From the NCBI GenBank assembly GCA_050298055.1, contig JBNKTL010000005.1:34149-98148 (forward strand): a stretch of 64,000 nucleotides of DNA, read 5' to 3'. The notes below the pieces were generated by a model. That model was not told the origin of the DNA. It saw nothing but the letters and a program-made list of their open reading frames with translations, and searched no databases. Positions within the stretch are counted from its first letter, which is position 1, and each line of letters starts with the position of its first letter. This stretch comes from Spirochaetota bacterium. GTDB taxonomy: Bacteria > Spirochaetota > UBA4802 > UBA5550. The translations under genes were made by a program, and so were the position numbers. This document shows positions 1-64,000 of the stretch, one piece after another.

Positions 1-809
1 GTTCCGTGAGCCAGATCAGGAGCGCTGCGGCAAAACTGGCAATCCTTGCAAAGAAACTCGCCGCTCCGGTAATCCTCATAGGGCATATCACCAAAGAGGG
101 GAATATCGCCGGTCCGAAACTCCTTGAGCATATTGTTGATACGGTGATCTATTTCGAGGGTGATTATACAAAGGATTTCAGGATACTCAGGGCGTTTAAA
201 AACAGGTTCGGGTCCGTAAACGAGATCGGGCTTTTCAGAATGACCCCCGGGGGGCTTGAGGAAGTCAAGGAGAAGAACAGGGTCTTTCTCAATCCTTTTC
301 TTTCAAGTTCACCGGGGAATGCCGTATCTGCTGCCATTGAGGGGAGCCGGACCATTCTCTTTGAGGTTCAGTCCCTTGTGACATTTACCGGTTTCCCCAA
401 TCCCCGGAGGATGGCTGACGGTCTTGACCTTAACAGGCTCATCCTTATCACTGCTGTTCTTGAAAAGCACGCGGGACAGAAACTCAACTCCTTTGATGTT
501 TTTTTAAATGTCTCGGGGGGATTCAGGATAAACGATACTGCCGCTGACCTGGCAGTTGCCATGTCCGTGACATCCAGTCTCAGGGAGCAGCCTGTTCCCG
601 ACGGGATAGGGCTCCTGGGCGAGATATCTCTCTCCGGGGAAATACGGCCCGTATCTCAGTGCAACAGGAGGCTCATGGAATTTAAGCATTCCGGTTTCAA
701 TACTGTTTTTATCTCCCACAGCGACATGAAGGACGCGGAAAAATCGGGTTTTAAGGGAAACCTTGTAGGAGTTAAGGATATTGCCGGGGCCATAGACAGG
801 CTTTTTTAA
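1..809 (+). CDS. radA: DNA repair protein RadA/Sms, C-terminal part (5' end lies outside the window)
   Basis: ORF 6..809 translates to the RadA C-terminal region: LIGHITKEGNIAGPKLLEHIVDTVIYFEGD and RILRAFKNRFG motifs plus a Lon-protease-like C-terminal domain. There is no plausible N-terminus in the window. Confidence 0.85.
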   Translation, partial: SVSQIRSAAAKLAILAKKLAAPVILIGHITKEGNIAGPKLLEHIVDTVIYFEGDYTKDFRILRAFKNRFGSVNEIGLFRMTPGGLEEVKEKNRVFLNPFLSSSPGNAVSAAIEGSRTILFEVQSLVTFTGFPNPRRMADGLDLNRLILITAVLEKHAGQKLNSFDVFLNVSGGFRINDTAADLAVAMSVTSSLREQPVPDGIGLLGEISLSGEIRPVSQCNRRLMEFKHSGFNTVFISHSDMKDAEKSGFKGNLVGVKDIAGAIDRLF

Positions 810-882
810 ACCTGGCTAACAGGACCGGTAATTAAGAGATGTGAAGCAAATGTTAAACCTGATTGAAAATGAAAGGAAATAT

Positions 883-1194
883 TTACTCTTTGCAGATCCC
901 GGTCATTTTCATCGTATATCTCTGGAAAATAATAAATTCTCTCATCTCAAGCCGGGAAGTGGTACTTATAATATTTCCGTTGCAGCGTGATTTCAGGATC
1001 TTCAGGGCAGCCTGTTCAAGTTCAAAGCTGTCCGGAGAAGTCAGATGAAGGATACCGCTGGCAGAAGTCTCTGAAGCAACCACTTCACCATCGCCTTTGA
1101 CTGCATTCGTTGAACCTGCACTCTGAATTAAGACACAGCCTGTTAAAAGTATCGGGAGAATCCCCAGAGCAAATAATTGGAAATTTTTTTTCAT
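883..1194 (-). CDS. small putative lipoprotein (hypothetical)
   Basis: 103-aa ORF with a signal peptide and lipobox-like LLTGC. Product recognition is not possible beyond that. Confidence 0.35.
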   Translation of the reverse strand: MKKNFQLFALGILPILLTGCVLIQSAGSTNAVKGDGEVVASETSASGILHLTSPDSFELEQAALKILKSRCNGNIISTTSRLEMREFIIFQRYTMKMTGICKE

Positions 1195-1451
1195 AGAAAA
1201 CCAACCTGATTATATAACGTAATTTTTATGGACTGTTTGTTAATTATTAACAATAAATGATATGAAATGGATGTCAATTTTTTTTTGATGCGAATATTTT
1301 TATTTATTGAGCCAGCCGGATATCATTTAACAGATACTTAAAGAGAAAAAATTCTTGCTATAAATGAATAGGTCATCGATAATGTATATTAATTACATGT
1401 TATGTAACTACTGTAAAGAATAGACATGTTAATAAATAAAATATAATTGAT

Positions 1452-1482
1452 ATGTCCCCTCCGCCTCGGGCGGCGGGGACAT
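1452..1482. repeat. GC-rich intergenic hairpin repeat, family H copy 1 (ATGTCCCCTCCGCC-TCGG-GCGGCGGGGACAT)
   Basis: Near-perfect inverted repeat embedded in AT-rich DNA between divergent genes 883..1194(-) and 1512..2507(+). It is homologous to copies at 10521, 13324 and 15082. Confidence 0.7.
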
Positions 1483-1511
1483 ATTGTTGGTAATATTAGT
1501 ATACTATAAAA

Positions 1512-2507
1512 ATGAAATTTAAAATAAAAGAATATCAGAGCAGGTTCAGTATTAAATTCTCCGAGAGTTACTATGTCTACAGGAAAAAGCTGAGTAAGGC
1601 CTGGGACAGGTTTCTGGAGAAGGGTCATGAGAAAATGACCATAATGTTTATCCCGCACAACGAAAAGAACATATTCAATTTTCAGATATCAAAGTTTATC
1701 ATTTCATTTTTTATCATTCTGTTTTTCGTGGTCATCGCAACATCATCGTACGCGATTATCAAAAACAATGCTGTTAAACGGGAAGAGCAGCGGCTCCTGA
1801 TGACCTACGAGGATATCCGCTCACACCTTCTGAGGTTTGAAAAACTTACAAACAATATTGAAGAACAGATTGATGAACTTAAACCCGATATTGAAGATCT
1901 TTATGAATCTGCGGCAGGAACTGAAATTACCGAAAACCTCTGGACTCTTGCTGACTTTGAGAAAAAGGAACTGAGTGAACTTCTCAAGATGAGGAGCATA
2001 CTCCCCGAGGAGATTTTTACCATAAAGGAGATACAGAAAGACCTCATCTGCTCTACAAACACCATAAAGGCAATCAAGAACTTTATCAACGTAAGGAGTA
2101 AGGTCATCAAAGACACTCCGTCCATTGTCTCGAACCAGGGGCATATTACATCACTGTTCGGATGGCGGAGGTCTCCTTTCGGGCATGGCAGGGATTTTCA
2201 TACGGGCATTGATATTGCGGCGTCTCCGGGTACTCCCATACGGGCCACAGCACCCGGTGTGGTTGTTACCGCGGGCTGGAACGGCGGATACGGTTTCACG
2301 GTAAGGATCAAACACAAATATGGCTTTGAAACGATTTACGGACACTGCAGAAGCATTGATGTACAGATTGATCAGCAGGTCAGGAAGGGCGAGGTGATCG
2401 CGTATGTTGGTCAGACAGGTAACGCTACGGGTAACCACTGTCACTATGAGATCAGGCTTGGTGGAATTCCCATTAATCCCTATCCCTACATGAGCAGAGT
2501 CTGGTAA
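1512..2507 (+). CDS. M23 family metallopeptidase (LytM-like), membrane anchored
   Basis: C-terminal FHTGIDIAA...GYG...HYEIR motifs typical of peptidase M23, plus an N-terminal TM helix. The start could alternatively be the downstream Met at ~1636. Confidence 0.8.
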   Translation: MKFKIKEYQSRFSIKFSESYYVYRKKLSKAWDRFLEKGHEKMTIMFIPHNEKNIFNFQISKFIISFFIILFFVVIATSSYAIIKNNAVKREEQRLLMTYEDIRSHLLRFEKLTNNIEEQIDELKPDIEDLYESAAGTEITENLWTLADFEKKELSELLKMRSILPEEIFTIKEIQKDLICSTNTIKAIKNFINVRSKVIKDTPSIVSNQGHITSLFGWRRSPFGHGRDFHTGIDIAASPGTPIRATAPGVVVTAGWNGGYGFTVRIKHKYGFETIYGHCRSIDVQIDQQVRKGEVIAYVGQTGNATGNHCHYEIRLGGIPINPYPYMSRVW

Positions 2508-2577
2508 TATCCGTCATAAATTAAAATATCATAATATATTATGGCCGCTTATATTCTCATCATTGTGCCGGGTGTAA

Positions 2578-5500
2578 GTGAAAGTTACAGCTTATATAAA
2601 ACTGCTGTTTATCTCAGGATTTGTGTTTACACTGGTTGCCCTCTATTCCGAAGAGAGCGGATTTAAATCAAGCCTCCTTAAATTTATTGAAAAAAACTCT
2701 GTAAAAGATGAGACACTTGCCGGAGACCGGCCTTCTCAAAATGGCGAAAAGAAACCGGGTTCCGGTTTACTGCTTCCCGGTGAGAGTGTTCCCGAGTCTC
2801 TCGATTACAGGGAGAGTGACTGGTCAAATTATGTCATTACTCCCGCATACCGGGTGCAGGGCCTCACGGAAACCCCTCTTATCCTTTATGGGAGCGATGA
2901 TGTAAACGTTCTCACATACGGGTCCATGAAACTGAATCTGACCTACGGAAAGTCGGTATTTACCGATAAAAAGTATAAACAGTTTGACGATGACAAACCG
3001 CATTCAAGGGTCATTGACTCGGGATTTGTTCCCGAACAGGAACTCCAGCTTCATATTGAAGGAAAAACCGGAAGAAGGATGACTCTCTTTATCGATCACG
3101 ACAGCAGAAAAGAAGATAATATCTACAGGATGAATTACCGGGCCCTCAAAGATGATGAGATCATCCGGGACATCAACGCGGGTGAAATAGACATCAAATT
3201 CGACCATTCAAAGTACGCGGTCTATGACAACAACAGCGCCAAAGGGCTTGGATTGGACCTGACGTTGAGAAAGAACAGGCTGCAGGTAAAAACTTTCGGA
3301 AGTATCACTCTGGGAGAAACGGAAGTAGAATACTTCAGGGGAAATTCATCTCCCGGCAGCTTTAAATTGTCCGAATACCAGTATCTGAAGAGATCGTATT
3401 ATCAACTTGAACCATTCAGAAGATATGATAACCTGGGAAGTATACCGACCGGGTCCGCGTCATACACATCTCTGAATGTATTCACCTCGGCGCCCGCGGA
3501 CCCGGCAGGTTACTCTCCCTATTCGGTAAAAATCAATCCTTCCGGCTTTGAGATATACCTGGATGACCAGAACCAGTATAACAACTACAATGCCATCCGG
3601 CTCTCAATTGACAACGGGTACTACACAAAACTTTCATCGGGAGAGGATTACATCATAAACTATACTACTGGTGTCATTACTTTCAAAAACACCCTGCCTG
3701 AGAATTCCCGGGTGCTTGTTGCGTATACTCTGAAAAGCGGGTCAACATCGGACCCGGGTGTTATCGCGCCGGGGGACGCCGCTCATCCCGGGGGAAATTT
3801 TACCGGGAAAAACTGTGTTTTTATCAAGTATGGTTATTCCCTGGATGAAGATTCCGATGAAGACCTTGTTCTCGATGGGGGAGAGGACAGGAATGGTGAC
3901 GGGAAACTGAATCTTGATATCTACGAGATAAGGTCTTTTTACTATCTCGGGGACAAAAATATTCTTCCGGATAATTTTCTGCTGCGGTTTTATAATGAAA
4001 ACCGTGTAATGGAAACGGGTGATGCCGCTCTTCTGGGAAAATACAGCGTGGACTATACTGCGGGTCTCCTGAAGTTTAGATTAAGAGAGCCGTTCAGGCG
4101 GGTCGTGACGTCTCATTATTCCGCGTCCGCCGCGTCAACCATATACTCGGAGAGGCAGACCGGCAGTACGTATCTTGATTCGCACTATTCGGCGCATGTT
4201 GATTACTACCGGGAAGCCAGGAGCTTCAAGTTGAAGCACTCTAATGTTATCCACAACAGCGTAAGTATAAAGATAGACGGGAGCAAAATAAAGGAGTCTC
4301 TCTATTCCGTTGACCAGACTTCTGGCTTCCTTGTCTTTCTCGATCCCAACAACCCTTTGATAACAGGGGAGACTGTCATTGAGGTAAAATATGAGTATCT
4401 TCCCCTGGGATCGGAGAGCCAGTCATTTATCGGGGGTGTGAGGGGAGATTACACGGTAAACAGAAATCTCAACCTGGGAGGAAGTGTCCTCTTTACACGG
4501 TCCGGTTCCAGTGTTACCATTCCGGATATAAACAGCAGCCCCTCACAGACTGTGGTCCTTGAAGGTGATGCCACGCTCCACCTGGGAGAGAAAAAACTTG
4601 CCGACCTGGCCAATATCTTTACGGAGAACAAGAAAAAAAGCGTCCCCCTTGAAATAAATGCGTATGCTGAATACGCCAGGAGTTACAGGAATGTCAATAC
4701 CTTCGGTAAGGGACTTATTGATAACATGGAATCTATTGATGAGATAATCTCTATTTCCCTGTCGGAAAAAGACTGGATCCTCTCCTCAATGCCATCGGGA
4801 TATTCACCGTCTGACAGGGGACTTCTTTATTACTATTTCTACAGGAGACTTTCCAGTCCTGAAAAACTTGAGGGGACTTCATTTTCGGCAACGGCAGTGA
4901 GCTACTCCACAAAGCCGGGCCCTTTTAACGTGGCAACGGGACATGTGGCAAACAGCATTAAAAAGGAAACATCACAGAGGTCCCTGGTCTTTGACTTTGA
5001 CATGTCGGGGGCAGGCAATGTCTCCGTGGCTACGAGGAGGCTCTCAGACACGGCCGTGGATTTTTCTGGTCTTCAGTATGTTGAGATCTGGTACAGGTAC
5101 GAAGGGACAGAGGATATTTCTCTTTCGGTTGATATAGGCAGTATCAACGAAGATTCCGACGGTGACTCGGTCCTCGATACGGAGGATGAAAACGGGAACA
5201 GTTTTCTCGATACCGATCCCGGGGCAGGTTATACGGAGGATACAGGTTACTCTTTCAATGGAAATAATGCAACAATTGTCGGTTCCGGTCCGGGGTTAAA
5301 TTCTGTCACCCGGGGGGATGGGATTCTCAACAGTGAAGACCTGAATGGAAACGGGACCCTTGAGACAGCGGAACAGGTTTACAGTATATCGCCGGTTACC
5401 CTGGCAGGAAACAGCAATGTATGGAAGAAGACAAGGATCTATATTGACCAGACGTCCCTGACCCAGAGTGAGATTGATCTCCTGAAGCAGGTTGAGGCGG

Positions 5501-8268
5501 TAAGGCTGAATATTGCAAACAGTACGGGGGCGTCGGGGAGGGTCTATATTGACAGCATTAAGTTTATCTCGTCGCGGTTCAGGAATGTCCAGATGAACGG
5601 TTCTGCCGCGGGCCCCGCGAATCTGGCCGTGACCCTGGTGAACAGTATAAATGATTCTGACTACAGGGCGGACGCCTTTATCTTTCAGCAGAGTGATGTT
5701 TATACATCCCTCTACGGAGAAAAGAACAGCAGTGAACTCTCCAGGGAGACGGAATCCGCGCTGCAGCTTGAGTATAACATTACATCGGGCACAAATGTAT
5801 CCGTAACCAGGTCTTTCGCGCGTCCCCTGGACCTGAGGCATTACAAGACAATGAATCTCTGGTTTAACTACCGGGAAAGTTCCGGCGGTGAAACAATAGG
5901 AATAATACTGGGCTCGTCTGAGAATGACTATGTGGAATACAGGTTCTCCATGGATTATATGGATGTCTGGAGGGAGGTCAGGCTCCGTCTCAAAGAAGGT
6001 TCGGGAGGGGACGTTAATTCCTCGTCAACAACAGGAGAACCTGATATGAAGAGGATCAGGTATATGAAGGTGGTGATATATGGAAATGCCGGGGACAGCG
6101 GTAAGATATGGCTGAACGACACGTATGTCTCTGAGCCGGAAACATTGAAGAGCAGTGCCCGCTGGTATGAAGGTGAACTGAAAATTAAGAGGCCCCTGTA
6201 TCGGACCGATTCCGGAACACCCATCCTTTCCGATATCAGTATCAAATACATTCACAAAGGGCATGGAGCGCAGTTCAGCACAATCGGAAAGAGCAACACG
6301 GATATTGATGAGAGCCACAACCAGGTTTTCTCATCATTCAGGATACTTCCCAACATGGAGACACGGCTGGACTATACAAGGGAAAAAACAAAAACAGACA
6401 GTTTAAATGAAGACGTCAACGAGGAGAAGAGAGGAGAGTCAATAAAAAACAGCTTTTACTTTATGACGGATTATAAATCATCAACAAGCGGTGTACCCAG
6501 TGTTGTCATATCCTACAAGCATGATAATTACAAGAATGTTATTGAAGAGGATATTACCGGTTATGATATAGACAGAAACAGGGGGAGAGTTGTCCATACG
6601 CCGGTTATTGCTATAACTGAAAATCTCGATAACTTTCTCTTTGGGAAGCTTACCACAAAACTTCTTCTTAACATGATCTTTAAAGAAGAGGATGTGAAGA
6701 GAAGTTCGCAGGATATTGACAGCAGCACGCTGTCCGGTTATGTATCTCTCCGGGAGAAGGAGAAGAGACAGAAATCTGATGCTACACTGTTTGTTACCTA
6801 TACCAGCAGGTATTTTTATATAAAGCCTGAGCTGAACATTAAATCGGAAGAGCTGGTGGATACCGCGGGGAAGGAGAATCTCCCGGACACGGAAATTGTC
6901 AGCGATGTACGGGGAGGATATCATGTTCCCTTTGTTTATAGTGACAGTCTCAGGTTTGTGGAAAGAAACAGGAAAGCTTTATGCGCCATTGGCCTTGTTG
7001 ACGGTTATGTAACCCCTGAATATAAACTCGACCTGAGTTATCTTGAAAACAGGTTCAGGGATTATGATGATTCAGAACTGCAGTCAGCGCAGGAGTACAG
7101 GAGGGCTAAAGACGCGAAGAGCCTTATTATGTCGGAAATATCACTGCCGGTGAACCTGAGAAAAATCAACAGCCTCCAATTTGTTAAGAACCTTAACCTC
7201 TCATATATGCGGAGTATTTACTTTTTTGAAAATGATATACCCTATGAAGGCGAAAGCAAGGGCCCCTTCAATGAAGATTACGGGATAAACAGGTCGCTGT
7301 TCGGTAATCTTGGGACCGGGTTAAACTTATTCAGGTACTATCCCGGATATTTTTTCAGGGGAAGGGATAATTACTCAAAGGGAAGAGACTATGTCTATGG
7401 CAGGGACAACCGGGAGCTTACCTTCCCCTCGGGTGATTCTGTGACTGATTACAACAACCAGCTCCGGCTGATAAACAACTTTTCCCTGAATTTCATGATG
7501 GATTTTAATCTCCTGACATTTGATTCAGGGGCGGGGATCAACCAGGTTAATGAACGGCAGCAGGTGAATGGTATCCCCCAGCAGATCATCACAAGGAACT
7601 TCAATACGGGAATTGACCTGAACCTGATGAAGGTCTTCAGTTTTGGATTTTTCAGGGGCAACAGGCTGGGTATTCCTCACCACTCTGCCAATTTAAAACT
7701 GGGATATACCTACAGCAACAACATGATCATTACATCCAATATTGAAGAGAATACCTATAAGCCGAGTCTCGGTCTGACCTTTAAAAGGGACAGGTCTCTC
7801 ATAGGATTGAAGGCCGGGATTGAAATGAGAAGGAAAAAGAGCAGGGAATTCATATCACCGGACGAGAGTTCCCGGTCAGACAGTGATGATATCTATATTG
7901 ACAATATGCCGGATAATTCCCTGTTAAGCGAGATTGACAACGGTTATAATCTTTCCCTCTTATATGAAACAGATGTGAACTGGCTCTTCAATCTCTTTTC
8001 AGAGATCTACCGGCTTTCTTCTCAGCCGATATTTTCTCTTGAGTATAACCTGGTCCTGAACAGGTATGATTACAGGTCAACCGTTTCCCCTGAACCATAT
8101 GACCTCCATATGATTAAAGGAAAGCTCACACTGGATCTTCATAAAAACATCCAGGGAGGACTCACTTCACGGTGGGCCCTTGAGAGATTCAGGAACAGGG
8201 AAACGGATGGGATAAGCAGGGAGGTTTTTTCCTATGAACTGGGAATGAACTTTACTCTCATTTTTTGA
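2578..8268 (+). CDS. giant (1896 aa) secreted outer-membrane beta-barrel protein with Ca-binding thrombospondin-type-3-like DxDxDG repeats; function unknown
   Basis: GTG start followed by a signal-peptide-like N-terminus. Acidic DSDGDSVLDTEDENGNSFLDTD and DLNGNGTLE repeats lie around nt 5150-5360. The C-terminal ~600 aa has alternating amphipathic strands and ends in ...NFTLIF, the aromatic C-terminus typical of OMP barrels. Confidence 0.65.
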   Translation: MKVTAYIKLLFISGFVFTLVALYSEESGFKSSLLKFIEKNSVKDETLAGDRPSQNGEKKPGSGLLLPGESVPESLDYRESDWSNYVITPAYRVQGLTETPLILYGSDDVNVLTYGSMKLNLTYGKSVFTDKKYKQFDDDKPHSRVIDSGFVPEQELQLHIEGKTGRRMTLFIDHDSRKEDNIYRMNYRALKDDEIIRDINAGEIDIKFDHSKYAVYDNNSAKGLGLDLTLRKNRLQVKTFGSITLGETEVEYFRGNSSPGSFKLSEYQYLKRSYYQLEPFRRYDNLGSIPTGSASYTSLNVFTSAPADPAGYSPYSVKINPSGFEIYLDDQNQYNNYNAIRLSIDNGYYTKLSSGEDYIINYTTGVITFKNTLPENSRVLVAYTLKSGSTSDPGVIAPGDAAHPGGNFTGKNCVFIKYGYSLDEDSDEDLVLDGGEDRNGDGKLNLDIYEIRSFYYLGDKNILPDNFLLRFYNENRVMETGDAALLGKYSVDYTAGLLKFRLREPFRRVVTSHYSASAASTIYSERQTGSTYLDSHYSAHVDYYREARSFKLKHSNVIHNSVSIKIDGSKIKESLYSVDQTSGFLVFLDPNNPLITGETVIEVKYEYLPLGSESQSFIGGVRGDYTVNRNLNLGGSVLFTRSGSSVTIPDINSSPSQTVVLEGDATLHLGEKKLADLANIFTENKKKSVPLEINAYAEYARSYRNVNTFGKGLIDNMESIDEIISISLSEKDWILSSMPSGYSPSDRGLLYYYFYRRLSSPEKLEGTSFSATAVSYSTKPGPFNVATGHVANSIKKETSQRSLVFDFDMSGAGNVSVATRRLSDTAVDFSGLQYVEIWYRYEGTEDISLSVDIGSINEDSDGDSVLDTEDENGNSFLDTDPGAGYTEDTGYSFNGNNATIVGSGPGLNSVTRGDGILNSEDLNGNGTLETAEQVYSISPVTLAGNSNVWKKTRIYIDQTSLTQSEIDLLKQVEAVRLNIANSTGASGRVYIDSIKFISSRFRNVQMNGSAAGPANLAVTLVNSINDSDYRADAFIFQQSDVYTSLYGEKNSSELSRETESALQLEYNITSGTNVSVTRSFARPLDLRHYKTMNLWFNYRESSGGETIGIILGSSENDYVEYRFSMDYMDVWREVRLRLKEGSGGDVNSSSTTGEPDMKRIRYMKVVIYGNAGDSGKIWLNDTYVSEPETLKSSARWYEGELKIKRPLYRTDSGTPILSDISIKYIHKGHGAQFSTIGKSNTDIDESHNQVFSSFRILPNMETRLDYTREKTKTDSLNEDVNEEKRGESIKNSFYFMTDYKSSTSGVPSVVISYKHDNYKNVIEEDITGYDIDRNRGRVVHTPVIAITENLDNFLFGKLTTKLLLNMIFKEEDVKRSSQDIDSSTLSGYVSLREKEKRQKSDATLFVTYTSRYFYIKPELNIKSEELVDTAGKENLPDTEIVSDVRGGYHVPFVYSDSLRFVERNRKALCAIGLVDGYVTPEYKLDLSYLENRFRDYDDSELQSAQEYRRAKDAKSLIMSEISLPVNLRKINSLQFVKNLNLSYMRSIYFFENDIPYEGESKGPFNEDYGINRSLFGNLGTGLNLFRYYPGYFFRGRDNYSKGRDYVYGRDNRELTFPSGDSVTDYNNQLRLINNFSLNFMMDFNLLTFDSGAGINQVNERQQVNGIPQQIITRNFNTGIDLNLMKVFSFGFFRGNRLGIPHHSANLKLGYTYSNNMIITSNIEENTYKPSLGLTFKRDRSLIGLKAGIEMRRKKSREFISPDESSRSDSDDIYIDNMPDNSLLSEIDNGYNLSLLYETDVNWLFNLFSEIYRLSSQPIFSLEYNLVLNRYDYRSTVSPEPYDLHMIKGKLTLDLHKNIQGGLTSRWALERFRNRETDGISREVFSYELGMNFTLIF

Positions 8269-8272
8269 TGTG

Positions 8273-10450
8273 TCATTTTTTAAAAACAGAATTAAGGACT
8301 TCTTCAAGTTCGTCTATCCTGTACGGTTTGGCAATAACTCCCTTAAATCCATGTTCTTTGTAGTTGCCCATAAGTTGATCATTTGAGTATCCGCTGGACA
8401 CAATTGCAGTTACGCCGGGATCATATTTTTTGAGGACCTCGAGGGTCTCCTGTCCGCCCATACCGCCGTGTATTGTCAGGTCCATTATGACCGCGTCGAA
8501 CTTCTTTCCATGTACATCGGCCCTCTTGTACTCAAAAACAGCATCCCTGCCGTCCTTAACGCATTCCACTTCACACCCGAGTTTTTCAAGCATTCGTGAA
8601 CCGACTTTCAGTATCATCTCTTCATCATCCAGGAGAAGTATTCTGCGGTTTATGAGATTAACATCCCCTGTTTCCGGTATCTTTGCGATAATGCCGTCAC
8701 CAACAGCCGGAAGATAGATGGTGAAAACCGTGCCTTCCCCGGCATCTGACTTTACATGGATGAGGCCGTTGTGCTCTTTAATAATTGAGTGTGCAATTGT
8801 AAGTCCAAGTCCCGTACTGTTCTCTTTCTTTGTGAAGTAGGGATCGTATATCCTATCGATAATTTCACTTTTTATTCCCGGTCCGGTGTCGGCTATACTT
8901 ATTTTTACACAGGGTCCTGTAAGTTCCGGCGGAAGCATGCCGGTTTCTGTTTTAAGATTTACCGCTGTTATTGTGAGCACTCCTCTCCGGTCCATAGCCT
9001 GGCATGCGTTGAGGATTATGTTATAAAATGCCCGGTTTATCTGTCCTTCATCGGCAAGCAGAGTATAAATATTATCAGGAATATCAATATTCTTTTCTAT
9101 CATTGTGCCGTTTAATATCAGGTTAACGGATTCATTGATCATTTTCGAAACCGGGATATTTTTTCTTATGGGCTTACCGCCTTTTGAAAACGCAAGAAGC
9201 TGAGTTGTCAGTTCCTTTGCCTTGTTCGATGCGGTCTCCGCTTCGTTGAGGATATCATATATTTCGTGGCTTTTATCAATTCCGGTTATGGCCAGGGAGA
9301 GATTTCCCGTAATGGCTGTGAGAAGGTTGTTAAAGTCGTGGGCAATTCCTCCCGCGAAAACTCCCAGTGCCTCTATCCGGGTCTGCTTAAAGTGTTCCTC
9401 CTCTTTCCTTGCCCGGGTCAGTTCATTCCGTGCTCTTTCCATGGTATTTTCAAGTCTTCCGATGTAGATAAAGAAAAAGAAAAAGACCATGAGTCCCAGT
9501 ACTCCCGAGATTGTAATAAGGAGTAATACGAGGTTCTTTATGGAAGCCATGTCCTCACTGATATCTGCCAGGACAAACAGGTAACCGATGTGACGGTTGC
9601 CCGCATCCATCATGGGAATAAATCCTCCCCGGTAAATCTGCTTTTCATGTTCGATTTCATCCTTGAGAGTGAGAGTCTTCGGTTTTTGAATATTCATTAT
9701 ATGCCGGTAATAGAAATCAAGGTTTTCCGGGATAAAGGTGAGTGTTCTGTCGGTGATTGCGTAATCTTTCAGCAGGTTCCAGCGTCCTTTCCTTCCGGTC
9801 ATGATAAGCCCCTCTTCCCAGAGGTTCTTTTTCAGAAGAGATTTCTTAATGCTGAGTATTGTTTCCACATCCAGGACTTTTTTAATATGGTAAAGAATCT
9901 CTACTATCTCGGCATCCAGTTCAATATATCCTGCAACCTTCCCGCGGAGCAAAAAAGGTTTTACAACCCGCAATGAGTAGGTCCCCAGGGGGCCCAGCTC
10001 TACGCCGTAGCCTGTTTTTTTCAGGATAACGGCATGTTTCAATGTAAACCTGTCAATGATATCACCATGCCTGTTATGGTTGTGGACCCTTAAAAAGCAT
10101 CTTTTGTCGGGATTGATAAAGGAGAGTCCTGTTATTCCAAATTCACTGTTTAATTCCCGGTAGAGGTTTACTGTTTTTTCATACAAAAGCTCCCTCTCTC
10201 CGCTTCTCCACGCGGAAATAATCTCCCTGCTGTTCTCGATTTGCCTGATAAGCCCGTTAAATGAAACAGCCTTCTGGGACAACTTCTCCAGGTAGAGGTT
10301 GTTTGCCTTCTCCAGCAGAGAAGTGATTTTACTATCCAGGTTATCATTTTTTACGTAGTAGAATCCCGCAATGGATGAAATGAGAAGTATCACCAGGGAG
10401 AAAAGAACAGGGAATAATATTTTTGCTTTTATTTTCTGATACCTGTGCAT
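8273..10450 (-). CDS. hybrid sensor histidine kinase / response regulator with periplasmic sensor domain
   Basis: N-terminal TM, periplasmic domain, second TM, HisKA (HDFNNLLTAITGN) and HATPase_c (DTGPGI, GTGLGL) motifs, and a C-terminal receiver domain (LLLDDEE...D...K). The ORF track extends to 10552, but that extension overlaps a hairpin repeat. The internal Met at 10450 (MHRYQKIKAKIL, directly followed by the TM helix) is preferred as start. Confidence 0.8.
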   Translation of the reverse strand: MHRYQKIKAKILFPVLFSLVILLISSIAGFYYVKNDNLDSKITSLLEKANNLYLEKLSQKAVSFNGLIRQIENSREIISAWRSGERELLYEKTVNLYRELNSEFGITGLSFINPDKRCFLRVHNHNRHGDIIDRFTLKHAVILKKTGYGVELGPLGTYSLRVVKPFLLRGKVAGYIELDAEIVEILYHIKKVLDVETILSIKKSLLKKNLWEEGLIMTGRKGRWNLLKDYAITDRTLTFIPENLDFYYRHIMNIQKPKTLTLKDEIEHEKQIYRGGFIPMMDAGNRHIGYLFVLADISEDMASIKNLVLLLITISGVLGLMVFFFFFIYIGRLENTMERARNELTRARKEEEHFKQTRIEALGVFAGGIAHDFNNLLTAITGNLSLAITGIDKSHEIYDILNEAETASNKAKELTTQLLAFSKGGKPIRKNIPVSKMINESVNLILNGTMIEKNIDIPDNIYTLLADEGQINRAFYNIILNACQAMDRRGVLTITAVNLKTETGMLPPELTGPCVKISIADTGPGIKSEIIDRIYDPYFTKKENSTGLGLTIAHSIIKEHNGLIHVKSDAGEGTVFTIYLPAVGDGIIAKIPETGDVNLINRRILLLDDEEMILKVGSRMLEKLGCEVECVKDGRDAVFEYKRADVHGKKFDAVIMDLTIHGGMGGQETLEVLKKYDPGVTAIVSSGYSNDQLMGNYKEHGFKGVIAKPYRIDELEEVLNSVFKK

Positions 10451-10520
10451 ATAAGTATTCTCTTCTTGTTGCTGTTCAGTTATATGATTATAATCAACCT
10501 GTTTACTAAAATACCAAAAA

Positions 10521-10553
10521 TATATCCCTGCCGCCTTGAGTGGCGGTGACATA
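10521..10553. repeat. family H hairpin repeat copy 2 (degenerate: ATATCCCTGCCGCC-TTGAGT-GGCGGTGACATAT)
   Basis: Same GCCGCC/GGCGG core and ATAT..GACATAT flanks as the other copies. It lies in the divergent region upstream of the kinase gene. Confidence 0.5.
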
Positions 10554-10763
10554 TCAGTAATATTTTATTATGAAGATGATTCTTCTTATACTCAGCCTGA
10601 GTAGTTTCCTCTTATGGAATTATTCTGAATTATAGATGCTATTTTCGCAAGTGAATTTTCAGTAAAGAAGTCTGATATTCTCCTTGACATTATCGGGAAA
10701 AGGACTTAGTAAGAAAAATGTGATATTTTCTGATCACCATATCTGAAAGAATGAGGAAAAAAC

Positions 10764-10940
10764 ATGGCAATTAATATGGCAGAATGCGCAGGTCATGAGA
10801 ACCACCTGTGTAACCTTATTGAGAAAAAAACACCTGTTGAGAAAATAAAATCAATGGTAATGACACCAAAATTTATCTGCAGCGGATGCGGCAGGGTTGC
10901 TGAAAGCAAAGACAATCTCTGTTCGCCGGAAGAGCTGTAA
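10764..10940 (+). CDS. small Cys-rich protein (58 aa; putative metal-binding/zinc-ribbon-like), hypothetical
   Basis: Missing from the ORF track because it is under 60 aa. Read by hand: a GAGGAAAAAAC Shine-Dalgarno then ATG; MAINMAECAGHENHLCNL...FICSGCGRVAESKDNLCSPEEL with 5 Cys and 2 His. It is convergent with selB. Confidence 0.4.
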   Translation: MAINMAECAGHENHLCNLIEKKTPVEKIKSMVMTPKFICSGCGRVAESKDNLCSPEEL

Positions 10941-10953
10941 AAAAAGAACTCTC

Positions 10954-12771
10954 TCAGGCTTTGATCCTGAAATCACCCACTCTCTTCAGGAGCCCCTCCC
11001 GCTCTATCCGGTTCAGGAGGGGAAGCATATATTTTCTTGAGATATCAATGGCGTCTCTTGCGTCGGATATGGATATCTTCTCCATGGTGTCAAAAAGGTC
11101 CATGATCTTCTCTTTTGAGCTGTTGTAAACATCCCTGTGGTAAATGATATTTCCATCCAGGCTGATGAGAAAATCCATCCTGATGAGTTCCTTGATTGTT
11201 TTTTTTCGCAGGTCGTCCTTCTCCCTGCTCAGTTCAATCCCTTTTGTGCTGCTTTCCAGTATTTCATCAAGGAGTTTCCTGCTTCCCTCGGGGAGGGTTT
11301 CCTCGGTTATGGAATCTCCCGAAAAGTACCTGCCGTCCTTTTCAATGATTGTATGCTCTTTCATTGCCAGGGGCAGGAGCTCCTTGCAGATTTCGGGGGA
11401 GATACCCGATGAATCGGATACCTCCCTGAGGTTAAGGCCGACTTTTTCCTTTATGGATTCCACAAGTGATTTTATTGAATTTTCATAATAGGCCGAGTTA
11501 AGAAGAAAGTCCTTTATCTTTATTATTTTTTTCTCTTCTTCCAGTTTCTTAATAAGCGCATCCATACTCTTTTCTGAATCTGGAAGCATCTTCATAAGGC
11601 GCTCCCTTGTGAGACAGTTAAATACGGAGAGATTGAATTCCACAATTTCAGGTTTTGTGATGTTTTGTAAAATTGAAAGGTTTTTTCTGACGGCCTTTTT
11701 CAACTTTGAATTATAATCACAGAGGACCACTTTTCCCCCGCCGATGACCCTGTATCCCCCGGGGTTTGTTATGACAAACGGCTGGCTGGTGGTGAAATAC
11801 CATTCCCTGTCGATCTTTATCCTTACGAGGTAGATACTCTTTTCTTCAACCTCTTCTAGTATGATAAGTTTTCCTTTGACATCCGAGGTCCCTACCAGAA
11901 TTTCAATTCCCAGGTTGTTCTTGATCTCTTTGGACCTGTCAAGTATCTGGACCCTTGCCACAAACTCCCTGGACTCTATGAAAAAGTTTTTCTTGAAAAG
12001 GATCCATCCCCTTTTGATCTCGTTTACGGAAACACCGGATAGGTTCAGGGCCGTTCTCTGTGACGGGTTGCCTTCTTCTACTTCATTGAAGTGGGTCTCA
12101 ATCCGCTTTATTCTCGCGTCCTTTTTTATGGGGAGGATATGCACAGTATCGTCTTCGTTGAATATGCCGTTCTTCTGTGTCCCGGTTATAACAGTTCCGT
12201 GGCCCTTTGACGCGAAAACCCTGTCTATAAAGAGATAGGGCTTGTCCGTCTTTGTGATCTTTGAGAGCCGGCGGAGGTTTTCTACGATGAGGTTTTTCAA
12301 ATTCTCAATTCCTTCACCGGTTTTTGTCGATGTGGCGGTAATATCCGATCCCTCATAGAGGGTCCCGGAAAGCTTCTCCTCAACCTCGGCCTTCACGAAT
12401 TCCACCATCTCTTCATCTGCGAGATCAACCTTGTTCAGAACAACAATCATCCTCTCGATTCCCAGGATTTGTAAAACTCTGAAGTGGTCCTCTGTCTGGG
12501 GCATCCAGCCGTCATCTACCGCGATAACAAGAAGTGCAAGATCCACACCCCAGGCCCCCACGACCATGTTCCTGATAAAACGCTCATGGCCCGGAACATC
12601 GATGATACTCACTGTGCCAAACTTCGGATATACGATACTTGCAAAACCGATATCAATGGTCATCTCCCTCTCTTTTTCTTCGGGGAGCCTGTCCGTGTCA
12701 ATCCGGGTAAGTGAATATATCAGAGAGGTTTTGCCATGGTCGATGTGACCGGATGTTCCAACAATATACAT
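10954..12771 (-). CDS. selB: selenocysteine-specific translation elongation factor SelB
   Basis: N-terminal GTPase domain (GTSGHIDHGKTSL...DRLPEEKEREMTIDIGFA) followed by a long C-terminal extension with winged-helix-like domains, giving the 605 aa typical of SelB. Confidence 0.9.
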   Translation of the reverse strand: MYIVGTSGHIDHGKTSLIYSLTRIDTDRLPEEKEREMTIDIGFASIVYPKFGTVSIIDVPGHERFIRNMVVGAWGVDLALLVIAVDDGWMPQTEDHFRVLQILGIERMIVVLNKVDLADEEMVEFVKAEVEEKLSGTLYEGSDITATSTKTGEGIENLKNLIVENLRRLSKITKTDKPYLFIDRVFASKGHGTVITGTQKNGIFNEDDTVHILPIKKDARIKRIETHFNEVEEGNPSQRTALNLSGVSVNEIKRGWILFKKNFFIESREFVARVQILDRSKEIKNNLGIEILVGTSDVKGKLIILEEVEEKSIYLVRIKIDREWYFTTSQPFVITNPGGYRVIGGGKVVLCDYNSKLKKAVRKNLSILQNITKPEIVEFNLSVFNCLTRERLMKMLPDSEKSMDALIKKLEEEKKIIKIKDFLLNSAYYENSIKSLVESIKEKVGLNLREVSDSSGISPEICKELLPLAMKEHTIIEKDGRYFSGDSITEETLPEGSRKLLDEILESSTKGIELSREKDDLRKKTIKELIRMDFLISLDGNIIYHRDVYNSSKEKIMDLFDTMEKISISDARDAIDISRKYMLPLLNRIEREGLLKRVGDFRIKA

Positions 12772-12828
12772 AGAGTCTCCTGAAACAGGTTATTGTCTCC
12801 TCTTGGCGCGGGTGATCGGTTTTCCCTG

Positions 12829-13236
12829 CTACTTGACGCCGCGGCTGATAAAAAAGCTGCTGTATTTTTTATCGGATCCCACAACATGGTCCTGGAGCCA
12901 GTCCACCAGGAAAGCAAGAAGTTCAAACGCATCAACACCTTTTCCTTCATCGAGGTCTTTTTTCAAGGATAAGACTTTTTTACTCAGCTCTTCATGTTCT
13001 TTCTTATGTGAGGCTTTATCAAAATAATGATGTTTTTCAAAAAGCTTCTCTTCATTATCAAAGTGATAATGAGTATAATCCAGCAGCTCCTGGATTATTT
13101 CAGATATCTTATCGGGACTGCCTCCCCCGGTAAGTACAGCATGAGCATTGTTAATAAGCTCGATAATTTTTTTGTGCTGAGCGTCCAGAGTATCAATCTC
13201 AACACGGAAGTTATCTTCCCATTCAAAAAAAGTCAT
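12829..13236 (-). CDS. hemerythrin-like (bacteriohemerythrin) protein
   Basis: WxDxxxV...IDxQHKxxxxLIN...HF..EE...H..F...H..F...WL..HI..D..Y spacing of His/Glu iron ligands characteristic of bacteriohemerythrins. 135 aa. Confidence 0.75.
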   Translation of the reverse strand: MTFFEWEDNFRVEIDTLDAQHKKIIELINNAHAVLTGGGSPDKISEIIQELLDYTHYHFDNEEKLFEKHHYFDKASHKKEHEELSKKVLSLKKDLDEGKGVDAFELLAFLVDWLQDHVVGSDKKYSSFFISRGVK

Positions 13237-13323
13237 ATAGTTACATCCTTTAATTTTTGTTTTTTATATTGTAACTACTCAGTTGTATGGCTGAAAATAA
13301 ACATATTTAATAAAATGCCAATA

Positions 13324-13359
13324 TTATGTCCCCGCCGCCGAAGGCGGTGGGGACATAAT
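13324..13359. repeat. family H hairpin repeat copy 3 (TTATGTCCCCGCCGCC-GAAG-GGCGGTGGGGACATAA)
   Basis: 16-bp stem (one G:T) with a 4-nt loop, between selA and the hemerythrin gene. Confidence 0.7.
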
Positions 13360-13429
13360 GGTTATCTTTTGTTCATTAACATATCTATTTTTATACATAG
13401 CTGAATAGTAACTTTATATTTTATAAAAA

Positions 13430-14815
13430 CTACGTAAACCTCTCGAGAAGTTCGTCAATGACAGATGCAATGTAGGAGATATCATCATCAAAAACAGTCA
13501 TAAAATCAAGAGTATACCTGTCGTTTATAATAGAACCTACAACCGGAAGGTTCAGTGAGATCATCCTGTTGTAGAGGTCATCCGGTTTTACTCCGGGAAG
13601 AAGTAATTCTACACCGGCGCTTTCAACTTCCAGGGTGGGAAGCGTACCGCCCCCGTAAGTGCTCATGGTGCTGACCCTTTTTACCCGGTCCTTTTTCAGG
13701 GGATTTTTGATATTCCTCATGAGTCTTGTTATTTTCCCGGAAAGGGATTTCTTGTCCTGAAAAATTGTGCTCCAGAGGGGAAGGTCCTCATGTTCTCCGT
13801 TATCATACAAAAGGAGTGTTTCCTGGATGATATAGTAGGTGATCTTATCCACCCTGATCATCCGCATGAGGGGATTTTTCCTGAGTCGGACAATCAGCTC
13901 CTTTTTCCCGATAATAATGCCCGCCTGGCATCCTCCCAGAAGTTTGTCTCCGCTGAAACATACCAGGTCCGCGCCCTGGGAAAGTTCCTGACCCACTGTC
14001 TGTTCAAAATTTGCCGGAAGTTCGCTGCCGGTAACGAGGTTACCGCTTCCCAGGTCCCTGACCAGGAGAATATGGTCGGTTTTCAGCTCTGAGAGTTCTT
14101 TTAACGATGGAGACCGGGAAAACCCCTCTATTTTATAATTGGACCGGTGTGCGGAGAATATCATTGATGTGTTCTCTGTTATACTGTTTTTATAATCATC
14201 CAGTTCGGTGATATTTGTTGTTCCCGTTTCAACAAGATGTGCCCCGCTCTGGTTCATGATATCGGGTATCCTGAATCCGCCCCCTATCTGGATCAGTTCA
14301 CCCCGGGAAACCACTGCTTCTCTCCCCCGGGCAAATTCATTGAGGATCAGGAACACCGATGAAGCGTTGTTATTGACGATGAGGGCGTCTTCGGCAGATG
14401 TGAGGTTGCAGATAAGTTCCTCTGCGAACCCGCCTCTTTTGCCCCTTTTCCCAGTTGTGAGCTGGTATTCCAGGTTGCAGTATCCTGAAAGTGCTTCGGC
14501 CGCCCGGGAGAAGATCTCCTTCCCGAGGGGTGACCTTCCGAGATTGGTGTGGATTATGACACCGGTACAGTTTATGACCTTCTGGAGTTTGTGGAGTTTT
14601 TTGATTCTGCAGTTTTTCACTATTGCCGGAACAAGCTTCTCTACCGGTACATCAGCGCCGTCCTGGATTTTTTTCCTGAAAAGGTCAATGACTTTTCGGA
14701 CGATACCGGTTACAAGCGAATGTCCTATTTCAGGAATAAAAGCAGCTATTTCATCATTCTGCAGCAGCTTTTCCACCTGGGGGATGTTGCGTAGGTTGTT
14801 CTGTGTGTCGTTCAT
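13430..14815 (-). CDS. selA: L-seryl-tRNA(Sec) selenium transferase SelA
   Basis: 461 aa. The INCTGVIIHTNLGRSPLG motif around the PLP-lysine region is typical of SelA. It is co-located with selB and tRNA-Sec. Confidence 0.9.
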   Translation of the reverse strand: MNDTQNNLRNIPQVEKLLQNDEIAAFIPEIGHSLVTGIVRKVIDLFRKKIQDGADVPVEKLVPAIVKNCRIKKLHKLQKVINCTGVIIHTNLGRSPLGKEIFSRAAEALSGYCNLEYQLTTGKRGKRGGFAEELICNLTSAEDALIVNNNASSVFLILNEFARGREAVVSRGELIQIGGGFRIPDIMNQSGAHLVETGTTNITELDDYKNSITENTSMIFSAHRSNYKIEGFSRSPSLKELSELKTDHILLVRDLGSGNLVTGSELPANFEQTVGQELSQGADLVCFSGDKLLGGCQAGIIIGKKELIVRLRKNPLMRMIRVDKITYYIIQETLLLYDNGEHEDLPLWSTIFQDKKSLSGKITRLMRNIKNPLKKDRVKRVSTMSTYGGGTLPTLEVESAGVELLLPGVKPDDLYNRMISLNLPVVGSIINDRYTLDFMTVFDDDISYIASVIDELLERFT

Positions 14816-14840
14816 AGAGTTTCCGGTTTATTCGTTGATT

Positions 14841-14930
14841 CGGAAGGGGCAGGAATCGAACCTGCCGCTACAATAAATTACAGCCAACGGTTTTGAAGAC
14901 CGCGGAGACCACCAGATCTCATCCTCTTCC
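14841..14930 (-). tRNA. selC: tRNA-Sec (selC), anticodon UCA
   Basis: Minus-strand sequence GGAAGAGGAT-GAGATCTGGTGGTCTC-CGCGGTCTTCAAAACCGTT-GGCTGTAATTTATTGTAGC-GGCAGGTTCGATTCCTGCC-CCTTCCG. It has a 6-bp D-stem with 4-nt loop, a CUUCAAA anticodon loop (UCA), a long variable arm, a GGTTCGATTCC T-arm and an 8-bp-type acceptor with one A:C mismatch. All of these are tRNA-Sec hallmarks, and the gene sits directly upstream of selA. Confidence 0.75.
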
Positions 14931-15081
14931 CTGATATTGAGTTTCACTTTCGAAGAGAATATGTCAATTATTTATTCTTTATTGAGATTTTTTTACCCCC
15001 TCATTAATTCTCCCTCTATCAGGGGGAGTTAGGGTAAAAAAATTTTAATTATGTAAACATATTTATGAAAAAAATACCTGA

Positions 15082-15114
15082 TATGTCCTCGCCGCCTTCG
15101 GCGGCGAGGACATA
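15082..15114. repeat. family H hairpin repeat copy 4 (TATGTCCTCGCCGCC-TTCG-GCGGCGAGGACATA)
   Basis: Perfect 14-15-bp stem with a UUCG loop. It carries a compensated C>T/G>A change relative to copies 1 and 3. It lies in the divergent region between selC and nuoE. Confidence 0.7.
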
Positions 15115-15237
15115 AAAGTTAATTTTTTAAATACACTTATTTTTAATCATAGCTGAATAGTAATAATAAAATATAAAATATCTTTTTTTGAAGCAGAAGC
15201 ATGAGAGAATTGTCATATCTATTGGACGGGAACAGTA

Positions 15238-15768
15238 ATGGGAAAATGCACGGAATACGATGAAAAGGCGATTTGTGAGGATGTAAAGAGCATGCTCAAG
15301 AAGGTTGAGCAGAGCCGGAGCAGCCTTATCCCCCTTCTTCAGAATATCCAGGAAAAGTACTGCTTCCTCGCGCCGGAAGCCATTGAACTTATTGCGGATA
15401 AGCTCAACCTGAATACCTGCGAAGTATACGGTGTTGCTACCTTCTACAACCAGTTCAGGTTTCACCCTCCCGGGAAACACCAGGTCAAGGTCTGTATGGG
15501 GACCGCATGCCATGTAAAGGGCGGAGATATTATTCTTGAGAACTTTGAAAGGAAACTCGATATAAAGGTCGGCCAGACCACAGAGGACAGGGAGTTCAGC
15601 GTGGACAAGGTTGCCTGTATCGGGTGCTGCGCCCTTGCCCCTGCGGTGGTTATTGATGAGAAGATACATGCCTATATGTCTCCCAGCAAGGTTGAAGGGA
15701 TCTTTCTCGGCTACGAGATTGAGAAAGAGATGCAGGCCCGGAAAGAGAAAAACCGGCAGGACCAGTAG
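15238..15768 (+). CDS. NADH:quinone oxidoreductase subunit E-like [2Fe-2S] thioredoxin-fold protein (NuoE/HoxE/HndA family)
   Basis: 176 aa with the CxxxxC...CxxxC pattern (CMGTACHVKGG ... CIGCCALAP) of the NuoE family. Confidence 0.85.
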   Translation: MGKCTEYDEKAICEDVKSMLKKVEQSRSSLIPLLQNIQEKYCFLAPEAIELIADKLNLNTCEVYGVATFYNQFRFHPPGKHQVKVCMGTACHVKGGDIILENFERKLDIKVGQTTEDREFSVDKVACIGCCALAPAVVIDEKIHAYMSPSKVEGIFLGYEIEKEMQARKEKNRQDQ

Positions 15769-15783
15769 AGAAGGAAAAGAGTA

Positions 15784-17724
15784 TTGGAGCAGAGCAGGAT
15801 AGAGAGTATCGTTTCGGCTTACGATGAATTGAAAAAGAAAGCTGAAAGTTCCCCGGGGGAGAAGGGCAGAGAGGGTATTCCGAAAATTGTCATAGGGATG
15901 GCCACCTGCGGAAGGGCCGCCGGGGCTGACGAGATAGACCTGGTTTTCCGGGAAACACTTGAAGAGAGGAATGTGGAGGCTGATATTATCCATGTGGGAT
16001 GTATCGGCCACTGCTATGCCGAACCTATCGTCATCATAGAGAATCCCGGATTCCCGCCGATATTCTACTATAATGTGACTGCCGGAAAGGCAAAGATCCT
16101 TGTTAAGTCATTCCTTGAAAAAGGCGATCCCCACTTTGAATATGTCCTGGGAGCGATGGAAGAGAATGACCTGATACCGCCGGTGTCAGGGTTTCCCCGG
16201 TTCGGGAAGGAAAAGCGGATTGTCATGGAACTCTGTGGCCGCATCGATCCGGAGAACATCTATGACTATATCCGGCAGGGAGGATACGGCAGTATTCCGG
16301 AGATCTTTCGCAGGGAGCCCGCGGAGATAGTGGAAGAGGTGAAGAAGTCCCGGCTCAGGGGAAGGGGCGGCGCCGGTTTTCCCGCGGGGCTTAAGCTTGA
16401 AATGACCATGGCATCTCACGGAGATGAAAAGTATATCATATGCAATGCCGACGAAGGGGACCCCGGGGCCTATATGGACAGGACCATTATCGAAAGCAAT
16501 CCCCACCAGCTCATTGAGGGGATGCTCATATCCGCCTATGCTGTGGGCGCTTCAAAGGGCATTGTCTATGTCCGGCATGAGTACCCCCTTGCGGTGAGGA
16601 CCCTGGAAAAGGCTCTTGAAAGCGCCGAAGAAATCGGGCTCCTGGGAATGAACATTCTCGGTTCCGGTTTCGACTTTACACTGTCGGTTTTTCAGGGGTC
16701 CGGCGCTTTCGTCTGCGGAGAGGAAACGGCGCTGATCCGGTCCGTTGAAGGGAAAAGGGGGTGTCCCGTGAGCCGTCCCCCTTATCCTTCCGGGAAGGGA
16801 CTTTACGGCAGACCCACACTTATCAATAACGTAAAAACAATTTCAACACTGCCCGCGATTATTAAAAAGGGAAGCGGCTGGTTTTCAGGTACAGGCACGG
16901 AAGGGAGTCCCGGGACCGCAATCTTTTCCATTGTGGGTGATGTTCTTCACGCGGGGCTTGTGGAGATCCCCATGGGTGTCACCATACGCTCCCTTATCTT
17001 CGATATCTGCGGCGGCATCCCCAATCATAAAAAGTTCAAGGCGGTACAGATAGGCGGTCCCTCAGGGGGCTGTCTGCCGGAGGAGTGCCTGGATACACCC
17101 ATAGATTTCGATTCGCTTAAGGAAGCCGGGGCCATGATGGGCTCCGGCGGAATGGTGGTCATGGATGAGGACACATGCATGGTTGATGTGGCCCGGTACT
17201 TCCTTGAGTTTACCCAGAACGAATCGTGCGGCAAGTGTACCTTCTGCCGGATCGGGACAAAGCACCTTCTCTCCATCCTCGAAAGGATAACCCGCGGTGA
17301 AGGAAGGGAGGGGGACATCGAGCTCCTGGAAGAACTCAGCAGGGACATAAAGGAAGGTTCTCTCTGTAACCTGGGGAAGACAGCGCCAAACCCGGTCCTT
17401 ACCACAATTAAGTATTTCCGGGAGGAGTATGAGGCGCATATAAAGGAGAAGAAGTGTCCCTCGTTGAGCTGCCGGTCTCTCACGGCATTCTATATTGACC
17501 TCGATAAGTGCGCCAGGGGATGCGACGCGTGCGTGGGAAGCTGCCCGGTTGACTGCATCTTCACAACAAAGGGCAGGAAGAAGGGGATAGACCAGGAGAC
17601 ATGCGTGAAATGCGGTGAATGCGTCACTGCCTGTCCCGACGAATATGATGCGGTCATAAAGATATCCCCCGCCGGCCTGGTGCCGGTAGTGGAAAGACTT
17701 GAAGACGCGGGACATAAGAAATAG
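15784..17724 (+). CDS. NuoF-like NAD(H)-binding flavoprotein with N-terminal thioredoxin-like domain and C-terminal 2x[4Fe-4S] ferredoxin domain (HydB/HndC-type)
   Basis: GRGGAGFPAGLK and ICNADEGDPGAYMDR (FMN/NADH site), ESCGKCTFCRIG (N3 cluster), and C-terminal CxxCxxCxxxCP x2. Confidence 0.85.
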   Translation: MEQSRIESIVSAYDELKKKAESSPGEKGREGIPKIVIGMATCGRAAGADEIDLVFRETLEERNVEADIIHVGCIGHCYAEPIVIIENPGFPPIFYYNVTAGKAKILVKSFLEKGDPHFEYVLGAMEENDLIPPVSGFPRFGKEKRIVMELCGRIDPENIYDYIRQGGYGSIPEIFRREPAEIVEEVKKSRLRGRGGAGFPAGLKLEMTMASHGDEKYIICNADEGDPGAYMDRTIIESNPHQLIEGMLISAYAVGASKGIVYVRHEYPLAVRTLEKALESAEEIGLLGMNILGSGFDFTLSVFQGSGAFVCGEETALIRSVEGKRGCPVSRPPYPSGKGLYGRPTLINNVKTISTLPAIIKKGSGWFSGTGTEGSPGTAIFSIVGDVLHAGLVEIPMGVTIRSLIFDICGGIPNHKKFKAVQIGGPSGGCLPEECLDTPIDFDSLKEAGAMMGSGGMVVMDEDTCMVDVARYFLEFTQNESCGKCTFCRIGTKHLLSILERITRGEGREGDIELLEELSRDIKEGSLCNLGKTAPNPVLTTIKYFREEYEAHIKEKKCPSLSCRSLTAFYIDLDKCARGCDACVGSCPVDCIFTTKGRKKGIDQETCVKCGECVTACPDEYDAVIKISPAGLVPVVERLEDAGHKK

Positions 17725-17726
17725 TC

Positions 17727-18371
17727 ATGGTAAAGATATTTGTGGACAACAGGGAACTTGAAGCCGAAGCCGGGGCAAATCTGTTGAAGATATGTCTTGA
17801 TCATGACATCTATATCCCGAACCTCTGTTATGTCCAGGGGATGGAGGAGCCACCGGCATCCTGCAGGCTCTGCTTTGTGGATGTTGAAGGTGAAAAGGAA
17901 CCCCTTGCCGCCTGTACCCTGGAGGCCAGGGAAGGTCTCAGGGTGAACACGGACACTCCCCGGGTCAGGAAACTTCAGAAGGCGGCCCTGGAACTGATCA
18001 TGTCGACCCACCGGATCGACTGCGGAAACTGCCCCTCAAGCAAAAACTGTGTCCTGATAAAAATCAGCAAATTACTGAAGATACCCCTGAAACCGAAAAG
18101 GGTCGAAGGGATAAACCGTGAGAGGGAGGCGGAAGAGCATCCATTCCTTGTCTATGACCATACCAAATGTGTTATGTGCAGAAAATGCATCTACAGGTGC
18201 GGCCGGCTTTATGAACATCCCTATCTCACAGTAGGGGGAAGGGGCCTGGAGGCAGGTATCAGCTTTTTCGGTGAAACCGATCCGGAGAAGATCCCATGTA
18301 AAGACTGCCTGGCCTGTGTTGAGGAATGCCCGGTCTCGGCGCTTGTGCCCCGTGACCCCCTGACCTCCTAA
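17727..18371 (+). CDS. NuoG N-terminal-like FeS protein ([2Fe-2S] plus His-ligated and classical [4Fe-4S]; HoxU-like), without a catalytic domain
   Basis: Plant-type 2Fe-2S Cys spacing at the N-terminus, an HxxxCxxC...C motif and a CxxCxxCxxxCP motif. It ends after 214 aa. Confidence 0.7.
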   Translation: MVKIFVDNRELEAEAGANLLKICLDHDIYIPNLCYVQGMEEPPASCRLCFVDVEGEKEPLAACTLEAREGLRVNTDTPRVRKLQKAALELIMSTHRIDCGNCPSSKNCVLIKISKLLKIPLKPKRVEGINREREAEEHPFLVYDHTKCVMCRKCIYRCGRLYEHPYLTVGGRGLEAGISFFGETDPEKIPCKDCLACVEECPVSALVPRDPLTS

Positions 18372-18382
18372 GAGGGCAGTTG

Positions 18383-18454
18383 GCCCCCTAACCCCCGGAG
18401 GGGGCACAAGAGTTCAGGAAAAGAATCTTTCGCCCCCTCAGGGGGATGGGGGGA
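18383..18454. repeat. bipartite GC-rich intergenic repeat, family G copy 1 (GCCCCCTAACCCCCGGAGGGGGCACAAGAG ... GCCCCCTCAGGGGGATGGGGGGA)
   Basis: Two short G5/C5 hairpins separated by ~19 nt, immediately after the stop of 17727..18371. A near-identical copy lies at 56195..56266. Confidence 0.65.
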
Positions 18455-18505
18455 ATGATTAAGGCAGATTCTGTGGCAAATGAGAAAATGAGTTAAGAAT
18501 TAAAT

Positions 18506-19120
18506 ATGAACAAAAAATACATCATAAAAGCAAACTCCCTCTCAAAGAGGTTCGGGAGGCAGCGGCTTTTTAAAGAGATTAACTTCCGGGTTGAAACCGG
18601 GGGTTCTCTGGCTGTGACCGGGCCCAACGGGTCGGGGAAATCCACCCTGGTCCAGATACTGGCGGGGCTGCAGGCCCCCACAAAGGGGAAAGTGGAGTTC
18701 AGGCAGAATGACAGGGTGCTGGAGAAATATTCCCTGAACGCTCACTACGGATTTATCAGCCCCCTTATCAATCCCTACGATGAACTTACGGGAATTGAGA
18801 ATATCCGTTTCTCACTGAAAGGGGCCCCTGATGAGGAGAAGATCAAATCGCTCCTTGAGGACTTTAAACTCTTTGAACAGAGGAACAGGATCGTGCGGCA
18901 CTACTCATCGGGCATGAAACAGAGGCTCAAGTTCATCATATCCGTCATTAACGATCCCCCTGTTCTTTTTCTCGATGAACCGGGGACAAATCTTGACAGG
19001 GAGGGGAAGGAGACAATCTATTCATATATAAAGAACATAAGGAAAGATAAGCTGATTGTTATGGCCACCAACGAGAAGGAAGAGGTCAGGCTCTGCGGCG
19101 GGGAGGTCAGGATTGCTTGA
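18506..19120 (+). CDS. ccmA: heme exporter ATP-binding protein CcmA
   Basis: ABC ATPase (GPNGSGKSTL Walker A, LSGGMKQRL-like signature). Small size and position before ccmBC. Confidence 0.8.
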   Translation: MNKKYIIKANSLSKRFGRQRLFKEINFRVETGGSLAVTGPNGSGKSTLVQILAGLQAPTKGKVEFRQNDRVLEKYSLNAHYGFISPLINPYDELTGIENIRFSLKGAPDEEKIKSLLEDFKLFEQRNRIVRHYSSGMKQRLKFIISVINDPPVLFLDEPGTNLDREGKETIYSYIKNIRKDKLIVMATNEKEEVRLCGGEVRIA

Positions 19121-19775
19121 GGAGATTATCAGGAACCTGAAAAAGGACCTCAGGGTTGAGTTCAGAAACCGCTCGGCCCTGAATATTTCCCTGGCCTTCG
19201 CGGGGATATCGACCCTTGCAATAAGCCTGGCAACCGGCGGCGTCCCCTTTTCAGTGAAGCTCCAGGCGGTTCTCCTCTGGATCATCATGTTCTTCAGCGC
19301 CATGAACGGGCTGGCCCACATTTTCACCCGGGAAGAGGAGGAGAGGACCTCCCTTTTTCTCAGGCTAAATACCTCCCTGGAGTCCATATTCCTCTCAAAG
19401 CTGGTTTTTAACTTCCTTTTTTTTCTGGTTTTACAGATCGTCGTGTGCCCTCTCTATGTCTTTTTCCTGCAGATTGAGGTGAAATCGCCTCTTCTCTTCC
19501 TGCTCGTAGTCTTTTCAGGGGGGATATCCATATCCTCTGCCACCACAATACTGGGGGCCATGGTCTCCCGGGCGGGAGGCAAGGGGTCCCTTTTCACGGT
19601 GATCTCCTTTCCCATTATTCTGCCGGTCCTCTGGATCGCCATCTCCTCCACATCAGAGGCCCTGGAGAAAGGGGACGCGTCCGGGTACGGCACCATCCTT
19701 TTTTTCCTTGCATTTTCAGGTGTAATAATATCTTTATCATTTTTACTGTTCAGGTATATCTGGGTTGAAGAATGA
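19113..19775 (+). CDS. ccmB: heme exporter membrane protein CcmB
   Basis: Polytopic membrane protein directly between ccmA and ccmC. The ORF track begins at 19056, overlapping ccmA by 65 nt. The TTG at 19113 overlapping the ccmA stop is a more likely start, but that is uncertain. Confidence 0.7.
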   Translation: MLEEIIRNLKKDLRVEFRNRSALNISLAFAGISTLAISLATGGVPFSVKLQAVLLWIIMFFSAMNGLAHIFTREEEERTSLFLRLNTSLESIFLSKLVFNFLFFLVLQIVVCPLYVFFLQIEVKSPLLFLLVVFSGGISISSATTILGAMVSRAGGKGSLFTVISFPIILPVLWIAISSTSEALEKGDASGYGTILFFLAFSGVIISLSFLLFRYIWVEE

Positions 19776-20440
19776 AAATATCAAGAATTGCATACCTCCT
19801 GATGCCGGTATCTATCTACATGGCATTCATGTTCGCGCCCCCGGCTGAGATTCTCGGGGACGCAAGCCGGATAATCTATTTTCATGTGCCCCTGGCATGG
19901 GGGTCCGCGCTGGCTTTTATTTATTCGGGGATTGTTTCGATTCTCCACCTGGTTGATAAAGATAAGAAGTACATGCTGCTGGACGAGAAGGCGTATAATT
20001 CCGCCCATGTGGGGATGCTCTATACAATTCTCGCACTGATTACCGGCTCCATCTGGGCCAAGGTCAGCTGGGGGAGCTACTGGAACTGGGACCCCCGTCA
20101 GACCTCCATAACAGCGCTTGTCCTCATATACATCGCCTATTTCAGCCTCTGGTCCGCACTCTCCGGCAACGCGAACAGGGGGAGGATCTGTTCATCCTAC
20201 CTGATCTTTGCCATGGTTACCGTTCCCTTCTTTGTTTTCATTATACCGAGGATGTATCCCACATTGCACCCTGATCCGATTATTAACCCGGAGAAAAAAC
20301 TCAAACTTGACGTATCAATGAGGATAACCCTGCTTACGGCAATGGTTGCGTTTACTCTACTCTATACATATCTTTTGAGTCTCATGAACAGACTGTCACG
20401 GGCAGAGAATACATTTAAGGACAAGTTTGATGAAATATAG
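19772..20440 (+). CDS. ccmC: heme exporter protein CcmC
   Basis: WGSYWNWDPRQT tryptophan-rich WWD motif and flanking conserved His residues. 222 aa. Confidence 0.85.
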   Translation: MKISRIAYLLMPVSIYMAFMFAPPAEILGDASRIIYFHVPLAWGSALAFIYSGIVSILHLVDKDKKYMLLDEKAYNSAHVGMLYTILALITGSIWAKVSWGSYWNWDPRQTSITALVLIYIAYFSLWSALSGNANRGRICSSYLIFAMVTVPFFVFIIPRMYPTLHPDPIINPEKKLKLDVSMRITLLTAMVAFTLLYTYLLSLMNRLSRAENTFKDKFDEI

Positions 20441-20759
20441 AAGCGCAATAATTATTTTTTTCGTAACAATACACTTTCTTGCCTTCCCAATTAAGTTTCA
20501 AAAGCCCGGAGAGAAGCTGTCTCATACCGGTAAATGGGAAAATATCTGTGCCGGAACCGCATTTTCGAAGCTTTACGCGGATGAAAAAAAGAGTTCCGCT
20601 CAACCGGAAACAGCTGTAAAAGAAGAAGAGAGCCCGGAGAAGGGAAAGCTCTTCAAGGTCATGGTTGTTGTTATGGCCATATGGCTGGGACTGGCATTCT
20701 ACCTCTTCAGGCTCGACAAAAAAATTACCCGATTGGAGAAAGACGTTAATGAACTTTAA
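20427..20759 (+). CDS. CcmD-like small membrane protein (true start possibly internal, near 20661)
   Basis: The C-terminal 33 aa (MVVVMAIWLGLAFYLFRLDKKITRLEKDVNEL) resembles CcmD: one TM helix then a basic/acidic tail. The stop overlaps the ccmE start. Confidence 0.4.
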   Translation: MMKYRSAIIIFFVTIHFLAFPIKFQKPGEKLSHTGKWENICAGTAFSKLYADEKKSSAQPETAVKEEESPEKGKLFKVMVVVMAIWLGLAFYLFRLDKKITRLEKDVNEL

Positions 20760-21144
20760 GAGAATGGGAATTTTCCTGGGGGCAATGATTCTCCTCATCG
20801 TTGCCATATTGTCCCTGAGTGATGATGTAATGACCCCCTATGTTACGGTGGCCGAGGCAAAAGAGGCTTCCGGTAAACTGGTGCAGGTTATCGGCAAGCT
20901 TGATAAATCCGTACCCCGGAAGCATACGGAGAAGGAGCTCTTCTATACAATTATCGATGATAAAAAAGTAACCATGGACGTGGTCTATACAGGGATAAAA
21001 CCGCAGAACTTTGAGAGGGCCGACCAGATCGTTTCCCGGGGAAAGTATGATACCGGGAAAAATATCTTCGTGGCAGACAGGATCCTTGTAAAATGTCCGT
21101 CCAAGTATAAAGAAGAGCACCCGGAAAGGGTAAAGGGGAATTAA
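20749..21144 (+). CDS. ccmE: cytochrome c-type biogenesis heme chaperone CcmE, CxxxY variant
   Basis: N-terminal membrane anchor and OB-fold body. The C-terminal ILVKCPSKYKEEHPE aligns to the canonical VLAKHDENYTPPE heme-binding region with Cys (codon 21094..21096) in place of His. The ORF track starts at 20665; the ATG at 20749 overlapping the ccmD stop is preferred. Confidence 0.8.
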   Translation: MNFKRMGIFLGAMILLIVAILSLSDDVMTPYVTVAEAKEASGKLVQVIGKLDKSVPRKHTEKELFYTIIDDKKVTMDVVYTGIKPQNFERADQIVSRGKYDTGKNIFVADRILVKCPSKYKEEHPERVKGN

Positions 21145-21150
21145 ACGAAC

Positions 21151-23334
21151 ATGAATTTGGGAAATCTATTACTCTACGCGTCTCTTGCTGCATCCATGGC
21201 TGCGGTTTTCTTCTATTTACGGAATACCGGCGGCAGTGAGCCGGGCATCAATCTCTCAAGAAAGCTCTTTTACACGACAAGTCTCCTCATAGGAGCTGCT
21301 GTTATCCTGCTCCTTTTTTATTTTTTAAATAATGATTTCAGGTTCTCCTATGTGTATGCCTATTCCAACAGGGAACTTGAGTGGTACTACCTGGTGTCCG
21401 CCTTCTGGGCGGGCCAGCCCGGGAGTTTCCTCCTCTGGCTTTTTATCCTGAACATCTTCGGTATCTTTGTTATCAGGAAACATGATGAAGAAGAAAATAT
21501 TCTGATGACGGTAATGATACTGGTCCAGGTCGCAATAATTGTTCTGCTGGTTGTGGACAGTCCCTTTAAATATATCTGGGACCAGTACACGAACCTCAGG
21601 CCGGGAGAGTTTCCCCCGGACGGTTCGGGATTAAATCCCCTCCTTATTGACCCGTGGATGATTGTCCATCCGCCGGTCCTCTTTGTGGGTTATGCGTCCG
21701 CCACAGTCCCCTTCGCCTATACCATTGACGGTCTTATAAGAAAGGACTATACCTCGTGGATAAACAGGTCTTATAACTGGGTGATGTTCAGCTTTGTCTC
21801 CCTGGGAATCGGAATATTCCTGGGAGGATACTGGTCATACAAGGTCCTCGGATGGGGCGGTTACTGGGGATGGGACCCGGTGGAGAATTCCTCCCTTGTC
21901 CCCTGGCTTGTGGGCCTCATCCTCTTTCACAGCATGCTCCTTTACAGAAGAAAGAAAGTCCTGGTAAGAACAACCGTTCTCGCATCACTGTTGTACATTA
22001 TCTTTGTCTTCTACGGGACCTATCTTACCCGAAGCGGTATTCTCAAGGACTTTTCGGTCCATTCCTTCGGTGATTCGGTTATCGGGGTTTTCCTGGGTGT
22101 TTTTATTCTCCTCCTTATTGCCGTGAGCGGTTTTCTTTATGTTAAGCGGTTCAGGGACATGAAGCCCCTTTCACAGCCGGTTGACCAGAACCTCTTCAGC
22201 TGGGACACTCTCCTGGCCTATGGTCTTATCACGCTGGGGGTCTATACGTTCCTTATCCTGATTGGAACCTCCTGGCCCATCATTACCGGGATAATTTTAC
22301 CAAAGGCAATTGTTGTTACTGAGAAGTTCTATAACAGCATCTCCATACCCTTCGGGATACTCCTGCTGTTCCTTATGGTGTTTTCAACCCTGGCAGTTTC
22401 TTCAAAGAAACTCCTGGACATCAAGGATTTTGTTGCCATGGGCGGGGCAGTTGTCATTGCGGTTTTTTTCAACCTTATGTTTACCGATAAGATTGCGGCA
22501 TATGCTTTAACCGCTGTGTCCCTGTTTGTAGTCCTTGAATTTCTCTACGATTTTTCAAAGCTGAAACCTTCGGCGATTCTGGCATCCCGGCTCTCCCACA
22601 TTGGTCTTGGACTGATGGTTGTCGGTGTTATTACTTCAGGTTTTCATTCAACAACCGACCAGAAAAAGTTATTTCTCAACAGGCCTGAAACAGTTGGTGG
22701 TGTTAACCTGACCTTTAACGGCTTTACAAGGGAGAAGGAAGCATCAATGATCTTTACGCTGAGGGACGGTGATACTTCCCGGCGCATTGCCATGAAATAT
22801 TACATGTCAGAGAAGATGAAGTCCCTCTACAGGGAACCATATATAGATTACGGTTTTCTCGGAGATACCTACATTATCCCCGAGGATTACACACCGTCGT
22901 CAATTGCCGACAATAACGTGGTCCTGGCAAAGGGGCAGCAGCAGAATATCGGCGGTGTGGATGTTAAATTTCTTAAATTTGACGCACGGCAGATGAGGGC
23001 GGCGGAACCGGTCATCTACGCGGAACTTCTTGTAAACGGGAAACGGGTCAAACCCGGAATAAAGATTGATAAGCGAAAGGCAAACAGGATCGACGCGAAG
23101 GTCCCCGGGACAGACCGGGTCATTTCCCTTCTCAGAATCAATCCCAGCGATGAGCTGATAGATATATTTGTCAGTCCCGGTAAGGATGTTAAAGTGGTCC
23201 CCGACAGTGTCATCGTGAAAGTCTCGCATAAAAGGCTTATCTGGATTGTCTGGCTGGGGACAGTGTTAATAACAATTGGCGGCTGCTATGCGATTTACAG
23301 ACACAGGCCCGCGTCTGCCGCGAAAAATGCCTGA
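21151..23334 (+). CDS. ccmF: cytochrome c-type biogenesis protein CcmF (heme lyase component)
   Basis: 727 aa polytopic membrane protein with a WGGYWGWDPVEN WWD domain and a C-terminal periplasmic domain. Confidence 0.85.
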   Translation: MNLGNLLLYASLAASMAAVFFYLRNTGGSEPGINLSRKLFYTTSLLIGAAVILLLFYFLNNDFRFSYVYAYSNRELEWYYLVSAFWAGQPGSFLLWLFILNIFGIFVIRKHDEEENILMTVMILVQVAIIVLLVVDSPFKYIWDQYTNLRPGEFPPDGSGLNPLLIDPWMIVHPPVLFVGYASATVPFAYTIDGLIRKDYTSWINRSYNWVMFSFVSLGIGIFLGGYWSYKVLGWGGYWGWDPVENSSLVPWLVGLILFHSMLLYRRKKVLVRTTVLASLLYIIFVFYGTYLTRSGILKDFSVHSFGDSVIGVFLGVFILLLIAVSGFLYVKRFRDMKPLSQPVDQNLFSWDTLLAYGLITLGVYTFLILIGTSWPIITGIILPKAIVVTEKFYNSISIPFGILLLFLMVFSTLAVSSKKLLDIKDFVAMGGAVVIAVFFNLMFTDKIAAYALTAVSLFVVLEFLYDFSKLKPSAILASRLSHIGLGLMVVGVITSGFHSTTDQKKLFLNRPETVGGVNLTFNGFTREKEASMIFTLRDGDTSRRIAMKYYMSEKMKSLYREPYIDYGFLGDTYIIPEDYTPSSIADNNVVLAKGQQQNIGGVDVKFLKFDARQMRAAEPVIYAELLVNGKRVKPGIKIDKRKANRIDAKVPGTDRVISLLRINPSDELIDIFVSPGKDVKVVPDSVIVKVSHKRLIWIVWLGTVLITIGGCYAIYRHRPASAAKNA

Positions 23335-23390
23335 CCTGTTAAGGTGAGAACAGCCGGGCTGAGAGGGAATAAAGAGGGACGGGACACAGG

Positions 23391-24245
23391 ATGTTTAGTA
23401 TTTTATTTGCAATAACAATTATACTGTTTTCCACTACATCAGTATTGTGCATGATGGCGATTTACTCGGTCAATGAGAGATACCAGTGGATTATCCGGAT
23501 GCTCATTCCCGCTTCGGTCGTTTCATTTCTTTTCCTCGGATTTATGAGGGTCTATTATTCGGAGATAAACACCTTTTTCTATCTCGCATCGGCAATCTGG
23601 AGTTATTTCTACCTCTTTTCCCTGGTGCTTCTGCTGGTCCTTGTCTACCTCTTTTTCTCAAAGTGGAAAACATACTGGAAACCCTTTGTGGCATTGATGT
23701 TTCCCTTTGTTACGATCATTTTGCTCATATCAACACCCTTTATCAATTCAACGAGAAGGGTCTCAATCGATATAACCGGGAGTATTTTTGCCAACCACCT
23801 TCTTCCGGTCCATATATTTTTCACAATTGTGGGAGAGTTGTTTTTCTTTTTAAGTTTTGTGGGGTCAGTTCTCTACCTGGTCATGGAGTGGCAGTTGAGG
23901 CGAAAGGCTTCCATGAGGCTTATCTATAAGCTTCCCACTCTTGAAACAATTGAAAAGTTCAACATGTGGGCAATCATACGGTCATTTCTTCTTCTTACTA
24001 TCGGGCTTTACTTTGGGCTTACCATGGCTTTTACAAATTTCCACACACCGTTTATGGGTACGGCCAAGGAAATGCATATTTATTTTTCCTGGATCGTTAT
24101 CCTGGGGATTTTCTTTCTGAGGAGAATGAAAAAGCTTGTTTCCCACAAGGTGAACCTGATAAACGCGGTGCTTTTTCTCATTATTATGTTTCTCTTTATG
24201 TTCACGAATATATATATTACCAAGGGTTTTCACAGCTTCCAATAG
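23391..24245 (+). CDS. HemX-like membrane protein of the cytochrome c assembly (CcsA/ResC) family
   Basis: 284 aa, about 8 TM helices, Trp/aromatic-rich loops. It sits immediately upstream of and overlapping hemA, as in hemAX-type operons. Confidence 0.5.
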   Translation: MFSILFAITIILFSTTSVLCMMAIYSVNERYQWIIRMLIPASVVSFLFLGFMRVYYSEINTFFYLASAIWSYFYLFSLVLLLVLVYLFFSKWKTYWKPFVALMFPFVTIILLISTPFINSTRRVSIDITGSIFANHLLPVHIFFTIVGELFFFLSFVGSVLYLVMEWQLRRKASMRLIYKLPTLETIEKFNMWAIIRSFLLLTIGLYFGLTMAFTNFHTPFMGTAKEMHIYFSWIVILGIFFLRRMKKLVSHKVNLINAVLFLIIMFLFMFTNIYITKGFHSFQ

Positions 24246-24247
24246 AG

Positions 24248-25564
24248 ATGAATAAGGATACAAATAAATCAGAAACTCCGGAAGTGGGTCTTATCGGCAT
24301 GAGTCATAAAACTGCGCCGGTTGATCTCCGGGAGCAGTTTGCGTTTACTGACGAAGAGATATCAAAATACATGGACCTCCTGCATGACCAAGGGATTGAA
24401 GAGACCGTATGTGTGTCAACATGCAACAGGGTGGAGATCTATTTTGCTTCCAGCAATGTCCGGGAAGCAGCGGAGCATATCATGAAGCTCCTGGAGGAGA
24501 AATCACAGACCAGCAGGAAGAAATTCGAAAAGATCCTCTATAAAAAGTATTCAAAAGATGCCATTAACCATGCAATGATGGTCTCCGCTTCACTGGATTC
24601 CCTGGTTGTGGGAGAGGATGAGATCCTGGGACAGATGAAGGACGCGTACAGGAAGTCAGCGGGAGAGAAGAGAACCGGGCAGGTCCTCAACAGGCTTTTT
24701 CACACTGCTTTTAAAACAGCAAAAAAGATACGGACTGAGACCGAGATAGCCCGCAACCCCCTTTCCGTGGCGTATATTGCAACCGAACTGGCAATGAAGG
24801 TGTTCGAGGATATCTCCAAGAGGAAGGCCCTGCTCATTGGCGCAGGTGAGATGGGTGAACTTATTCTCAAGTATCTTACAAAGTACAATATCAGCGAGAT
24901 ATTCCTGGCAAACAGGTCGTTCCACAACGCGGAAAAAATCGCGCAGGAGATCAACAGGGACGCCCACATAATACCCCTGGAGGACATTACCGATGTGGCC
25001 GGCAAGGTTGATATTATCGTCTCATCTGTTTCTGTTCCGGAGTATATATTCAATACCGAAATGGGCAGGGAGGTTACCCGGGAAAGGGGGGACCAGCCCC
25101 TCTTTATGATAGACATATCCATACCCAGAAGTCTCGACCCGGGCCTTTCCGGAATGGACAATATATTTCTCTACAATGTTGATGACCTTCAGACAATTGC
25201 GGACGAAAATTTAAAGAACAGGCTGAAAGAAGTTGACCTTGCCCGGCAGCTTATCGAATCTGATGTGGATGAATTCTTTGCCTGGTATGAGGGACTGGTT
25301 GTGGTACCGGCAATTGTCTGTATACAGGAGAAGTTTGATGAGATAAGGTGCCGGGAACTGGGAAAGTACCGGAAGAGAAAACTGAAACACCTCTCTGACG
25401 AAGATTTCAAGCTCATAGAGGACCTGACGAACCAGATCATGACCAAGACATTGCATAATCCCATCATGTTTTTGAGAAGCTTTAATGCCGCGGACGATGA
25501 TGAAAAAAAGGCCATAAAAGAGAACGTGAAGATCATTGAAGACCTCTTCCGGATGAGGGCATAA
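24248..25564 (+). CDS. hemA: glutamyl-tRNA reductase HemA
   Basis: VGLIGMSHKTAPVDLREQFAF and CNRVEIY (catalytic Cys) motifs, and a GAGEMG NADPH-binding site. The ORF track starts at 23966, but the ATG at 24248 gives the canonical N-terminus. Confidence 0.9.
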   Translation: MNKDTNKSETPEVGLIGMSHKTAPVDLREQFAFTDEEISKYMDLLHDQGIEETVCVSTCNRVEIYFASSNVREAAEHIMKLLEEKSQTSRKKFEKILYKKYSKDAINHAMMVSASLDSLVVGEDEILGQMKDAYRKSAGEKRTGQVLNRLFHTAFKTAKKIRTETEIARNPLSVAYIATELAMKVFEDISKRKALLIGAGEMGELILKYLTKYNISEIFLANRSFHNAEKIAQEINRDAHIIPLEDITDVAGKVDIIVSSVSVPEYIFNTEMGREVTRERGDQPLFMIDISIPRSLDPGLSGMDNIFLYNVDDLQTIADENLKNRLKEVDLARQLIESDVDEFFAWYEGLVVVPAIVCIQEKFDEIRCRELGKYRKRKLKHLSDEDFKLIEDLTNQIMTKTLHNPIMFLRSFNAADDDEKKAIKENVKIIEDLFRMRA

Positions 25565-25655
25565 ATTTTCCATTACATCACTTCGTTCCACATGATGACA
25601 GGGTCTTCAGCTTGAAACTCGAAACTTGGAACTAAACTTATAACGGATAGATTTT

Positions 25656-26558
25656 ATGAAAATACGAATTGGAACCAGGGGAAGCCAGCTGGCCCTCTGG
25701 CAGGCGGAACATGTAGCGGGCCTTCTCGGAAGAGAGAAAACGGAAATTGTTATTATCAAGACTAAGGGTGACCGGATACTCAATGTCTCCTTTGACAAGA
25801 TGGAGGGGAAGGGCTTCTTTACAAAGGAGATCGAGGCGGCACTTCTGGAGAACAGGGTTGACCTTGCCGTTCATTCTCTCAAGGACCTTCCCACCGAGAG
25901 CGTACCGGAACTGACCGTTGCCGCCATACCTCCCCGGGAAGAGCCGTGGGATGTCCTCCTTATAAGAAAGGAAGCGCATGAAGAGACAGGTGACTTCCCG
26001 GTGAAAAAGGGGGCCGTGGTGGGAACAAGTTCCCTGAGAAGACTGGCACAGCTGAAGTATAAACGAAACGACCTCACTGTCAAAGCCCTCAGGGGCAACG
26101 TGAATACCCGGCTGCGAAAACTTAACGAAGGAGAGTACGATGCCATTGTACTGGCCTATGCGGGGATGAAGAGGGTGGACCTTGATACAACCGGCCTGGA
26201 AGTTTTTACCATACCCCCGGATATTTTTCTCCCCGCCCCGGCACAGGGCGCCCTGGGCCTCCAGACGAGGAGGGAGGACCTGCGAACCATCAAGGCTGTA
26301 GAGCACCTGAACCATGGTGACACCGTTCGCGCGGTGACCGCGGAAAGGGCCTTCCTTCACCACTTTGGCGGAGGCTGTCACATCCCCCTGGGATCACTTG
26401 CCCTTATTGAGGATGACGAGATATCCATGCAGGGGATCGTGGCATCAACCGACGGCAGGACCGCTTTGAAGGACACGGTCCGCGGGAAAGACCCCGGGAG
26501 AGCGGGACTTGAACTGGCAAAAAAACTAAAAGAGAAAGGGGCCGATAAGCTCCTCTGA
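25656..26558 (+). CDS. hemC: hydroxymethylbilane synthase (porphobilinogen deaminase) HemC
   Basis: MKIRIGTRGSQLALWQAEHV N-terminus and the cofactor-binding C-terminal domain with conserved Cys (GGGCHIPLG). Confidence 0.9.
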   Translation: MKIRIGTRGSQLALWQAEHVAGLLGREKTEIVIIKTKGDRILNVSFDKMEGKGFFTKEIEAALLENRVDLAVHSLKDLPTESVPELTVAAIPPREEPWDVLLIRKEAHEETGDFPVKKGAVVGTSSLRRLAQLKYKRNDLTVKALRGNVNTRLRKLNEGEYDAIVLAYAGMKRVDLDTTGLEVFTIPPDIFLPAPAQGALGLQTRREDLRTIKAVEHLNHGDTVRAVTAERAFLHHFGGGCHIPLGSLALIEDDEISMQGIVASTDGRTALKDTVRGKDPGRAGLELAKKLKEKGADKLL

Positions 26559-26586
26559 TACGAACAGGGAGAGAGAAGACAGCAGG

Positions 26587-27354
26587 ATGGATAAAAAGCC
26601 TCTCTACGGGAAAAAGATAGCCGTAACCAGGAACAGGGAGCAGGCGGGGTTCCTTGTTGAGATGCTTGCGTCCCGTGGCGCGGATGTCATTGAATTTCCT
26701 ACCATTGAGGTAAAGCCCCTTGATGACCTTTCCGGCCTTGAAAAAGCCATAAGCGAGATCGAGAGTTTTCACTGGATCTTTCTAACGTCCCGGAACGCGG
26801 TCACGGTTTTTTTTGATAAACTGAAAGAGATGGGTCTTCCCAGGGAAAGTCTTACCGGTACCGGTTTTGCTGCTGTGGGGCCCGCAACAGCAAGGTGCCT
26901 TGAAAGTTACGGGATAAAGCCGGAACTTGTTCCCGATGAATTTGTCGCCGAAGGACTGGTTGAAGCATCGGCCAGGACCGGTGTCAGCGGGAAGAAGATC
27001 CTCCTGCCGTCGGCTGCGGGGGCCCGGGATGTTCTTGCAGGGGGCCTCAGGGATCTCGGGGCGGACGTGGTGCGGATAAACACGTACCATTCGGTAAAAC
27101 CGGAATCGGCCCCCGCGAAGAGGGTCAGGGCCGTAAAGGAGGCGGATGTCATTACCCTTACCAGCTCCTCAACGGCGGAAAACCTCTTCTCCCTTGTCCC
27201 GGATATATCGAGTATCTACGCGTGCATCGGTCCCGCCACGGCGGATACCGTGAGAAAACTTGGCCGCGAGCCGCATATTATTGCCGGGGAGTATACACTG
27301 GCGGGACTTGTGGATGCCATTGTTGACTACTATTCGGGTATAATTGAATTGTGA
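26587..27354 (+). CDS. hemD: uroporphyrinogen-III synthase HemD
   Basis: 255 aa HEM4-family two-domain protein (VTRNREQAGFLVEMLASRGADVIEFPTIE) placed between hemC and hemB. Confidence 0.75.
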   Translation: MDKKPLYGKKIAVTRNREQAGFLVEMLASRGADVIEFPTIEVKPLDDLSGLEKAISEIESFHWIFLTSRNAVTVFFDKLKEMGLPRESLTGTGFAAVGPATARCLESYGIKPELVPDEFVAEGLVEASARTGVSGKKILLPSAAGARDVLAGGLRDLGADVVRINTYHSVKPESAPAKRVRAVKEADVITLTSSSTAENLFSLVPDISSIYACIGPATADTVRKLGREPHIIAGEYTLAGLVDAIVDYYSGIIEL

Positions 27355-27421
27355 TTGAAAATTATTAACTCACTTGCAATTATGAATGCCTTTTCAAAAT
27401 ATTTTAAATGGAGGAAACCAG

Positions 27422-28393
27422 ATGGACCTTGTCAACAGACCCCGGCGATTGAGGAAAAACAGTATTATCAGAGACCTGACCGCGGAGACCATTCTGGATA
27501 CCCGGAAACTGATATTCCCCTACTTTGTCACCGAAGGAAGCAGGATAAGAACACCTATCGAATCCATGCCGGGGATAGACAGGGTCTCCGTGGACAATCT
27601 CCTGAAAGACCTGGAGGGCGACCATAAGCGGGGAATTAATACCATCCTCCTCTTCGGAATTCCCCACAAAAAGGATGAAACGGGGACCGGGGCGTATTCT
27701 GACAGCGGGATCGTCCAGAAAGCGGTGAGGGAGATAAAGAAGAACTTTCCCGGTGTCTATGTGATTACCGACGTCTGTCTCTGTGAATTTACCGATCACG
27801 GGCACTGCGGAATTGTCAGAGACGGGGACGTTTTAAACGATCCCACACTGGAGCTTCTCAGCAGGACCGCGGTCTCCCAGGCCATGGCGGGGGCCGATAT
27901 GGTTGCGCCCTCTGACATGATGGACGGACGGGTGGGAGCAATACGGGAGGCCCTGGACGCCAAAGGGCTGACAGATGTGCCCATAATGTCCTATGCCGCC
28001 AAGTACAGCTCCGCCTTTTACGGCCCCTTCAGGGACGCCGCGGGGAGCGCCCCGCAGTTCGGGGACCGGAGAAGCTACCAGATGGATTTCAGGAACGGGA
28101 TAGAGGCGGAAAAGGAGGTCCTCATGGATATCGATGAGGGGGCCGATATTGTCATGGTGAAGCCGGCACTCTCCTACCTTGATATAATCTCCCGGGTCAA
28201 AGACATCGTGGACCTGCCGGTCTGCGCCTATAATGTCAGCGGCGAATACTCCATGGTAAAGGCCGCGGCGAAGCTGGGCATGGGTGACGAGGAGAGACTC
28301 ACCGTTGAGATCCTGGGATCGATTTTCCGGGCGGGTGCTGACATGATCATAACATACCATGCCCGGGATGTACTGAAGAATGGCTGGTTTTAA
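27422..28393 (+). CDS. hemB: porphobilinogen synthase (delta-aminolevulinate dehydratase) HemB
   Basis: RPRRLRK N-terminus, ITDVCLCEFTDHGHCG (Zn-Cys site), active-site Lys regions. The ATG at 27422 follows a GGAGG Shine-Dalgarno; the ORF track starts at 27386. Confidence 0.9.
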   Translation: MDLVNRPRRLRKNSIIRDLTAETILDTRKLIFPYFVTEGSRIRTPIESMPGIDRVSVDNLLKDLEGDHKRGINTILLFGIPHKKDETGTGAYSDSGIVQKAVREIKKNFPGVYVITDVCLCEFTDHGHCGIVRDGDVLNDPTLELLSRTAVSQAMAGADMVAPSDMMDGRVGAIREALDAKGLTDVPIMSYAAKYSSAFYGPFRDAAGSAPQFGDRRSYQMDFRNGIEAEKEVLMDIDEGADIVMVKPALSYLDIISRVKDIVDLPVCAYNVSGEYSMVKAAAKLGMGDEERLTVEILGSIFRAGADMIITYHARDVLKNGWF

Positions 28394-28410
28394 GAGAGGA
28401 AGAAATTAAA

Positions 28411-28558
28411 CATGAAGTGCACGAAGCAAGAGTTTTATAATGTTAAGTTTTAAATTTTGAATGTTAAATTAAAGAAATCGTTTTTGATTAGATAATTCAA
28501 AATTAAAAATTTAACATTCAACATTATCCGAAACTTCATGTACTTCGTGTACTTCGTG
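28411..28558. repeat. long imperfect palindrome / structured AT-rich element between hemB and hemL
   Basis: CATGAAGTGCACGAAG...AATGTTAAGTTTTAAATTTTGAATGTTAAATT is mirrored by AATTAAAAATTTAACATTCAACATT...CTTCATGTACTTCGTGTACTTCGTG. The second half includes a 2x TACTTCGTG direct repeat. Confidence 0.55.
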
Positions 28559-28614
28559 GTGAAAAAATCTTAAAAAGAAATTTTTTATATGAAAAAAAAC
28601 AACCGGAGCAATAA

Positions 28615-29904
28615 ATGAATAGGGAAAAATCAGAAAGGTTATACACTGAAGCACTGAATTACATGCCGGCGGGTGTTAACTCCCCTGTCAGGGCTTTCCG
28701 GTCCGTGGGGGGCACACCGGTTTTCATGAAGAGCGGCAGCGGATCACATCTTGTTGATGAAGACGGCAATGAGTATATTGACTACTGCATGTCGTGGGGA
28801 CCCATGATCCTGGGGCACGCGGACAGGGACATTATTGAAGCGGTCAGGGAAGCGGCCCTGAAGGGGACCAGCTTTGGTACACCTAACAGGTATGAGGTTG
28901 AACTGTCAAAAGGGGTAACAGGGGCCTTCCCTTCCATGGAGAAGGTCCGGTTTGTCAATTCGGGAACAGAGGCGACCATGTCGGCCATAAGGCTTGCCCG
29001 GGGTTACACCGGCAGGGACAGGATCGTAAAGTTTGACGGCTGTTATCACGGCCATGCTGATTTTCTCCTCGTTGCCGCAGGTTCGGGACTTGCGACCTTC
29101 GGGGCCCCCGATTCAGCCGGTGTTACCGCGGACAATGCAAAGGACACACTTGTGGTCCCCTATAACGATATTGAAGGCCTGGAAAAACTTCTTGAACAAG
29201 AGGGAAAGAATACCGCGGCCATAATCCTTGAGCCTGTTCCCTGTAACTATGGTCTCATCCTTCCCAACAGAGGTTACCTGGAAAAACTGAGGGAACTCTG
29301 TGACAGATATGGGATCGTTCTGATATTCGATGAGGTCATAAACGGTTTCCGGCTCGCTTTGGGAGGTGCCCAGGAATACTATGGTGTAAAGGCTGACCTG
29401 ACGACCCTGGGGAAGATAATCGGTGGCGGCCTTCCCGTTGGCGCCTACGGGGGAAAAAAGGAGATCATGGACAAAATTGCCCCTGACGGTCCCGTGTACC
29501 AGGCAGGAACACTCTCGGGAAATCCTCTTGCAATGACGGCGGGAATTGTCACACTGAAAAAACTTGGCGGCGGAAATATTTATCCTGAACTGAAGAAGAA
29601 GGGTGAGTCTCTGAAGAAAAAGCTGGAACCTGTTTTGGACCGGTACAGGGGGAAGGTGCTCTACCAGGAGCTGGAATCAATATTTTCGCTCTATTTTACT
29701 GACCGGGAGGTCATTACCTCCGTGGACCAGGTGAGAGGGTGTGATATGAAGAAGTTCGGTGAGTTCCATTCCCGGATGCTTTCCCGGGGGATCTATCTCT
29801 CACCTTCAGGATATGAAGTGGGCTTTCTCTCAACTGTGCATACCGAGGAAGATCTTGACAGGACAGCAGTTGCAGTTGAGGAATCGTTAAAGGCTATTTT
29901 CTGA
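28615..29904 (+). CDS. hemL: glutamate-1-semialdehyde 2,1-aminomutase HemL
   Basis: Class-III aminotransferase with LIFDEVINGFRLALGGAQEYYGV and the PLP-lysine region GKIIGGGLPVGAYGG. 429 aa. Confidence 0.9.
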   Translation: MNREKSERLYTEALNYMPAGVNSPVRAFRSVGGTPVFMKSGSGSHLVDEDGNEYIDYCMSWGPMILGHADRDIIEAVREAALKGTSFGTPNRYEVELSKGVTGAFPSMEKVRFVNSGTEATMSAIRLARGYTGRDRIVKFDGCYHGHADFLLVAAGSGLATFGAPDSAGVTADNAKDTLVVPYNDIEGLEKLLEQEGKNTAAIILEPVPCNYGLILPNRGYLEKLRELCDRYGIVLIFDEVINGFRLALGGAQEYYGVKADLTTLGKIIGGGLPVGAYGGKKEIMDKIAPDGPVYQAGTLSGNPLAMTAGIVTLKKLGGGNIYPELKKKGESLKKKLEPVLDRYRGKVLYQELESIFSLYFTDREVITSVDQVRGCDMKKFGEFHSRMLSRGIYLSPSGYEVGFLSTVHTEEDLDRTAVAVEESLKAIF

Positions 29905-29976
29905 TTTTTATTTATGGTTTTTAACTTAATTCAATGTAAAAGATATTTTAAACATTTTAATAAAAGGAGTTTCAAT

Positions 29977-30465
29977 GTGAAAATAAGAAGTTGTATAATA
30001 GCAGTGATGGCAGTGACCTCGATGGCAGTTTTCGGATGCAAGGATAAAGCTCCGGACGGCAACCAGGGACTTCCCAAGGGTCATCCTGCTCTTGATATGC
30101 AGTCGCATCCCAAAATTGATACAAAATCAGAAATAAAAATTGCTCCGGGATCAATAGAGAAGGCCTCCGGAGGATACACTGTTTCGGAAATCTTTGGGAA
30201 AAAAGCCGCTCTGAACGGCAAGAGCGTAAAGGTCAGGGGGACGGTCACTAAATTCAATGCTAATATTATGAGCAGAAACTGGCTGCATCTGCAGGATGGA
30301 ACCGGTGGTCCCGGTGAAAACGACCTGACGGTCACAACAATCAGCAAGGCCGCAGTAGGCCAGAGAGTCCTCATTGAAGGAAAGCTTACTCTTGATAAGG
30401 ACTTTGGTGCCGGCTATAAGTATCCCGTTATCGTGGAAGGAGCTACCGTCACAGTAGAAAAGTAG
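29977..30465 (+). CDS. putative OB-fold lipoprotein (YgiW/BOF-like), hypothetical
   Basis: GTG start after an AAAGGAG Shine-Dalgarno (ATG-TGA directly precedes it), signal peptide with lipobox AVFGC. The C-terminal domain has the GKSVKVRGTVTKF...WLHLQDGTG...RVLIEGKL pattern reminiscent of BOF/YgiW OB-folds. Confidence 0.4.
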   Translation: MKIRSCIIAVMAVTSMAVFGCKDKAPDGNQGLPKGHPALDMQSHPKIDTKSEIKIAPGSIEKASGGYTVSEIFGKKAALNGKSVKVRGTVTKFNANIMSRNWLHLQDGTGGPGENDLTVTTISKAAVGQRVLIEGKLTLDKDFGAGYKYPVIVEGATVTVEK

Positions 30466-30491
30466 ATGGATATTATGGAACCTGTTTTGGA

Positions 30492-30525
30492 AGGGGAAGG
30501 TTGTTCAGCCTCTCCCCTTTTTTTA
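30492..30525 (+). terminator. Rho-independent terminator
   Basis: AAGGGGAAGG-TTGTTCAGC-CTCTCCCCTT hairpin followed by TTTTTTT, 25 nt after the stop of 29977..30465. Confidence 0.7.
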
Positions 30526-30626
30526 TGAGAGGCTTTCTAAAAGTCATATGAGATATTATTTTGTTTGACTTTTAAATAATATATCATATTCTATACAAAC
30601 TCAGGATTTCATTATTCAATTACGAG

Positions 30627-31073
30627 ATGAAACTTAAACTTAAAAATTTATCAATAGGTAAAATTAACGGAGTCTTAATTACTGCAGTTCTTTCGATCCT
30701 CGTTGTCTGGTCCATTCAGAAAGGAGTCCTGAGTTCAGCAAGCAGTGCGGAAGTGAAGAAACATGCATCGGTTTATTTTCCCGTTAAGTCCCACGATTTT
30801 GGAAAGGTTACCGGCGCTAAAACAGTCAGTCATAAATTTATTTTTTATAACAGGGGAGGAGATATTCTTCTGATAAAGAAGATCACCGCGGGATGAGGAT
30901 GCACTGCTGCTCTTTTAACAGAAAAGAGCATACCTGCCGGGGGCAGAGGAGAACTTAAGATAAGCCTGAATACAAAAGGGCACAGGGGCAGGATTTCAAG
31001 GACTATAAAAGTCTATACCAATGATCCGGAGAAACCTGTGATACGTATCAGTATATCGGCCCTGTCGGGATAA
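30627..31073 (+). CDS. DUF1573-family secreted protein with in-frame UGA at 30894..30896: candidate selenoprotein (Sec at residue 90)
   Basis: Signal peptide, then HDFGKV..G..V.H.F.F.N.G...L.I..I (the conserved DUF1573 N-terminal half). TGA falls where the first Cys of the family's SCGCT motif lies (here AG-U-GCT). The same reading frame continues for 58 more codons with conserved downstream family positions (P.G..GEL.I..NT.G..G.....I.VYTNDP). A 9-bp-stem hairpin (TGCTCTTTT-AACAG-AAAAGAGCA) begins 12 nt after the UGA, which is SECIS-like. selA, selB and selC are in the same window. Confidence 0.55.
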
Positions 31074-31125
31074 TCCAACAAACTGAATTTTAAAATTTCC
31101 CTTGTTATTTATAGGATCAAAGAGA

Positions 31126-31998
31126 ATGGATATACAACTGAAGGGTCCAAAACTCTCCAGGTTTAAAATAAAAACCCTTATCTATTTCAAAGCGCTGGCT
31201 GTCTTTTTGTTGACATTTCTCATTCTTTTTCTGCTCATAAAAGGGATTCGAAGCTTCTCAGAGTATCGAGAGTGGAAACACGCAGTTAAAACTATCCCAG
31301 AAAAAGAGATCAGAAAACTTGAAATGGTAAAGAAACAGTTCAGCTATGAACAGGTGATCCAGACATGGTATGTCCCCCCGTATAAGGAATGGTTGAAACC
31401 GATTAACTGGCTGATCTATTCGGAAAACTGCATATTATGTGGAAAACTCAATGTCATGAAGTTTGTGGGAATGATCCCGGGGGAGTGGACAGTTAAGGAT
31501 TTCAAAAAAAAACTGGAAGGATTTGATTTTGCAAATGAATGGGCACTTCACACGGGAAAGTATCCCATAACTGACAGGATTTTGTCTGATGTAAGCAGAA
31601 GGCTAACCGGGAACAGGTCCATTAAGTACAGGTGGTATTCCATTAAAAACCTGGATGAACTCATTTACCTGGCAAGGAGAGGGCACCATGTCTTTATCTA
31701 TACGCAGGTCTGGCTGGGGCCGTCAAAGAAATACCCGAAAGCAGTAAAGTATCTTGGAAAGAACTATTCACATGCGTGCACAATTACCGGAATTAAATCC
31801 TATGATCCCGTGGAGGATATCATCGAGTTTTCCGTAAATGAGACCCTGCCCGCCACGGAATTCACATACACACCGGTATACAGTAAGCTTAAAAAAAAGG
31901 ATGGATGTAATCTCTTTGACAGACAGAGTGTTCCCTATATAATTCCCTCGGGAGATTTAGCACGATCAGGATATGTTATCAGGGTTGAGGATGAGTAA
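31126..31998 (+). CDS. hypothetical membrane-anchored protein, possibly papain-like (C39-like) peptidase fold
   Basis: N-terminal TM helix. The Cys (ENCILCGKLNVMKFVG)...His (RRGHHVFIYTQVW)...Asp (YDPVEDII) order and spacing resemble C39-like peptidases, but this is weak hand alignment only. The start could be the TTG at 31102. Confidence 0.3.
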   Translation: MDIQLKGPKLSRFKIKTLIYFKALAVFLLTFLILFLLIKGIRSFSEYREWKHAVKTIPEKEIRKLEMVKKQFSYEQVIQTWYVPPYKEWLKPINWLIYSENCILCGKLNVMKFVGMIPGEWTVKDFKKKLEGFDFANEWALHTGKYPITDRILSDVSRRLTGNRSIKYRWYSIKNLDELIYLARRGHHVFIYTQVWLGPSKKYPKAVKYLGKNYSHACTITGIKSYDPVEDIIEFSVNETLPATEFTYTPVYSKLKKKDGCNLFDRQSVPYIIPSGDLARSGYVIRVEDE

Positions 31999-32018
31999 AG
32001 ACCCATAAAGGAGAAGTA

Positions 32019-33569
32019 ATGAGAAATCTGTTAATTATATTTACCGGTGTTATACTCTGTCTTGCTGCCTGCAAGAAAGGAGGAACAACTGCCGGGACTG
32101 CCGATTATAAAGATGCCACAGAAGCGGATCTGCCGCTGACACTAATTACCGAGACAAAGGTCATAAAGGGATATAATGAGAAGTCAACCCCCGATAAATA
32201 TGACAGGGTCGGATATAACAGGTATTATCTCAAGGGCCAGTCCAACAGCAGGATGCCCATACTGATCATCGTATCAGGTTATGTTGTGGATACCACATGG
32301 TTTAACAGGATGGCCAGGGACCTTGTTGCGCGAAAGAATGTTGAGGTCTGGACCATTAACAGGAGGGAGTCCCTCGTAGAGAACAGGGCGGCCCTTGATA
32401 AGGATATTAACGACTTCATGGCACATCCGGGAAAGAGGAAACAGCTTATCAGAAAGATGAACAGAACATCCAACTACCTCAAGGGGAAGGATGAGTATAT
32501 CAGGAACTGGGGCTTCACTGTCTTTATGAATGATATTAAGGCTGTTGTTAACGAAGCAAAAAAACTGAGCCGCAACATATTCCTGGGAGGATGGTCTGAC
32601 GGTGTGGAATACTGCATGATATATGCAAACTACAGGTTCACAAGCGGTTTCGGTTCCGGGGACCTCAGGGGACTGGTTTTCCTGGATGAAAATCCCGAGT
32701 GGGGAAATCTCTCGGGGAAGGAAGAGGAACTTAAGAAAAAGATAGAGAGGCAGATAAAACTAATGGAGGGAGGACATCTCTACATGAACTACTATCCCTC
32801 CCTTGCCGTGCATACCCTTGCCATGGAACTTGCTTCCAGGGCCCCCGGCGGGAAAAGTCCCCTGGCAGAGTATTTTAAACTCCCTGAAGCTGTAATGAAA
32901 TCCGGGATAACCAACCGGGGACTCATCGGATGGCTCTATGATAAGGATGTTACAAATTACGGTAAGAACGTCAGGGGGGGCTTTGCGTATCTTTTAAGAT
33001 CGGGTGACCTTGAGGTTCCTGAAATGCAGGACAATAACGGCCATGAAGAAAAGAGTGAAGAGAAAACTGACGGACCTGATAAAAATGAAAAAAACCCCGG
33101 AAAAGAGAAGAGTGAAAATACCGGCGGTCTCTGCAGGTGGAAATCGTTCAAAGAAACGGGGGAAGTTACGGATATTAACCTGATGATCAGCAGGTACAGG
33201 TCTACGGGAAATTACTGGGAATATTTTTATCCGCGAAAAGTACTCCTGGATTATTTCCAGATGGGCCTGTGTGACTTTGAGTGTCCCGGTTTCAATGTTT
33301 TTGCCAATAAGGAGAACAGTCTGCCTGTTTACTATATTTTAACCGGAACGAACAATGTGGGTAAAGGTATCCCTTCGGGACTGAAATGGTATTTGGAAAA
33401 AAGCAGTATCAAGATTGAACAGGTTGTTTTTAACAGGCTTTATGATTACGCCCATGGGGATATCTATTTCGCAGAGAATGCTCCGGCAAAGATTTACCGG
33501 CCTCTCTATGAGTGGCTGCTAAAAACTTCCGGTCTAAAGAATCCGGATAAAAAAGAGAGGAATAAATAA
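32019..33569 (+). CDS. lipoprotein, putative alpha/beta-hydrolase with low-complexity acidic/Lys-rich insert
   Basis: Lipobox LAAC at the signal peptide. A GGWSDG (GxSxG) nucleophile-elbow-like motif. A KSEEKTDGPDKNEKNPGKEKSEN low-complexity region. Confidence 0.45.
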   Translation: MRNLLIIFTGVILCLAACKKGGTTAGTADYKDATEADLPLTLITETKVIKGYNEKSTPDKYDRVGYNRYYLKGQSNSRMPILIIVSGYVVDTTWFNRMARDLVARKNVEVWTINRRESLVENRAALDKDINDFMAHPGKRKQLIRKMNRTSNYLKGKDEYIRNWGFTVFMNDIKAVVNEAKKLSRNIFLGGWSDGVEYCMIYANYRFTSGFGSGDLRGLVFLDENPEWGNLSGKEEELKKKIERQIKLMEGGHLYMNYYPSLAVHTLAMELASRAPGGKSPLAEYFKLPEAVMKSGITNRGLIGWLYDKDVTNYGKNVRGGFAYLLRSGDLEVPEMQDNNGHEEKSEEKTDGPDKNEKNPGKEKSENTGGLCRWKSFKETGEVTDINLMISRYRSTGNYWEYFYPRKVLLDYFQMGLCDFECPGFNVFANKENSLPVYYILTGTNNVGKGIPSGLKWYLEKSSIKIEQVVFNRLYDYAHGDIYFAENAPAKIYRPLYEWLLKTSGLKNPDKKERNK

Positions 33570-34435
33570 TGACACCTCCTGATCATCTCGTCATTGGATT
33601 TTCCCTGGCCAATGTTTTTTACAGTATACTGATCATACTGAGGAAGCGATGGTTTGGATATTTTTTTCTCCTGCTCCTTTTCGGTATTGTATCGGTCTCC
33701 CCTGATATCGATTCCTTCTTTGGTAACTATACGTCAATAGATCCATGGATCGGACACAGGGGTGTAACGCACTCGCTTATTGGCGTGTTTGTTCTCGGTC
33801 TCGGGCTTACTCTTGTTTTTTCATTTCTTGCCCTGGTTGTCAGGTTGATAGGGGGTTACTGGAGATATCTCGTTCACTTCTTTACAAACAGGACGCCCGG
33901 TGAAAGAAGCGGCTTTATTCTGTGGAAATATCTTCTCGAGCCGTTTTGTTTCAAAAGGCTCCTTCTCCTCTTTGCCGGCACATTTGTTGTGGGATATTCC
34001 CATCTCCTGGTAGATATGGTACAGCCGCCCAGTGTATGGAAGGGTGTCCCCCTCTTTTTCCCTGTAAAGGTTAATGGGGAGTATCTGAGAAGCGGCGGAT
34101 GGAACCTGATTGGCTGGTACGATCTCAAAATATCTCTGGTTCTTATCGCATCTTTTGTGGGCACCATACCGGTTGTATTCCTCGGGAAACTGTTCGACTT
34201 TGCCCGGCTGAAGTATGTGGCCGCACCTCTCCTTGTCCTGGTGATTCTCTTTAACACAGGTGTTTATATCTGGATAGGGAGCTATATATCCTCCAATAAT
34301 TATTCGGGGAATGCCGACTGGTACAGGTATCAGATGAAAATTGTCGATACCTTCCCGTCACCAATAAAAGAAACAACACTGAAAGGGAAAACTATTTTTC
34401 TTACTCTTTTCAGGCAGATGAGGAAAAAGAAGTAA
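33569..34435 (+). CDS. membrane-bound metal-dependent hydrolase (YdjM/DUF457-like)
   Basis: Multi-TM protein with a conserved GHRGVTHSL motif and later His/Asp residues typical of the LexA-regulated YdjM family. The start overlaps the preceding stop. Confidence 0.45.
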   Translation: MTPPDHLVIGFSLANVFYSILIILRKRWFGYFFLLLLFGIVSVSPDIDSFFGNYTSIDPWIGHRGVTHSLIGVFVLGLGLTLVFSFLALVVRLIGGYWRYLVHFFTNRTPGERSGFILWKYLLEPFCFKRLLLLFAGTFVVGYSHLLVDMVQPPSVWKGVPLFFPVKVNGEYLRSGGWNLIGWYDLKISLVLIASFVGTIPVVFLGKLFDFARLKYVAAPLLVLVILFNTGVYIWIGSYISSNNYSGNADWYRYQMKIVDTFPSPIKETTLKGKTIFLTLFRQMRKKK

Positions 34436-35218
34436 TCAGAACCTCAGTTTTACCCCTGTATTAATTATCCCTTTGTTTTCACTTCCCTCTATTCCGACAT
34501 TTTTACCAGCTTCGAGGATATCATTGATTCTGCTTTTATTCTTCAAGTAGCTGTATCCGTAATATCCGGCCGCAGGATAACCGATTGCTGCTGATACGAT
34601 GCATAAAATAACGATAACAGTACTTATCAATCCAAACTGGAGGACCGCATAAAAAAGATATCCGATACCCAGGGAGATTGTGCTGCTTGCAGAGTAAAAC
34701 ATGAAGTTATACCTGTTAGAGAGGATGTTCTCCTTTTCAAAGTATTTATATTTTATGAGGTATTCCGGGGGAAGAAAGTCAACATCTTCTTTTGTTCCGG
34801 TATCGAGCTGGAAACTTCCGGTAATGGGATAGTTCATATAACTGAAATATCGTGAATTAACCGGTTTGTTGTTAAACATTCTCTCAATTGTATAGGTATA
34901 ACCGCTGTTTTCAAGAGTCTGAGGAAGCCGGACGGAATAAAATTCCCCGTAATAGAGTTTCGGTGCTATGATGAATTTCTGGGGAGATGCCTGCCTATTC
35001 TCCTTTTTCTTCAGGGTGATTCTGTATTTTGTCTCTTTCCCATCTTTATATCCGTAAATATCTTTCCATATAAAGGATGGGCGATTGTTGCTAATACTGT
35101 CACAGGGATAAAGCAACGGTTTAACGGGGCTCCTCGATTCTGCATAAATAGAGGAATAGATGAAGATACATGAAACCGTTATAGATGTGTATATTCGATA
35201 TCTTATCATCTGGATCAA
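34436..35218 (-). CDS. hypothetical protein with N-terminal signal and C-terminal TM helices
   Basis: 260-aa ORF; no recognisable family. Confidence 0.35.
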   Translation of the reverse strand: MIQMIRYRIYTSITVSCIFIYSSIYAESRSPVKPLLYPCDSISNNRPSFIWKDIYGYKDGKETKYRITLKKKENRQASPQKFIIAPKLYYGEFYSVRLPQTLENSGYTYTIERMFNNKPVNSRYFSYMNYPITGSFQLDTGTKEDVDFLPPEYLIKYKYFEKENILSNRYNFMFYSASSTISLGIGYLFYAVLQFGLISTVIVILCIVSAAIGYPAAGYYGYSYLKNKSRINDILEAGKNVGIEGSENKGIINTGVKLRF

Positions 35219-35300
35219 ATAAAAGTCGAGCTGGAGTTAGTCTGTTTTAATGAGAGCGATTGTCAAGAGAGTTTTCCGGTTTGGGCCCAGTTATTTGAAA

Positions 35301-35458
35301 GGGTCAGAGCATATAGGAAAAAAGCAGATGCAATTATGTCATCTGGATATATAATTTATCAGAAAAATGCATTATTTTACAATAGATGCTGCTCTGTCCC
35401 CTATATTTTTGTTCTAGAGGGTCAGAGCATAGTTTATTTCACAATTGCTCCTGACCCA
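35301..35458. repeat. cluster of REP-like GGGTCAGAGCA motifs in inverted pairs (35301-35311 / 35390-35400 and 35419-35429 / 35446-35458)
   Basis: Direct reading shows GGGTCAGAGCA forward twice and TGCTCTGTCCC / TGCTCCTGACCCA inverted partners, in the AT-rich divergent region upstream of the radical SAM gene. Confidence 0.6.
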
Positions 35459-35643
35459 TAAATATGATTTATACTAACTTGACAAATTGTGGTATGTATA
35501 AATTTATTGAACAATCCTTATAATCATTTAAAGAAACAACAGAGTAACATTTAGCAAAAGTTAAAGACAGATTGTTTAAGTCTTTTAAAAACAATTGTTG
35601 AAAACAGAATTAATTTTGTTTAACCTTCAAAGGAGTATAGATT

Positions 35644-36705
35644 ATGAAAATGCCGAATATTCCCCGGTTAATTTTCTGGGAACTGACAAAGAGATGCAAC
35701 CTTTCCTGTATACACTGCCGTGCTGAAGCTGAGGATAACGAGTTCTACGGAGAACTTGAATTTGAACAGATAAAAAAAGTCATTGATGATATCTCCGAAG
35801 TTTCCAAACCGATACTTGTTCTCACAGGTGGCGAACCCCTTTATAGAAATGATATATTCGATATTGCTCGCTATGCATCAAGTCGTGATTTTCGTGTTGC
35901 CCTGGCAACTAATGGAACACTTGTAAACGAAGAAACTGCTAAAAAAATTAAGGATGCGGGTATTCTCAGGGCCAGTATCTCCCTGGATGGCTGGGATGCG
36001 GAATCTCATGATAGTTTCAGAGCAGTGGAGGGGAGTTTTGAAAATGCTTTGAAGGGAACTCATTATTTAAAAGATGCCGGTGTTGAATTTCAATTCAATA
36101 CAACTATCACAAAAAGAAATGTAGACCGAATGGAAGATATACTGAAGCTTGCTGAAAAAGAAGGTGCAGCGGCACTACACCTTTTCATGCTTGTGCCTGT
36201 AGGTTGCGGTGTAGAAATTGCCGAAACAGATATGATCTCCAGTGAAAAATATGAGGAGGCACTCAACTGGTTATATAATAAATCGAAAGAAGTTAAGATG
36301 GAATTCAAAGCAACATGCGCGCCTCATTATTACAGAATTATCAGGCAAAGAGCAAAGGGAGAGGGGAGAAAACTCAACTTCGAAGAGGATGGAATGGCTG
36401 CCATGACAAGGGGATGTCTTGCAGGTAGCGGTGTTTGTTTTATCTCTCATAGTGGTGATGTCCAACCATGCGGATATCTCCCAATATCAGCAGGGAATGT
36501 GCTGGAAACGCCATTCGAGAAGATCTGGGAAGAATCGGAGCTTTTCCAGTCACTGAGAGATGTTCACCAGCTTAAGGGTAAATGTGGTGACTGTGAGTAC
36601 AGAATGGCCTGTGGGGGCTGCCGGGCAAGGGCATACTATTCGGAAAAAGATTATCTGGGGGAGGAACCTTACTGTATGTATGAGCCCAGGAAAAGAACCG
36701 ATTAA
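35644..36705 (+). CDS. radical SAM/SPASM-domain protein, NirJ/AhbC/AhbD-like (candidate alternative heme biosynthesis enzyme)
   Basis: PRLIFWELTKRCNLSCIHC (CxxxCxxC with the PRLxxWExT lead typical of NirJ-family proteins), HLFMLVPVGCG, and a C-terminal Cys-rich SPASM region (CGDCEYRMACGGCRARAY). Confidence 0.55.
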   Translation: MKMPNIPRLIFWELTKRCNLSCIHCRAEAEDNEFYGELEFEQIKKVIDDISEVSKPILVLTGGEPLYRNDIFDIARYASSRDFRVALATNGTLVNEETAKKIKDAGILRASISLDGWDAESHDSFRAVEGSFENALKGTHYLKDAGVEFQFNTTITKRNVDRMEDILKLAEKEGAAALHLFMLVPVGCGVEIAETDMISSEKYEEALNWLYNKSKEVKMEFKATCAPHYYRIIRQRAKGEGRKLNFEEDGMAAMTRGCLAGSGVCFISHSGDVQPCGYLPISAGNVLETPFEKIWEESELFQSLRDVHQLKGKCGDCEYRMACGGCRARAYYSEKDYLGEEPYCMYEPRKRTD

Positions 36706-36807
36706 TACGTTATAAAAAAAATCAAAAACAAATGACAAGCTAATAATAGTAATTTAGTGAAAATTATTTATGAGAAGTTTTTATTGTTATCATTACTTTT
36801 CATCATG

Positions 36808-37398
36808 TTAATAAATTATTGATAATCTCTTTCTATAGGCTTCTTCATAATAAAGAAACCTGTTAATTCTTTCTTTAAATGTTGATCCAAGTTGTAGAAA
36901 AAAATCATGTTGTGTTATTTTCAGTGGAGATTTATACGTTTCGTTAAGGTATGAATTTATACTGCCATACCTGTAATTTCTCGGATCTTTAACTATTTTT
37001 TCCCTTACTGCGTCAAAGCCGAGATACCATAAGAACCAAAGAAAGTATATTGCAGGATTTTTTAGAAGTTCAATAACAAGACTTTTGAATCTTTCACTCC
37101 AGAATGCACCTTCTCTATTATTCAATCTATTGTATCTTTCAGCAAATCGTGATTTAATATACTGCATTATTCTGGAAATTGTTTCACCGTCATGAAGAGT
37201 TTTAATAATAAAATGAAAATGGTTGTCGAGTATTTCATATGTAATGAGTTGAAATTTATATTTTTTTAAAGCTTTGTCTATGATAGAAATCATTAGATCT
37301 TTATAAAAGTCACTTTCCATCATATTTCTGCTCTCAATACACCGTGATGTAACATGATAAGTCATGCCTGGTTCACAAATTCTTAAAGGTCTTGGCAT
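36808..37398 (-). CDS. HUH (Y1) transposase-like protein, IS200-like / REP-associated tyrosine transposase (RAYT)-like; possibly catalytically degenerate
   Basis: RPLRI.EPGMTYHVTSRCIESR N-terminal block, DNHFHFII HuH motif, and ISRIMQYIKSRFAERYN...AFWSERF block. In my hand alignment the WxRNYYEH tyrosine position reads F (FWSERFKS). GGGTCAGAGCA REP-like inverted pair immediately 5' of the gene. Confidence 0.5.
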   Translation of the reverse strand: MPRPLRICEPGMTYHVTSRCIESRNMMESDFYKDLMISIIDKALKKYKFQLITYEILDNHFHFIIKTLHDGETISRIMQYIKSRFAERYNRLNNREGAFWSERFKSLVIELLKNPAIYFLWFLWYLGFDAVREKIVKDPRNYRYGSINSYLNETYKSPLKITQHDFFLQLGSTFKERINRFLYYEEAYRKRLSIIY

Positions 37399-37465
37399 GG
37401 GATTCTCCTTTGTTGTTGTTTATATTAATACGATTGAAGTTGTGATTATTTAAAAAAAATTTTTC

Positions 37466-37566
37466 GAAATAAGAAAAAAATAGGGTCAGAGCAATAATTT
37501 ATTCTTCAAAATAGTGGTTCTGCCCCTTGGTTTCCCAAAAATAATGCTCTGACCCTATTTCTTATG
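37466..37566. repeat. REP-like inverted pair (ATAAGAAA...TAGGGTCAGAGCA ... TGCTCTGACCCTATTTCTTAT), REPIN-like
   Basis: About 21-bp arms (37466-37493 and 37545-37566) separated by ~50 bp, directly upstream of the HUH transposase-like gene. Confidence 0.65.
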
Positions 37567-37595
37567 GATTATAAAAAATTAGTTTAATATACTTG

Positions 37596-37625
37596 TTGAC
37601 AATTAAAAAAAAATGTTAATATAAT
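37596..37625 (+). promoter_or_regulatory. sigma70-like promoter TTGACA-N18-TATAAT
   Basis: TTGACA at 37596..37601 and TATAAT at 37620..37625. The RBS AGGAG lies 8 nt before the ATG at 37676. Confidence 0.5.
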
Positions 37626-37675
37626 TAGATAGCAATATACCTTCTTATGCGGACTGCAATATACAGGAGCTGCTT

Positions 37676-39178
37676 ATGAAAGAGAACCTCGCGTCTGGAA
37701 AGTGGCACTATTTCACTGCTATAACTCTGTTGTTGATATTTATAATTGTCCTTTTTATTAAAAAAGGGGTCAGAGCAATGGATTATGGCGGAAGAATTGA
37801 TACCCAATATCAGTACAGAACCGGTGATGATGAAGCTGACCAGGATGTCTACCAGTTCCATGCTTTTGAACTTAGCTTTTCGAAAGATCTCAGCTTTGAA
37901 TGGAACGGCGGTTTGAGATACGATATTGACGGTAAAAACACTTCCGCATCGGGTCTTGATGATGCGTCTGATGTTGCCTTAAGGGGACTCCCGGATGCGG
38001 TTAATGAGGAGATGAATTTGGAGTACAGAATATACTCCGCGTTTGTTAAATATAAAACCGCTTTGTTTAGCACCCAAATCGGCAGATCATTTCTCTGGGA
38101 TTATGAGTTTTCCCACTTTGACGGTGCAATGATCTGGTTGAAGCCTCTTGACTGGATTACTATTGAAGGTTTTGTGGGAAAGCCATGGCATTACGCTTAC
38201 TATAATGATTACTCAAAGTACTGGGACGAGTCAGAATCTATCGGAGGTGGCGGAGTGATCTTTAAATTTCGCAAACAGAAACTTGATTTTGCACTCAGGT
38301 ATCTGAACCTCCGGGAACTTACCGAGAAAACAACAGAAACAGGTGAGGCTTCAGATACCTTTCTGTCAAATGACAACCTGACCCGTGCCGCCCTTTCTTA
38401 TACGCCGTTGCGGATTATAAGGGCCGATATATCCGCCTCCTTCATTGACAATGAGGGAAGAAATATCGATGCCGGTTTAAGCGGGTACAGCAGCGAATAT
38501 TTATTCACCTACAGGGTGAATTACTACAGGCAATTCATGGATATAGAATATTACGGAAGCAGATTGTCTCAATATTCCTCCTTTCTTACTGCTAACCATC
38601 CCTATCATAAAGCTTCGGTATATATCACAAAAAGCCTGGCAGATATATTCGGATTTATTGGGCCTGTCTCCGATATGGAGATCGAGGCAGGATATGAATA
38701 CAGGGGGCCTGTTGATCTGGATGAGCGGGATTCCTTTAATCCCGAGTATCAACTTATAAGGGGAGGTCTCATTGCTGCGATAAATGAAAAATATTATCTC
38801 AATATTTTCTCTGAGACCATTATTACAACAGGTGACCGTAACGATACACGGACTTTTGGCGGTGAAATATCCAGAAAATGGAAGACATTGATTATAAAAC
38901 TTGGCTCTGCTTATTTTGTCCATAAATACGAACAGAACTATTCGGATACCCTGATAAAGGACAGCTTCTATGCCAGGGAATACTATTTCAATGTGAAGTG
39001 GATGCCGATAAAATCGCTGGATGTTTCCCTCAAGGCCACTTATGAACAGGCCGAGCTTTCATCCCTGACAGATACTTCGAAGCAGAACCAGGATGTCGTT
39101 TCGGAGCCAATAACAGAGATCATAACCGAGCCCAGGGATTACATGAAGGTTAAACTCAAAGTCGGTTATATGTTTTAA
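37676..39178 (+). CDS. putative outer-membrane beta-barrel (porin-like) protein
   Basis: Signal-peptide-like N-terminus (hydrophobic stretch then VRA). It is Tyr/Gly/Asp-rich with alternating amphipathic strands and a C-terminal ...LKVGYMF aromatic terminus. A GGGTCAGAGCA motif is embedded at 37767..37777 within the signal-peptide coding region. Confidence 0.5.
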   Translation: MKENLASGKWHYFTAITLLLIFIIVLFIKKGVRAMDYGGRIDTQYQYRTGDDEADQDVYQFHAFELSFSKDLSFEWNGGLRYDIDGKNTSASGLDDASDVALRGLPDAVNEEMNLEYRIYSAFVKYKTALFSTQIGRSFLWDYEFSHFDGAMIWLKPLDWITIEGFVGKPWHYAYYNDYSKYWDESESIGGGGVIFKFRKQKLDFALRYLNLRELTEKTTETGEASDTFLSNDNLTRAALSYTPLRIIRADISASFIDNEGRNIDAGLSGYSSEYLFTYRVNYYRQFMDIEYYGSRLSQYSSFLTANHPYHKASVYITKSLADIFGFIGPVSDMEIEAGYEYRGPVDLDERDSFNPEYQLIRGGLIAAINEKYYLNIFSETIITTGDRNDTRTFGGEISRKWKTLIIKLGSAYFVHKYEQNYSDTLIKDSFYAREYYFNVKWMPIKSLDVSLKATYEQAELSSLTDTSKQNQDVVSEPITEIITEPRDYMKVKLKVGYMF

Positions 39179-39189
39179 AGGAGGGTCTT

Positions 39190-40278
39190 ATGAAAATTTT
39201 CAATAACATTAAAATAAATGGAAGAATGAAATCAGGACAGGTGCTGATACTCTCGGCAATAATGATACTGACAGGCTCAGTTTATCTCTGGGGTCTGCTT
39301 CAGAAGAAATCCAGCGGCCTGAAAATGGACCATAAAATCCATGCTGAAAATAATGTGGTGTGCTCTACATGCCACTCTATGAATTCTAATACACGGTTTA
39401 TGACCTTTAAGGGCCACGATGCATGTTCTGAGTGTCATGAGCAGGTCAAGAGTACAAATAAAGAGGATTGTAAAATATGTCACACTAACAGCGAAGGTAA
39501 AACAGCTCTCAGAAAGAATATAAACCTCAGCCCGCTGGTCAACTTTGACCATAAAATCCATGCTGAGGGAGGAGTTAAATGTATCCAGTGTCATACGCGT
39601 GCAGATAAGGAGAAATCTGTTTCCGGCAATAATATGATCCCTCAGATGGAAACCTGTGTGGATTGTCATAAGGACCGGAAGATTGCCGATACGGATGATT
39701 GTTCTACCTGTCACGTAGAGGGATATGAGAGGATAAGGCCTGCGGACCACACACCCTTCTGGTTTCGAAACCACGGTCGGGGGCTGGACAGCAGCACAAG
39801 AGAAAAGAGCTGCAATATCTGCCATACAAAGAAGCTTGGTAATGACTGTCTCAGCTGCCACAGGCGGGAAAAACCGAAAAACCACACAATAGGCTGGAGG
39901 GTGAGAAGCCATGCGCAGTATGCGCAGATTAACCGTGAAAGTTGTGTTACCTGCCATACACAGGGTGAGTGTATTGCATGTCATACAACAACTGAGCCCT
40001 TTTCACATACCGGGTTTTGGGGTGCTCCCTACAACAGACACTGTATTAATTGTCATGTCACAGGCGGGGATTTCAGCGGTGCTTCCGGTGTAGGGAACAA
40101 CTGCACTTTCTGTCACAGGCAGGGGACAATAGTAAGCCGGCATACAACATTGCCGAGGCCGTCAGGTCACGCAACAACAGGATGTTCCAATAACGGTGCA
40201 TCCTGTCACAATGGAAGCCTGGGGCTCAGGCACCCGTATCCCACATCAACTTTCAGCTGCAGGAGCTGTCACCAGTAG
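39190..40278 (+). CDS. multiheme cytochrome c (13 CxxCH motifs), membrane-anchored/periplasmic
   Basis: Thirteen CxxCH motifs counted by eye (CSTCH, CSECH, CKICH, CIQCH, CVDCH, CSTCH, CNICH, CLSCH, CVTCH, CIACH, CINCH, CTFCH, CRSCH). N-terminal TM/signal anchor. It starts 12 nt after the beta-barrel gene. Confidence 0.85.
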   Translation: MKIFNNIKINGRMKSGQVLILSAIMILTGSVYLWGLLQKKSSGLKMDHKIHAENNVVCSTCHSMNSNTRFMTFKGHDACSECHEQVKSTNKEDCKICHTNSEGKTALRKNINLSPLVNFDHKIHAEGGVKCIQCHTRADKEKSVSGNNMIPQMETCVDCHKDRKIADTDDCSTCHVEGYERIRPADHTPFWFRNHGRGLDSSTREKSCNICHTKKLGNDCLSCHRREKPKNHTIGWRVRSHAQYAQINRESCVTCHTQGECIACHTTTEPFSHTGFWGAPYNRHCINCHVTGGDFSGASGVGNNCTFCHRQGTIVSRHTTLPRPSGHATTGCSNNGASCHNGSLGLRHPYPTSTFSCRSCHQ

Positions 40279-40291
40279 CTTATCTCCTTAA

Positions 40292-40345
40292 TGCTCTGAC
40301 CCTCTCTCTTTTTTATTTGGCAGAAAAAGAGAGAGGGTCAGAGCA
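40292..40345. repeat. 22-bp perfect-stem hairpin built from the REP-like motif (TGCTCTGACCCTCTCTCTTTTT / AAAAAGAGAGAGGGTCAGAGCA)
   Basis: Immediately follows the cytochrome stop codon. Possible terminator or REPIN. Confidence 0.7.
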
Positions 40346-40425
40346 GTAATTCAGGGGTCAGAGCAGTAATTCAGGGGTCAGAGCAGTAATTCAGGGGTCA
40401 GAGCAGTAATTCAGGGGTCAGAGCA
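40335..40425. repeat. tandem direct repeat, 4.5 copies of a 20-bp unit GGGTCAGAGCAGTAATTCAG
   Basis: Perfectly identical units at 40335, 40355, 40375 and 40395, plus a partial unit at 40415. There are no spacers, so it is not CRISPR. Confidence 0.85.
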
Positions 40426-40522
40426 TTTTATCACGGGAAAATCCAAAAAAACAGGATACTCCACCCGGAATACCCTGTTTAAGTTCCAACCTGAATTATG
40501 CCTGATAATAATACAGATATTC

Positions 40523-41815
40523 TTATGGCCTGGTTCCGCCATTTGGATAAGTCACAATGCTGGCACCGGCATTTAACTGCAGGTTCTCTATGGCATCCCA
40601 GAGGAGCTGTGCGACATAAGTTGCATTATGGATGCCCCCGCTCCTGTCCTCAAGTGCGAGCCTGAAGTTCCAGAATGACGCTGCCTGTGCCTGTGTAAAG
40701 GTTGCCGTCTGTATTTCCCAGTCAAGTCCCCATTCACCTGTAGTCTGGTCACTTCCTGTCAAACCGACAATAGGCCCGGTTCCATCACCGCTGAAGTTGT
40801 TAGTGCCGTCACCGAAATATTTTACCAGTGTTGCCATCATTCCGGAAATCTCATTGATCATACCTTCCGTTGATCCAGTTCCATCCCAGTTCGATGGTGC
40901 AGTGTGGTTGGTCTCACCGGCAAATGTCGCTCCGAATGCGGGCCATCCGCTTGGATGGCATCCAGTCGCCTGGCATGAAGCCACAAGATCATAAGAGTTC
41001 CCGTGAACCTCGCCCTTCAGATAGAAACCGTGTCCGCCCAGGGCAAGGCTGTCATTGCTTCCGGCTTCCGAATACATGTGGCACTGTACGCAGCTGTCTG
41101 TTATTGCTCCCTCATGGTCACCTGAAGCCAGGTAAGCGGCACCCCCTGTGGGATCTTGATAATTACCGACACCTATATCAAGTTCAATACTTGCTATAGC
41201 GGTAGCATTTGACCAGGGAAAGGCGTTTGCTCCCACAAGAACATCGGCCTGCGGTCCGTGGTGCGGCCCCCTGTAACTTGCCAGTGACGCTGTTGCCGTT
41301 GAAAAGACAAAGTTGTCAGTGGCCACAGAGTTTGCCCTGTGGCACGCAACACAGAGATTACCCTTTCCGATGTTAAAGCCTGTGCCATCCTTCAGGGTCA
41401 CCGCGTCAGTAGTTCTTAAGGTGAAATCACCGGATGTATGAGGCGAATGGCATGTGAAACATCCCGGTGGCGCAGAGTATGAACCTGTGCTTGTTTCTCC
41501 CGAAAGCGAAGTAACAAACGCCTCATGGTTGTGACATGATTCGGCACAATAGGACGCGTTGCTTCCGTGGTGAATGTAGGTATGCCCCGTTGTCAAATAA
41601 TTGGGGTCCAGGGTCCTCGGTCCAAGCCAGTGCCCGGAATTATCATATCCTGCCTGCGCAAAGAGGAGTGCCATGCCGATTGTTGATGTTTCGCTATGAC
41701 ATCCCATGCAGCCTGCGGTATCACTGCTTGAACTGCTGTCATCACCGCATCCGATAGCGAACAGAGCGGATACGGTTATTATCATCAGCACATAGAGGAA
41801 AAATTTCAAACGCAT
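40523..41815 (-). CDS. lipoprotein multiheme cytochrome c (5-6 heme motifs including CxxxCH/CxxxxCH variants)
   Basis: Start at 41815 after a GGAGG Shine-Dalgarno; the ORF track gives 41866. Signal peptide with lipobox AIGC. Heme motifs CMGCH, CAESCH, CFTCH, CVACH, CVQCH, CQATGCH. Gly/Thr/Ser-rich. Confidence 0.75.
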   Translation of the reverse strand: MRLKFFLYVLMIITVSALFAIGCGDDSSSSSDTAGCMGCHSETSTIGMALLFAQAGYDNSGHWLGPRTLDPNYLTTGHTYIHHGSNASYCAESCHNHEAFVTSLSGETSTGSYSAPPGCFTCHSPHTSGDFTLRTTDAVTLKDGTGFNIGKGNLCVACHRANSVATDNFVFSTATASLASYRGPHHGPQADVLVGANAFPWSNATAIASIELDIGVGNYQDPTGGAAYLASGDHEGAITDSCVQCHMYSEAGSNDSLALGGHGFYLKGEVHGNSYDLVASCQATGCHPSGWPAFGATFAGETNHTAPSNWDGTGSTEGMINEISGMMATLVKYFGDGTNNFSGDGTGPIVGLTGSDQTTGEWGLDWEIQTATFTQAQAASFWNFRLALEDRSGGIHNATYVAQLLWDAIENLQLNAGASIVTYPNGGTRP

Positions 41816-42673
41816 TATGAAAACCTCCGTTTGATTAAATTTATATAAACATCGGAGATTTTGCACATCCTGCAGCTGGAATCGGATCGCCGTGTAATCT
41901 CTTCTGTTAATATCGCAGTATTAATCCAACTAAGTCGTCTTCAGCTGATATTTTCCTCATTTGTAGAAAAAATTTTTCGTGAACCTGAACCGGGTAAGAT
42001 TTCTGTTTTTATGGAAGACAAGAAAGAAAAAGAAGAGTTTCTGAATAACATTAGTAACATCCTTATCCTTACTATTAATTATAATATACTTAATTTTAAG
42101 GTTAGTCAATAATATTGTCAGATTTTAAAAATTTATGGTTTTATTGCTCTATTACGTTTTTTTATATCCAGCACTATACATAGCCCTTAAACGTCTGTTA
42201 GATGATATGCTTTGAGGAGTAAAATGGGTTTTTATGGAATTTTACAGGAAACATGAAGATCTTCTTTCATAAATATGTAACAATTACAAATCTGTATTGA
42301 CAAAAAATTATAGAATATTGTTGGAATTTTAGTAAATAAATGTATCTTTATTAATATCGCTGAGTAATTAAGGAGAAATCACACAAACAGTACGATGTCA
42401 TGTAAAATACCTTTTTTGTAATGCTGAAAAAATATGATAAAATTAAGAAATTATATACTTTTTAAAAAAATAAGTTGATTAAAAAAGATGGTGTCTGTCT
42501 ATTGTATTTCACTCAATATTATTAAATAAAGAGAAATAATGGGAATATAAAGTCAGAATTGATTAATATAGATGCTGTTTAAAATGGCATATTCCCGTTT
42601 AAAAATTTATTTTTTTATTGTGCATTTTGCCAGGGATTAACCTGTATAAATAATAATTTTTAGGAGGGAAAGA

Positions 42674-44446
42674 ATGAGCTTGCCAAAACTTGATCCTACC
42701 AAGTTGGCTGACTGGCAGATAGCCGAAGAAGCTGAAAAGCATATGAAAAAGGTCTATCAGCTCGCAGATGAACTGGGAATCAAAAATGAAGAATTAATTC
42801 CTTACGGACACTATTTCGGAAAAGTTGACTATGAAGTTGCATACGAAAGATTAAAGGACAAACCTGACGGCAAATATATTGATGTAACGGCTATTACTCC
42901 CACACCTCTTGGTGAAGGGAAAAGTACTTCAACAATGGGCCTTGTTCAGGGTCTGGGGAAAAGAGGTAAAAACGTAACAGGCGCCATCAGGCAGCCGTCC
43001 GGCGGACCGACCATGAATGTGAAGGGAAGCGCAGCGGGAGGCGGACTTTCGCAGTGTATTCCCCTAACGCCCTTTTCACTTGGACTTACCGGTGACATCA
43101 ATGCAATTATGAATGCCCATAACCTCGCTATGGTTGCAATCACTTCCCGGATGCAGCATGAGTTTAATTATAACGATGAGATACTCAAATCAAAGAATCT
43201 CAAGAGGCTCGATATTGATCCCCATAATGTTGAGTTCAGGTGGATTATCGACTTCTGTGCGCAGTCTCTGAGAGAAATTATTATCGGCCTCGGAGGTCCC
43301 AAAAACGGTTTCACTATGAGATCGAGTTTTGGTATTGCAGTAAGTTCCGAGCTTATGGCTATTCTCGCGGTTGCAACAAGCCTCAAAGATATGAGAGAGA
43401 GGATGGGTAAGATCGTTGTTGCCTACAGCAAATGGGGCGACCCGGTCACAACAGCCGATCTCGAAGTTGACGGGGCTATGACGGCATGGATGATGGAGGC
43501 CATCAATCCCACACTTATGCAGACAATTGAAGGCCAGCCTGTATTTGTTCACGCAGGTCCTTTTGCCAACATTGCTATCGGCCAGTCTTCAATCGTTGCC
43601 GACAAGCTGGGCCTCAAGCTGGGAGACTACCATGTTACCGAGAGCGGTTTCGGTGCTGATATCGGGTTTGAGAAGTTCTGGAACCTCAAATGCAGGTTCA
43701 GCGGACTTACACCGGACTGTGCTGTTATTGTTGCCACAGTCAGGGCCCTCAAGAGTCATGGCGGCGGTCCTCCTGTTCCTCCCGGAAAGAAACTCGACCC
43801 GGTCTATACATCTGAAAATGTTGAGCTTGTTGACAAGGGATGTGTCAACCTCGTTAAGCATATCGAAAACGTCAAGAAGGCGGGGATTTCTCCTGTTGTC
43901 TGTATCAACTCCTTCTACACCGATACAAAAGATGAAATTGCTGCTATCAGGAAACATGCCGAAGCGGCAGGTGCCAGGGTGGCGGTATCCAATCACTGGC
44001 TCGAAGGCGGTGATGGGGCCCTTGAGTTAACTGATGCGGTGATCGAAGCATCTGAGGAAAAGACAGACTTCAAATTCCTCTACGAGCTCGATGCGTCCCT
44101 CAGCGAGAGGATCGATAAGATCGCCAGAGAGGTTTACGGTGCGGATGGCGTTAGCTACACTCCTGAAGCAAAGGCAAAGCTTGAAAGAATGGAGAAGGAC
44201 CCTGATATATCATCGCTGGGAACATGTATGGTTAAAACACACCTGAGCCTTTCACATGATCCTACGCGGAAGGGGGCCCCCACAGGCTGGACTCTGCCCG
44301 TAAGGGACATCCTCACATACAAAGGCGCCGGCTTTGTGGTTCCCGTTGCGGGTACTATCAGCCTGATGCCGGGTACGGCTTCTGATCCTGCATACAGAAG
44401 GGTCGATGTTGATACCAAGAGAAGGAAAATCACCGGAGTATTCTAA
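42674..44446 (+). CDS. fhs: formate--tetrahydrofolate ligase (formyl-THF synthetase)
   Basis: 590 aa; [13 protein letters not shown]-loop region and overall FTHFS family similarity. Confidence 0.9.
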
Positions 44447-44967
44447 TACCGGGTGATCTGAAATATAACGGATACCGGTACCGGACTTTCCGGTGCCGGT
44501 GTTCATAAAAAAACATTTGAAAGTTATCTTTAATTTTGATATTATTTCAATAGTTATACATGAGCCAGATGTCACTTAAAGATAAGTCAGAGTCAGCCTG
44601 AGAAGCTGGCTTGAGTAGAGGTTATAAAAAGATTGATTGTTACATCCGGGGTGAAATGTTCACCCGGTAAAATAGATAGAGGCTTATTAAATGCATTGAT
44701 GCTGCCTGTATGCCTGTCAGACATCTCTCTATTCGCTTATTCAGATATCAGTATTGACCTGGGATCTTTTAAAGAACTATAGTATCAATTTTTAATTGTT
44801 ATTACAATTAAAACAGCAATTATTGATTTTTAAAGGAATAGCCTGTTAAGTATTTTAAAAGATCCTAAAAAAATATTGAATTAATTAAGAATAATTTTTA
44901 AATGGAGCAATGGACACAAAAATGGGATTTTACTAAGGAGTTTGTCTGAATTGGAAGAGGAAGTTTT

Positions 44968-45723
44968 ATGAGTTATGTAATCGCCGTAGCAGGCAAGGGG
45001 GGGACCGGAAAATCTACCGTTTCGTCATTAATTGTTCGTTCATTATTGAAAAAGGGGGAGACTCCTGTTCTTGCTATTGATGCGGACCCGAATTCCAATC
45101 TCGCAGAATCCATTGGGATCAATGTAAATGATACAATCGGTACTGTTCTCTCCGATTACATGAGACAGAGACTGGACCTCCCCCAGGGGATGACCAAGCA
45201 GGCTTTCCTGGAGATGAAACTTCACCAGATCATCAAAGAGGATGATAAAATTGATATGCTGGTCATGGGCTGTCCCGAAGGCTCCGGTTGTTACTGCGGC
45301 GCCAACGCGATTCTTAAAAGTTATTTTGAAGACCTTAAAAAGAACTACAAATTCATTGTTGTAGACAACGAGGCGGGGATGGAGCACTTCAGCAGAAAGA
45401 CAGCGGCTGATATCGATCTTCTCCTTTTTGTTTCAAATTATTCCAAAAAAGGAATTGTAACCGTAGAGAGACTCTCAAAGATGGTTGATGACCTTAAACT
45501 TTCGGTCAAAAACCGTTATCTTTTAATAAACCAGACCCCTGAAGAGCTGGATCCTGATTTTGTCAAAGATGTAGAAAATATCGGAATACCCTATTTCGGT
45601 AACCTGGTTTCCGATAAAGTGATAGAAGAATATGATGTTAAAGGTAAGCCGTTAACAGACCTTCCGGACGATTCTCTTACCGTACAGAACTTTGAAGAAA
45701 TGCTCTGGGAGAGAATAGATTAA
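44968..45723 (+). CDS. cooC: CO dehydrogenase nickel-insertion accessory ATPase CooC/AcsF
   Basis: IAVAGKGGTGKSTVSSL deviant Walker A of the MinD/CooC family. 251 aa. Sits inside the ACS cluster. Confidence 0.85.
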   Translation: MSYVIAVAGKGGTGKSTVSSLIVRSLLKKGETPVLAIDADPNSNLAESIGINVNDTIGTVLSDYMRQRLDLPQGMTKQAFLEMKLHQIIKEDDKIDMLVMGCPEGSGCYCGANAILKSYFEDLKKNYKFIVVDNEAGMEHFSRKTAADIDLLLFVSNYSKKGIVTVERLSKMVDDLKLSVKNRYLLINQTPEELDPDFVKDVENIGIPYFGNLVSDKVIEEYDVKGKPLTDLPDDSLTVQNFEEMLWERID

Positions 45724-45744
45724 AGAAATTTTATGGAGGAAAAA

Positions 45745-46638
45745 ATGTCAGCAAAGATCATAAGCGGAACAGAAATTGCCAAAGAGATCAGGGCGGAACT
45801 GAAAAGTGAAGTTGAAGAACTGGTCAGTAAACATAATGTTCAACCGGGACTTGTTACCATTCTTGTGGGAGAAAATCCCGCATCGGTAAGCTATGTTACG
45901 GCAAAAGGGAAAACAGCCAAGGAACTGGGATTCAACTCAATACAGGATGACCAGCCCGAGGATATCACGGAGGAAGATCTTCTGAAGTTGATTGATAAAT
46001 ACAATAATGACCCGAAGATCCATGGAATTCTTGTTCAGCTTCCCCTGCCAAAACACATTGACGAGAATAAGGTTCTCTATGCCATCGATCCGGATAAGGA
46101 TGTTGACGGATTTCATCCGGTAAATGTGGGAAGACTCGTCATTGGCGAGGCAAAGTTCTATCCCTGCACACCATACGGGATTCAGGAGATGCTCATCCGT
46201 TCAGGAGCAATCCATGACGGGGCAGAAGTTGTGGTCGTGGGGAGAAGTAATATTGTGGGTAAACCAATATCCATGATGCTGGTTCAGAAGGCCAAGGGCG
46301 CCAACGCCACCGTAACCATGTGTCACACACGGACAAAGGACATGAAGGCCCACACTCTGCGTGCTGATATTCTTATTGTGGCGGCGGGTGTTCCCAAGGC
46401 GGTAACGGCGGATATGGTCAAGCCGGGCGCGGTGGTCATAGATGTGGGGGTCAACCGGGTGGGAAAGACACCGGAAGGAAAGGCGATCCTTGAGGGAGAT
46501 GTGGACTTTGAGCCTGTGAAGGAGATCGCGTCCGCCATAACTCCGGTACCCGGCGGTGTGGGCCCCATGACCATTACAATGCTTATGAAGAACACGGTGA
46601 GAGCCGCAAAGATAGCGGCAGGTCTTTCACTGGATTAA
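45745..46638 (+). CDS. folD: bifunctional methylenetetrahydrofolate dehydrogenase/methenyl-THF cyclohydrolase FolD
   Basis: THF_DHG_CYH family motifs (SYVTAKGK, VQLPLP, GRSNIVGKP). The ATG at 45745 follows a GGAGG; the upstream ATG at 45733 is part of the Shine-Dalgarno. Confidence 0.9.
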   Translation: MSAKIISGTEIAKEIRAELKSEVEELVSKHNVQPGLVTILVGENPASVSYVTAKGKTAKELGFNSIQDDQPEDITEEDLLKLIDKYNNDPKIHGILVQLPLPKHIDENKVLYAIDPDKDVDGFHPVNVGRLVIGEAKFYPCTPYGIQEMLIRSGAIHDGAEVVVVGRSNIVGKPISMMLVQKAKGANATVTMCHTRTKDMKAHTLRADILIVAAGVPKAVTADMVKPGAVVIDVGVNRVGKTPEGKAILEGDVDFEPVKEIASAITPVPGGVGPMTITMLMKNTVRAAKIAAGLSLD

Positions 46639-46716
46639 ATATGTCTGTAAACGGAGGATAGAATTATTTTCCGATTAAGTTATATATTTTGAAAAAAGAC
46701 CTCAGGAGGTAAATAT

Positions 46717-46932
46717 ATGTCTGAGAAAATAGTCGAGAAGAAGGATTTTTCCGGAAAAACCGTAAAGGTCCTTGATGAAACATATGAGCCGGGTAATCCG
46801 TCTGCTGATAAAGATCAGATAGATAAGTGGCGAAACAAGATAAGAAACAGAGATCAGAACATGAAATTCTTACAGAGTTCTCAGAGGTACTGGTACAGTA
46901 ATGACTGGTATGGAAGCGAAAAGAGAAAATAA
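46717..46932 (+). CDS. small hypothetical protein (71 aa) within the acetyl-CoA pathway cluster
   Basis: ORF with an AGGAGG Shine-Dalgarno. Lys/Asp-rich, Trp/Tyr-rich C-terminus. No family recognised. Confidence 0.3.
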   Translation: MSEKIVEKKDFSGKTVKVLDETYEPGNPSADKDQIDKWRNKIRNRDQNMKFLQSSQRYWYSNDWYGSEKRK

Positions 46933-46960
46933 TTGTCAGGAAACAGGAAGGAGGAACTAA

Positions 46961-47902
46961 ATGGCTTTTGAAATCCCAAAAATTGATTATTCTGGTAAAA
47001 TCAGAGAGATAACATTAGGTACAGGCGACAAGGCTGTTACTGTTGGCGGGGAGACCTGCTATCCGTTCTATACTTTTGAAGGTGAAATGCCCCATCTTCC
47101 GAAGGTCTCAATGGAAGTATGGGACTTTCAACCGGATGACTGGGCGGAGGCAGCAGTTGAGCCTTTTAATGATGTTCTCGGAGACCCGGTGGCATGGGCA
47201 AAGAAGTGCGTAGATGAATACGGAGCTGAGCTCATTACCCTTCAACTCCGAAGTATAGATCCCAATGGCATGAACAGGCCCGCGGAAGAAGCTGCTGATG
47301 TGGCCGCAAAGGTTATCGAAGCGGTTGATGTACCTGTTATTTTATGGGGTGTTGCCTCTCATGAAAAAGATACCGAAGTATTAAGGCTGATTGCTGAAAA
47401 GTGCGAAGGGAAAAACGTATCCCTGGGACCTGTTGAGGAAGGTGATTACAAGCAGATAGGTGCGGGCGCCATAGCGTACAAGCACGTTGTGGTTGCTTCT
47501 TCTCCCATTGACATCAACCTTGCAAAGCAGCTGAACATACTTCTCGGCAACCTGGGAGTTGGAGATGACAAGATCATTGTTGATCCCACCACCGGCGCCC
47601 TGGGCTATGGACTGGAATATTCTTATTCCGTAATGGAGAGGGACAGAATGGCGGCCCTTACACAGGAAGATGAAAAGCTCCAGTATCCGATTATCTGTAA
47701 TGTGGGACTGGAAACATGGAAGGTCAAGGAGTCAAAGATCTCCGAATCCGAAGAGCCCACACTGGGAGACGCAAAAAAGAGAGGAATAATGATAGAGTGC
47801 GTAACGGCAATGTCTGCTCTGCTTGCCGGTGCGGATATCCTTGTCATGCGTCATCCTGAATCTATCAAACTTATTAAGAAGATGATCGACGATCTTGCTT
47901 AG
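46961..47902 (+). CDS. acsD: corrinoid iron-sulfur protein small subunit AcsD
   Basis: Clear collinear similarity to Moorella AcsD: ...AWAKKCVDEYGAELI..., SPIDINLAKQLNIL, DPTTGALGYGLEYSYSVMER, LLAGADILVMRHPE. Confidence 0.85.
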   Translation: MAFEIPKIDYSGKIREITLGTGDKAVTVGGETCYPFYTFEGEMPHLPKVSMEVWDFQPDDWAEAAVEPFNDVLGDPVAWAKKCVDEYGAELITLQLRSIDPNGMNRPAEEAADVAAKVIEAVDVPVILWGVASHEKDTEVLRLIAEKCEGKNVSLGPVEEGDYKQIGAGAIAYKHVVVASSPIDINLAKQLNILLGNLGVGDDKIIVDPTTGALGYGLEYSYSVMERDRMAALTQEDEKLQYPIICNVGLETWKVKESKISESEEPTLGDAKKRGIMIECVTAMSALLAGADILVMRHPESIKLIKKMIDDLA

Positions 47903-47939
47903 TAGAAAATCTATGAGTATTCGTTAGGAGGACAATAAT

Positions 47940-49880
47940 ATGGCTGAAGCGAAAGTCAGAAGTGTTGACAGCGCTACTGTTAAAATGCTGGAAAAGGCCG
48001 AGAAAGACGGTTGCAATACCGCCTTTGATCGGGCAGAAGATATGAAACCCTGTCCTATCGGAGCAGTGGGAAGTTGCTGTAAGAACTGCGCCATGGGGCC
48101 CTGCCGTGTACCTTATAAAGAAGGTAAGGAGCAGAAAGTCGGTATTTGCGGTGCTACTCCCGCGACAATAGCTGCAAGAAATTTTGCAAGAATGATAGCT
48201 GCGGGATCGGCATCGCACTCAGACCACAGCAGGGACGTTGTTGAGGTCTTTATCCTTGCGGCTAAGGGAGAGATTCCCGGGTATGAGATAAAAGACGAGC
48301 ATAAACTTATTGCCATGGCAATGGACTATGAGATTGAAGTTGAAGGAAGAGAAATCAACGAGATAGCAATAGATCTCGGGGAGAAATGCCTTTCCCAGTT
48401 CGGCCAGCAGCATGGCGAACTACTGGGCTGTAATAAGGCCCCGGAAAAGAGAAAGGAAATATGGAGAGAAAAGGGTGTCTGGCCCCGGGGGATCGACCGC
48501 GAGGTTGTTGAGGTCATGCACAGGACCCATATCGGTGTTGACCAGGACTACAGGACCCTTATTCAGCAGGGAACGCGGACGGCTCTTGCTGACGGGTGGG
48601 GCGGTTCAATGATATCCACCGATCTCCAGGACATCATGTTCGGTGTTCCCACTCCGGTTTACAGTGAAATCAACCTGGGAGTCATCGAAGAGAAGAATGT
48701 GAACATAATCGTTAACGGCCACGAGCCCCTTATTTCCGAGATGATCATTGTTGCGTCACAGGACCCTGAAATGCTCGAACTGGCCAAGTCCAAGGGCGCT
48801 GAAGGGATCACGGTATCGGGAATGTGCTGTACGGGAAACGAGATCCTGCTCAGGCACGGTATTCCCCTGGCAGGGAACTTCCTGCAGCAGGAACTTGCCA
48901 TCGTTACCGGGGCTGTTGAAGCAATGATCGTTGATGTTCAGTGTATCATGCAGTCTCTTGCCAGTGTTTCAAAGTGTTACCACACCAAGCTGATAACAGT
49001 TTCTCCCAAGGGGAATATCGAAGGCGCGGAGAAGATCCTCTTCGATGATCATGATGCCCTCAATTCGGCAAAAAAGCTCATTACAGCGGCAATTGAGAAT
49101 TTCCCCAACAGGAAGAGCGAGGTGCTTATCCCCGATGAAAGGGCGCCTATGATTGCGGGTTTCAGTCATGAAACCATAGACTACCTTCTCGGCGGAATGT
49201 TCAGGGCATCATACAAACCTCTCAATGATAATATTATCAACGGGAGGATCCGGGGTATAGCCGGTGTTGTTGGGTGCAACAACGCGCGGTCGGTTCACGA
49301 TGACAAACACCTGAAGCTTATCAAGGAGCTCATCAAGAACGATGTGATCGTACTGACTACAGGATGCAGCGCCGCCGCGTGCGGTAAAGCAGGTCTTCTT
49401 ACCCCTGAAGCGGCACAGGAGTATGCCGGAGCAGGGCTTGCGGAGGTCTGTGAGACGGTGGGTATCCCCCCTGTGCTTCATATGGGTGCGTGTGTTGATA
49501 ACAGCCGGATACTCATAGCGGCAACAGCCGTTGTGAAGGAAGGCGGACTGGGTGATGATATCTGTGACCTTCCCGCAGCGGGAGCAGCTCCCGAGTGGAT
49601 GAGTGAAAAAGCTATCGCTATTGGCCAATACTTCGTGGGGTCGGGTGTTTACACGGTCTTCGGAACGGCATTCCCCACAACGGGGAGTAAAGAATTTACC
49701 GATTACCTTTTCAATGGTATTGAGAAAGATTTCGGTGGTAAATGGGATTTCGTGGAAGATCCTATTGAAATGGCGCAGAAGATGATAGCTCATATCGATA
49801 AGAAGCGAAAGGAACTTGGCATCGACAAGGCAAGGGAAAGGGTACTTATGGATATGGCAGACAGACGAGAACTGGCATAA
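47940..49880 (+). CDS. cooS: carbon monoxide dehydrogenase catalytic subunit (CooS/AcsA)
   Basis: Ni-CODH Cys-rich N-terminus (CPIGAVGSCCKNCAMGPC, ICGATPATIAARN), C-cluster ligands (HSDHS, GCNNARS, TTGCSA) and 646 aa length. Confidence 0.9.
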   Translation: MAEAKVRSVDSATVKMLEKAEKDGCNTAFDRAEDMKPCPIGAVGSCCKNCAMGPCRVPYKEGKEQKVGICGATPATIAARNFARMIAAGSASHSDHSRDVVEVFILAAKGEIPGYEIKDEHKLIAMAMDYEIEVEGREINEIAIDLGEKCLSQFGQQHGELLGCNKAPEKRKEIWREKGVWPRGIDREVVEVMHRTHIGVDQDYRTLIQQGTRTALADGWGGSMISTDLQDIMFGVPTPVYSEINLGVIEEKNVNIIVNGHEPLISEMIIVASQDPEMLELAKSKGAEGITVSGMCCTGNEILLRHGIPLAGNFLQQELAIVTGAVEAMIVDVQCIMQSLASVSKCYHTKLITVSPKGNIEGAEKILFDDHDALNSAKKLITAAIENFPNRKSEVLIPDERAPMIAGFSHETIDYLLGGMFRASYKPLNDNIINGRIRGIAGVVGCNNARSVHDDKHLKLIKELIKNDVIVLTTGCSAAACGKAGLLTPEAAQEYAGAGLAEVCETVGIPPVLHMGACVDNSRILIAATAVVKEGGLGDDICDLPAAGAAPEWMSEKAIAIGQYFVGSGVYTVFGTAFPTTGSKEFTDYLFNGIEKDFGGKWDFVEDPIEMAQKMIAHIDKKRKELGIDKARERVLMDMADRRELA

Positions 49881-49913
49881 GCCGGTTAAAAATACTAGAG
49901 AGGAGGCTAAAAA

Positions 49914-52118
49914 GTGTCTAAGATAATAGCTTCAGCAGCCATTAGAGGCGCACATAAGATAGTCGGCAGAGTCGATGACAAGATAAAAGAGGCCATAGAT
50001 AAATTCGGCCCAAACCAGGAAGTGGCGTTTCCCAATACAGGTTACTATCTTCCTATCATATACGGCATGACAGGGGAAAAGGTGGAGAAGCTCAGTGATA
50101 TGGAGAAGATCATCGGTATCACCAAAGATCTTCTTCCCGCCCCGGTAAGGGAGAAAACACATCTTCCCTACCTGGGACCTGTTCTCGATGCGGGTATGGC
50201 AACGTTCTTCGCGGAAGAAATGGAAGAAGCCATCAGGTATATTGAGGACCCGAAATGCTATGTCCCGGGTGAGGACCCTACGGATGAAAATATCTGGCTC
50301 GGTGCGGCGGATGACGTTATCATGAGGAAGAGGGGAGTTGAGTTCGTTGACGGAACAGCTCCCGGGTTTGCCGCCATTCTCGGCGGACCGGAAGATCCCG
50401 AAGTTGCGGAAAAGATCGCGTTAGAGCTCCAGGAGAAGAACCTCTATGTCTTCATGAGTGCTGATTCCGAGGGAAAAAAGATGTCGGAGCAGCTGGTTGA
50501 GAGGGGTGTCCAGATAGGATGGCCCACGCGGCTGGTATCCTTCGGACCCAATGTGGGTTCCGCGGTATTCTCTATCGGTTTCGCCACCCGTGCGGCCATG
50601 TCCTTCGGTGGAATTGATCCCGGTGATTACAGAAAGATCCTCATTTACAACAAGGACAGGGTTTACGCTTTTGCCATGACTTTCGGGTTTGTCAATGACG
50701 AGTGGTACGCCAACGGCGCCGGTTGTATCAACTGGGGATTTCCCGTTATTACGGACACGCCCACACCAGAGATCAATCCTACCGGTGTCTGTACATATGA
50801 ACATGTTGTGGCGAATATTCCTCACGAAGACATCGTACAGAAGTCCATCGAGGTCAGGGGACTGAAAGTTTCCATCACCAAGGTCCCCGTTCCTGTTTCT
50901 TACGGGCCTGCCTTTGAGGGTGAAAGGGTCCGGGGGGACGATATCTTCCTTGAAGCCGGCGGCGGAAGGACAACTGCCGTAGAACTTGTAACGTCCGCCG
51001 AGATGGACCAGGTGACAGACGGAGAGGTAAAGGTTGTGGGGCAGGATATTGGCGATCTCGAGGCCGGCGCGAAGATCCCCCTGGCGATCCTTGTTGAGAT
51101 CGCGGGAAGGCAGATGCAGCCTGACTTTGAGCCGATCCTTGAAAGACAGATCCACCACCTTATCAACTACGCCCAGGGAGTCATGCATATCGGGCAGAGG
51201 GACATTACGTGGATCAGGCTGAGCAAGAACGCCGTGGAGAAGGGATTTACCCTGAGACACCTGGGTGATATCCTTCATGCCAAGCTCCACCAGGACTTCG
51301 GCAATATCTTTGATAAGGCCCAGGTAACGATCTTTACCGATGAAGCGGAGGTCCAGAAGATCCTTGAAAAGGCCAGGGGGATATACAGGGTAAGGGACGA
51401 CAGGGTCGGAAGCATGACAGACGAGGACACGGATCCTTTCTATTCATGTACGCTCTGCCAGTCATTTGCTCCCAACCACGTATGTGTTGTTACCCCTGAA
51501 AGAACAGGGCTCTGCGGCGCGTACAACTGGCTCGACTGTAAAGCGTCATACGAGATAAATCCCACAGGGCCCAACCAGCCCATTCTCAAGGGTGAAACGC
51601 TTGACGCGGAGTACGGGAAGTGGTCAGGGACCGATGAGTTTGTACTCAAGGCATCAAGGGGAAATGTCCCCACCGTTGATGCGTACAGTATCATGAGAAA
51701 TCCCATGACCTCATGCGGGTGCTTCGAATGTATAGCGGCTGTTCTGCCCACATGCAACGGCATTATGACTGTTGACAGGGACACATCGGCTATGACCCCG
51801 TCGGGTATGAAGTTTACAACTCTTGCGGGAACTGTAGGGGGCGGTAACGTGACACCGGGATTCCTGGGACACAGTAAGCTCTATATTACAAGTAAGAAGT
51901 TTCTCAAGGCGGAGGGAGGACTTCAGCGGCTTGTCTGGATGCCAAAATCTCTTAAGGAGGAGATCCGGGAGAGGTTTGAGGTCCGCGCAAAGGAGATCGG
52001 GATCCCCGACCTTCTTGACAGGATCGCGGACGAGACCGTGGCATCAACCGAGGAAGAAGTCTACGCTTATATCAGCGAGAAAAAACATCCCGCTCTTGAG
52101 ATGGATTCACTCTTCTAG
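49914..52118 (+). CDS. acsB: acetyl-CoA synthase catalytic subunit AcsB
   Basis: 734 aa; A-cluster region SCGCFEC and overall AcsB/CdhC similarity. It follows cooS. Confidence 0.9.
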   Translation: MSKIIASAAIRGAHKIVGRVDDKIKEAIDKFGPNQEVAFPNTGYYLPIIYGMTGEKVEKLSDMEKIIGITKDLLPAPVREKTHLPYLGPVLDAGMATFFAEEMEEAIRYIEDPKCYVPGEDPTDENIWLGAADDVIMRKRGVEFVDGTAPGFAAILGGPEDPEVAEKIALELQEKNLYVFMSADSEGKKMSEQLVERGVQIGWPTRLVSFGPNVGSAVFSIGFATRAAMSFGGIDPGDYRKILIYNKDRVYAFAMTFGFVNDEWYANGAGCINWGFPVITDTPTPEINPTGVCTYEHVVANIPHEDIVQKSIEVRGLKVSITKVPVPVSYGPAFEGERVRGDDIFLEAGGGRTTAVELVTSAEMDQVTDGEVKVVGQDIGDLEAGAKIPLAILVEIAGRQMQPDFEPILERQIHHLINYAQGVMHIGQRDITWIRLSKNAVEKGFTLRHLGDILHAKLHQDFGNIFDKAQVTIFTDEAEVQKILEKARGIYRVRDDRVGSMTDEDTDPFYSCTLCQSFAPNHVCVVTPERTGLCGAYNWLDCKASYEINPTGPNQPILKGETLDAEYGKWSGTDEFVLKASRGNVPTVDAYSIMRNPMTSCGCFECIAAVLPTCNGIMTVDRDTSAMTPSGMKFTTLAGTVGGGNVTPGFLGHSKLYITSKKFLKAEGGLQRLVWMPKSLKEEIRERFEVRAKEIGIPDLLDRIADETVASTEEEVYAYISEKKHPALEMDSLF

Positions 52119-52237
52119 ATAATCAGGCAGTACCGGGGATGCCGGAAATTAAGGTATCCCCGGTATTGATAAAACCGTAGAGCGGTTATAATGAGAAAAA
52201 ATAGAAATAAAAGAGAAAAAAAGGAAGGAGATATTAA

Positions 52238-53587
52238 ATGGCACTTACAGGTATAGAAATCTTCAAGCTTTTACCCAAGACAAACTGCGGTGATTGCGGT
52301 GTTCCCACATGTCTCGCGTTTGCAATGAAACTCGCGGCCGGGCAGGCGGAACTTGCGTCATGCCCCCATGTTTCCGAAGAGTCAAAGGCCAAGCTTGATT
52401 CTGCGTCCGCTCCTCCCGTGTTGCCGGTGACAATCGGTACGGGTGACGGGGCATTCAAGACCGGTGGTGAAACGGTCATGTTCAGGCATGAAAAGACCTT
52501 TGTTAATCCCACGGGTATAGCTGTTCTTATAACGGATAAAATGAGCGATGCTGATGTGGAGAAGAGGTTAAAGAATTTTGTTGATCTCCAGTATGACCGC
52601 GTGGGCATGCTTCTGAAAGCCGATCTCATCGCCGTGAAGTCCGAAACCGGTGATGCGGGCGCTTTCGAGGCCCTTATTAATAAGGCCAAAGGGACGGCAA
52701 ATTGCGGACTTATCCTTATGAGCGATAATGCCGATGTCCTGGAGGCAGGGGTTAAGGCATGTGCTGAAACAAAGCCGCTTATTTATGCTGCCACAAAAGA
52801 TAATGTTGAGAAAGTCGGAAACATTGCAAAGGAGAACAAGTGTTCCGTTGCGGTGAAAGGCGCAAATCTTGACGAAGTTATCGAACTGACGGAAAAGCTG
52901 GCAGGCATGGGCCTTAAGGAGATCGTCATAGACTCCGGGGCACGTGAGAAGAAGCAGGCTTTCCGGGACCAGGTAGTCATAAGAAGGGCCGCAATAAAGA
53001 ACACCTTCAGGGCGCTGGGATATCCCACAATCACATTTCCCTGTGAAATGTCAGATGACTTAATGGAAGAAACACTTATCGCTTCCACCTTTATCGCCAA
53101 GTATGGGGGAATATGCGTCATGTCCGACCTTGAAGGTCACAGCCTCTTCCCGCTTCTGGTTGAGAGGATGAACATATTTACCGATCCTCAGAGACCCATG
53201 GCCACGGAAGAAGGAATTTATCCCATTAACAATCCCGATGAAAACTCACCGGTTCTTATCACCACAAATTTCTCTCTTACCTACTTTATTGTTTCCGGTG
53301 AGATTGAAGGAAGCAGGATGCCCTGCTGGCTTCTCATCATGGAAAACGAGGGGCTCTCGGTCCTCACGGCCTGGGCGGCAGGCAAGTTCGTAGCCGATGC
53401 CATTGCTCCCTTTGTGAAAAAGAGCGGAATTGCGGATAAGATCAAACATAAATCACTGGTGATACCGGGATACGCGGCGACAATCAGCGGGGAACTTGAA
53501 GAAGAACTCTCAGACTGGAAAATCGTGATCGGTCCCAGGGAAGCCGCTCATATTCCCGCGTTCCTTAAGGAATTCAAGCCGGAATAG
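52238..53587 (+). CDS. acsC: corrinoid iron-sulfur protein large subunit AcsC
   Basis: N-terminal CGDCGVPTCLAFAMKL [4Fe-4S] motif, TIM-barrel and B12-binding domains. 449 aa. Confidence 0.9.
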   Translation: MALTGIEIFKLLPKTNCGDCGVPTCLAFAMKLAAGQAELASCPHVSEESKAKLDSASAPPVLPVTIGTGDGAFKTGGETVMFRHEKTFVNPTGIAVLITDKMSDADVEKRLKNFVDLQYDRVGMLLKADLIAVKSETGDAGAFEALINKAKGTANCGLILMSDNADVLEAGVKACAETKPLIYAATKDNVEKVGNIAKENKCSVAVKGANLDEVIELTEKLAGMGLKEIVIDSGAREKKQAFRDQVVIRRAAIKNTFRALGYPTITFPCEMSDDLMEETLIASTFIAKYGGICVMSDLEGHSLFPLLVERMNIFTDPQRPMATEEGIYPINNPDENSPVLITTNFSLTYFIVSGEIEGSRMPCWLLIMENEGLSVLTAWAAGKFVADAIAPFVKKSGIADKIKHKSLVIPGYAATISGELEEELSDWKIVIGPREAAHIPAFLKEFKPE

Positions 53588-53615
53588 TCTATTAGAGTAT
53601 TACAGAAGGAGGAAA

Positions 53616-54506
53616 TTGATGTCAAAATTTATTCGTATTGGTGAAAACTTAAACGTCATGTCCAAGGTTCTCGGGCCGGCTATGAAAGAGAGAAATCCCG
53701 GCCCTATCCAGGAGATGGTTAAAAAAGAAGCTGAAAAGGGTGTGGATTATATCGATCTGAATATCGGCCCCGCGCGGAAAGAGGGTGATAAGCTCATGGA
53801 CTGGGTGGTCAATACTGTCCAGGAAGTTACGGATATTCCCCTTTCGCTGGATACAACAAGCCTTGTTGCCATGGAAGCGGGTCTGAAAGCGGCAAAGAAC
53901 AAACCGCTTATCAACTCTGTGACCATGCAGTCTGACAGGCTTGTTCCCGGGCTGGAACTTGCGGCGAAGTACAATGCCGATGTTGTTGCCGTGCTCTGGA
54001 GCGACCAGGGAATGCCCCGGGACACCAACGAGCGCGCAATGCACGTGGTTGATTTCTCTACAAAGGCGGCGGAACTGGGGGTCCCCCTGGAAAATATATG
54101 GTTTGATCCCATTGTCTCGCCAATCAGTGTTGAGGTAAACCAGGTCAAGGCATGTGTTGAGTGTATGGGAATGCTTGCCGATATTGCTCCCGGCTCAAAA
54201 TCAACCGTGGGCCTTTCAAACGTATCCAACGGTGTTCCCGAGGAGCTTCGGCCATGGCTGAATATTACCTATTTGATCATGTTGATGAAAAACGGTCTCT
54301 ATTCTGCCATCGTTGACGCTTTTGATGATGAAATGACTGCATTTGTATCAGGAGAGAAACAGAACATTGTGGATCTCGTGAACAGAATGACAGATGGTGA
54401 AAAAGTTGATATAAATTCACTGAGCGATGTAGAGAAGAAATTTGCCAAGACAGTGAAGGTGCTCACAGGTGAGACTCTCTTCTCTGATTCATGGCTTGAG
54501 GTTTAA
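53616..54506 (+). CDS. acsE: methyltetrahydrofolate:corrinoid iron-sulfur protein methyltransferase AcsE
   Basis: Pterin-binding fold with IGENLNVMSK, LDLNIGP-like, LINSVT and GLSNVS motifs, collinear with Moorella AcsE. Confidence 0.85.
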   Translation: MMSKFIRIGENLNVMSKVLGPAMKERNPGPIQEMVKKEAEKGVDYIDLNIGPARKEGDKLMDWVVNTVQEVTDIPLSLDTTSLVAMEAGLKAAKNKPLINSVTMQSDRLVPGLELAAKYNADVVAVLWSDQGMPRDTNERAMHVVDFSTKAAELGVPLENIWFDPIVSPISVEVNQVKACVECMGMLADIAPGSKSTVGLSNVSNGVPEELRPWLNITYLIMLMKNGLYSAIVDAFDDEMTAFVSGEKQNIVDLVNRMTDGEKVDINSLSDVEKKFAKTVKVLTGETLFSDSWLEV

Positions 54507-54658
54507 TGAACCTGTAGTGTTAAAGATAACGCCTCCGGCCCATCCGTGCCGGGGGCGTATGATATAACTGTTATTATACATAAAAAAGATTTCTGTTATA
54601 ATTTATTTTTCCCTCAAAAAAATAATACTCTCAGTAAATTAGTAGGAGAGGATTCACT

Positions 54659-55315
54659 ATGACGACAATAACCGAAGAGATTAAAAAGGAAGAAAAAGCC
54701 GAAGGTGCCGTTAAACCGGATACGGCGGAGAGGCCCCGGGCAAAATATACCTACAGGCTGAATGAGTACAGATCCTTTGCCGGTGAGATTGCCGGTGCCA
54801 GCGGTGAGCCCATAAACAGCTGCTACCAGTGTAAGAAGTGTTCCAACGGCTGTCCCGTTACCTATGCCATGGACTACCAGCCGCACCAGGTAATAAAGAT
54901 GATGCAGCTGGGACTTGAGGAAAAGGTCCTTTCATCAAAGACCCTGTGGCTCTGTGCCGCCTGTGAAACATGCGGGACGCGGTGTCCCAATGAGATAAAG
55001 CTCGCGGAGATGTTCGATGTCCTCAAACAAAAGGCGGAAAAGTCCGGGTACCGGGTAGGGCATAAAGAAGCTTCCGTATTACACAAAGTCTTTCTCTCTT
55101 CGGTTAAGAAATACGGGCGGGTCCATGAAGTGGGAATGATGAGGCAGTTCATGCTGAAATCAGGAGGGCTCATGGGGAAGTTGTTCAGCGGGGCCCTTTT
55201 CAAAGACGCGATCCTGGGCCTGAAATTTTTCAAGAGGGGCAAACTCTCCCTGTCTGCCCACAGGATCAAGGGTGTGGATGAAGTAAAAAAAATCTTAAAA
55301 GGGGTAGGGAAATAG
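54659..55315 (+). CDS. hdrC: heterodisulfide reductase subunit C-like protein
   Basis: Two CxxCxxC(G)xxP ferredoxin-like motifs (CYQCKKCSNGCP, CAACETCGTRCP) in a 218-aa protein followed by hdrB. Confidence 0.8.
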   Translation: MTTITEEIKKEEKAEGAVKPDTAERPRAKYTYRLNEYRSFAGEIAGASGEPINSCYQCKKCSNGCPVTYAMDYQPHQVIKMMQLGLEEKVLSSKTLWLCAACETCGTRCPNEIKLAEMFDVLKQKAEKSGYRVGHKEASVLHKVFLSSVKKYGRVHEVGMMRQFMLKSGGLMGKLFSGALFKDAILGLKFFKRGKLSLSAHRIKGVDEVKKILKGVGK

Positions 55316-55316
55316 T

Positions 55317-56171
55317 ATGAAAGCTTCTTATTATCCCGGCTGTTCCCTGCACGGAACGGGACTGGAATATGGCGAATCAACAGAGACAGTGTTTAAAGCT
55401 CTCGGAGCGGATCTTGTTGAAATAGATGACTGGAACTGCTGCGGCGCGTCATCGGGCCACAGTGCCGGTAAGAAAATTGCCGTTGAACTGGCGGGAAGAA
55501 ATCTTATGCAGGCTGAAAAGAACGGCTTAAAGGACATGGTGGTCCCCTGTTCCGCGTGCTACCAGAGAACAAAGGTGGCCGAGAATGAAATTGAGAAAGA
55601 CCCGGAATCTTTCCCCGAAGTGAAATATAACGGTGAACTGAAGGTATGGGACATTCTCTCATTCCTCAAAGAAGAAGTGGGATTCGATGCCATAAAATCA
55701 AGGGTACAGAAAAAACTGGAAGGCCTCAGGGCTGTCTGTTACTACGGCTGCCTTACCATGAGGCACCCGGAAATTACGGGAGCAAAGGAATATGAAAATC
55801 CAACGAATATGGAGAAGCTCCTCTCTGTTCTCGGTGTGGAGGTGATAGAGTGGTCCTACAAGACAGACTGCTGCGGGGGCGGACTGGTGCTTTCGAGCCC
55901 GGATGTTGTTTTTGACCTCACCGGGAAGCTTTTTACAAAGGCCCGGGAAGCGGGTGCCCAGTGCCTTGTGACAATATGCCCTCTCTGCCAGGGAAACCTT
56001 GACCAGAGACAGGGCGACGCGGGAGCAAAGCTTAAAACAAAGTTTGATCTTCCGGTGTTCTATATTACCGAGTTGATCGGTCTCGCCCTGGGAGAGAAGG
56101 AGACGGAAAAGTGGCTTAAAAGGCACTTTGTTGACCCTGTAAGACTTCTAAAGTCAAAGGGTCTTTTGTGA
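55317..56171 (+). CDS. hdrB: heterodisulfide reductase subunit B-like protein (two CCG domains)
   Basis: CxxCCGxxxxxxxxxxC...CxxC patterns twice (NCCGASSGH..., DCCGGGLV...). 284 aa. Confidence 0.85.
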   Translation: MKASYYPGCSLHGTGLEYGESTETVFKALGADLVEIDDWNCCGASSGHSAGKKIAVELAGRNLMQAEKNGLKDMVVPCSACYQRTKVAENEIEKDPESFPEVKYNGELKVWDILSFLKEEVGFDAIKSRVQKKLEGLRAVCYYGCLTMRHPEITGAKEYENPTNMEKLLSVLGVEVIEWSYKTDCCGGGLVLSSPDVVFDLTGKLFTKAREAGAQCLVTICPLCQGNLDQRQGDAGAKLKTKFDLPVFYITELIGLALGEKETEKWLKRHFVDPVRLLKSKGLL

Positions 56172-56194
56172 AGGAATAATGAGCTATTTATGAA

Positions 56195-56266
56195 GCCCCT
56201 AACCCCCGGAGGGGGCATAAGAGAGTGTTTGAAAATATCTTGCGCCCCCTGAGGGGGCTGGGGGGA
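56195..56266. repeat. bipartite GC-rich intergenic repeat, family G copy 2
   Basis: GCCCCTAACCCCCGGAGGGGGCATAAGAGAG ... GCCCCCTGAGGGGGCTGGGGGGA. This is near-identical to 18383..18454, except the second hairpin loop is inverted (TGA vs TCA). Confidence 0.65.
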
Positions 56267-56313
56267 TATGCAGCAGTGTATTTGCATAAATAATTTTAAT
56301 CAGGACAATAACT

Positions 56314-59300
56314 ATGACTGAAAAAGATAATGTTGTTCAACTGAATGAGAAGACAGGACCGGGGTCCGGTGTAGGGGCTGTTATGGTGGTCGGCAGCGGT
56401 ATTGCGGGGATGCAGGCAGCCCTTGATCTTGCTAACAGCGGTTTTAAGGTCTACCTCATTGAGAGGGACACGGCAATAGGGGGAAAGATGTCGCAGCTTG
56501 ACAAAACATTCCCAACAAACGACTGCGCAATGTGTGTTATCTCTCCCAAGTTGATTGAAGTTGATAAGAACATTAATATAGATATTATCACAAACTCCGA
56601 GGTCATGGCTGTCGAGGGAAGTGTGGGAGAATTCGAAATTACCGTGAGGGAACACGCGCGGTATGTAGACCTTGACAAGTGTACATCATGCGGCGACTGT
56701 CTTAAGGTCTGTCCCATATCCCTGCCCAACGACTACAACCTCAACCTCAATGAGAAAAACGCCATATACAAAAGATACCCCCAGGGCATCCCCAATGGCT
56801 ATGCCATTGAAAAGGCGGACAGGGCCCCCTGCGGTCTCACCTGTCCCACGGGGATAAACGTGCAGGGGTATGTTGCCCTTGTGGGAGACGGGAAGTTCCG
56901 GGAGGCGTATGATCTCATTACCGAAAGGAACCCTTTCCCCTCTGTATGCGGGCGTGTCTGCCACCATCCCTGTGAGGGAGAGTGTAACAGGGGGGATATT
57001 GACGAACCTGTTGCCATCAACAACCTCAAGAGGTTTACCTCTGACTGGGTAAGAAAGAAGAGGAAAGAGGAAGGATACCAGGTTGAGAAACCGGAAATTG
57101 ATTCCGGTAAGAAGAAGGTCGCCATCGTGGGCGGCGGGCCGGCAGGTCTTACCGCGGCCAGGGACCTTGTTCTCGCGGGATACCCGGTTACTGTTTTTGA
57201 GGCCCGGGAGAAACTGGGCGGCGCAATGAGATACAGTATTCCCCGGTACAGGCTTCCCGAAGAGATGCTCGACTGGGACATTAAAAATATCATCGAACTG
57301 GGGATCGAGGTTAAAACGGAAACGGCACTGGGAAAGGACTTTACCGTTGAGAGCCTCATGCAGGGAGAATTTGGGGCCGTATTTCTCGGTATAGGAGCGC
57401 GGCTGGGAAGCTCATCACGGGCGAAGGGTGAAGAACTGGAAGGCGTCATGCAGGGGATCGATTTTCTCCTGGATGTAAGCCGGGGAAAGGACGTGGATGT
57501 GAAGGGCGGTGATGTCTTTGTTATCGGCGGAGGTAACACGGCCATCGATGCTTCCCGGACAGCACTCCGGCTGGGGGCCAAAAGCGTCACCATCGTCTAC
57601 AGGAGGACCGAGGCTGAGATGCCCGCCCAGGACGAGGAGATCGAGGACGCGAAGGAAGAGGGGATCAGGATCGAGGTTCTCAATGCCCCTGTTGAATATA
57701 TCGGCGAAAACGGCAGGCTGAAGAAGGTCAGGCTCCAGAAGATGGAGCTGGGAGAACCGGACGAGAGCGGCCGGAGAAGACCGGTGCCCGTTGAAGGAAG
57801 TGAATATGAAGTTGATGTTGATTATGTTATTGCCGCCATCGGGCAAAATGTTGATACGGACTGCCTCGACGGCGTGAATACCTCCCGGTGGGGGACCATA
57901 GAAGCGGATGAACTGCTTTTGACCACTAACAGGGAGGGAGTGTTTGCCGGCGGAGACGCCGTTACGGGACCTGCGTCTGTTGTTGAAGCCATCAACCAGG
58001 GACATGAGGCAGCCGAGAGCATCATGAGATTTCTTGAAGGCAGGGACATTGCCCGGGGCCGGGAAAAGCCGGAACAGGAAATGGCCAAAGTCCCGGAGAA
58101 CAGGCCTTACTACAGCAGGGAGAGGTATGAGGCCGGGAAGATCCCCGTTGAAGAGAGAAGGGGGAACTACAATGAAGTGGAACAGACATTTACCGAGGAG
58201 ATGGCGGTGGATGAGGCCAAACGATGTGTTGCCTGCGGCATCTGCTGCGAGTGTTTCCAGTGTGTTATTGCCTGCCTTCCCGGGGCGGTGAACCACGACC
58301 AGGAGACCGTTGACGTAAAATACAAGGTGGGGTCCCTTGTCCTTGCACCCGGATTTGATCTCTTTGACGCTTATAAGAAGCCGGAATACGGATACGGAAG
58401 GTACCGGAACGTCATTACCTCCATGGAGATGGAGAGGACATTCAGCGCGTCCGGGCCGTACCAGGGGCATGTGAAACGGCCCTCTGACAAGACCCTGCCG
58501 CCGAGAATTGCCTGGCTGCAGTGTGTGGGATCAAGAGACGCGTCCATCGGCCGGGAATACTGTTCATCGGTCTGCTGTACCTATGCCACAAAGCAGGCCA
58601 CTCTTGCCAGGGACCACTACAGGGAGAAGGTCAGTGCCACGATTTTTCTCAACGATTTAAGAACATTCGGAAAGGGTTTCGAGCGCTACTACAACAACGC
58701 CGTGGAGAAGTATGGTGTGAGATATGTAAAGAGCTTTATCTCCACCATTAAGGAAGTCCCTGAAACGAAGAACCTTTTGATAACGTATATAAATGAAGAG
58801 GGTAAGCTCACCGAGGAGGAGTTTGACCTTGTTGTCCTCTCCATGGGGCTTGTTCCCTCGAAGACATCCCGGGATCTCGCGGAGAGACTGGAGATCGGGC
58901 TGAACAAGTACGGATTTGTTGAACCGCAGCCCATGAAGCCGGGAGAAACATCCCGGGAGGGGATATTCGTGGCAGGGGCCTTTGAGGCGCCCAAGGACAT
59001 CCCGGAATCGGTCATGAGCGCCAGCAGTGCCGCGGCACTTTCAACGGAGTTTCTCTCAAAGTCCCGGGGTTCCATGGTAACCGGTAAGGAGTACCCCCCG
59101 GAGAAGAAGATAGGCCCTGAAGACGAACCGAGGATAGGGGTGTTTGTCTGTCACTGCGGAGTGAACATAGCGGGTGTTGTTGATGTCCCCAATGTAGTGG
59201 ATTATGCCAAAACAATACCCAATGTGGTGCATGTTGAGAACAACCTCTTCACCTGCTCAAGCGATACCCAGGAGCATCTGAAAGAGGTCATTGAAGAACA

Positions 59301-60792
59301 TAAGCTCAACAGGGTGGTGGTTGCCTCCTGTTCGCCCAGGACCCATGAACCCCTTTTCCAGGAGACAATAAGGGACGCCGGTCTCAACAAGTATCTATTC
59401 GAGATGGCAAATATCCGGGACCAGTGCTCATGGGTCCACGCCACCGAACCGGACCACGCCACCGACAAGGCCAGGGACCTGGTAAGAATGGCCGTATCAC
59501 GATCAAAAACCCTGGAGTCCCTCTACGAGATGCCCTTTAAAGTGAAACAGAACGCCCTGATAATCGGGGGGGGTGTTTCCGGTATGACAGCCGCGGTGGG
59601 CCTTGCAAAGCAGGGTTTTAAATCAGACCTTGTTGAGATATCGGACAGCCTGGGAGGCAACGCGCACCATGTTCATTATACACTTGAAGGTGTGGAGCCG
59701 GGAGCATATCTCCGGGGACTTATTGATGAAGTCAATTCAAATGACCTGATCAATGTCCGCCTGAACACGAGTGTTAAGAGGTACACCGGGCACGTTGGAA
59801 ACTTTACAACGGTTGTGGAAAGCGACGGGAACCAGTTTGAGATTGAACACGGCGCGTATATTGTCGCCACGGGAGGTGTTGAATATCGGCCCCGCGAATA
59901 CATGTACGGGGAAAACGAAAATGTTGTAACGCAGGTGGAACTTGAAGAGAGGATCACCGGCAGCCCCGAAGTGTTCAAGAGCGTACAAACAATTGTTATG
60001 ATACAGTGCGTGGGGTCCCGGGACAGCGAACACCCCTACTGCAGCAGGTACTGCTGTTCCGCCGCGGTGAAAAACGCGCTGAAGCTCAGGGAAATCAACC
60101 CGGAGATGAATATCCATGTCCTTTACCGGGACATCCGTACCTACGGATTTAAGGAACTCTACTATAAAGAGGCACGGGAGAAGGGGATAAACTTCATTAC
60201 CTATGACAAAGATATTAAACCGGAAATAAGCAAAGGGACCGGTTCCCCTCTCTCCGCGGTTGTTTATAATAAGGAGCTTGATGCCGATCTTGAGATCGAT
60301 GCGGATCTCGTTGTACTCAGCGCCGCAATAAGGCCCCATCCGGAGAGCCACAGGATCGTTGAGGCCCTGAAACTCTCAAACGATCCGGACAACTTTTTCC
60401 TTGAGGCCCACATGAAGCTGCGGCCCCTGGATTTTGCCAATATCGGCGTCTTCCTCTGCGGTCTCGCCCATTCGCCAAAGCTCATTGAGGAGAGCATTTC
60501 CCAGGCCAAAGGGGCGGTATCCCGGGCCTGCACGGTCCTCTCCCGGGAGGAGATGATGGTAGGGGGGATCGTCTCACATGTGGATGCGGACAGGTGCGTG
60601 GCCTGTCTTACCTGCATCAGGGTGTGTCCCTATGATGTTCCGGTAATCAACGCGGAGGGTGTTGCCGAGATATCCGAGGCATCGTGCCAGGGCTGCGGAA
60701 ACTGCGCGGCAGCCTGTCCCCGGAAGGCCATTGAGGTCTATCACTATAAAGACAGACAGATAATCAGCAAATGTGAGGTGCTCTTCGCATAG
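56314..60792 (+). CDS. large HdrA-like flavoprotein fusion (HdrA domain - GltD/NfnB-like NAD(P)H-binding domain - second HdrA domain); HdrL-like
   Basis: 1492 aa. N-terminal VVGSGIAGMQAALDLANSGFKVYLIERD FAD site plus a Cys cluster. The middle carries KKVAIVGGGPAGLTAARDL...VIGGGNTAIDASRTALRLGA (glutamate-synthase-small-subunit-like). The C-terminal part repeats the HdrA fold (ALIIGGGVSGMTAAVGLAKQGF, multiple 4Fe-4S CxxCxxCxxxCP). No internal stop. Confidence 0.8.
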   Translation: MTEKDNVVQLNEKTGPGSGVGAVMVVGSGIAGMQAALDLANSGFKVYLIERDTAIGGKMSQLDKTFPTNDCAMCVISPKLIEVDKNINIDIITNSEVMAVEGSVGEFEITVREHARYVDLDKCTSCGDCLKVCPISLPNDYNLNLNEKNAIYKRYPQGIPNGYAIEKADRAPCGLTCPTGINVQGYVALVGDGKFREAYDLITERNPFPSVCGRVCHHPCEGECNRGDIDEPVAINNLKRFTSDWVRKKRKEEGYQVEKPEIDSGKKKVAIVGGGPAGLTAARDLVLAGYPVTVFEAREKLGGAMRYSIPRYRLPEEMLDWDIKNIIELGIEVKTETALGKDFTVESLMQGEFGAVFLGIGARLGSSSRAKGEELEGVMQGIDFLLDVSRGKDVDVKGGDVFVIGGGNTAIDASRTALRLGAKSVTIVYRRTEAEMPAQDEEIEDAKEEGIRIEVLNAPVEYIGENGRLKKVRLQKMELGEPDESGRRRPVPVEGSEYEVDVDYVIAAIGQNVDTDCLDGVNTSRWGTIEADELLLTTNREGVFAGGDAVTGPASVVEAINQGHEAAESIMRFLEGRDIARGREKPEQEMAKVPENRPYYSRERYEAGKIPVEERRGNYNEVEQTFTEEMAVDEAKRCVACGICCECFQCVIACLPGAVNHDQETVDVKYKVGSLVLAPGFDLFDAYKKPEYGYGRYRNVITSMEMERTFSASGPYQGHVKRPSDKTLPPRIAWLQCVGSRDASIGREYCSSVCCTYATKQATLARDHYREKVSATIFLNDLRTFGKGFERYYNNAVEKYGVRYVKSFISTIKEVPETKNLLITYINEEGKLTEEEFDLVVLSMGLVPSKTSRDLAERLEIGLNKYGFVEPQPMKPGETSREGIFVAGAFEAPKDIPESVMSASSAAALSTEFLSKSRGSMVTGKEYPPEKKIGPEDEPRIGVFVCHCGVNIAGVVDVPNVVDYAKTIPNVVHVENNLFTCSSDTQEHLKEVIEEHKLNRVVVASCSPRTHEPLFQETIRDAGLNKYLFEMANIRDQCSWVHATEPDHATDKARDLVRMAVSRSKTLESLYEMPFKVKQNALIIGGGVSGMTAAVGLAKQGFKSDLVEISDSLGGNAHHVHYTLEGVEPGAYLRGLIDEVNSNDLINVRLNTSVKRYTGHVGNFTTVVESDGNQFEIEHGAYIVATGGVEYRPREYMYGENENVVTQVELEERITGSPEVFKSVQTIVMIQCVGSRDSEHPYCSRYCCSAAVKNALKLREINPEMNIHVLYRDIRTYGFKELYYKEAREKGINFITYDKDIKPEISKGTGSPLSAVVYNKELDADLEIDADLVVLSAAIRPHPESHRIVEALKLSNDPDNFFLEAHMKLRPLDFANIGVFLCGLAHSPKLIEESISQAKGAVSRACTVLSREEMMVGGIVSHVDADRCVACLTCIRVCPYDVPVINAEGVAEISEASCQGCGNCAAACPRKAIEVYHYKDRQIISKCEVLFA

Positions 60793-60834
60793 GATGGTGC
60801 TGAAATGGATGATAACTTTAATGTTAAAAAGATT

Positions 60835-60945
60835 GGCCACAGAGGTACATTAAGTTCCAAGTTACGAGTTGAAGACACTGAAAATAAACAAAGAACTTGG
60901 AACCTGGAACCTGGAACTCAAAACTCTATTCATAACCTCTGTGGC
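60835..60945. repeat. nested inverted repeats in the hdrL-mvhD intergenic region
   Basis: Outer arms GGCCACAGAGGT / ACCTCTGTGGC, inner arms GTTCCAAGTT / AACTTGGAAC, plus a TGGAACC TGGAACC TGGAACT triple direct repeat. Confidence 0.55.
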
Positions 60946-61005
60946 AGATTTATAATTTAGATAATAAATACTGATTATGTTTAATAATTTAAGGAGAATG
61001 AGTGA

Positions 61006-61455
61006 ATGAGCACAGATTTTGAACCGAAAATAGCGGCATTTGCCTGTCACTACTGTTCCTATACGGCGGCGGACCTGGCGGGCTCCATGAGGCTTGACTA
61101 TCCCTCTACGGTGCGGATCATCAAGCTTCTCTGCACCGGCCGTGTGGATACTATCCACCTGCTCAAGGCATTCGAAGAAGGCGCTGATGCTGTCTTCGTT
61201 GCCGGATGAGAAGAGGGCGACTGCAATTTCCTGGAAGGAAATTATCGAGCGAAAAACCGCGTTAAATATACAAAGAAGTTACTTGATGAAATAGGGATTG
61301 GCGGAGACCGGCTGGAGATGTACAACATTGGCGCTTCCGAGGGGCCCATGTTTGCCCAGGCGGTAAAGGAGATGACCGAGAAGGCCAGGGAACTGGGCCC
61401 GAGCCCTATTACCAGGAAAAAACACCACGAAGGAGACCAGGGGGACAGAAGATGA
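61006..61455 (+). CDS. mvhD: MvhD-like (methyl-viologen-reducing hydrogenase delta subunit family) protein with in-frame UGA at 61207..61209: candidate selenoprotein
   Basis: ORF 61006..61209 (KIAAFACHYCSYTAADLAG...VFVAG) stops at a TGA exactly where the conserved Cys of the VxGC..GDCH(F/Y) motif lies. The same frame continues as EEGDCNFLEGNYRAKNRV...GIGGDRLEMYNIGASEG to a TGA at 61453..61455. A hairpin (CGA...AATTTCC-TGGAA-GGAAATT...TCG) begins 8-15 nt after the UGA. The sel genes are in this window. Confidence 0.65.
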
Positions 61456-62120
61456 TCGTAGCAAATCGAAAACCCATAGAAGAGATAAAAGAGATGCTCT
61501 CTCCATACAAAAAGATATTACTTGCCGGGTGCGGGACCTGTGTCAGTGTTTGTATGGCCGGGGGTGAAAAAGAGGTGGAGATCCTTGCCAGTGAACTGAG
61601 GATGATATCCGAAATGGAAAACAAAGGCTGGGAGATCACCGAAAAGACCCTGCAGCGCCAGTGCGACAGGGAGTACATTGAACCGTTTAAGGATGATTTT
61701 GACGGAGCGGATATCGTCATGTCCATGGCCTGCGGCGTGGGTGTTCAGTATTCGGCGGAAGTGTTCCCGAAGTCTGTTGTCGTCCCGGCGCTGAATACCA
61801 CATTCTACGGTACCAACCTGGGTGAGGGTGAGTGGTCCGAACGCTGCGCGGGATGCGGAGACTGTGTCCTTGACCAGACACTGGGGATCTGCCCCGTTGC
61901 CCGGTGCTCCAAGGGGCTCTACAACGGGCCCTGCGGCGGGACCGACAAGGGGAAATGCGAGGTGAGCCAGGAGCTTGACTGCGCGTGGTACCTTATCCAT
62001 GAAAGGATGAAGGAACTGGACAGGCTTGACATGATGGGTAAAATCATCGAGCCCAGAAGCTGGAGCTCCAGCCTCAACGGGGGACCCAGAACGAGAATCA
62101 GGGAGGACTTAAAGAAATGA
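61452..62120 (+). CDS. metV: methylenetetrahydrofolate reductase-associated Cys-rich (zinc-ribbon) subunit MetV-like
   Basis: Cys clusters (AGCGTCVSVCMAGG, CAGCGDCVLDQTLGICPVARCSKGLYNGPCGG) typical of the MTHFR C-terminal-like protein encoded upstream of metF in acetogens and deltaproteobacteria. Confidence 0.65.
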   Translation: MIVANRKPIEEIKEMLSPYKKILLAGCGTCVSVCMAGGEKEVEILASELRMISEMENKGWEITEKTLQRQCDREYIEPFKDDFDGADIVMSMACGVGVQYSAEVFPKSVVVPALNTTFYGTNLGEGEWSERCAGCGDCVLDQTLGICPVARCSKGLYNGPCGGTDKGKCEVSQELDCAWYLIHERMKELDRLDMMGKIIEPRSWSSSLNGGPRTRIREDLKK

Positions 62121-63049
62121 AATCAGGCAGTAATTTAGAAAAAGTCTTTGCAAAGGGAGAATTTGCCATAACCGGCGAGCTCGGCCCTCCCAAGGGGAGC
62201 GATGTTGAGGAAGTGAAAAAGAAGGCCGGTATGCTCAAGGGGTTCGTTGACGCGGTCAATATTACTGATAACCAGACTGCGGTGGTGAGGATGTCCAGTA
62301 TCGCCGCTTCAACCATCTGCCTGCAGGAGGGCCTTGAGCCTGTGATGCAGATGGTCTGCCGTGACAGGAACAGGATCGCGATGCAGAGTGACATCCTGGG
62401 CGCTGCCGCCTTTGGTCTCAGAAATATTCTCTGTCTCAGCGGTGACCACCAGTCATTCGGGAACCAGGCCGCCGGCAAAAACGTTTTTGATATAGACTCC
62501 ATACAGCTCATCAGCACGGTAAAGAGGATGCGGGATGAGAAAAAGCTCCTGAACAACGATGATGAACTCATGGGGGGTGCTCCCTTTTTTATCGGGGCGG
62601 CGGCGAATCCCTTCGCGGAGCCCTTTGATTACAGGCCCTACAGGCTCAAAAAGAAGGTCGAGGCGGGCGTGGACTTTATCCAGACGCAGTGCATATACGA
62701 CATGGATATGTTCAGGGAGTATATGAAAAAGGTCGTTGATATGGGACTTCATGAAAAATGCAGGATAATGGCGGGTATTACACCCCTGAAGTCCGCGGGT
62801 ATGACAAAGTATATGGCCAACAGGGTCCCGGGTATCATCATCCCCCAGTCGTATATCGACCGGATGAGCGGTGTCCCCAAGGAAGAGGCCGCCGAAGAAG
62901 GGATCAAGATCTGTATCGAGCAGATGCACCAGATGAAGGAGATCGAGGGTGTGGCCGGTATCCACCTCATGGCCATCGAATGGGAGCACCGTTCCGGTGA
63001 GATCATCGAGAGGGCGGGTTTCCTCCCGCGGCCGGTTTTTGAGAGTTAG
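62117..63049 (+). CDS. metF: 5,10-methylenetetrahydrofolate reductase MetF
   Basis: MTHFR TIM-barrel family (ITGELGPPKG, DFIQTQ...). 310 aa, last gene of the cluster. Confidence 0.85.
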   Translation: MKSGSNLEKVFAKGEFAITGELGPPKGSDVEEVKKKAGMLKGFVDAVNITDNQTAVVRMSSIAASTICLQEGLEPVMQMVCRDRNRIAMQSDILGAAAFGLRNILCLSGDHQSFGNQAAGKNVFDIDSIQLISTVKRMRDEKKLLNNDDELMGGAPFFIGAAANPFAEPFDYRPYRLKKKVEAGVDFIQTQCIYDMDMFREYMKKVVDMGLHEKCRIMAGITPLKSAGMTKYMANRVPGIIIPQSYIDRMSGVPKEEAAEEGIKICIEQMHQMKEIEGVAGIHLMAIEWEHRSGEIIERAGFLPRPVFES

Positions 63050-63083
63050 AGAGGATGTTAAAACAATTTTAATAATATTACGG

Positions 63084-63115
63084 AAGGCGCGGTTTTAAGA
63101 CCGCGCCTTTTTTTA
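63084..63115 (+). terminator. Rho-independent terminator after metF
   Basis: AAGGCGCGGT-TTTAA-GACCGCGCCTT hairpin followed by TTTTTTT. Confidence 0.8.
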
Positions 63116-63491
63116 TAAAAAAGTATTAGTATTTAGGAGGAATTTTTCTGTTTTCCTGTGCTTTTTTGTCAGCTGAAAGTCTCTGAATAAGAAAAAAATT
63201 AGTATTAATCTTGACGTTAGTAGTTTTTTTTACTAATTTTATATTTAATAATGATGTGATGTGATAGTTTTAGTCGGGAATATATAATTAATCTCTAATA
63301 CAAACAAAGCAAATTATAATTTCTCGTATATTCTTACTAAGCATTTGTACGTCCTGTTTAATTTTTGGACACATATGAAAGGACTTTTTTGTATGAAAAG
63401 GTCCTAGTTGTGGATACCGGCTTTTTCTTTTTTAAGGCTTTTTGTATTTTAAACGGGCCTTTGGGTGGAGAAATTTCCTGGGAAAAAATAC

Positions 63492-64000
63492 ATGAAGCTA
63501 AATACAAAAATATTTCTCTTTTTGAAAATTTTATTGCATATTTCCTTCCTGACCACTGGTACTCTATCGGTTGCAGCAGAAATAAAAGTTAACGATAAAG
63601 CACCATACATTACTCTGCGCGATATCAATAACCGGCTGATATTCGGTAAAAATATACTTAAAGAAAAACCTATAATAGCCGGGTTCTTTTTTACTGATTG
63701 CCTGCCCTGTAAAAAAGAAATTCCTGAACTTGAACTCCTGAATAAAAAATACAGCCAAAAAATAAAGATGTTCCTTATTGCGACCGACAAGGAAGGCGCA
63801 GATGCGGTTGTTCCCTACATGAAAATGATGAATATTACGATCGACGTACTAATTGATAAGTACTCCGATGTAGCGCGGGATTATGGTGTTACAAAATATC
63901 CCTCGCTGTTCATAATCGGAAGAAACGGAAAAGTGTTGTATTCATGCTATGGATACAAAAAAGACAATATCCGGAATATAGAAAAAATCATCAAAGGCTT
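63492..64000 (+). CDS. TlpA/ResA-like thiol:disulfide oxidoreductase (thioredoxin fold, CLPC active site), 3' end outside the window
   Basis: Read by hand (no stop before the window end, so absent from the track): signal peptide MKLNTKIFLFLKILLHISFLTTGTLSVAA, then FFFTDCLPCKKEIPELELL with a CxxC, and a thioredoxin-like remainder. Confidence 0.55.
   Translation, partial: MKLNTKIFLFLKILLHISFLTTGTLSVAAEIKVNDKAPYITLRDINNRLIFGKNILKEKPIIAGFFFTDCLPCKKEIPELELLNKKYSQKIKMFLIATDKEGADAVVPYMKMMNITIDVLIDKYSDVARDYGVTKYPSLFIIGRNGKVLYSCYGYKKDNIRNIEKIIKG

What the first reader, a model, noticed from the sequence alone, without database searches (positions are those of the whole stretch)
1452..15114. Four-member family of GC-rich hairpin repeats (ATGTCCCCGCCGCC-loop-GGCGGCGGGGACAT) with compensatory stem changes, all about 60-120 bp upstream of gene starts
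Copies lie at 1452..1482, 10521..10553, 13324..13359 and 15082..15114. Each is a 13-16-bp GC-rich stem inside very AT-rich DNA, with conserved ATAT/TGAT...ATGTCC and GGACAT-A flanks. Copy 4 carries C>T in one arm and the matching G>A in the other. Copy 1 has a bulge, and copy 2 is more degenerate. Loops differ (TCGG, TTGAGT, GAAG, TTCG). Covariation that preserves pairing argues the structure itself (RNA hairpin or DNA cruciform) is selected, not just the sequence. Three of the four lie in divergent promoter regions. Possibilities are a REP/MITE-like element, a regulator operator, or a leader-RNA stability element. Copy 2 overlaps the ORF-track N-terminal extension of the sensor kinase, which argues for the downstream start at 10450.
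Basis: seen in the sequence. Interest (0 to 1): 0.6.

Follow-up and report, generated by a model that had tools for sequence, protein, structure and literature searches.

The report
Small mobile repeats with GC hairpin core
The four GC-rich hairpins are real and are the conserved centres of about 142-bp palindromic, non-coding repeat elements that look like miniature transposons (MITEs) in an uncultured spirochaete genome; this is an ordinary kind of selfish DNA, with the modest twist that a strain-level rearrangement breaks exactly at one hairpin.

Summary
The four hairpins are at the stated coordinates and are far beyond chance. A covariance model finds only these four in the 64 kb (E <= 2e-9; next hit E = 1.8). 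Each is the core of a longer imperfect palindrome of about 141-144 bp. The ends are 12-nt inverted repeats (GTAACTACTCAG / CTGAGTAGTTAC). Copy 3 is flanked by a perfect 8-bp direct repeat and copy 2 by a 6/8 repeat. Pairing is kept by double changes at six stem positions across 16 sequences. The core is about 91% conserved between copies; the AT-rich arms about 56%.

The same 29-nt core is the centre of a many-copy element in Leptospirales MAGs. That element has 17-bp terminal inverted repeats and perfect 9-bp target duplications, and lies between divergent, tandem and convergent genes.

Sister species lack copy 3's core at the orthologous site and carry decayed copies elsewhere in the sel locus. 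In three same-species MAGs, sequence identity with the window ends exactly at copy 4's hairpin, followed by a different arm and different genes.

Best reading (about 0.7): a MITE-like family whose GC hairpin is a conserved module. The operator, leader-RNA, REP/RAYT and terminator readings fit worse. New member of a known kind; modest interest.

The parts
1404..1547 (.). Element copy 1, about 144 bp. Left end is GTAACTACTGTA (1404-1415); the right end is degenerate, CAGAGCAGGTTC (1536-1547). Core hairpin at 1452-1482 with one T/C mismatch. It lies between a divergent lipoprotein-like ORF (883-1194, minus strand) and the M23 peptidase gene, whose annotated start at 1512 falls inside the right arm.
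10468..10608 (.). Element copy 2, 141 bp and the most decayed. Ends are GTTGCTGTTCAG (10468-10479) and CTGAGTAGTTTC (10597-10608). The core at 10521-10553 has 5 in-register mismatches. Flanking 8-mers CTCTTCTT (10460-10467) and CTCTTATG (10609-10616) match at 6 of 8 positions. It lies between selB and the hybrid sensor kinase (start 10450).
13271..13412 (.). Element copy 3, 142 bp and the best preserved. Ends are GTAACTACTCAG (13271-13282) and CTGAATAGTAAC (13401-13412). Core at 13324-13359. The whole element folds at -51 kcal/mol on the plus strand and -55 on the minus strand (z -6.8 and -8.4). It lies between selA and the hemerythrin gene.
13263..13270 (.). Left copy of the 8-bp direct repeat TTTATATT flanking copy 3 (putative target-site duplication).
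   Evidence: an 8/8 match at this spacing in AT-rich parts of the window has an empirical frequency of about 2.6e-4
13413..13420 (.). Right copy of the 8-bp direct repeat TTTATATT flanking copy 3.
15026..15164 (.). Element copy 4. Core at 15082-15114, with a compensated T-A pair. Right end is CTGAATAGTAAT (15153-15164). The left end is unclear because it abuts a different G5/C5 hairpin at 14990-15040. It lies between tRNA-Sec and the nuoE-like gene. Identity with the same-species MAG contigs ends at the 3' edge of the core.
42315..42371 (+). Solo arm-like fragment (ATATTGTTGG...CGCTGAGTAATTA) without a core hairpin. Weak match; possibly the remnant of a decayed copy.
   Evidence: (E 0.3)

Best explanation
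The hairpins are the conserved central module of a family of non-coding, imperfectly palindromic repeat elements of about 142 bp. [quoted passage not shown]

Shown:
- Each element has 12-nt terminal inverted repeats (GTAACTACTCAG / CTGAGTAGTTAC), AT-rich arms and a GC clamp of 14 + 3 + 14 nt.
- The best-preserved copy has an 8-bp flanking duplication.
- Copies differ in presence and state between sister species.
- An element with the identical core in Leptospirales MAGs has all the sequence hallmarks of transposition.

Inferred:
- A DDE-type transposase encoded elsewhere moves the elements in trans into AT-rich intergenic DNA, duplicating 8-9 bp of target.
- The core and the ends are what a copy needs in order to be propagated. 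The GC clamp would nucleate a foldback or cruciform that brings the two ends together. This would explain why the core is about 91% conserved, with compensated changes, while the arms have drifted to about 56%.
- Once resident, the palindrome has side effects. It is a substrate for recombination or breakage, which fits the strain rearrangement whose breakpoint is copy 4's hairpin. When co-transcribed, as c3 would be inside selA-hemerythrin-selB, it would form a long RNA hairpin that could be cut by RNase III or could stabilise the upstream message, as is known for Correia and ERIC elements.
For: Anatomy of the window copies:
- Conserved ends and arm blocks appear in both orientations of all four copies.
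- Element lengths are 141-144 bp.
- c3 folds as one long hairpin, z -6.8 and -8.4.

Flanking duplications:
- c3 has a perfect 8-bp direct repeat (empirical frequency 2.6e-4).
- c2 matches at 6 of 8 positions (frequency 1.3%).

Related element elsewhere:
- The identical core centres a 113-bp element in Leptospirales MAG CAZEJW01 (10 copies in 69 kb fetched) and in L061.
- That element has 17-bp terminal inverted repeats and perfect 9-bp target duplications at all 11 copies.
- It occurs in divergent, tandem and convergent intergenic regions.

Presence, absence and decay:
- c3's core and distal arm are absent from the selA-hemerythrin spacer of L075 (SelA 90% identical) and from L074 and L076-78.
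- L074 has a decayed copy after selB that shares the derived AGTG state with c2.
- L075 has 1.5 copies upstream of tRNA-Sec.

Structure:
- 94% of cells are paired, six pairs change on both sides, and 0 of 500 shuffles reach the observed values.
- Core halves are 91% identical against 56% for the arms.

Rearrangement:
- The window is 99.7-99.8% identical to L001 and L002 up to copy 4's core. Beyond it they carry a different arm and unrelated genes.
- MAG and Logan contigs end inside the hairpin.

Literature: Leptospirales and other spirochaetes are reported as especially MITE-rich (PMC11602168).
Against: - No cognate transposase or full-length insertion sequence with these ends was found.
- Only one of the four window copies has a clean target duplication; c1 and c4 have none.
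- No clean empty site was recovered. L075 keeps an arm-like remnant at the c3 site, so either an insertion in the window lineage or a deletion in L075 is possible.
- The five distinct copies seen in about 83 kb of this species all lie in one 14-kb stretch around the sel locus. There are none in the other roughly 70 kb, which is odd for random transposition.
- Similarity to the Leptospirales and L065 elements is limited to the core, so common descent of the families is inferred, not shown.
- The rearrangement rests on MAG contigs, which can be chimeric at repeats.
Confidence: 0.7

Rival explanations
1. The GC hairpin is itself a functional, structure-specific DNA site, and is not just MITE cargo. 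It would be a recombination or cleavage site recognised as a hairpin or cruciform by a conserved spirochaete protein. Several unrelated AT-rich elements would have picked it up independently.
For: - The same 29-nt core occurs with at least three unrelated arm and end types and two duplication lengths: the window family, the Leptospirales family, and L065. In L020 it occurs bare between two genes.
- The core is much better conserved than the arms, with compensated pairs.
- The strain-level breakpoint falls exactly at the core.
- GC-rich hairpins of this strength are otherwise almost absent from these genomes.
Against: - No candidate recombinase lies next to any copy.
- The breakpoint can equally be explained by homologous or break-induced recombination between repeats, or by MAG chimerism.
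- The shared core was found with a pattern that fixed 20 of its positions, and similar single hairpins also turn up in Clostridia and Actinobacteria. Part of the cross-lineage identity could therefore be coincidence.
- c2, L074 e1 and L075 e2 are decaying, which argues against selection at each locus.
Confidence: 0.1
2. REP/REPIN-type elements mobilised by a RAYT (Y1, IS200-like) transposase.
For: - Each core is a short GC-rich extragenic palindrome with compensatory changes.
- The window does encode a 196-aa Y1_Tnp protein at 36808-37398.
Against: - That gene is flanked by a different repeat (GGGTCAGAGC; 12 copies between 35301 and 40424), not by this hairpin.
- The elements have terminal inverted repeats and flanking duplications, which Y1 transposition does not produce.
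- There is no conserved GTAG-like head next to the stem.
Confidence: 0.07
3. A host cis-regulatory element: an operator for a dimeric regulator, or a 5'-leader or intercistronic RNA hairpin, that controls the sel locus and neighbouring genes.
For: - All window copies end 17-45 nt from a start codon.
- The copies cluster around selA, selB and tRNA-Sec in three species.
- Pairing is maintained.
- Promoter-like hexamers occur in several arms.
Against: - The adjacent genes are functionally unrelated: M23 peptidase, sensor kinase, hemerythrin and the nuoE-like gene.
- c3's core is missing in the sister species that has the same gene order, and c2 and L074 e1 are decaying.
- Relatives of the element sit between convergent genes.
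- Symmetric compensated changes do not help a protein-binding half-site.
- The promoter-like matches are not significant in AT-rich DNA.
- No Rfam family matches.
Confidence: 0.07
4. Ordinary bidirectional intrinsic terminators that happen to be similar.
For: - The stems are very stable GC hairpins in intergenic DNA.
- c3 follows selA, and the scan flags c3 and c1 as terminator-like on the plus strand.
Against: - No T-run directly follows the stem in most copies or strands.
- c1 and c4 lie between divergent starts, where no terminator is needed.
- Independent terminators would not share 14-nt arms, arm blocks and terminal repeats.
Confidence: 0.04

Closest known systems
Bacterial MITEs, in particular the MITE-rich genomes of Leptospirales and Spirochaetes (census in PMC11602168), and the Leptospirales MAG element found here (TIR CAGTATTTATTCCTAAA, 9-bp TSD)
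   Same: Small, non-coding and intergenic, with terminal inverted repeats and short AT-rich target duplications. The 29-nt GC hairpin core is identical.
   Different: The window family has different ends (GTAACTACTCAG), an 8-bp rather than 9-bp duplication, and arms that are themselves palindromic. It has far fewer and much more diverged copies. No partner transposase is known for either family.
Correia elements (Neisseria) and ERIC/IRU elements (enterobacteria)
   Same: Imperfect palindromes of 100-155 bp close to gene starts or between cistrons. They fold into long RNA hairpins when co-transcribed. From established knowledge, they can carry outward promoters and are processed by RNase III or affect mRNA stability.
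   Different: There is no sequence similarity. Correia elements duplicate TA and have 26-bp terminal inverted repeats. Neither has a discrete GC-clamp hairpin at its centre. RNA processing has not been tested here.
REP/BIME/REPIN elements with RAYT transposases
   Same: A GC-rich extragenic hairpin of about 30 nt, with compensatory mutations, that is a hotspot for rearrangement.
   Different: REPs lack terminal inverted repeats and target duplications, carry a conserved tetranucleotide head, and flank their RAYT gene. Here the only Y1 transposase gene is flanked by another repeat family.
IS66-family insertion sequences (inverted repeat starting GTAAGCG, 8-bp direct repeats; PMC11946415)
   Same: The ends begin with GTAA and the flanking duplication is 8 bp.
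   Different: Only four nucleotides agree, and no IS66 transposase was looked for or found. This is a lead only.

Membership tests
MITE | Small (50-800 bp) element without coding capacity | tested here: met
   The elements are 141-144 bp, AT-rich, and carry no ORF of their own.
MITE | Terminal inverted repeats of at least 10 bp | tested here: met
   GTAACTACTCAG / CTGAGTAGTTAC is seen at c3 (12 and 10 of 12), at c2, at L001 c4', at L074 and at L075 e1. The ends are degenerate at c1 and on the left of c4.
MITE | Target-site duplication flanking each copy (window family) | tested here: inconclusive
   c3 matches at 8 of 8 (TTTATATT; empirical frequency 2.6e-4) and c2 at 6 of 8 (1.3%). c1, c4, L074 and L075 show no clear duplication.
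MITE | Target-site duplication (Leptospirales elements with the same core) | tested here: met
   All 11 copies have a perfect 9-bp direct repeat next to the 17-bp terminal inverted repeats.
MITE | Multiple dispersed copies in one genome | tested here: inconclusive
   Five distinct copies were seen in about 83 kb of this species, all within about 14 kb.
MITE | Filled versus empty sites in relatives | tested here: inconclusive
   c3's core and distal arm are absent at the orthologous spacer in L075, L074 and L076-78. L075 keeps an arm-like remnant, so there is no clean empty site.
MITE | A cognate autonomous insertion sequence with the same ends | not testable with these tools
   No full genome of the source was available. 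Neither the window nor the fetched loci contain an insertion sequence with these ends.
REP/RAYT | The hairpin flanks a RAYT gene, and the elements have no terminal inverted repeats or target duplication | tested here: not met
   The Y1_Tnp ORF at 36808-37398 is flanked by GGGTCAGAGC repeats instead. The elements do have terminal inverted repeats and flanking duplications.
Intrinsic terminator | A GC hairpin directly followed by a U-tract, at the 3' end of a gene | tested here: not met
   Only loose matches, at c1 and c3 on one strand. c1 and c4 lie between divergent gene starts.
Any Rfam RNA family | A match at the family's gathering score | tested here: not met
   The only hit in the window is tRNA-Sec.
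Integron attC site | RYYYAAC ... GTTRRRY boxes and a nearby integrase or cassette array | tested here: not met
   By inspection the ends TTGTAAC / GTTACAA do not fit the consensus. The neighbouring genes are core genes (selA, selB, hydrogenase), and no integrase was found in the Pfam scans.
IS66-derived MITE | Inverted repeat starting GTAAGCG, 8-bp direct repeats, and an IS66 transposase in the genome | tested here: inconclusive
   The ends start with GTAA and c3 has an 8-bp repeat, but the next bases differ and no transposase was available to compare.

The most novel reading that the evidence does not exclude
The 29-nt GC hairpin (TGTCCCCGCCGCC-N3-GGCGGCGGGGACA) is a portable, structure-specific recombination or cleavage module shared across Spirochaetota. 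Unrelated miniature elements with different ends and different duplication lengths would have captured it independently, and it would actively drive genome rearrangements. The strain-level breakpoint exactly at copy 4, next to the selenocysteine locus, would be one such event.
Probability: 0.1. Interest if true: 0.6.

Novelty: new member of a known kind. Interest (0 to 1): 0.3.

Why it matters
For annotation:
- The hairpins should be masked as repeat elements, not read as operators or riboswitch-like leaders.
- They help fix gene starts. The sensor kinase starts at 10450, and the M23 peptidase start at 1512 lies inside an element.

For genome biology:
- The elements mark a plastic region around the selenocysteine-decoding genes of an acetogen-like spirochaete.
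- They break short-read assemblies.
- One coincides with a structural difference between near-identical strains.
- The strong conservation of a GC clamp inside otherwise fast-drifting AT-rich elements, and its recurrence in a clearly mobile Leptospirales element, gives a testable hint about what such foldback MITEs need for mobility.

None of this departs from known classes of bacterial repeats.

Tried and rejected
It never reached the source genome, so no copy number was obtained.
- The metagenome scan gave one related locus, L073. The viral scan gave none.
- Literature searches for the core sequence and for Leptospira MITEs gave nothing specific. No supplementary files are held for the MITE census paper.
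- The sigma-70 promoter scan of the arms gave matches no better than shuffles around c1. The excess of matches over 10400-15300 covers the region as a whole and is not specific to the arms. The idea of an outward promoter is left as speculation.
- The terminator reading is rejected for lack of T-tracts.
- The attC reading is rejected by inspection of the end motifs.
- The RAYT link is rejected because the Y1 transposase gene has its own, different repeats.
- I looked for a full-length insertion sequence between matching ends in the fetched loci and found none.
- nhmmer comparison of arms between the window family and the Leptospirales, L065 and L020 elements shows similarity only in the core.
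- Extending the same-species sequence by 9 kb upstream gave no further copies. The look-up at the right-hand end returned only a short contig lying inside the window.
Full report
**1. Observation**

- c1, 1452-1482: ATGTCCCCTCCGCC-TCG-GGCGGCGGGGACAT.
- c2, 10521-10553: ATATCCCTGCCGCC-TTG-AGTGGCGGTGACAT. Read in register, it has five mismatches.
- c3, 13324-13359: one G-T pair.
- c4, 15082-15114: a perfect stem in which C>T in the left arm is matched by G>A in the right arm.

The family is well beyond chance.
- The 14-nt arm with up to three mismatches occurs 15 times against 4.6 +/- 1.7 in shuffles, and eight of those hits are the paired arms.
- I built a covariance model from 16 family members and ran it with filters off. 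It finds only these four loci in the 64 kb (E 1.6e-13 to 2e-09); the next hit has E = 1.8.
- The window has only four hairpins with a 10-bp stem of at least 80% GC. Three are these, and the fourth is a terminator-like hairpin after the FTHFS gene.

- c1 has a 1x1 mismatch, not a bulge.
- Only c1 and c4 lie between divergent genes. c2 and c3 lie between co-directional genes on the minus strand.

**2. Context**

Pfam and ARAGORN give this gene order:
- a lipoprotein-like ORF (883-1194, minus), then c1;
- M23 peptidase (1512-2507) and a 1896-aa protein with no Pfam domain;
- a hybrid sensor kinase (8273-10450/10552, minus), then c2;
- selB (10954-12771, minus) and hemerythrin (12829-13236, minus), then c3;
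- selA (13430-14815, minus) and tRNA-Sec (14841-14930, minus), then c4;
- a NuoE/NuoF/Fer2-type hydrogenase module (15238 onward).

The rest of the window encodes cytochrome c maturation, haem synthesis and a Wood-Ljungdahl cluster. The closest SelA homologues are labelled Spirochaetes or Spirochaetota, so the source is an uncultured spirochaete.

**3. The hairpins are cores of longer elements**

Aligning the four regions in both orientations shows conserved blocks well outside the stems. The outer ends are GTAACTACTCAG and CTGAGTAGTTAC, and an inner block reads AAACATAT..TTAATAAAAT. A profile built from them matches each locus over about 140 positions on both strands (E 1e-25 to 1e-35) and nothing else convincingly.

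The elements span 1404-1547, 10468-10608, 13271-13412 and about 15026-15164. c3 folds as a single long hairpin at -51 and -55 kcal/mol on the two strands (z -6.8 and -8.4).

c3 is flanked by a perfect 8-bp direct repeat, TTTATATT, at 13263-13270 and 13413-13420. An 8/8 match at that spacing occurs with frequency 2.6e-4 in AT-rich parts of the window. c2 has a 6/8 match (frequency 1.3%). c1 and c4 have none, and the left end of c4 abuts a different G5/C5 hairpin.

**4. Relatives elsewhere**

It did show that the identical core, TGTCCCCGCCGCC-N3-GGCGGCGGGGACA, is repeated in a Leptospirales MAG (CAZEJW01; 10 copies in 69 kb fetched). It also occurs in a second Leptospirales MAG (L061), in Spirochaetes bacterium RBG_13_51_14 (L065), and bare between two genes in another spirochaete (L020).

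Aligned, the Leptospirales copies are a textbook MITE of 113 bp. They have 17-bp terminal inverted repeats (CAGTATTTATTCCTAAA) and a perfect 9-bp target duplication at every one of the 11 copies. They lie in divergent, tandem and convergent intergenic regions.

Similarity to the window family is confined to the core; the arms and ends are unrelated. One metagenome locus (L073) carries a doubly compensated core, CCCGCCCGCC/GGCGGGCGGG, 33 nt upstream of a start codon.

**5. Structure conservation**

I tested a 16-bp stem on 16 distinct cores. 94% of cells pair, six pairs show changes on both sides, and no shuffle out of 500 reaches the observed covariation. Slid registers drop to 40-59% paired. 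The base of the stem also covaries between families: A-T in the window, T-A in Leptospirales and G-C in L020.

Among c1, c3 and c4 the core halves are 91% identical, while the arms are about 56% identical (shuffled arms give 49%). Pairing, rather than a protein half-site, is therefore what is kept.

In a mobile palindrome this is expected in two ways. Only foldback-competent copies may propagate, or hairpin-templated repair may homogenise the arms. It does not by itself show a host function.

**6. Comparison with relatives of the locus**

- Same-species MAG contigs (L001, L002, and a third MAG seen as L083) are 99.7-99.8% identical to the window from 3430 up to copy 4's core.
- The sister species L075 (SelA 90% identical) has the same selA-hemerythrin-selB order but only an 88-bp spacer. 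That spacer has no core and only an arm-like remnant, TATAGTCGAGTAATTAT. L075 also has one full and one half element upstream of tRNA-Sec.
- L074 (SelA 86%) has a strongly decayed element after selB that shares the derived AGTG state with c2.
- L076-78 (SelA 65%) keep the selA-selB-kinase-1906-aa order with short spacers and no element.

The copies therefore come, go and decay on the time scale of species divergence. That does not fit an operator or a leader under purifying selection.

**7. Rearrangement at copy 4**

In L001 and L002 the tRNA-Sec-side arm and the core are identical to the window. Immediately after ...GGACATA they continue with a different arm of the same type (ATTGTTGATATTTTTGCAAAAAGTTTATTTTGGTCATATAGCTGAGTAGTTAT). 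Unrelated genes follow: an MGS/AICARFT-like gene, an acetyl-CoA-synthetase-like gene, an MFS transporter gene and a PEPCK gene. None of these is in the window.

In GCA_050298995.1, the MAG that L002 comes from, the nuoE contig (L079) starts inside the hairpin. The two Logan contigs (L003 and L080) also end at or inside it. This is what recombination between two copies at the core would produce. Chimerism or strain mixture in the MAGs cannot be excluded.

**8. Rivals**

- **REP/RAYT.** The window has a Y1_Tnp gene (36808-37398), but it is surrounded by another repeat family, GGGTCAGAGC. Y1 transposition also makes no terminal inverted repeats or target duplications.
- **Operator or leader RNA.** The neighbouring genes are unrelated, c3's core is missing in the sister species, other copies are decaying, relatives sit between convergent genes, and no Rfam family matches.
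- **Terminator.** There are no T-tracts, and two copies lie between divergent starts.
- **attC.** The end motifs do not fit and there is no integrase.
- **Core as an independent recombination module.** This more novel reading is not excluded. I give it about 0.1.

**9. Verdict**

This is a MITE-like family with a conserved GC-clamp core: a new member of a known kind. The literature already reports that spirochaetes, and Leptospirales in particular, are rich in MITEs (PMC11602168).

The IS66 resemblance (ends starting GTAA, 8-bp repeats; PMC11946415) is an untested lead. Interest is modest at 0.3. The points worth following are the clustering around the selenocysteine locus, the breakpoint at the core, and the recurrence of the same core in elements with different ends.

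Noticed in passing
window 35301-40424 (ORF 36808-37398, minus strand): A 196-aa IS200-like Y1 transposase (Pfam Y1_Tnp, E 2.7e-12) sits among 12 copies of a different repeat, GGGTCAGAGC. These include inverted pairs at 37483/37546 and 40293/40335, and a tandem array of five 20-bp units at 40335-40424. It looks like a RAYT gene with its own REP cluster.
   Followed up: partly
window 18384-18453, 56197-56270 and 14990-15040: A third family of GC-rich nested hairpins (CCCCTAACCCCCGGAGGGGGCA ... GCCCCCTGAGGGGG.TGGGGGG) lies in intergenic DNA. A related piece abuts, and seems to truncate, the left arm of copy 4.
   Followed up: no
window 15114/15115; L001 and L002 around 9700: Three same-species MAGs share a different gene neighbourhood beyond copy 4 (an MGS/AICARFT-like gene, an acetyl-CoA-synthetase-like gene, an MFS transporter gene and a PEPCK gene instead of the hydrogenase genes). 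The switch falls at the hairpin. L002 also has an uncompensated SNP in the stem (CGCGGACAT).
   Followed up: partly
L003 start, L079 start, L080 start: Short-read contigs (Logan and one NCBI MAG) terminate inside or at the copy 4 hairpin. The repeat breaks assemblies.
   Followed up: yes
window 42315-42371: A solo arm-like fragment of the element without a core lies about 300 bp upstream of the formate-tetrahydrofolate ligase gene.
   Followed up: partly
window 12829-13236; L074, L076: A hemerythrin gene sits between selA and selB in the window species and in L075. It is absent in L074 and L076-78, where selA is followed directly by selB. The sel locus is variable in content and in flanks.
   Followed up: partly
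window 1512-1547: The annotated start of the M23 peptidase gene (331 aa in the MAG gene calls) lies inside the right arm of copy 1. The next in-frame ATG is at 1635 (MTIMFIPH...).
   Followed up: partly
window 2578-8268: A 1896-aa protein has no Pfam domain but is conserved next to the kinase in relatives down to 65% SelA identity (1900-1906 aa in L074 and L076).
   Followed up: no
window 42674-54506: A Wood-Ljungdahl gene cluster (FTHFS, FolD, CODH/ACS subunits, a pterin-binding methyltransferase) occurs together with selenocysteine machinery and an electron-bifurcating-type hydrogenase module. This suggests an acetogenic spirochaete.
   Followed up: no

What the first reader, a model, noticed from the sequence alone, without database searches (positions are those of the whole stretch)
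1512..8268. M23 peptidase followed by a 1896-aa outer-membrane barrel protein with thrombospondin-type-3-like calcium-binding repeats
The giant ORF has a signal peptide, an enormous predicted extracellular/periplasmic region with DxDxDGxxD acidic repeats and Gly/Tyr/Asn-rich segments, and a C-terminal beta-barrel ending in Phe. It resembles giant OM translocon/adhesin-like barrels (its size invites comparison with SprA/Sov-type or LptD/TamB-type proteins). I could not place it in a known family by eye, and the predicted taxonomy does not favour a T9SS. It is convergent with the hybrid kinase, with overlapping stops and no terminator.
Basis: inference. Interest (0 to 1): 0.5.

Follow-up and report, generated by a model that had tools for sequence, protein, structure and literature searches.

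The report
Divergent SprA-type secretion pore in a spirochaete
The 1896-residue outer-membrane protein is a highly diverged relative of SprA/Sov, the giant barrel that forms the pore of the type 9 secretion system, and it sits in an uncultured spirochaete lineage, outside the bacterial group to which that system is thought to be confined.

Summary
Both ORFs are real. An M23/LytM peptidase lies at 1512-2507. A 1896-aa secreted protein ending in Phe lies at 2578-8268.

The giant protein matches no curated family (Pfam, NCBIfam, PDB sequences). It is nevertheless a clear SprA/Sov homologue:
- hhalign against annotated SprA gives probability 99.9%, E about 1e-35 to 1e-37, over residues 103-1281.
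- An intermediate family (candidate division FCPU426) links the whole length, 110-1896, to SprA.

The "thrombospondin-like" acidic motifs are few. They align to conserved SprA acidic loops.

The gene occurs in at least 113 species-level genomes, nearly all labelled as uncultured Spirochaetota MAGs. More distant relatives occur in other Spirochaetia, Elusimicrobiota and FCPU426, all annotated "hypothetical". The M23 gene is adjacent in 65 of 74 loci, but not in one sub-clade or in distant relatives. The kinase is incidental.

The most likely function is a capped outer-membrane protein-export pore. Whether the rest of a T9SS exists in these genomes could not be tested. I rate it a new variant of a known kind, interest about 0.65.

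The parts
1512..2507 (+). Membrane-anchored M23/LytM peptidoglycan endopeptidase (331 aa). It has a TM helix at res 62-83, a helical/coiled middle region, and a catalytic domain at res 229-323. It is the usual upstream neighbour of the SprA-like gene and is possibly co-transcribed with it.
   Evidence: PF01551, E 7.8e-34. Best NCBIfam hits are Pgp6/Pgp3/DipM/EnvC-type, all far below their cut-offs. PDB relatives are 3slu, 6muk and TagE. HxxxD, YGH and HxH motifs are present. A full-length homologue (57-78% identity) lies directly upstream on the same strand in 65 of 74 related loci.
2508..2577 (+). 70-nt spacer between the M23 stop and the GTG start of the giant ORF.
   Evidence: No terminator-like hairpin and no + strand promoter-like site was found here. 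This is compatible with co-transcription but does not prove it.
2578..8268 (+). SprA/Sov-family giant outer-membrane beta-barrel protein (1896 aa, GTG start).
2578..2649 (+). Signal peptide (res 1-~24; the only hydrophobic segment in the protein).
   Evidence: Kyte-Doolittle scan. Met1 and the N-terminal pattern are conserved. The cleavage site was not predicted with a dedicated tool.
2650..2901 (+). Poorly conserved, low-confidence linker (res 25-108), probably periplasmic.
   Evidence: pLDDT below 50 over res 19-29, 41-78 and 88-107. The consensus is mostly 'x' in this stretch.
2902..3372 (+). N-terminal set of barrel strands (res 109-265, nine strands by DSSP). It contains the most conserved motif of the family, E(I/V)IR(D/E)INAGEIDIKF (res 194-208).
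   Evidence: DSSP on the N-half model. Invariant columns. Aligns to SprA '...EDDLVQSIEAGNVSL...'.
3373..4425 (+). Insertion 1 (res 266-616). It holds three small beta modules with the motif Y-x-(I/V)-(N/D)-x-T-x-G-x-(I/L/V)-x-F at res 358-369, 489-500 and 576-587. It is presumed to contribute to the extracellular cap.
   Evidence: DSSP. Motif positions. The third module aligns to SprA 'IDYTVDYQLGQVTIL'. There is a recurrent weak hit to DUF2460 (phage distal tail protein) at res ~540-595 in 22 of 26 members.
4426..4692 (+). Middle barrel-type hairpins (res 617-705, four long strands), ending in the AEYARSY motif.
   Evidence: DSSP. Aligns to SprA 'VGLRGEYAFSDDFKLGATFL...NAEYAQ'.
4693..6096 (+). 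Insertion 2 (res 706-1173). It carries the conserved motifs IDNMES, DWILSSMP and KPGPFNVATG, followed by two CBM-like beta-sandwich domains.
5140..5373 (+). Acidic, probably Ca2+-binding loops (res 855-932: NEDSDGDSVLDTEDENGNSFLDTD ... NSEDLNGNGTLE).
   Evidence: Motif scan. Nearly invariant in the family. Aligns to SprA 'IISEDIIPNRRLNTED' and 'FPDTEDLDGSSTVQTQN'. Calcium binding is inferred, not shown.
6097..8265 (+). C-terminal barrel region (res 1174-1896), about 27 long strands, ending ...NFTLIF with an invariant terminal Phe (an outer-membrane beta-signal-like end).
   Evidence: C-half model, pLDDT 88, with its DSSP strand list. F1896 is invariant. The sequence link to the SprA C-terminus exists only through the FCPU426 intermediate; the direct hhalign test was negative.

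Best explanation
The 1896-aa ORF encodes a strongly diverged member of the SprA/Sov family. SprA/Sov is the giant single-chain outer-membrane beta-barrel that forms the protein-conducting translocon of the type 9 secretion system in Bacteroidota.

Shown: the protein is collinear with SprA from about residue 110 to its C-terminus. Barrel strands come from three separate stretches (109-265, 617-705, 1174-1896). Two large insertions lie between them and carry the SprA signature motifs, acidic loops and two CBM-like beta-sandwiches.

Inferred: after Sec export and BAM insertion it forms a very large water-filled pore of about 36-40 strands. By analogy with SprA, the insertions would cap the pore on the outside. 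It would then serve as an outer-membrane exit channel for folded or partly folded periplasmic proteins.

Unknown: the carrier, the energy source and the cargo.

The upstream membrane-anchored M23 endopeptidase is the usual neighbour in this clade. It may be co-transcribed and may open the peptidoglycan locally. That coupling is clade-specific synteny, not a demonstrated partnership.
For: Structure:
- AF2 models are confident (pLDDT 88.0 and 82.7).
- Foldseek places four SprA chains first (8gl8_A 8.9e-41, 8gl6_A 1.3e-40, 6h3i_A 2.5e-36, 6h3j_A 7.4e-27; prob 1.0; about 1500 alignment columns). The next hit is at 5.3e-5.

Sequence:
- hhalign of the family against annotated SprA from Chlorobiales, Chloroherpetonaceae and Bacteroidetes gives probability 99.9%, E 1.3e-35 / 7.5e-38, over 1043-1076 columns at 21-22% identity.
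- The family against the FCPU426 group gives E 2.6e-77 over residues 110-1896. The FCPU426 group against SprA gives E 1.1e-57 over SprA 305-2441.
- The FCPU426 member P0198 carries Pfam SprA_N (4.7e-11). By phmmer it reaches proteins annotated 'T9SS outer membrane translocon Sov/SprA' (1.2e-24).

Conservation:
- Full-length homologues occur in at least 113 species-level genomes.
- Mean column identity is 52-55% along the whole length.

Support for a translocon-like role in non-FCB relatives:
- In L087 the SprA-like gene is flanked by two PorV/PorQ-family genes.

SprA's role as a capped 36-strand translocon with a lateral opening is taken from PMC10994853.
Against: - No curated SprA model matches: Pfam SprA_N and TIGR04189 give nothing, even at E<=10 over 26 members.
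- The C-terminal barrel shows no direct profile similarity to SprA.
- No other T9SS component or PorV-like gene was found in the 64-kb window or in the flanks of 84 related Spirochaetota loci. T9SS genes are usually scattered, so this says little.
- The literature restricts T9SS to Bacteroidota or the FCB superphylum.
- The cap, the lateral opening and a closed barrel were not seen directly. The protein had to be modelled in two halves and no coordinates were available.
- The function is inferred only from homology at about 13-22% identity.
Confidence: 0.7

Rival explanations
1. It is the translocon of a complete but so far unrecognised T9SS in these spirochaetes. GldKLMN/PorKLMN-type motor and ring, PorV-type carriers and cargo with C-terminal sorting domains would be encoded elsewhere in the genome.
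For: It is a full-length SprA homologue. T9SS genes are normally dispersed, so their absence near the gene is expected. PorV/PorQ-family genes exist outside the FCB group (Elusimicrobiota; Brachyspira). Two of them flank an SprA-like gene in L087.
Against: Nothing T9SS-like was found in the window or in the flanks of 84 loci. Published surveys found T9SS only in Bacteroidetes/FCB. No Spirochaetota protein appears among the best 120 PorV-like hits. Divergence is extreme, and the protein is about 500 aa shorter than SprA.
Confidence: 0.25
2. It has been recruited to a non-secretory envelope role, such as outer-membrane biogenesis, LPS or lipoprotein handling, or a structural envelope element. 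In that case it would act together with the M23 endopeptidase in cell-wall or envelope remodelling.
For: The M23 gene is adjacent in 65 of 74 loci with no terminator between the two genes. Distant SprA-like genes sit next to lptF-lptG (L084, L086, L087) or next to a family-9 glycosyltransferase (L088, and the Chlorobiales SprA in L089). The protein appears to be a conserved housekeeping-type gene, single-copy in the related genomes examined except one MAG with two loci.
Against: M23 adjacency is lost in one sub-clade, where an aconitase-like gene lies upstream, and in all distant relatives examined. The unrelated convergent DHH and SpoIIE genes are conserved almost as often (62 and 54 of 84 loci). 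So the pattern looks like inherited gene order. The only characterised members of the family are protein translocons.
Confidence: 0.2
3. It is a calcium-binding adhesin or surface protein with thrombospondin-type-3 repeats, anchored by a conventional C-terminal barrel.
For: There are acidic DxDxDG-like motifs at res 437, 857 and 921. CBM-like beta-sandwich domains are present.
Against: There are only three such motifs and no TSP_3 hit. They align to acidic loops inside SprA. Barrel strands are spread over the whole sequence rather than forming a C-terminal anchor. The whole chain is collinear with SprA.
Confidence: 0.03
4. It is an LptD-, BamA/TamA- or TamB-type envelope biogenesis protein.
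Against: These matches cover 141-276 residues, like any large barrel, against about 770 residues for SprA. No LptD/OstA, POTRA, Omp85 or TamB/DUF490 family is hit.
Confidence: 0.02

Closest known systems
SprA (Flavobacterium johnsoniae; PDB 6H3I, 6H3J, 8GL6, 8GL8) / Sov (Porphyromonas gingivalis), the T9SS outer-membrane translocon
   Same: - Giant single-chain outer-membrane barrel, with strands contributed from the N-terminal, middle and C-terminal parts.
- Large insertions between the strand sets.
- Shared motifs: ...EAG.(I/V).., Y.VD...G.(I/V/L).F, AEYA, ID(D/N)(F/M)E(G/S), W.L.S.P, (R/K)GP(Y/F)N, and (T/S)EDL(D/N)G acidic loops.
- CBM-like sandwiches.
- Collinear over essentially the full length.
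   Different: - About 13-22% identity.
- About 500-570 residues shorter (1896 aa against about 2400-2470).
- Lacks the first ~300 residues of the Chlorobiales SprA.
- Escapes PF14349 and TIGR04189.
- Found in Spirochaetota rather than the FCB group.
- No T9SS partner is known.
- Usually preceded by an M23 peptidase gene.
Unannotated SprA-like proteins of candidate division FCPU426, Elusimicrobiota and other Spirochaetia (e.g. P0198, P0189, P0257, P0140)
   Same: Same superfamily. The family's N-half profile hits them at E 1e-69 to 1e-249. hhalign to the FCPU426 group gives E 2.6e-77 over residues 110-1896. They are also annotated 'hypothetical protein'.
   Different: Lengths differ (about 1680-2200 aa). 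The FCPU426 members have an N-terminal fn3 extension, and some reach the Pfam SprA_N threshold. Their neighbours are lptFG, comF-like and PorV-like genes rather than M23.
LytM/M23 endopeptidases and activators (Neisseria NMB0315 3SLU, Helicobacter/Campylobacter Csd/Pgp, EnvC, DipM)
   Same: The upstream gene has a complete M23 domain with zinc-ligand and catalytic motifs. Like EnvC/DipM-type proteins, it has an N-terminal anchor followed by a helical region.
   Different: It is far below every NCBIfam equivalog cut-off. Its substrate and role are unknown. No known M23 protein is a T9SS component.

Membership tests
SprA/Sov family (protein family) | Match to the curated family models (Pfam PF14349 SprA_N; NCBIfam TIGR04189 cell surface protein SprA) | tested here: not met
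   There was no hit at E<=0.1 for the window protein. There was none at E<=10 for 26 family members.
SprA/Sov family (protein family) | Statistically supported homology to bona fide SprA sequences | tested here: met
   hhalign against four annotated SprA proteins: probability 99.9%, E 1.3e-35 / 7.5e-38, residues 103-1281. Full-length transitive link through FCPU426 proteins that carry SprA_N. The direct test on the C-terminal 657 residues was negative.
SprA/Sov family (protein family) | SprA fold: one giant outer-membrane beta-barrel (36 strands in SprA) built from dispersed strand sets | tested here: met
SprA/Sov family (protein family) | Extracellular cap and lateral opening of the pore | not testable with these tools
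The insertions that would form the cap are present and align to SprA.
Type 9 secretion system (the system) | Co-occurrence with core components (GldK/L/M/N or PorK/L/M/N, PorV, SprE/PorW, PorU/Z) in the same genome | tested here: inconclusive
   None was found among 53 window ORFs scanned against Pfam, three of them also against NCBIfam. None was among the conserved neighbours in 84 loci. A PorV HMM found nothing in the window or the flanks. Whole genomes could not be searched.
Type 9 secretion system (the system) | Cargo proteins with T9SS C-terminal sorting domains (TIGR04183 / TIGR04131) | not tested
   This needs whole-proteome scans of the MAGs. No such domain appeared in the genes seen here.
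Type 9 secretion system (the system) | Host belongs to Bacteroidota or the FCB superphylum | tested here: not met
   All but one of the 80 listed related loci are from MAGs labelled Spirochaetota, Spirochaetia or Leptospirales, or in one case 'uncultured bacterium'. They include a 3.16-Mb chromosome and a 4.8-Mb contig. The exception is labelled 'Bacteroidetes'. The flanks carry Leptospira-type families (DUF1577, LIC10012_N).
Thrombospondin type 3 repeat proteins | Tandem DxDxDGxxDxxD repeats / Pfam TSP_3 | tested here: not met
   Three loose motifs and one strict match. No TSP_3 hit.
LptD / Omp85 / TamB | Family profile hit, or a best fold match to these proteins | tested here: not met
Peptidase M23 (upstream gene) | M23 domain with HxxxD and HxH zinc/catalytic motifs | tested here: met
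   PF01551, E 7.8e-34. H230-D234, Y276-G-H278 and H309-x-H311.

The most novel reading that the evidence does not exclude
SprA-type giant barrels are not a Bacteroidota/FCB speciality. They would be a widespread, unrecognised class of outer-membrane export pore present in Spirochaetota, Elusimicrobiota and FCPU426. In these phyla the pore would work without the canonical GldKLMN-driven T9SS, or with a very different partner set. That would amount to a new secretion pathway in spirochaete-type envelopes, where the routes for surface and secreted proteins are poorly understood.
Probability: 0.3. Interest if true: 0.85.

Novelty: new variant of a known kind. Interest (0 to 1): 0.65.

Why it matters
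SprA is described as the largest known single-chain beta-barrel. T9SS is described as restricted to Bacteroidota or the FCB superphylum.

Here a full-length SprA homologue is conserved in over a hundred spirochaete species-level genomes. Relatives occur in Elusimicrobiota and FCPU426. All are annotated 'hypothetical' and are invisible to the curated SprA models. The family profile recovers 1579 cluster representatives at E<=1e-3.

This leaves two possibilities. Either T9SS-like secretion reaches much further across bacteria than is thought, or the translocon barrel has an older or independent function.

Both can be tested directly by scanning the complete MAGs for T9SS partners and cargo. The result also gives annotators a concrete family to model. 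In a search of the held full-text library I found no paper describing SprA homologues outside the FCB group. That is not proof that none exists.

Tried and rejected
- Curated profile searches on the giant ORF gave nothing useful. Pfam and NCBIfam returned only sub-threshold DUF2460/TIGR02217 hits.
- PDB sequence searches with the single sequence and with a 29-sequence profile gave nothing.
- PF27067 (YomF_N), precomputed for some homologues, is only a 'faint' hit and was not reproduced. I rejected it.
- Direct hhalign of the C-terminal 657 residues against the SprA C-terminus was negative (E 0.66). Only the FCPU426 intermediate bridges that region.
- A full-length structure was impossible because of the 1200-aa limit. 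The two halves were modelled separately, so closure of the barrel and an exact strand count could not be obtained.
It worked with 30 accepted sub-sequences.
- The search for T9SS partners was unproductive. No PorV-like ORF was found in the window or the flanks. There were no Spirochaetota names among the top 120 PorV relatives. No T9SS families appeared among the window ORFs.
- The hybrid kinase was rejected as a functional partner (14 of 78 loci).
- M23 was considered as an obligate partner and downgraded. It is absent from one sub-clade and from the distant relatives.
- Literature searches for SprA homologues or T9SS in Spirochaetota or Elusimicrobia found nothing relevant.
- Lauber et al. 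2018 (PMC6927815) is not held in the library.

Full report
**Observation.** The window has an ATG ORF at 1512..2507 (331 aa) and a GTG ORF at 2578..8268 (1896 aa) on the + strand. A convergent ORF lies at 8273..10552 on the - strand.

The first ORF is an M23/LytM peptidase (PF01551, E 7.8e-34). It has an N-terminal hydrophobic helix (res 62-83) and intact HxxxD, YGH and HxH motifs. Its closest solved relatives are generic M23 endopeptidases (3slu, 6muk, TagE, EnvC).

The convergent ORF is a dCache-HisKA-HATPase-receiver hybrid kinase. Its stop codon is 4 nt from that of the giant ORF, so the two do not overlap.

The giant ORF has one hydrophobic segment, at the N-terminus. It is rich in Ser/Gly/Asp/Asn/Tyr, has two Cys, and ends in ...NFTLIF.

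Only three [DN]x[DN]x[DN]G motifs exist (res 437, 857, 921). The 'thrombospondin-like repeat' description is therefore overstated.

**No curated family fits.** Pfam and NCBIfam give only sub-threshold hits to a phage distal-tail family, DUF2460/TIGR02217. PDB sequence searches with the single sequence and with a family profile return nothing. Scanning 26 family members at E<=10 still gives no SprA_N, TSP_3, LptD or Omp85 hit. It does give a recurrent weak DUF2460 hit at res ~540-595 in 22 of 26 members.

**Family and distribution.** The first protein search listed 120 homologues, nearly all full-length (about 1850-1930 aa), at 43-86% identity. All are unnamed or 'hypothetical protein', and nearly all named ones are Spirochaetota MAGs. 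The alignment is conserved along the whole length, with mean column identity 52-55%.

A scan of one genome per GTDB species found 113 loci. All but one of the 80 listed are from MAGs labelled Spirochaetota, Spirochaetia or Leptospirales, or in one case simply 'uncultured bacterium'. They include a 3.16-Mb chromosome and a 4.8-Mb contig. The exception is a contig labelled 'Bacteroidetes', which is probably mis-binned. The window itself matches GCA_050298995.1.

**Structure.** The protein exceeds the 1200-aa limit, so residues 1-1200 and 697-1896 were modelled separately with 73-sequence alignments. The models have pLDDT 82.7 and 88.0.

DSSP shows three sets of long strands:
- nine at res 109-265,
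- four at res 617-705,
- about 27 from res 1174 to the C-terminus.

Between these sets lie two large, mostly beta insertions.

Foldseek on the N-half puts four SprA chains on top (E 8.9e-41, 1.3e-40, 2.5e-36, 7.4e-27; prob 1.0; TMq up to 0.53; about 1500 alignment columns). The next hit is at 5.3e-5.

**Sequence-level confirmation.** A profile of residues 75-1200 (30 sequences) was searched against 1.84 billion cluster representatives. It found 1579 proteins at E<=1e-3, of which 607 are at E<=1e-30. Most of the full-length proteins among the 150 listed are 1550-2200 aa long.

One of them, P0198 (E 8.5e-80), carries Pfam SprA_N above threshold (4.7e-11). Its relatives are candidate division FCPU426 proteins. 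One of these is named by JGI 'motility/secretion related protein SprA/...CBM11'. phmmer from P0198 reaches 'T9SS outer membrane translocon Sov/SprA [Chlorobiales]' at 1.2e-24, and 'cell surface protein SprA' from Chloroherpetonaceae and Bacteroidetes.

A direct profile-profile comparison of the spirochaete family with those four annotated SprA proteins gives probability 99.9%, E 1.3e-35. A local re-run gives E 7.5e-38 over residues 103-1281 against SprA 302-1694.

The alignment pairs the family's best-conserved motifs with SprA motifs:
- EIIRDINAGEIDIKF with DLVQSIEAGNVSL
- SLYSVDQTSGFLVF with IDYTVDYQLGQVTIL
- AEYARSY with AEYAQ
- IDNMES with IDDFEGS
- DWILSSMP with NNWALGSPP
- KPGPFNVATG with RGPYNFNT
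- the acidic loops NEDSDGDSVLDTED and NSEDLNGNGTLE with SEDIIPNRRLNTED and DTEDLDGSSTVQ.

The C-terminal barrel alone shows no direct similarity. The chain is closed through the intermediate family. The spirochaete family against FCPU426 gives E 2.6e-77 over residues 110-1896. FCPU426 against SprA gives E 1.1e-57 over SprA 305-2441. The protein is therefore a full-length, collinear, very diverged SprA/Sov homologue.

**Strand count.** The two DSSP lists give 9 + 4 + 27 = 40 candidate transmembrane strands.

A parity argument applies, on three assumptions: the N-terminus is periplasmic, both big insertions are extracellular, and the C-terminus is periplasmic. It is satisfied by 40 strands. It is also satisfied by 36 if the four middle strands are not membrane-spanning. 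The first 'C-terminal' strand (KIWLNDTYVSE) may instead close the preceding sandwich.

I therefore give about 36-40 strands, the same size class as the 36 of SprA. SprA is described as the largest known barrel. A full-length model is needed to settle the number.

**Genomic context.** A full-length M23 homologue (57-78% identity) lies directly upstream on the same strand in 65 of 74 loci with enough flank. In the window there is no terminator-like or + strand promoter-like site in the 70-nt spacer.

Three observations weaken a functional link:
- The convergent DHH and SpoIIE genes downstream are conserved almost as often (62 and 54 of 84 loci).
- A sub-clade of 8 loci has a divergent aconitase-like gene upstream in place of M23.
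- Distant relatives lack M23 altogether.

The link therefore looks like inherited gene order, possibly with co-transcription, rather than a proven functional pair. The hybrid kinase is incidental (14 of 78 loci).

The remainder of the window encodes:
- selenocysteine synthesis and incorporation (SelA, SelB),
- cytochrome c maturation,
- haem synthesis,
- multihaem cytochromes,
- Wood-Ljungdahl enzymes.

It has no T9SS-related families.

**Partners.** T9SS genes are normally scattered, so the local absence of them is uninformative.

In a distant SprA-like locus (L087, an unclassified 'bacterium' MAG), two PorV/PorQ-family genes flank the SprA-like gene. PorV/PorQ proteins are annotated in Elusimicrobiota and in Brachyspira.

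A PorV HMM built from 106 of these proteins found nothing in the window or in the spirochaete flanks. No Spirochaetota protein is named among the best 120 PorV relatives. Whole genomes could not be searched with the available tools.

**Mechanism.**
- Shown: SprA homology and fold class, a secretory N-terminus, an outer-membrane-type C-terminus, and conservation.
- Inferred from the characterised family (PMC10994853): a very large pore capped outside by the insertions, used to pass proteins from the periplasm to the cell surface.
- Not known: the carrier, the energy input, the cargo, and whether a lateral opening exists.
- M23 may locally cleave peptidoglycan to accommodate the complex. This is speculation.

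**Comparison and novelty.** The closest known protein is SprA/Sov. This protein shares the fold, the motifs and the collinear architecture. It differs in five ways:
- identity of only about 13-22%,
- a chain about 500 residues shorter,
- failure of every curated SprA model,
- a host phylum outside the FCB group,
- an M23 neighbour.

Published surveys and reviews state that T9SS is confined to Bacteroidetes/FCB. My searches found no report of SprA homologues in Spirochaetota or Elusimicrobia.

I classify it as a new variant of a known kind. The family identity is firm. The system it belongs to is open.

Noticed in passing
L086:7484-16062, L084:5858-17592, L087:3434-11482: In distant SprA-like loci from Elusimicrobia, the FCPU426-like group and an unclassified 'bacterium' MAG, the giant gene lies next to lptF-lptG. 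It is followed by a ComF-like phosphoribosyltransferase gene. The same gene order recurs across three lineages.
   Followed up: partly
L087:1937-3427 and L087:13208-15040: Two PorV/PorQ-family genes flank an SprA-like gene in a non-FCB MAG. One is 496 aa. The other is fused to TPR repeats. NCBI names the 496-aa one PorV/PorQ, but the SprA-like gene is annotated 'hypothetical'.
   Followed up: partly
L088:6158-7219 and L089:6745-7761: A family-9 glycosyltransferase (heptosyltransferase-type, LPS core) gene lies just upstream of an SprA-like gene (L088, with one small ORF between) and of an annotated Chlorobiales SprA gene (L089).
   Followed up: no
window 4180-4365 (res ~540-595 of the giant ORF): There is a recurrent sub-threshold match to the phage/GTA distal tail protein family (DUF2460/TIGR02217) in 22 of 26 family members. 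It falls on the 'Y-x-VD-x-x-x-G-x-(I/L/V)-x-F' beta module, which SprA also has. That module may be related to a phage-tail domain.
   Followed up: partly
window 42674-63049: A Wood-Ljungdahl gene set is present: formate-THF ligase, FolD, CODH, ACS, CdhD-like subunits, a pterin-binding methyltransferase, MTHFR and a 1492-aa flavin/Fe-S oxidoreductase. This suggests an acetogenic or CO-metabolising spirochaete.
   Followed up: no
window 36808-41866: An IS200-like Y1 transposase gene (36808-37398, - strand) lies next to a 500-aa ORF with no Pfam hit. After that come two multihaem cytochrome genes with MtrC/MtrF-like domains. This could be an extracellular electron-transfer module.
   Followed up: no
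window 10954-14815 and 18506-30465: SelB and SelA (selenocysteine incorporation) flank a hemerythrin gene. Further on are a Ccm system I cytochrome c maturation cluster and haem biosynthesis genes (HemA, HemC, HemD, HemB, HemL-like).
   Followed up: no
L037 and L082: One MAG (MFD04716.bin.2.40) carries two SprA-like loci on different contigs, and both have M23 upstream. This is either a paralogue pair or a mixed bin. The L037 copy has a frameshift, since its match length is not a multiple of 3.
   Followed up: no
L083: A contig labelled 'Bacteroidetes bacterium ADurb.Bin145' carries the spirochaete-type gene (52% identity) with the M23 gene upstream. It is probably a mis-binned spirochaete contig.
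   Followed up: no
window 8273-10552 (-): The mechanical ORF for the hybrid kinase is 759 aa. The gene called in the matching NCBI record is 725 aa, so the real start is probably 34 codons downstream of the first ATG.
   Followed up: no

What the first reader, a model, noticed from the sequence alone, without database searches (positions are those of the whole stretch)
20749..21144. CcmE with Cys in place of the heme-binding His (CxxxY variant)
The C-terminal ILVKCPSKYKEE aligns with the canonical VLAKHDENY, putting Cys (21094..21096) at the covalent heme-attachment position. This CxxxY subclass has been described for Desulfovibrio and some archaea and fits the anaerobic, deltaproteobacterial-like gene content here. 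The ccm operon lacks ccmG/ccmH in this window.
Basis: partly seen in the sequence, partly recalled or inferred. Interest (0 to 1): 0.5.

Follow-up and report, generated by a model that had tools for sequence, protein, structure and literature searches.

The report
Cysteine-type CcmE haem chaperone
This gene encodes the haem chaperone CcmE in its already described cysteine form ("System I*", motif CPSKY), sitting in an ordinary ccmABCDEF operon, so it is a correct but unsurprising observation.

Summary
ORF 20749..21144 (+) encodes a 131-aa CcmE (Pfam PF03100, 61.8 bits). Its only cysteine, Cys116 (TGT, 21094..21096), aligns with the haem-binding His130 of E. coli CcmE and with Cys127 of Desulfovibrio vulgaris CcmE. 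Tyr120 aligns with E. coli Tyr134. C-P-S-K-Y is invariant in 27 of 27 aligned homologues. The tail His124 is not conserved. The predicted structure is a membrane-anchored OB fold and matches solved CcmE structures.

The gene lies in a ccmA-B-C-D-E-F operon. CcmC and CcmF keep their WWD motifs and haem-ligand histidines. No CcmG, CcmH or CcmI was found anywhere in the 64-kb window.

This is the published "System I*" variant (Allen 2006; Goddard 2010). The CPSKY motif itself was reported in a 2011 review. The variant is also very common. More than 580 species genomes carry the motif, and there are 908 clusters at 50% identity.

The nearest relatives are Spirochaetota metagenome-assembled genomes (MAGs), not Deltaproteobacteria. 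Absence of CcmH is not a defining trait of the variant, and I could not test it genome-wide.

Verdict: new member of a known kind, low interest.

The parts
20749..21144 (+). ccmE. Encodes a 131-aa haem chaperone of the Cys class (System I*). It has an N-terminal membrane anchor (about residues 3-27), an OB-fold domain (about 44-115) and a C-terminal tail carrying CPSKY.
   Evidence: Pfam PF03100, 61.8 bits. PDB alignments. AlphaFold2 model with pLDDT 86, helix 3-27 and five strands. Foldseek top hit is 8ce8_E; 1lm0/1j6q reach target-normalised TM-score 0.68-0.70. Hydropathy profile.
21094..21096 (+). TGT codon for Cys116, the predicted haem-attachment residue. It is equivalent to E. coli CcmE His130, D. 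vulgaris Cys127 and M. acetivorans Cys120.
   Evidence: Invariant in homologues.
21106..21108 (+). TAT codon for Tyr120, the predicted haem-iron ligand. It is equivalent to E. coli CcmE Tyr134.
   Evidence: Invariant in 28 of 28 aligned sequences, including E. coli.
18506..19120 (+). ccmA, the ABC ATPase subunit
   Evidence: PF00005, E = 5.5e-25. Gene call in the public contig. Conserved order ccmABC(D)EF in related loci.
19113..19775 (+). ccmB, the ABC membrane subunit. The start is taken from the public gene call; the longest ORF starts at 19056.
   Evidence: PF03379 CcmB, E = 2.5e-18..
19772..20440 (+). ccmC. Its WWD motif WGSYWNWDPRQT lies at residues 100-111 (20069..20104). His38 and His166 align with E. 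coli CcmC His60 and His184.
   Evidence: PF01578, E = 3.7e-24. Residue mapping.
20430..20759 (+). ccmD of the 'CcmD_alt' type. The C-terminal transmembrane segment (about residues 73-96) is the conserved part. The roughly 70-aa N-terminal extension contains a second hydrophobic segment.
   Evidence: PF20077, 36.3 bits, and TIGR04391, 32.5 bits; both above cutoff..
21151..23334 (+). ccmF, encoding a 727-aa haem lyase. The WWD motif WGGYWGWDPVEN lies at residues 235-246 (21853..21888). His173, His304, His260 and His483 align with E. coli P-His1, P-His2, TM-His1 and TM-His2. The protein has no CxxC.
   Evidence: PF01578 and PF16327. 6zmq CcmF, E = 6.4e-50. Residue mapping. Cysteine census.
23391..24245 (+). 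CcsA-family membrane protein without a WWD motif (HemX-like). It links the ccm genes to the hem genes and is context, not shown to be part of the maturation system.
   Evidence: PF01578, 30.1 bits. CcsB model 32.6 bits against a cutoff of 187.6. Found only in the window lineage and L003.
24248..29904 (+). hemA-hemC-hemD-hemB-hemL, covering glutamyl-tRNA to uroporphyrinogen III. These lie directly downstream on the same strand.
   Evidence: Pfam GlutR_N, Porphobil_deam, HEM4, ALAD and Aminotran_3. Start codon. Synteny with L003.
39190..40278 (+). Multihaem cytochrome c with 13 CxxCH motifs. It is a likely substrate of the Ccm system.
   Evidence: Motif scan. Cytochrome_C7, MtrC-like and c3 domains.
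40523..41866 (-). Predicted cytochrome c with 4 CxxCH motifs. It is a likely substrate.
   Evidence: Motif scan. Weak cytochrome family hits.

Best explanation
The gene encodes the periplasmic, membrane-anchored haem chaperone CcmE of a cytochrome c maturation System I of the variant 'System I*' type.

Proposed sequence of events:
1. CcmC binds haem b on the outer face of the membrane, using its WWD motif and His38/His166. CcmD and the ABC ATPase CcmAB work with it.
2. Haem is passed to CcmE. The thiol of Cys116 takes the role of the canonical His130 and bonds to a haem vinyl group, most likely as a thioether. Tyr120 ligates the iron.
3. ATP hydrolysis by CcmA releases holo-CcmE.
4. Holo-CcmE docks on CcmF, which has its own WWD motif, two periplasmic His ligands and two transmembrane His residues that hold a reducing haem b.
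5. CcmF transfers the haem to the CxxCH motifs of secreted apocytochromes, such as the 13-haem and 4-haem proteins encoded 18 kb downstream. It does so apparently without an operon-encoded CcmG, CcmH or CcmI.

Shown here: family membership, fold, residue equivalences, motif conservation, operon make-up, and absence of G/H/I from the window.

Inferred from published work on D. desulfuricans and M. acetivorans: covalent Cys-haem attachment and independence from CcmH.
For: - CcmE family match and fold.
- Cys116 aligns with His130 (E. coli) and Cys127 (D. vulgaris); Tyr120 aligns with Tyr134.
- CPSKY is invariant in 27 of 27 homologues. A C-P-x-[KR]-Y motif is present in 145 of 149 cluster representatives.
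- The operon is complete as ccmABCDEF, and all catalytic signatures of CcmC and CcmF are intact.
- The same gene order is seen in most of about 80 loci from other phyla.
- Cytochrome c substrates lie in the window.
- The 2011 review describes System I* with a Cys-CcmE that binds haem covalently and works in E. coli without CcmH or CcmG. It reports CPSKY as the majority motif (PMC3601427).
- In M. acetivorans, C120A abolishes haem binding by CcmE, and no holo-cytochrome c is detected with the C120A or C120H allele (PMC9084895).
Against: - No experiment exists for this protein.
- The chemistry is contested even in the model organisms. D. vulgaris CcmE was reported to bind ferric haem non-covalently through Cys127 in vitro (PMC3884852, citing Aramini 2012).
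- The 2011 review notes that it is not obvious how a stable thioether would be broken for transfer.
- ccmG, ccmH, ccmI or ccdA may lie elsewhere in the genome. About one third of bacteria with the Cys-type CcmE have CcmH. Only 64 kb was examined.
Confidence: 0.88

Rival explanations
1. Same protein and pathway, but haem is carried non-covalently. Cys116 thiolate and Tyr120 act only as iron or haem ligands, and no Cys-vinyl bond forms during the cycle.
For: D. vulgaris CcmE (CPSKY type, PDB 2kct) is reported to bind ferric haem non-covalently through C127 (PMC3884852). The 2011 review questions the reversibility of a thioether.
Against: D. desulfuricans CcmE was shown to bind haem covalently via Cys (Goddard 2010, as summarised). 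M. acetivorans CcmE gives a haem-stained band on denaturing gels, and C120A abolishes it. The in vitro D. vulgaris work used a truncated soluble domain without CcmABCD.
Confidence: 0.2
2. The system is not minimal. ccmH, ccmG, ccmI and ccdA are encoded elsewhere in the genome, and this Cys-type CcmE hands haem to a CcmF/H complex as in canonical System I.
For: About one third of bacteria with the Cys-type CcmE contain CcmH (PMC3601427). One related locus has a CcmG-like thioredoxin just downstream of ccmF (L072, Herpetosiphon; E = 3e-15). Only 64 kb of the genome was seen.
Against: No CcmH-like ORF turned up in about 80 related loci with flanks of up to 10 kb, using phmmer with E. coli CcmH or the LRCxxC motif. 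No Ccm protein in the operon has a CxxC. No recurrent neighbour family is shared by more than 15 loci. The single E. coli query has limited sensitivity.
Confidence: 0.3
3. The cysteine is an artefact: a sequencing error, a pseudogene, or a real haem-binding His lying elsewhere in the tail.
For: A His (H124) does exist 8 residues after the Cys.
Against: TGT to CAT/CAC needs two base changes. The identical protein occurs on 3-4 independent contigs. CPSKY is invariant in all homologues. H124 is missing from a 79%-identical homologue, and 23 of 27 tails have no His. The ORF is intact and translationally coupled to ccmD, with ccmF starting 7 bases after its stop codon.
Confidence: 0.01
4. The cluster is a specialised NrfE-type lyase set dedicated to an unusual haem motif, rather than the general maturation system.
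For: The best NCBIfam hit of the CcmF is the NrfE subfamily model TIGR03145 (279.8 bits).
Against: That score is far below the model's cutoff of 927. The general CcmF/NrfE model scores similarly (264 bits). No NrfF, NrfG or NrfA is nearby. A full ccmABCDE set accompanies it. No second maturation system is visible in the window. The nearby cytochromes use ordinary CxxCH.
Confidence: 0.04

Closest known systems
System I* CcmE of Desulfovibrio desulfuricans / D. vulgaris (PDB 2kct; Allen et al. 2006, Goddard et al. 2010, Aramini et al. 2012)
   Same: Cys replaces the haem-binding His. The K-C-P motif context is the same, and CPSKY is the majority motif of the class. It has an OB fold, CcmD is present in the system, and the operon has no CcmH or CcmG.
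   Different: Sequence similarity is low (19.6 bits by phmmer, 33.5 bits by profile). The host lineage differs (Spirochaetota-like MAGs). No CcmI-like TPR protein was found in the window, whereas CcmI enhances the Desulfovibrio system. Here the ccm genes are fused to a hemX-hemACDBL block.
Archaeal streamlined Ccm system (Methanosarcina acetivorans CcmABCEF, CcmE Cys120; PMC9084895)
   Same: CXXXY CcmE with an essential Cys. There is no CcmH or CcmI. CcmF keeps its WWD motif and His ligands.
   Different: The archaeal system lacks CcmD, has a split CcmF1/F2, and its genes are scattered. The window has a CcmD_alt, a single 727-aa CcmF and one contiguous operon.
Canonical System I CcmE (E. coli CcmE His130; PDB 1sr3, 8ce8; Shewanella 1j6q/1lm0)
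   Same: Same Pfam family, membrane anchor, OB fold, position between ccmD and ccmF, and a conserved Tyr four residues after the attachment residue.
   Different: His is replaced by Cys, with the motif CPSKY instead of HDENY. The NCBIfam equivalog models built on the canonical type score only 20-45 bits against cutoffs of 126-310. E. coli needs CcmG and CcmH, which sit in the same operon.

Membership tests
CcmE (Pfam PF03100) | Sequence match to the family model above its gathering score | tested here: met
   61.8 bits against a cutoff of 24.6, E = 8.6e-17, covering profile positions 6-98 of 99
CcmE (Pfam PF03100) | Single N-terminal transmembrane anchor followed by a periplasmic OB-fold beta-barrel | tested here: met
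   Hydrophobic stretch at residues 3-29. AlphaFold2 gives helix 3-27 and five strands, pLDDT 86. Foldseek hits are 8ce8_E (top), 1lm0, 1j6q and 1sr3.
CcmE (Pfam PF03100) | Flexible C-terminal tail with the haem-attachment residue followed by xxxY | tested here: met
   C116-P-S-K-Y120 aligns with E. coli H130-D-E-N-Y134. pLDDT drops after about residue 120.
CcmE (Pfam PF03100) | Encoded within a ccm operon next to ccmC/ccmD and ccmF | tested here: met
   ccmA-B-C-D-E-F at 18506..23334. The same order occurs in related loci.
CcmE (Pfam PF03100) | Binds haem and delivers it to apocytochrome c | not testable with these tools
   Needs haem staining, mass spectrometry and complementation.
System I* (Cys-type CcmE variant) | Cysteine at the position of the haem-binding histidine | tested here: met
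   Cys116. The column reads C in 27 of 27 homologues and H only in E. coli.
System I* (Cys-type CcmE variant) | CPSKY majority motif with retained Tyr | tested here: met
   CPSKY at residues 116-120. The motif is described in PMC3601427.
System I* (Cys-type CcmE variant) | No CcmH or CcmG. This was the original description, but the 2011 review says it is not characteristic. | tested here: inconclusive
   None in the 64-kb window and none next to about 80 related loci except one CcmG-like gene.
Canonical (His-type) System I CcmE | Histidine in the LAKHDENY motif | tested here: not met
   Cys at that column. The only tail His (H124) is not conserved.
Canonical (His-type) System I CcmE | Reaches the NCBIfam CcmE equivalog cutoffs | tested here: not met
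   The best model, NF009727, scores 44.6 bits against a cutoff of 126.

The most novel reading that the evidence does not exclude
The genome may truly lack CcmG, CcmH, CcmI and CcdA. This Spirochaetota-affiliated, Wood-Ljungdahl-type anaerobe would then mature multihaem cytochromes with only CcmABCDEF. That six-gene set is transcriptionally welded to haem-precursor synthesis (hemX-hemACDBL, with ahbD nearby). It would be a natural minimal bacterial System I*, in which CcmF alone acts as the synthase and a Cys-haem adduct must be resolved without any thiol-redox helper.
Probability: 0.3. Interest if true: 0.3.

Novelty: new member of a known kind. Interest (0 to 1): 0.15.

Why it matters
It matters little as a discovery. 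The Cys-type CcmE, its CPSKY motif and CcmH/CcmG-less operons have been in the literature since 2006-2011 and were confirmed genetically in archaea in 2022.

Two modest points have some value.
- The variant is far more widespread in bacteria than the phrase "a few bacteria like Desulfovibrio" suggests. I found it in Spirochaetota, Acidobacteriota, Zixibacteria, Ignavibacteria, Calditrichota, Eisenbacteria, Chloroflexota and others. More than 580 species genomes carry it, and there are 908 clusters at 50% identity.
- This lineage offers a compact ccmABCDEF-hemX-hemACDBL block. That block could serve as a minimal bacterial test system for the open question of how a Cys-haem bond on CcmE is formed and broken.

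Tried and rejected
- I tried to read Goddard 2010 (PMC2906280) and Aramini 2012 (PMC3366507) directly. Neither is held, so their content is cited through PMC3601427, PMC3884852 and PMC9084895.
- I tried to get an organism name for the window by exact protein look-up. No names are recorded. Lineage is therefore inferred from the nearest named loci and from synteny with L003.
- I looked for a recurrent unknown neighbour gene that might replace CcmH, by all-against-all clustering of non-ccm ORFs within 6 kb of the ccm genes in about 78 loci. No family occurs in more than 15 loci, and many clusters are overlapping-frame artefacts of high-GC loci.
- I scanned related loci for CcmH with E. coli CcmH (phmmer) and the LRCxxC motif. 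Only E. coli itself scored, and the other motif hits lie in spurious frames. This is a single-query search with limited sensitivity.
- I considered whether the 80-aa longer CcmF or the HemX-like paralogue carries a thiol-redox module. Neither has a CxxC. The HemX-like gene is confined to this lineage.
- I considered an NrfE-type specialised lyase and rejected it on scores and context.
- I considered the tail His124 as the true haem ligand and rejected it because it is not conserved.

Full report
**Observation**

The ORF at 20749..21144 (+) starts with ATG and ends with TAA. A GGAG sequence lies about 9 nt upstream. The start overlaps the stop of the preceding small gene, and the next gene starts 7 bases after its stop codon. 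It encodes 131 residues.

The sequence ILVKCPSKYKEE occupies residues 112-123 (21082..21117). Tyr120 is the TAT at 21106..21108. Cys116 is the only cysteine in the protein.

**Identity of the protein**

The protein matches Pfam CcmE (PF03100) with 61.8 bits against a gathering score of 24.6.

HMMER alignments to solved structures place 'ilvkCpskY' on E. coli CcmE 'vlakHdenY' (1sr3, 8ce8) and on Desulfovibrio vulgaris CcmE 'lmtkCP' (2kct). MAFFT maps E. coli His130 to Cys116 and Tyr134 to Tyr120, both pairwise and in a 28-sequence alignment.

An AlphaFold2 model built on 27 homologues has a mean pLDDT of 86. It shows an N-terminal helix (residues 3-27, the membrane anchor), a five-stranded barrel, and a less confident C-terminal tail. 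Foldseek against the PDB returns E. coli CcmE in the CcmABCDE complex (8ce8_E) as the top hit. The Shewanella and E. coli CcmE NMR structures also match (1lm0/1j6q with target-normalised TM-score 0.68-0.70; 1sr3), alongside generic OB folds.

**Is the cysteine real and conserved?**

In 27 homologues down to 33% identity, C116, P117, S118, K119 and Y120 are all invariant. These homologues come from independent NCBI, JGI, ENA and Logan assemblies.

The only histidine in the tail, H124, is replaced by Asn in a 79%-identical homologue. 23 of the 27 tails contain no His at all.

A full HMMER pass over 1.84 billion representatives at 50% identity finds 908 clusters at E <= 0.001. Of the best 149, 145 carry C-P-[S/T/H]-[K/R]-Y and none has His. 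The other four are truncated or have lost the motif.

They span Spirochaetota, Acidobacteriota/Thermoanaerobaculia, Zixibacteria, Ignavibacteria, Calditrichota, Eisenbacteria, Herpetosiphon and a Selenomonadaceae genome, among others.

**Context**

The gene is fifth in a co-directional, tightly packed operon.

| Gene | Coordinates | Note |
|---|---|---|
| ccmA | 18506..19120 | |
| ccmB | 19113..19775 | |
| ccmC | 19772..20440 | |
| ccmD | 20430..20759 | 'CcmD_alt' type, PF20077/TIGR04391 |
| ccmE | 20749..21144 | |
| ccmF | 21151..23334 | 727 aa |

- **CcmC:** the WWD motif is retained, and His38 and His166 align with E. coli His60 and His184.
- **CcmF:** WGGYWGWDPVEN is retained, and all four functional histidines are present (173, 260, 304, 483, matching E. 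coli 173, 261, 303, 491). It matches the Thermus CcmF structure 6zmq at E = 6.4e-50.
- **Thiol-redox motifs:** none of the six Ccm proteins has a CxxC motif.

Directly downstream come a CcsA-family paralogue without a WWD motif (HemX-like, 23391..24245) and hemA, hemC, hemD, hemB and hemL (24248..29904). An AhbD haem b synthase lies at 35644..36705 (TIGR04545, 503 bits against a cutoff of 500). A 13-haem cytochrome (39190..40278) and a 4-haem cytochrome (40523..41866, minus strand) are obvious substrates.

The rest of the window encodes selA and selB, NuoE/F-like flavoprotein subunits and a Wood-Ljungdahl cluster. The host is therefore an anaerobe.

**CcmG, CcmH and CcmI**

Pfam and NCBIfam scans of every large ORF in the window found no CcmH, no CcmG-type thioredoxin and no TPR CcmI. 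Six-frame scans for WCxxC and LRCxxC found none either.

Across about 80 related loci with flanks of up to 10 kb, the dominant order is ccmABC(D)EF. E. coli CcmH as a phmmer query finds nothing but itself. E. coli CcmG finds one convincing neighbour, in Herpetosiphon (L072, E = 3e-15). Clustering of the remaining neighbour ORFs reveals no recurrent family that could stand in for CcmH.

The rest of this genome could not be searched. Genome-wide absence therefore remains untested.

**Lineage**

The exact protein is on public contigs, for example GCA_050292195.1 JBNKLE010000004.1, but carries no name.

The closest named loci are Spirochaetes/Spirochaetota and 'Leptospirales' MAGs at 44-60% identity. 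One of them, L003, is syntenic across nuoF-like, fer2, ccmABCDEF, hemX and hemACDBL, with 43-81% amino-acid identity.

'Anaerobic' is.

**Comparison with what is known**

The literature held here describes this system directly.

- The 2011 review 'Cytochrome c biogenesis System I' (PMC3601427) names the variant System I*. It attributes its discovery to genome analysis (Allen et al. 2006).
- The same review reports that the Desulfovibrio operon makes holocytochrome c in E. coli without CcmH and CcmG, using a Cys-CcmE that binds haem covalently (Goddard et al. 2010).
[quoted passage not shown] - PMC3884852 notes the 2kct structure and the conflicting report of non-covalent binding via C127 in D. 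vulgaris.
- PMC9084895 shows genetically that C120 of the CXXXY motif is required in Methanosarcina acetivorans, and that CcmABCEF suffices there.

The window's protein meets every testable defining feature of CcmE and of the Cys class. It fails the His-class features: there is no His at the column, and the NCBIfam equivalog scores of 20-45 bits fall far below the cutoffs of 126-310.

**Mechanism**

I consider the following most likely. CcmABCD loads haem onto CcmE. Cys116 bonds to a vinyl group and Tyr120 ligates the iron. After ATP-dependent release, CcmF accepts and reduces the haem and attaches it to CxxCH motifs.

The residue equivalences, fold and operon make-up are shown here. The covalent thioether and independence from CcmH are inferred from the Desulfovibrio and Methanosarcina experiments. 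The covalent-versus-non-covalent question remains open in the field.

**Verdict**

The observation and interpretation are essentially right. This is a routine member of a known, very widespread variant, and its interest is low. The only mildly new elements are the host lineage and the physical fusion of the ccm operon with the haem-precursor operon.

Noticed in passing
window 35644..36705 (+): A radical SAM/SPASM protein reaches the equivalog cutoff for AhbD haem b synthase (TIGR04545, 503 bits against 500). This implies the sirohaem-dependent haem route, the same route used by Desulfovibrio and archaea, where Cys-type CcmE was first described. A possible co-variation of Ahb with System I* was not tested.
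   Followed up: partly
window 18506..29904 (+); L003 7743..19634: ccmABCDEF is followed without a break by a CcsA-family paralogue lacking the WWD motif (HemX-like, 23391..24245) and by hemA-C-D-B-L. The whole block, plus the upstream nuoF-like and fer2 genes, is syntenic in a Spirochaetes MAG at 43-81% amino-acid identity. The HemX-like gene was found only in this lineage.
   Followed up: partly
window 20430..20759 (+): CcmD is of the CcmD_alt type. It carries a roughly 70-residue N-terminal extension with a second hydrophobic segment (residues 6-24). Similarly long ORFs (98-126 aa) occur in the Spirochaetota-type loci L003, L004, L005, L008, L010, L012, L013 and L015. Other phyla have forms of 45-65 aa.
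   Followed up: partly
window 2578..8268 (+): A 1896-aa ORF has no Pfam family at E <= 0.01 (a single 13.9-bit DUF2460 match at E = 0.036, far below its cutoff). It lies downstream of an M23 peptidase gene.
   Followed up: no
window 37676..39178 (+), 39190..40278 (+), 40523..41866 (-): A 500-aa protein with no family match sits immediately upstream of a 13-haem cytochrome c. A 4-haem cytochrome with weak MtrC-like similarity lies convergent to them. This may be an extracellular electron-transfer module.
   Followed up: no
window 29914..30465, 31102..31998, 32019..33569 (+), 34436..35218 (-): Four ORFs of 183-516 aa lie between the hem genes and ahbD. None matches a Pfam family, and the three scanned against NCBIfam (29914, 31102, 32019) match nothing there either.
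   Followed up: no
window 36808..37398 (-): An IS200-like Y1 transposase (PF01797) lies between ahbD and the cytochrome genes.
   Followed up: no
window 10954..14815 (-) and 42674..63049 (+): The window holds selenocysteine machinery (selB, selA) with a hemerythrin gene between them, and a complete-looking Wood-Ljungdahl cluster. The cluster includes FTHFS, cooC-like, FolD, CODH/ACS subunits, a corrinoid protein, a methyltransferase, HdrC/B-like proteins, a 1492-aa HdrA/GltD-like fusion, and MetV/MetF.
   Followed up: no
PDB 9hcj_R0 residues 1576-1650 (not in the window): The CcmE profile and the predicted structure both hit a domain of Dictyostelium Nup160 (profile E = 8.6e-4; Foldseek E = 4.9e-4). 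It is an OB-like domain ending in 'vLcK', reminiscent of the CcmE barrel. This is probably just fold similarity.
   Followed up: no
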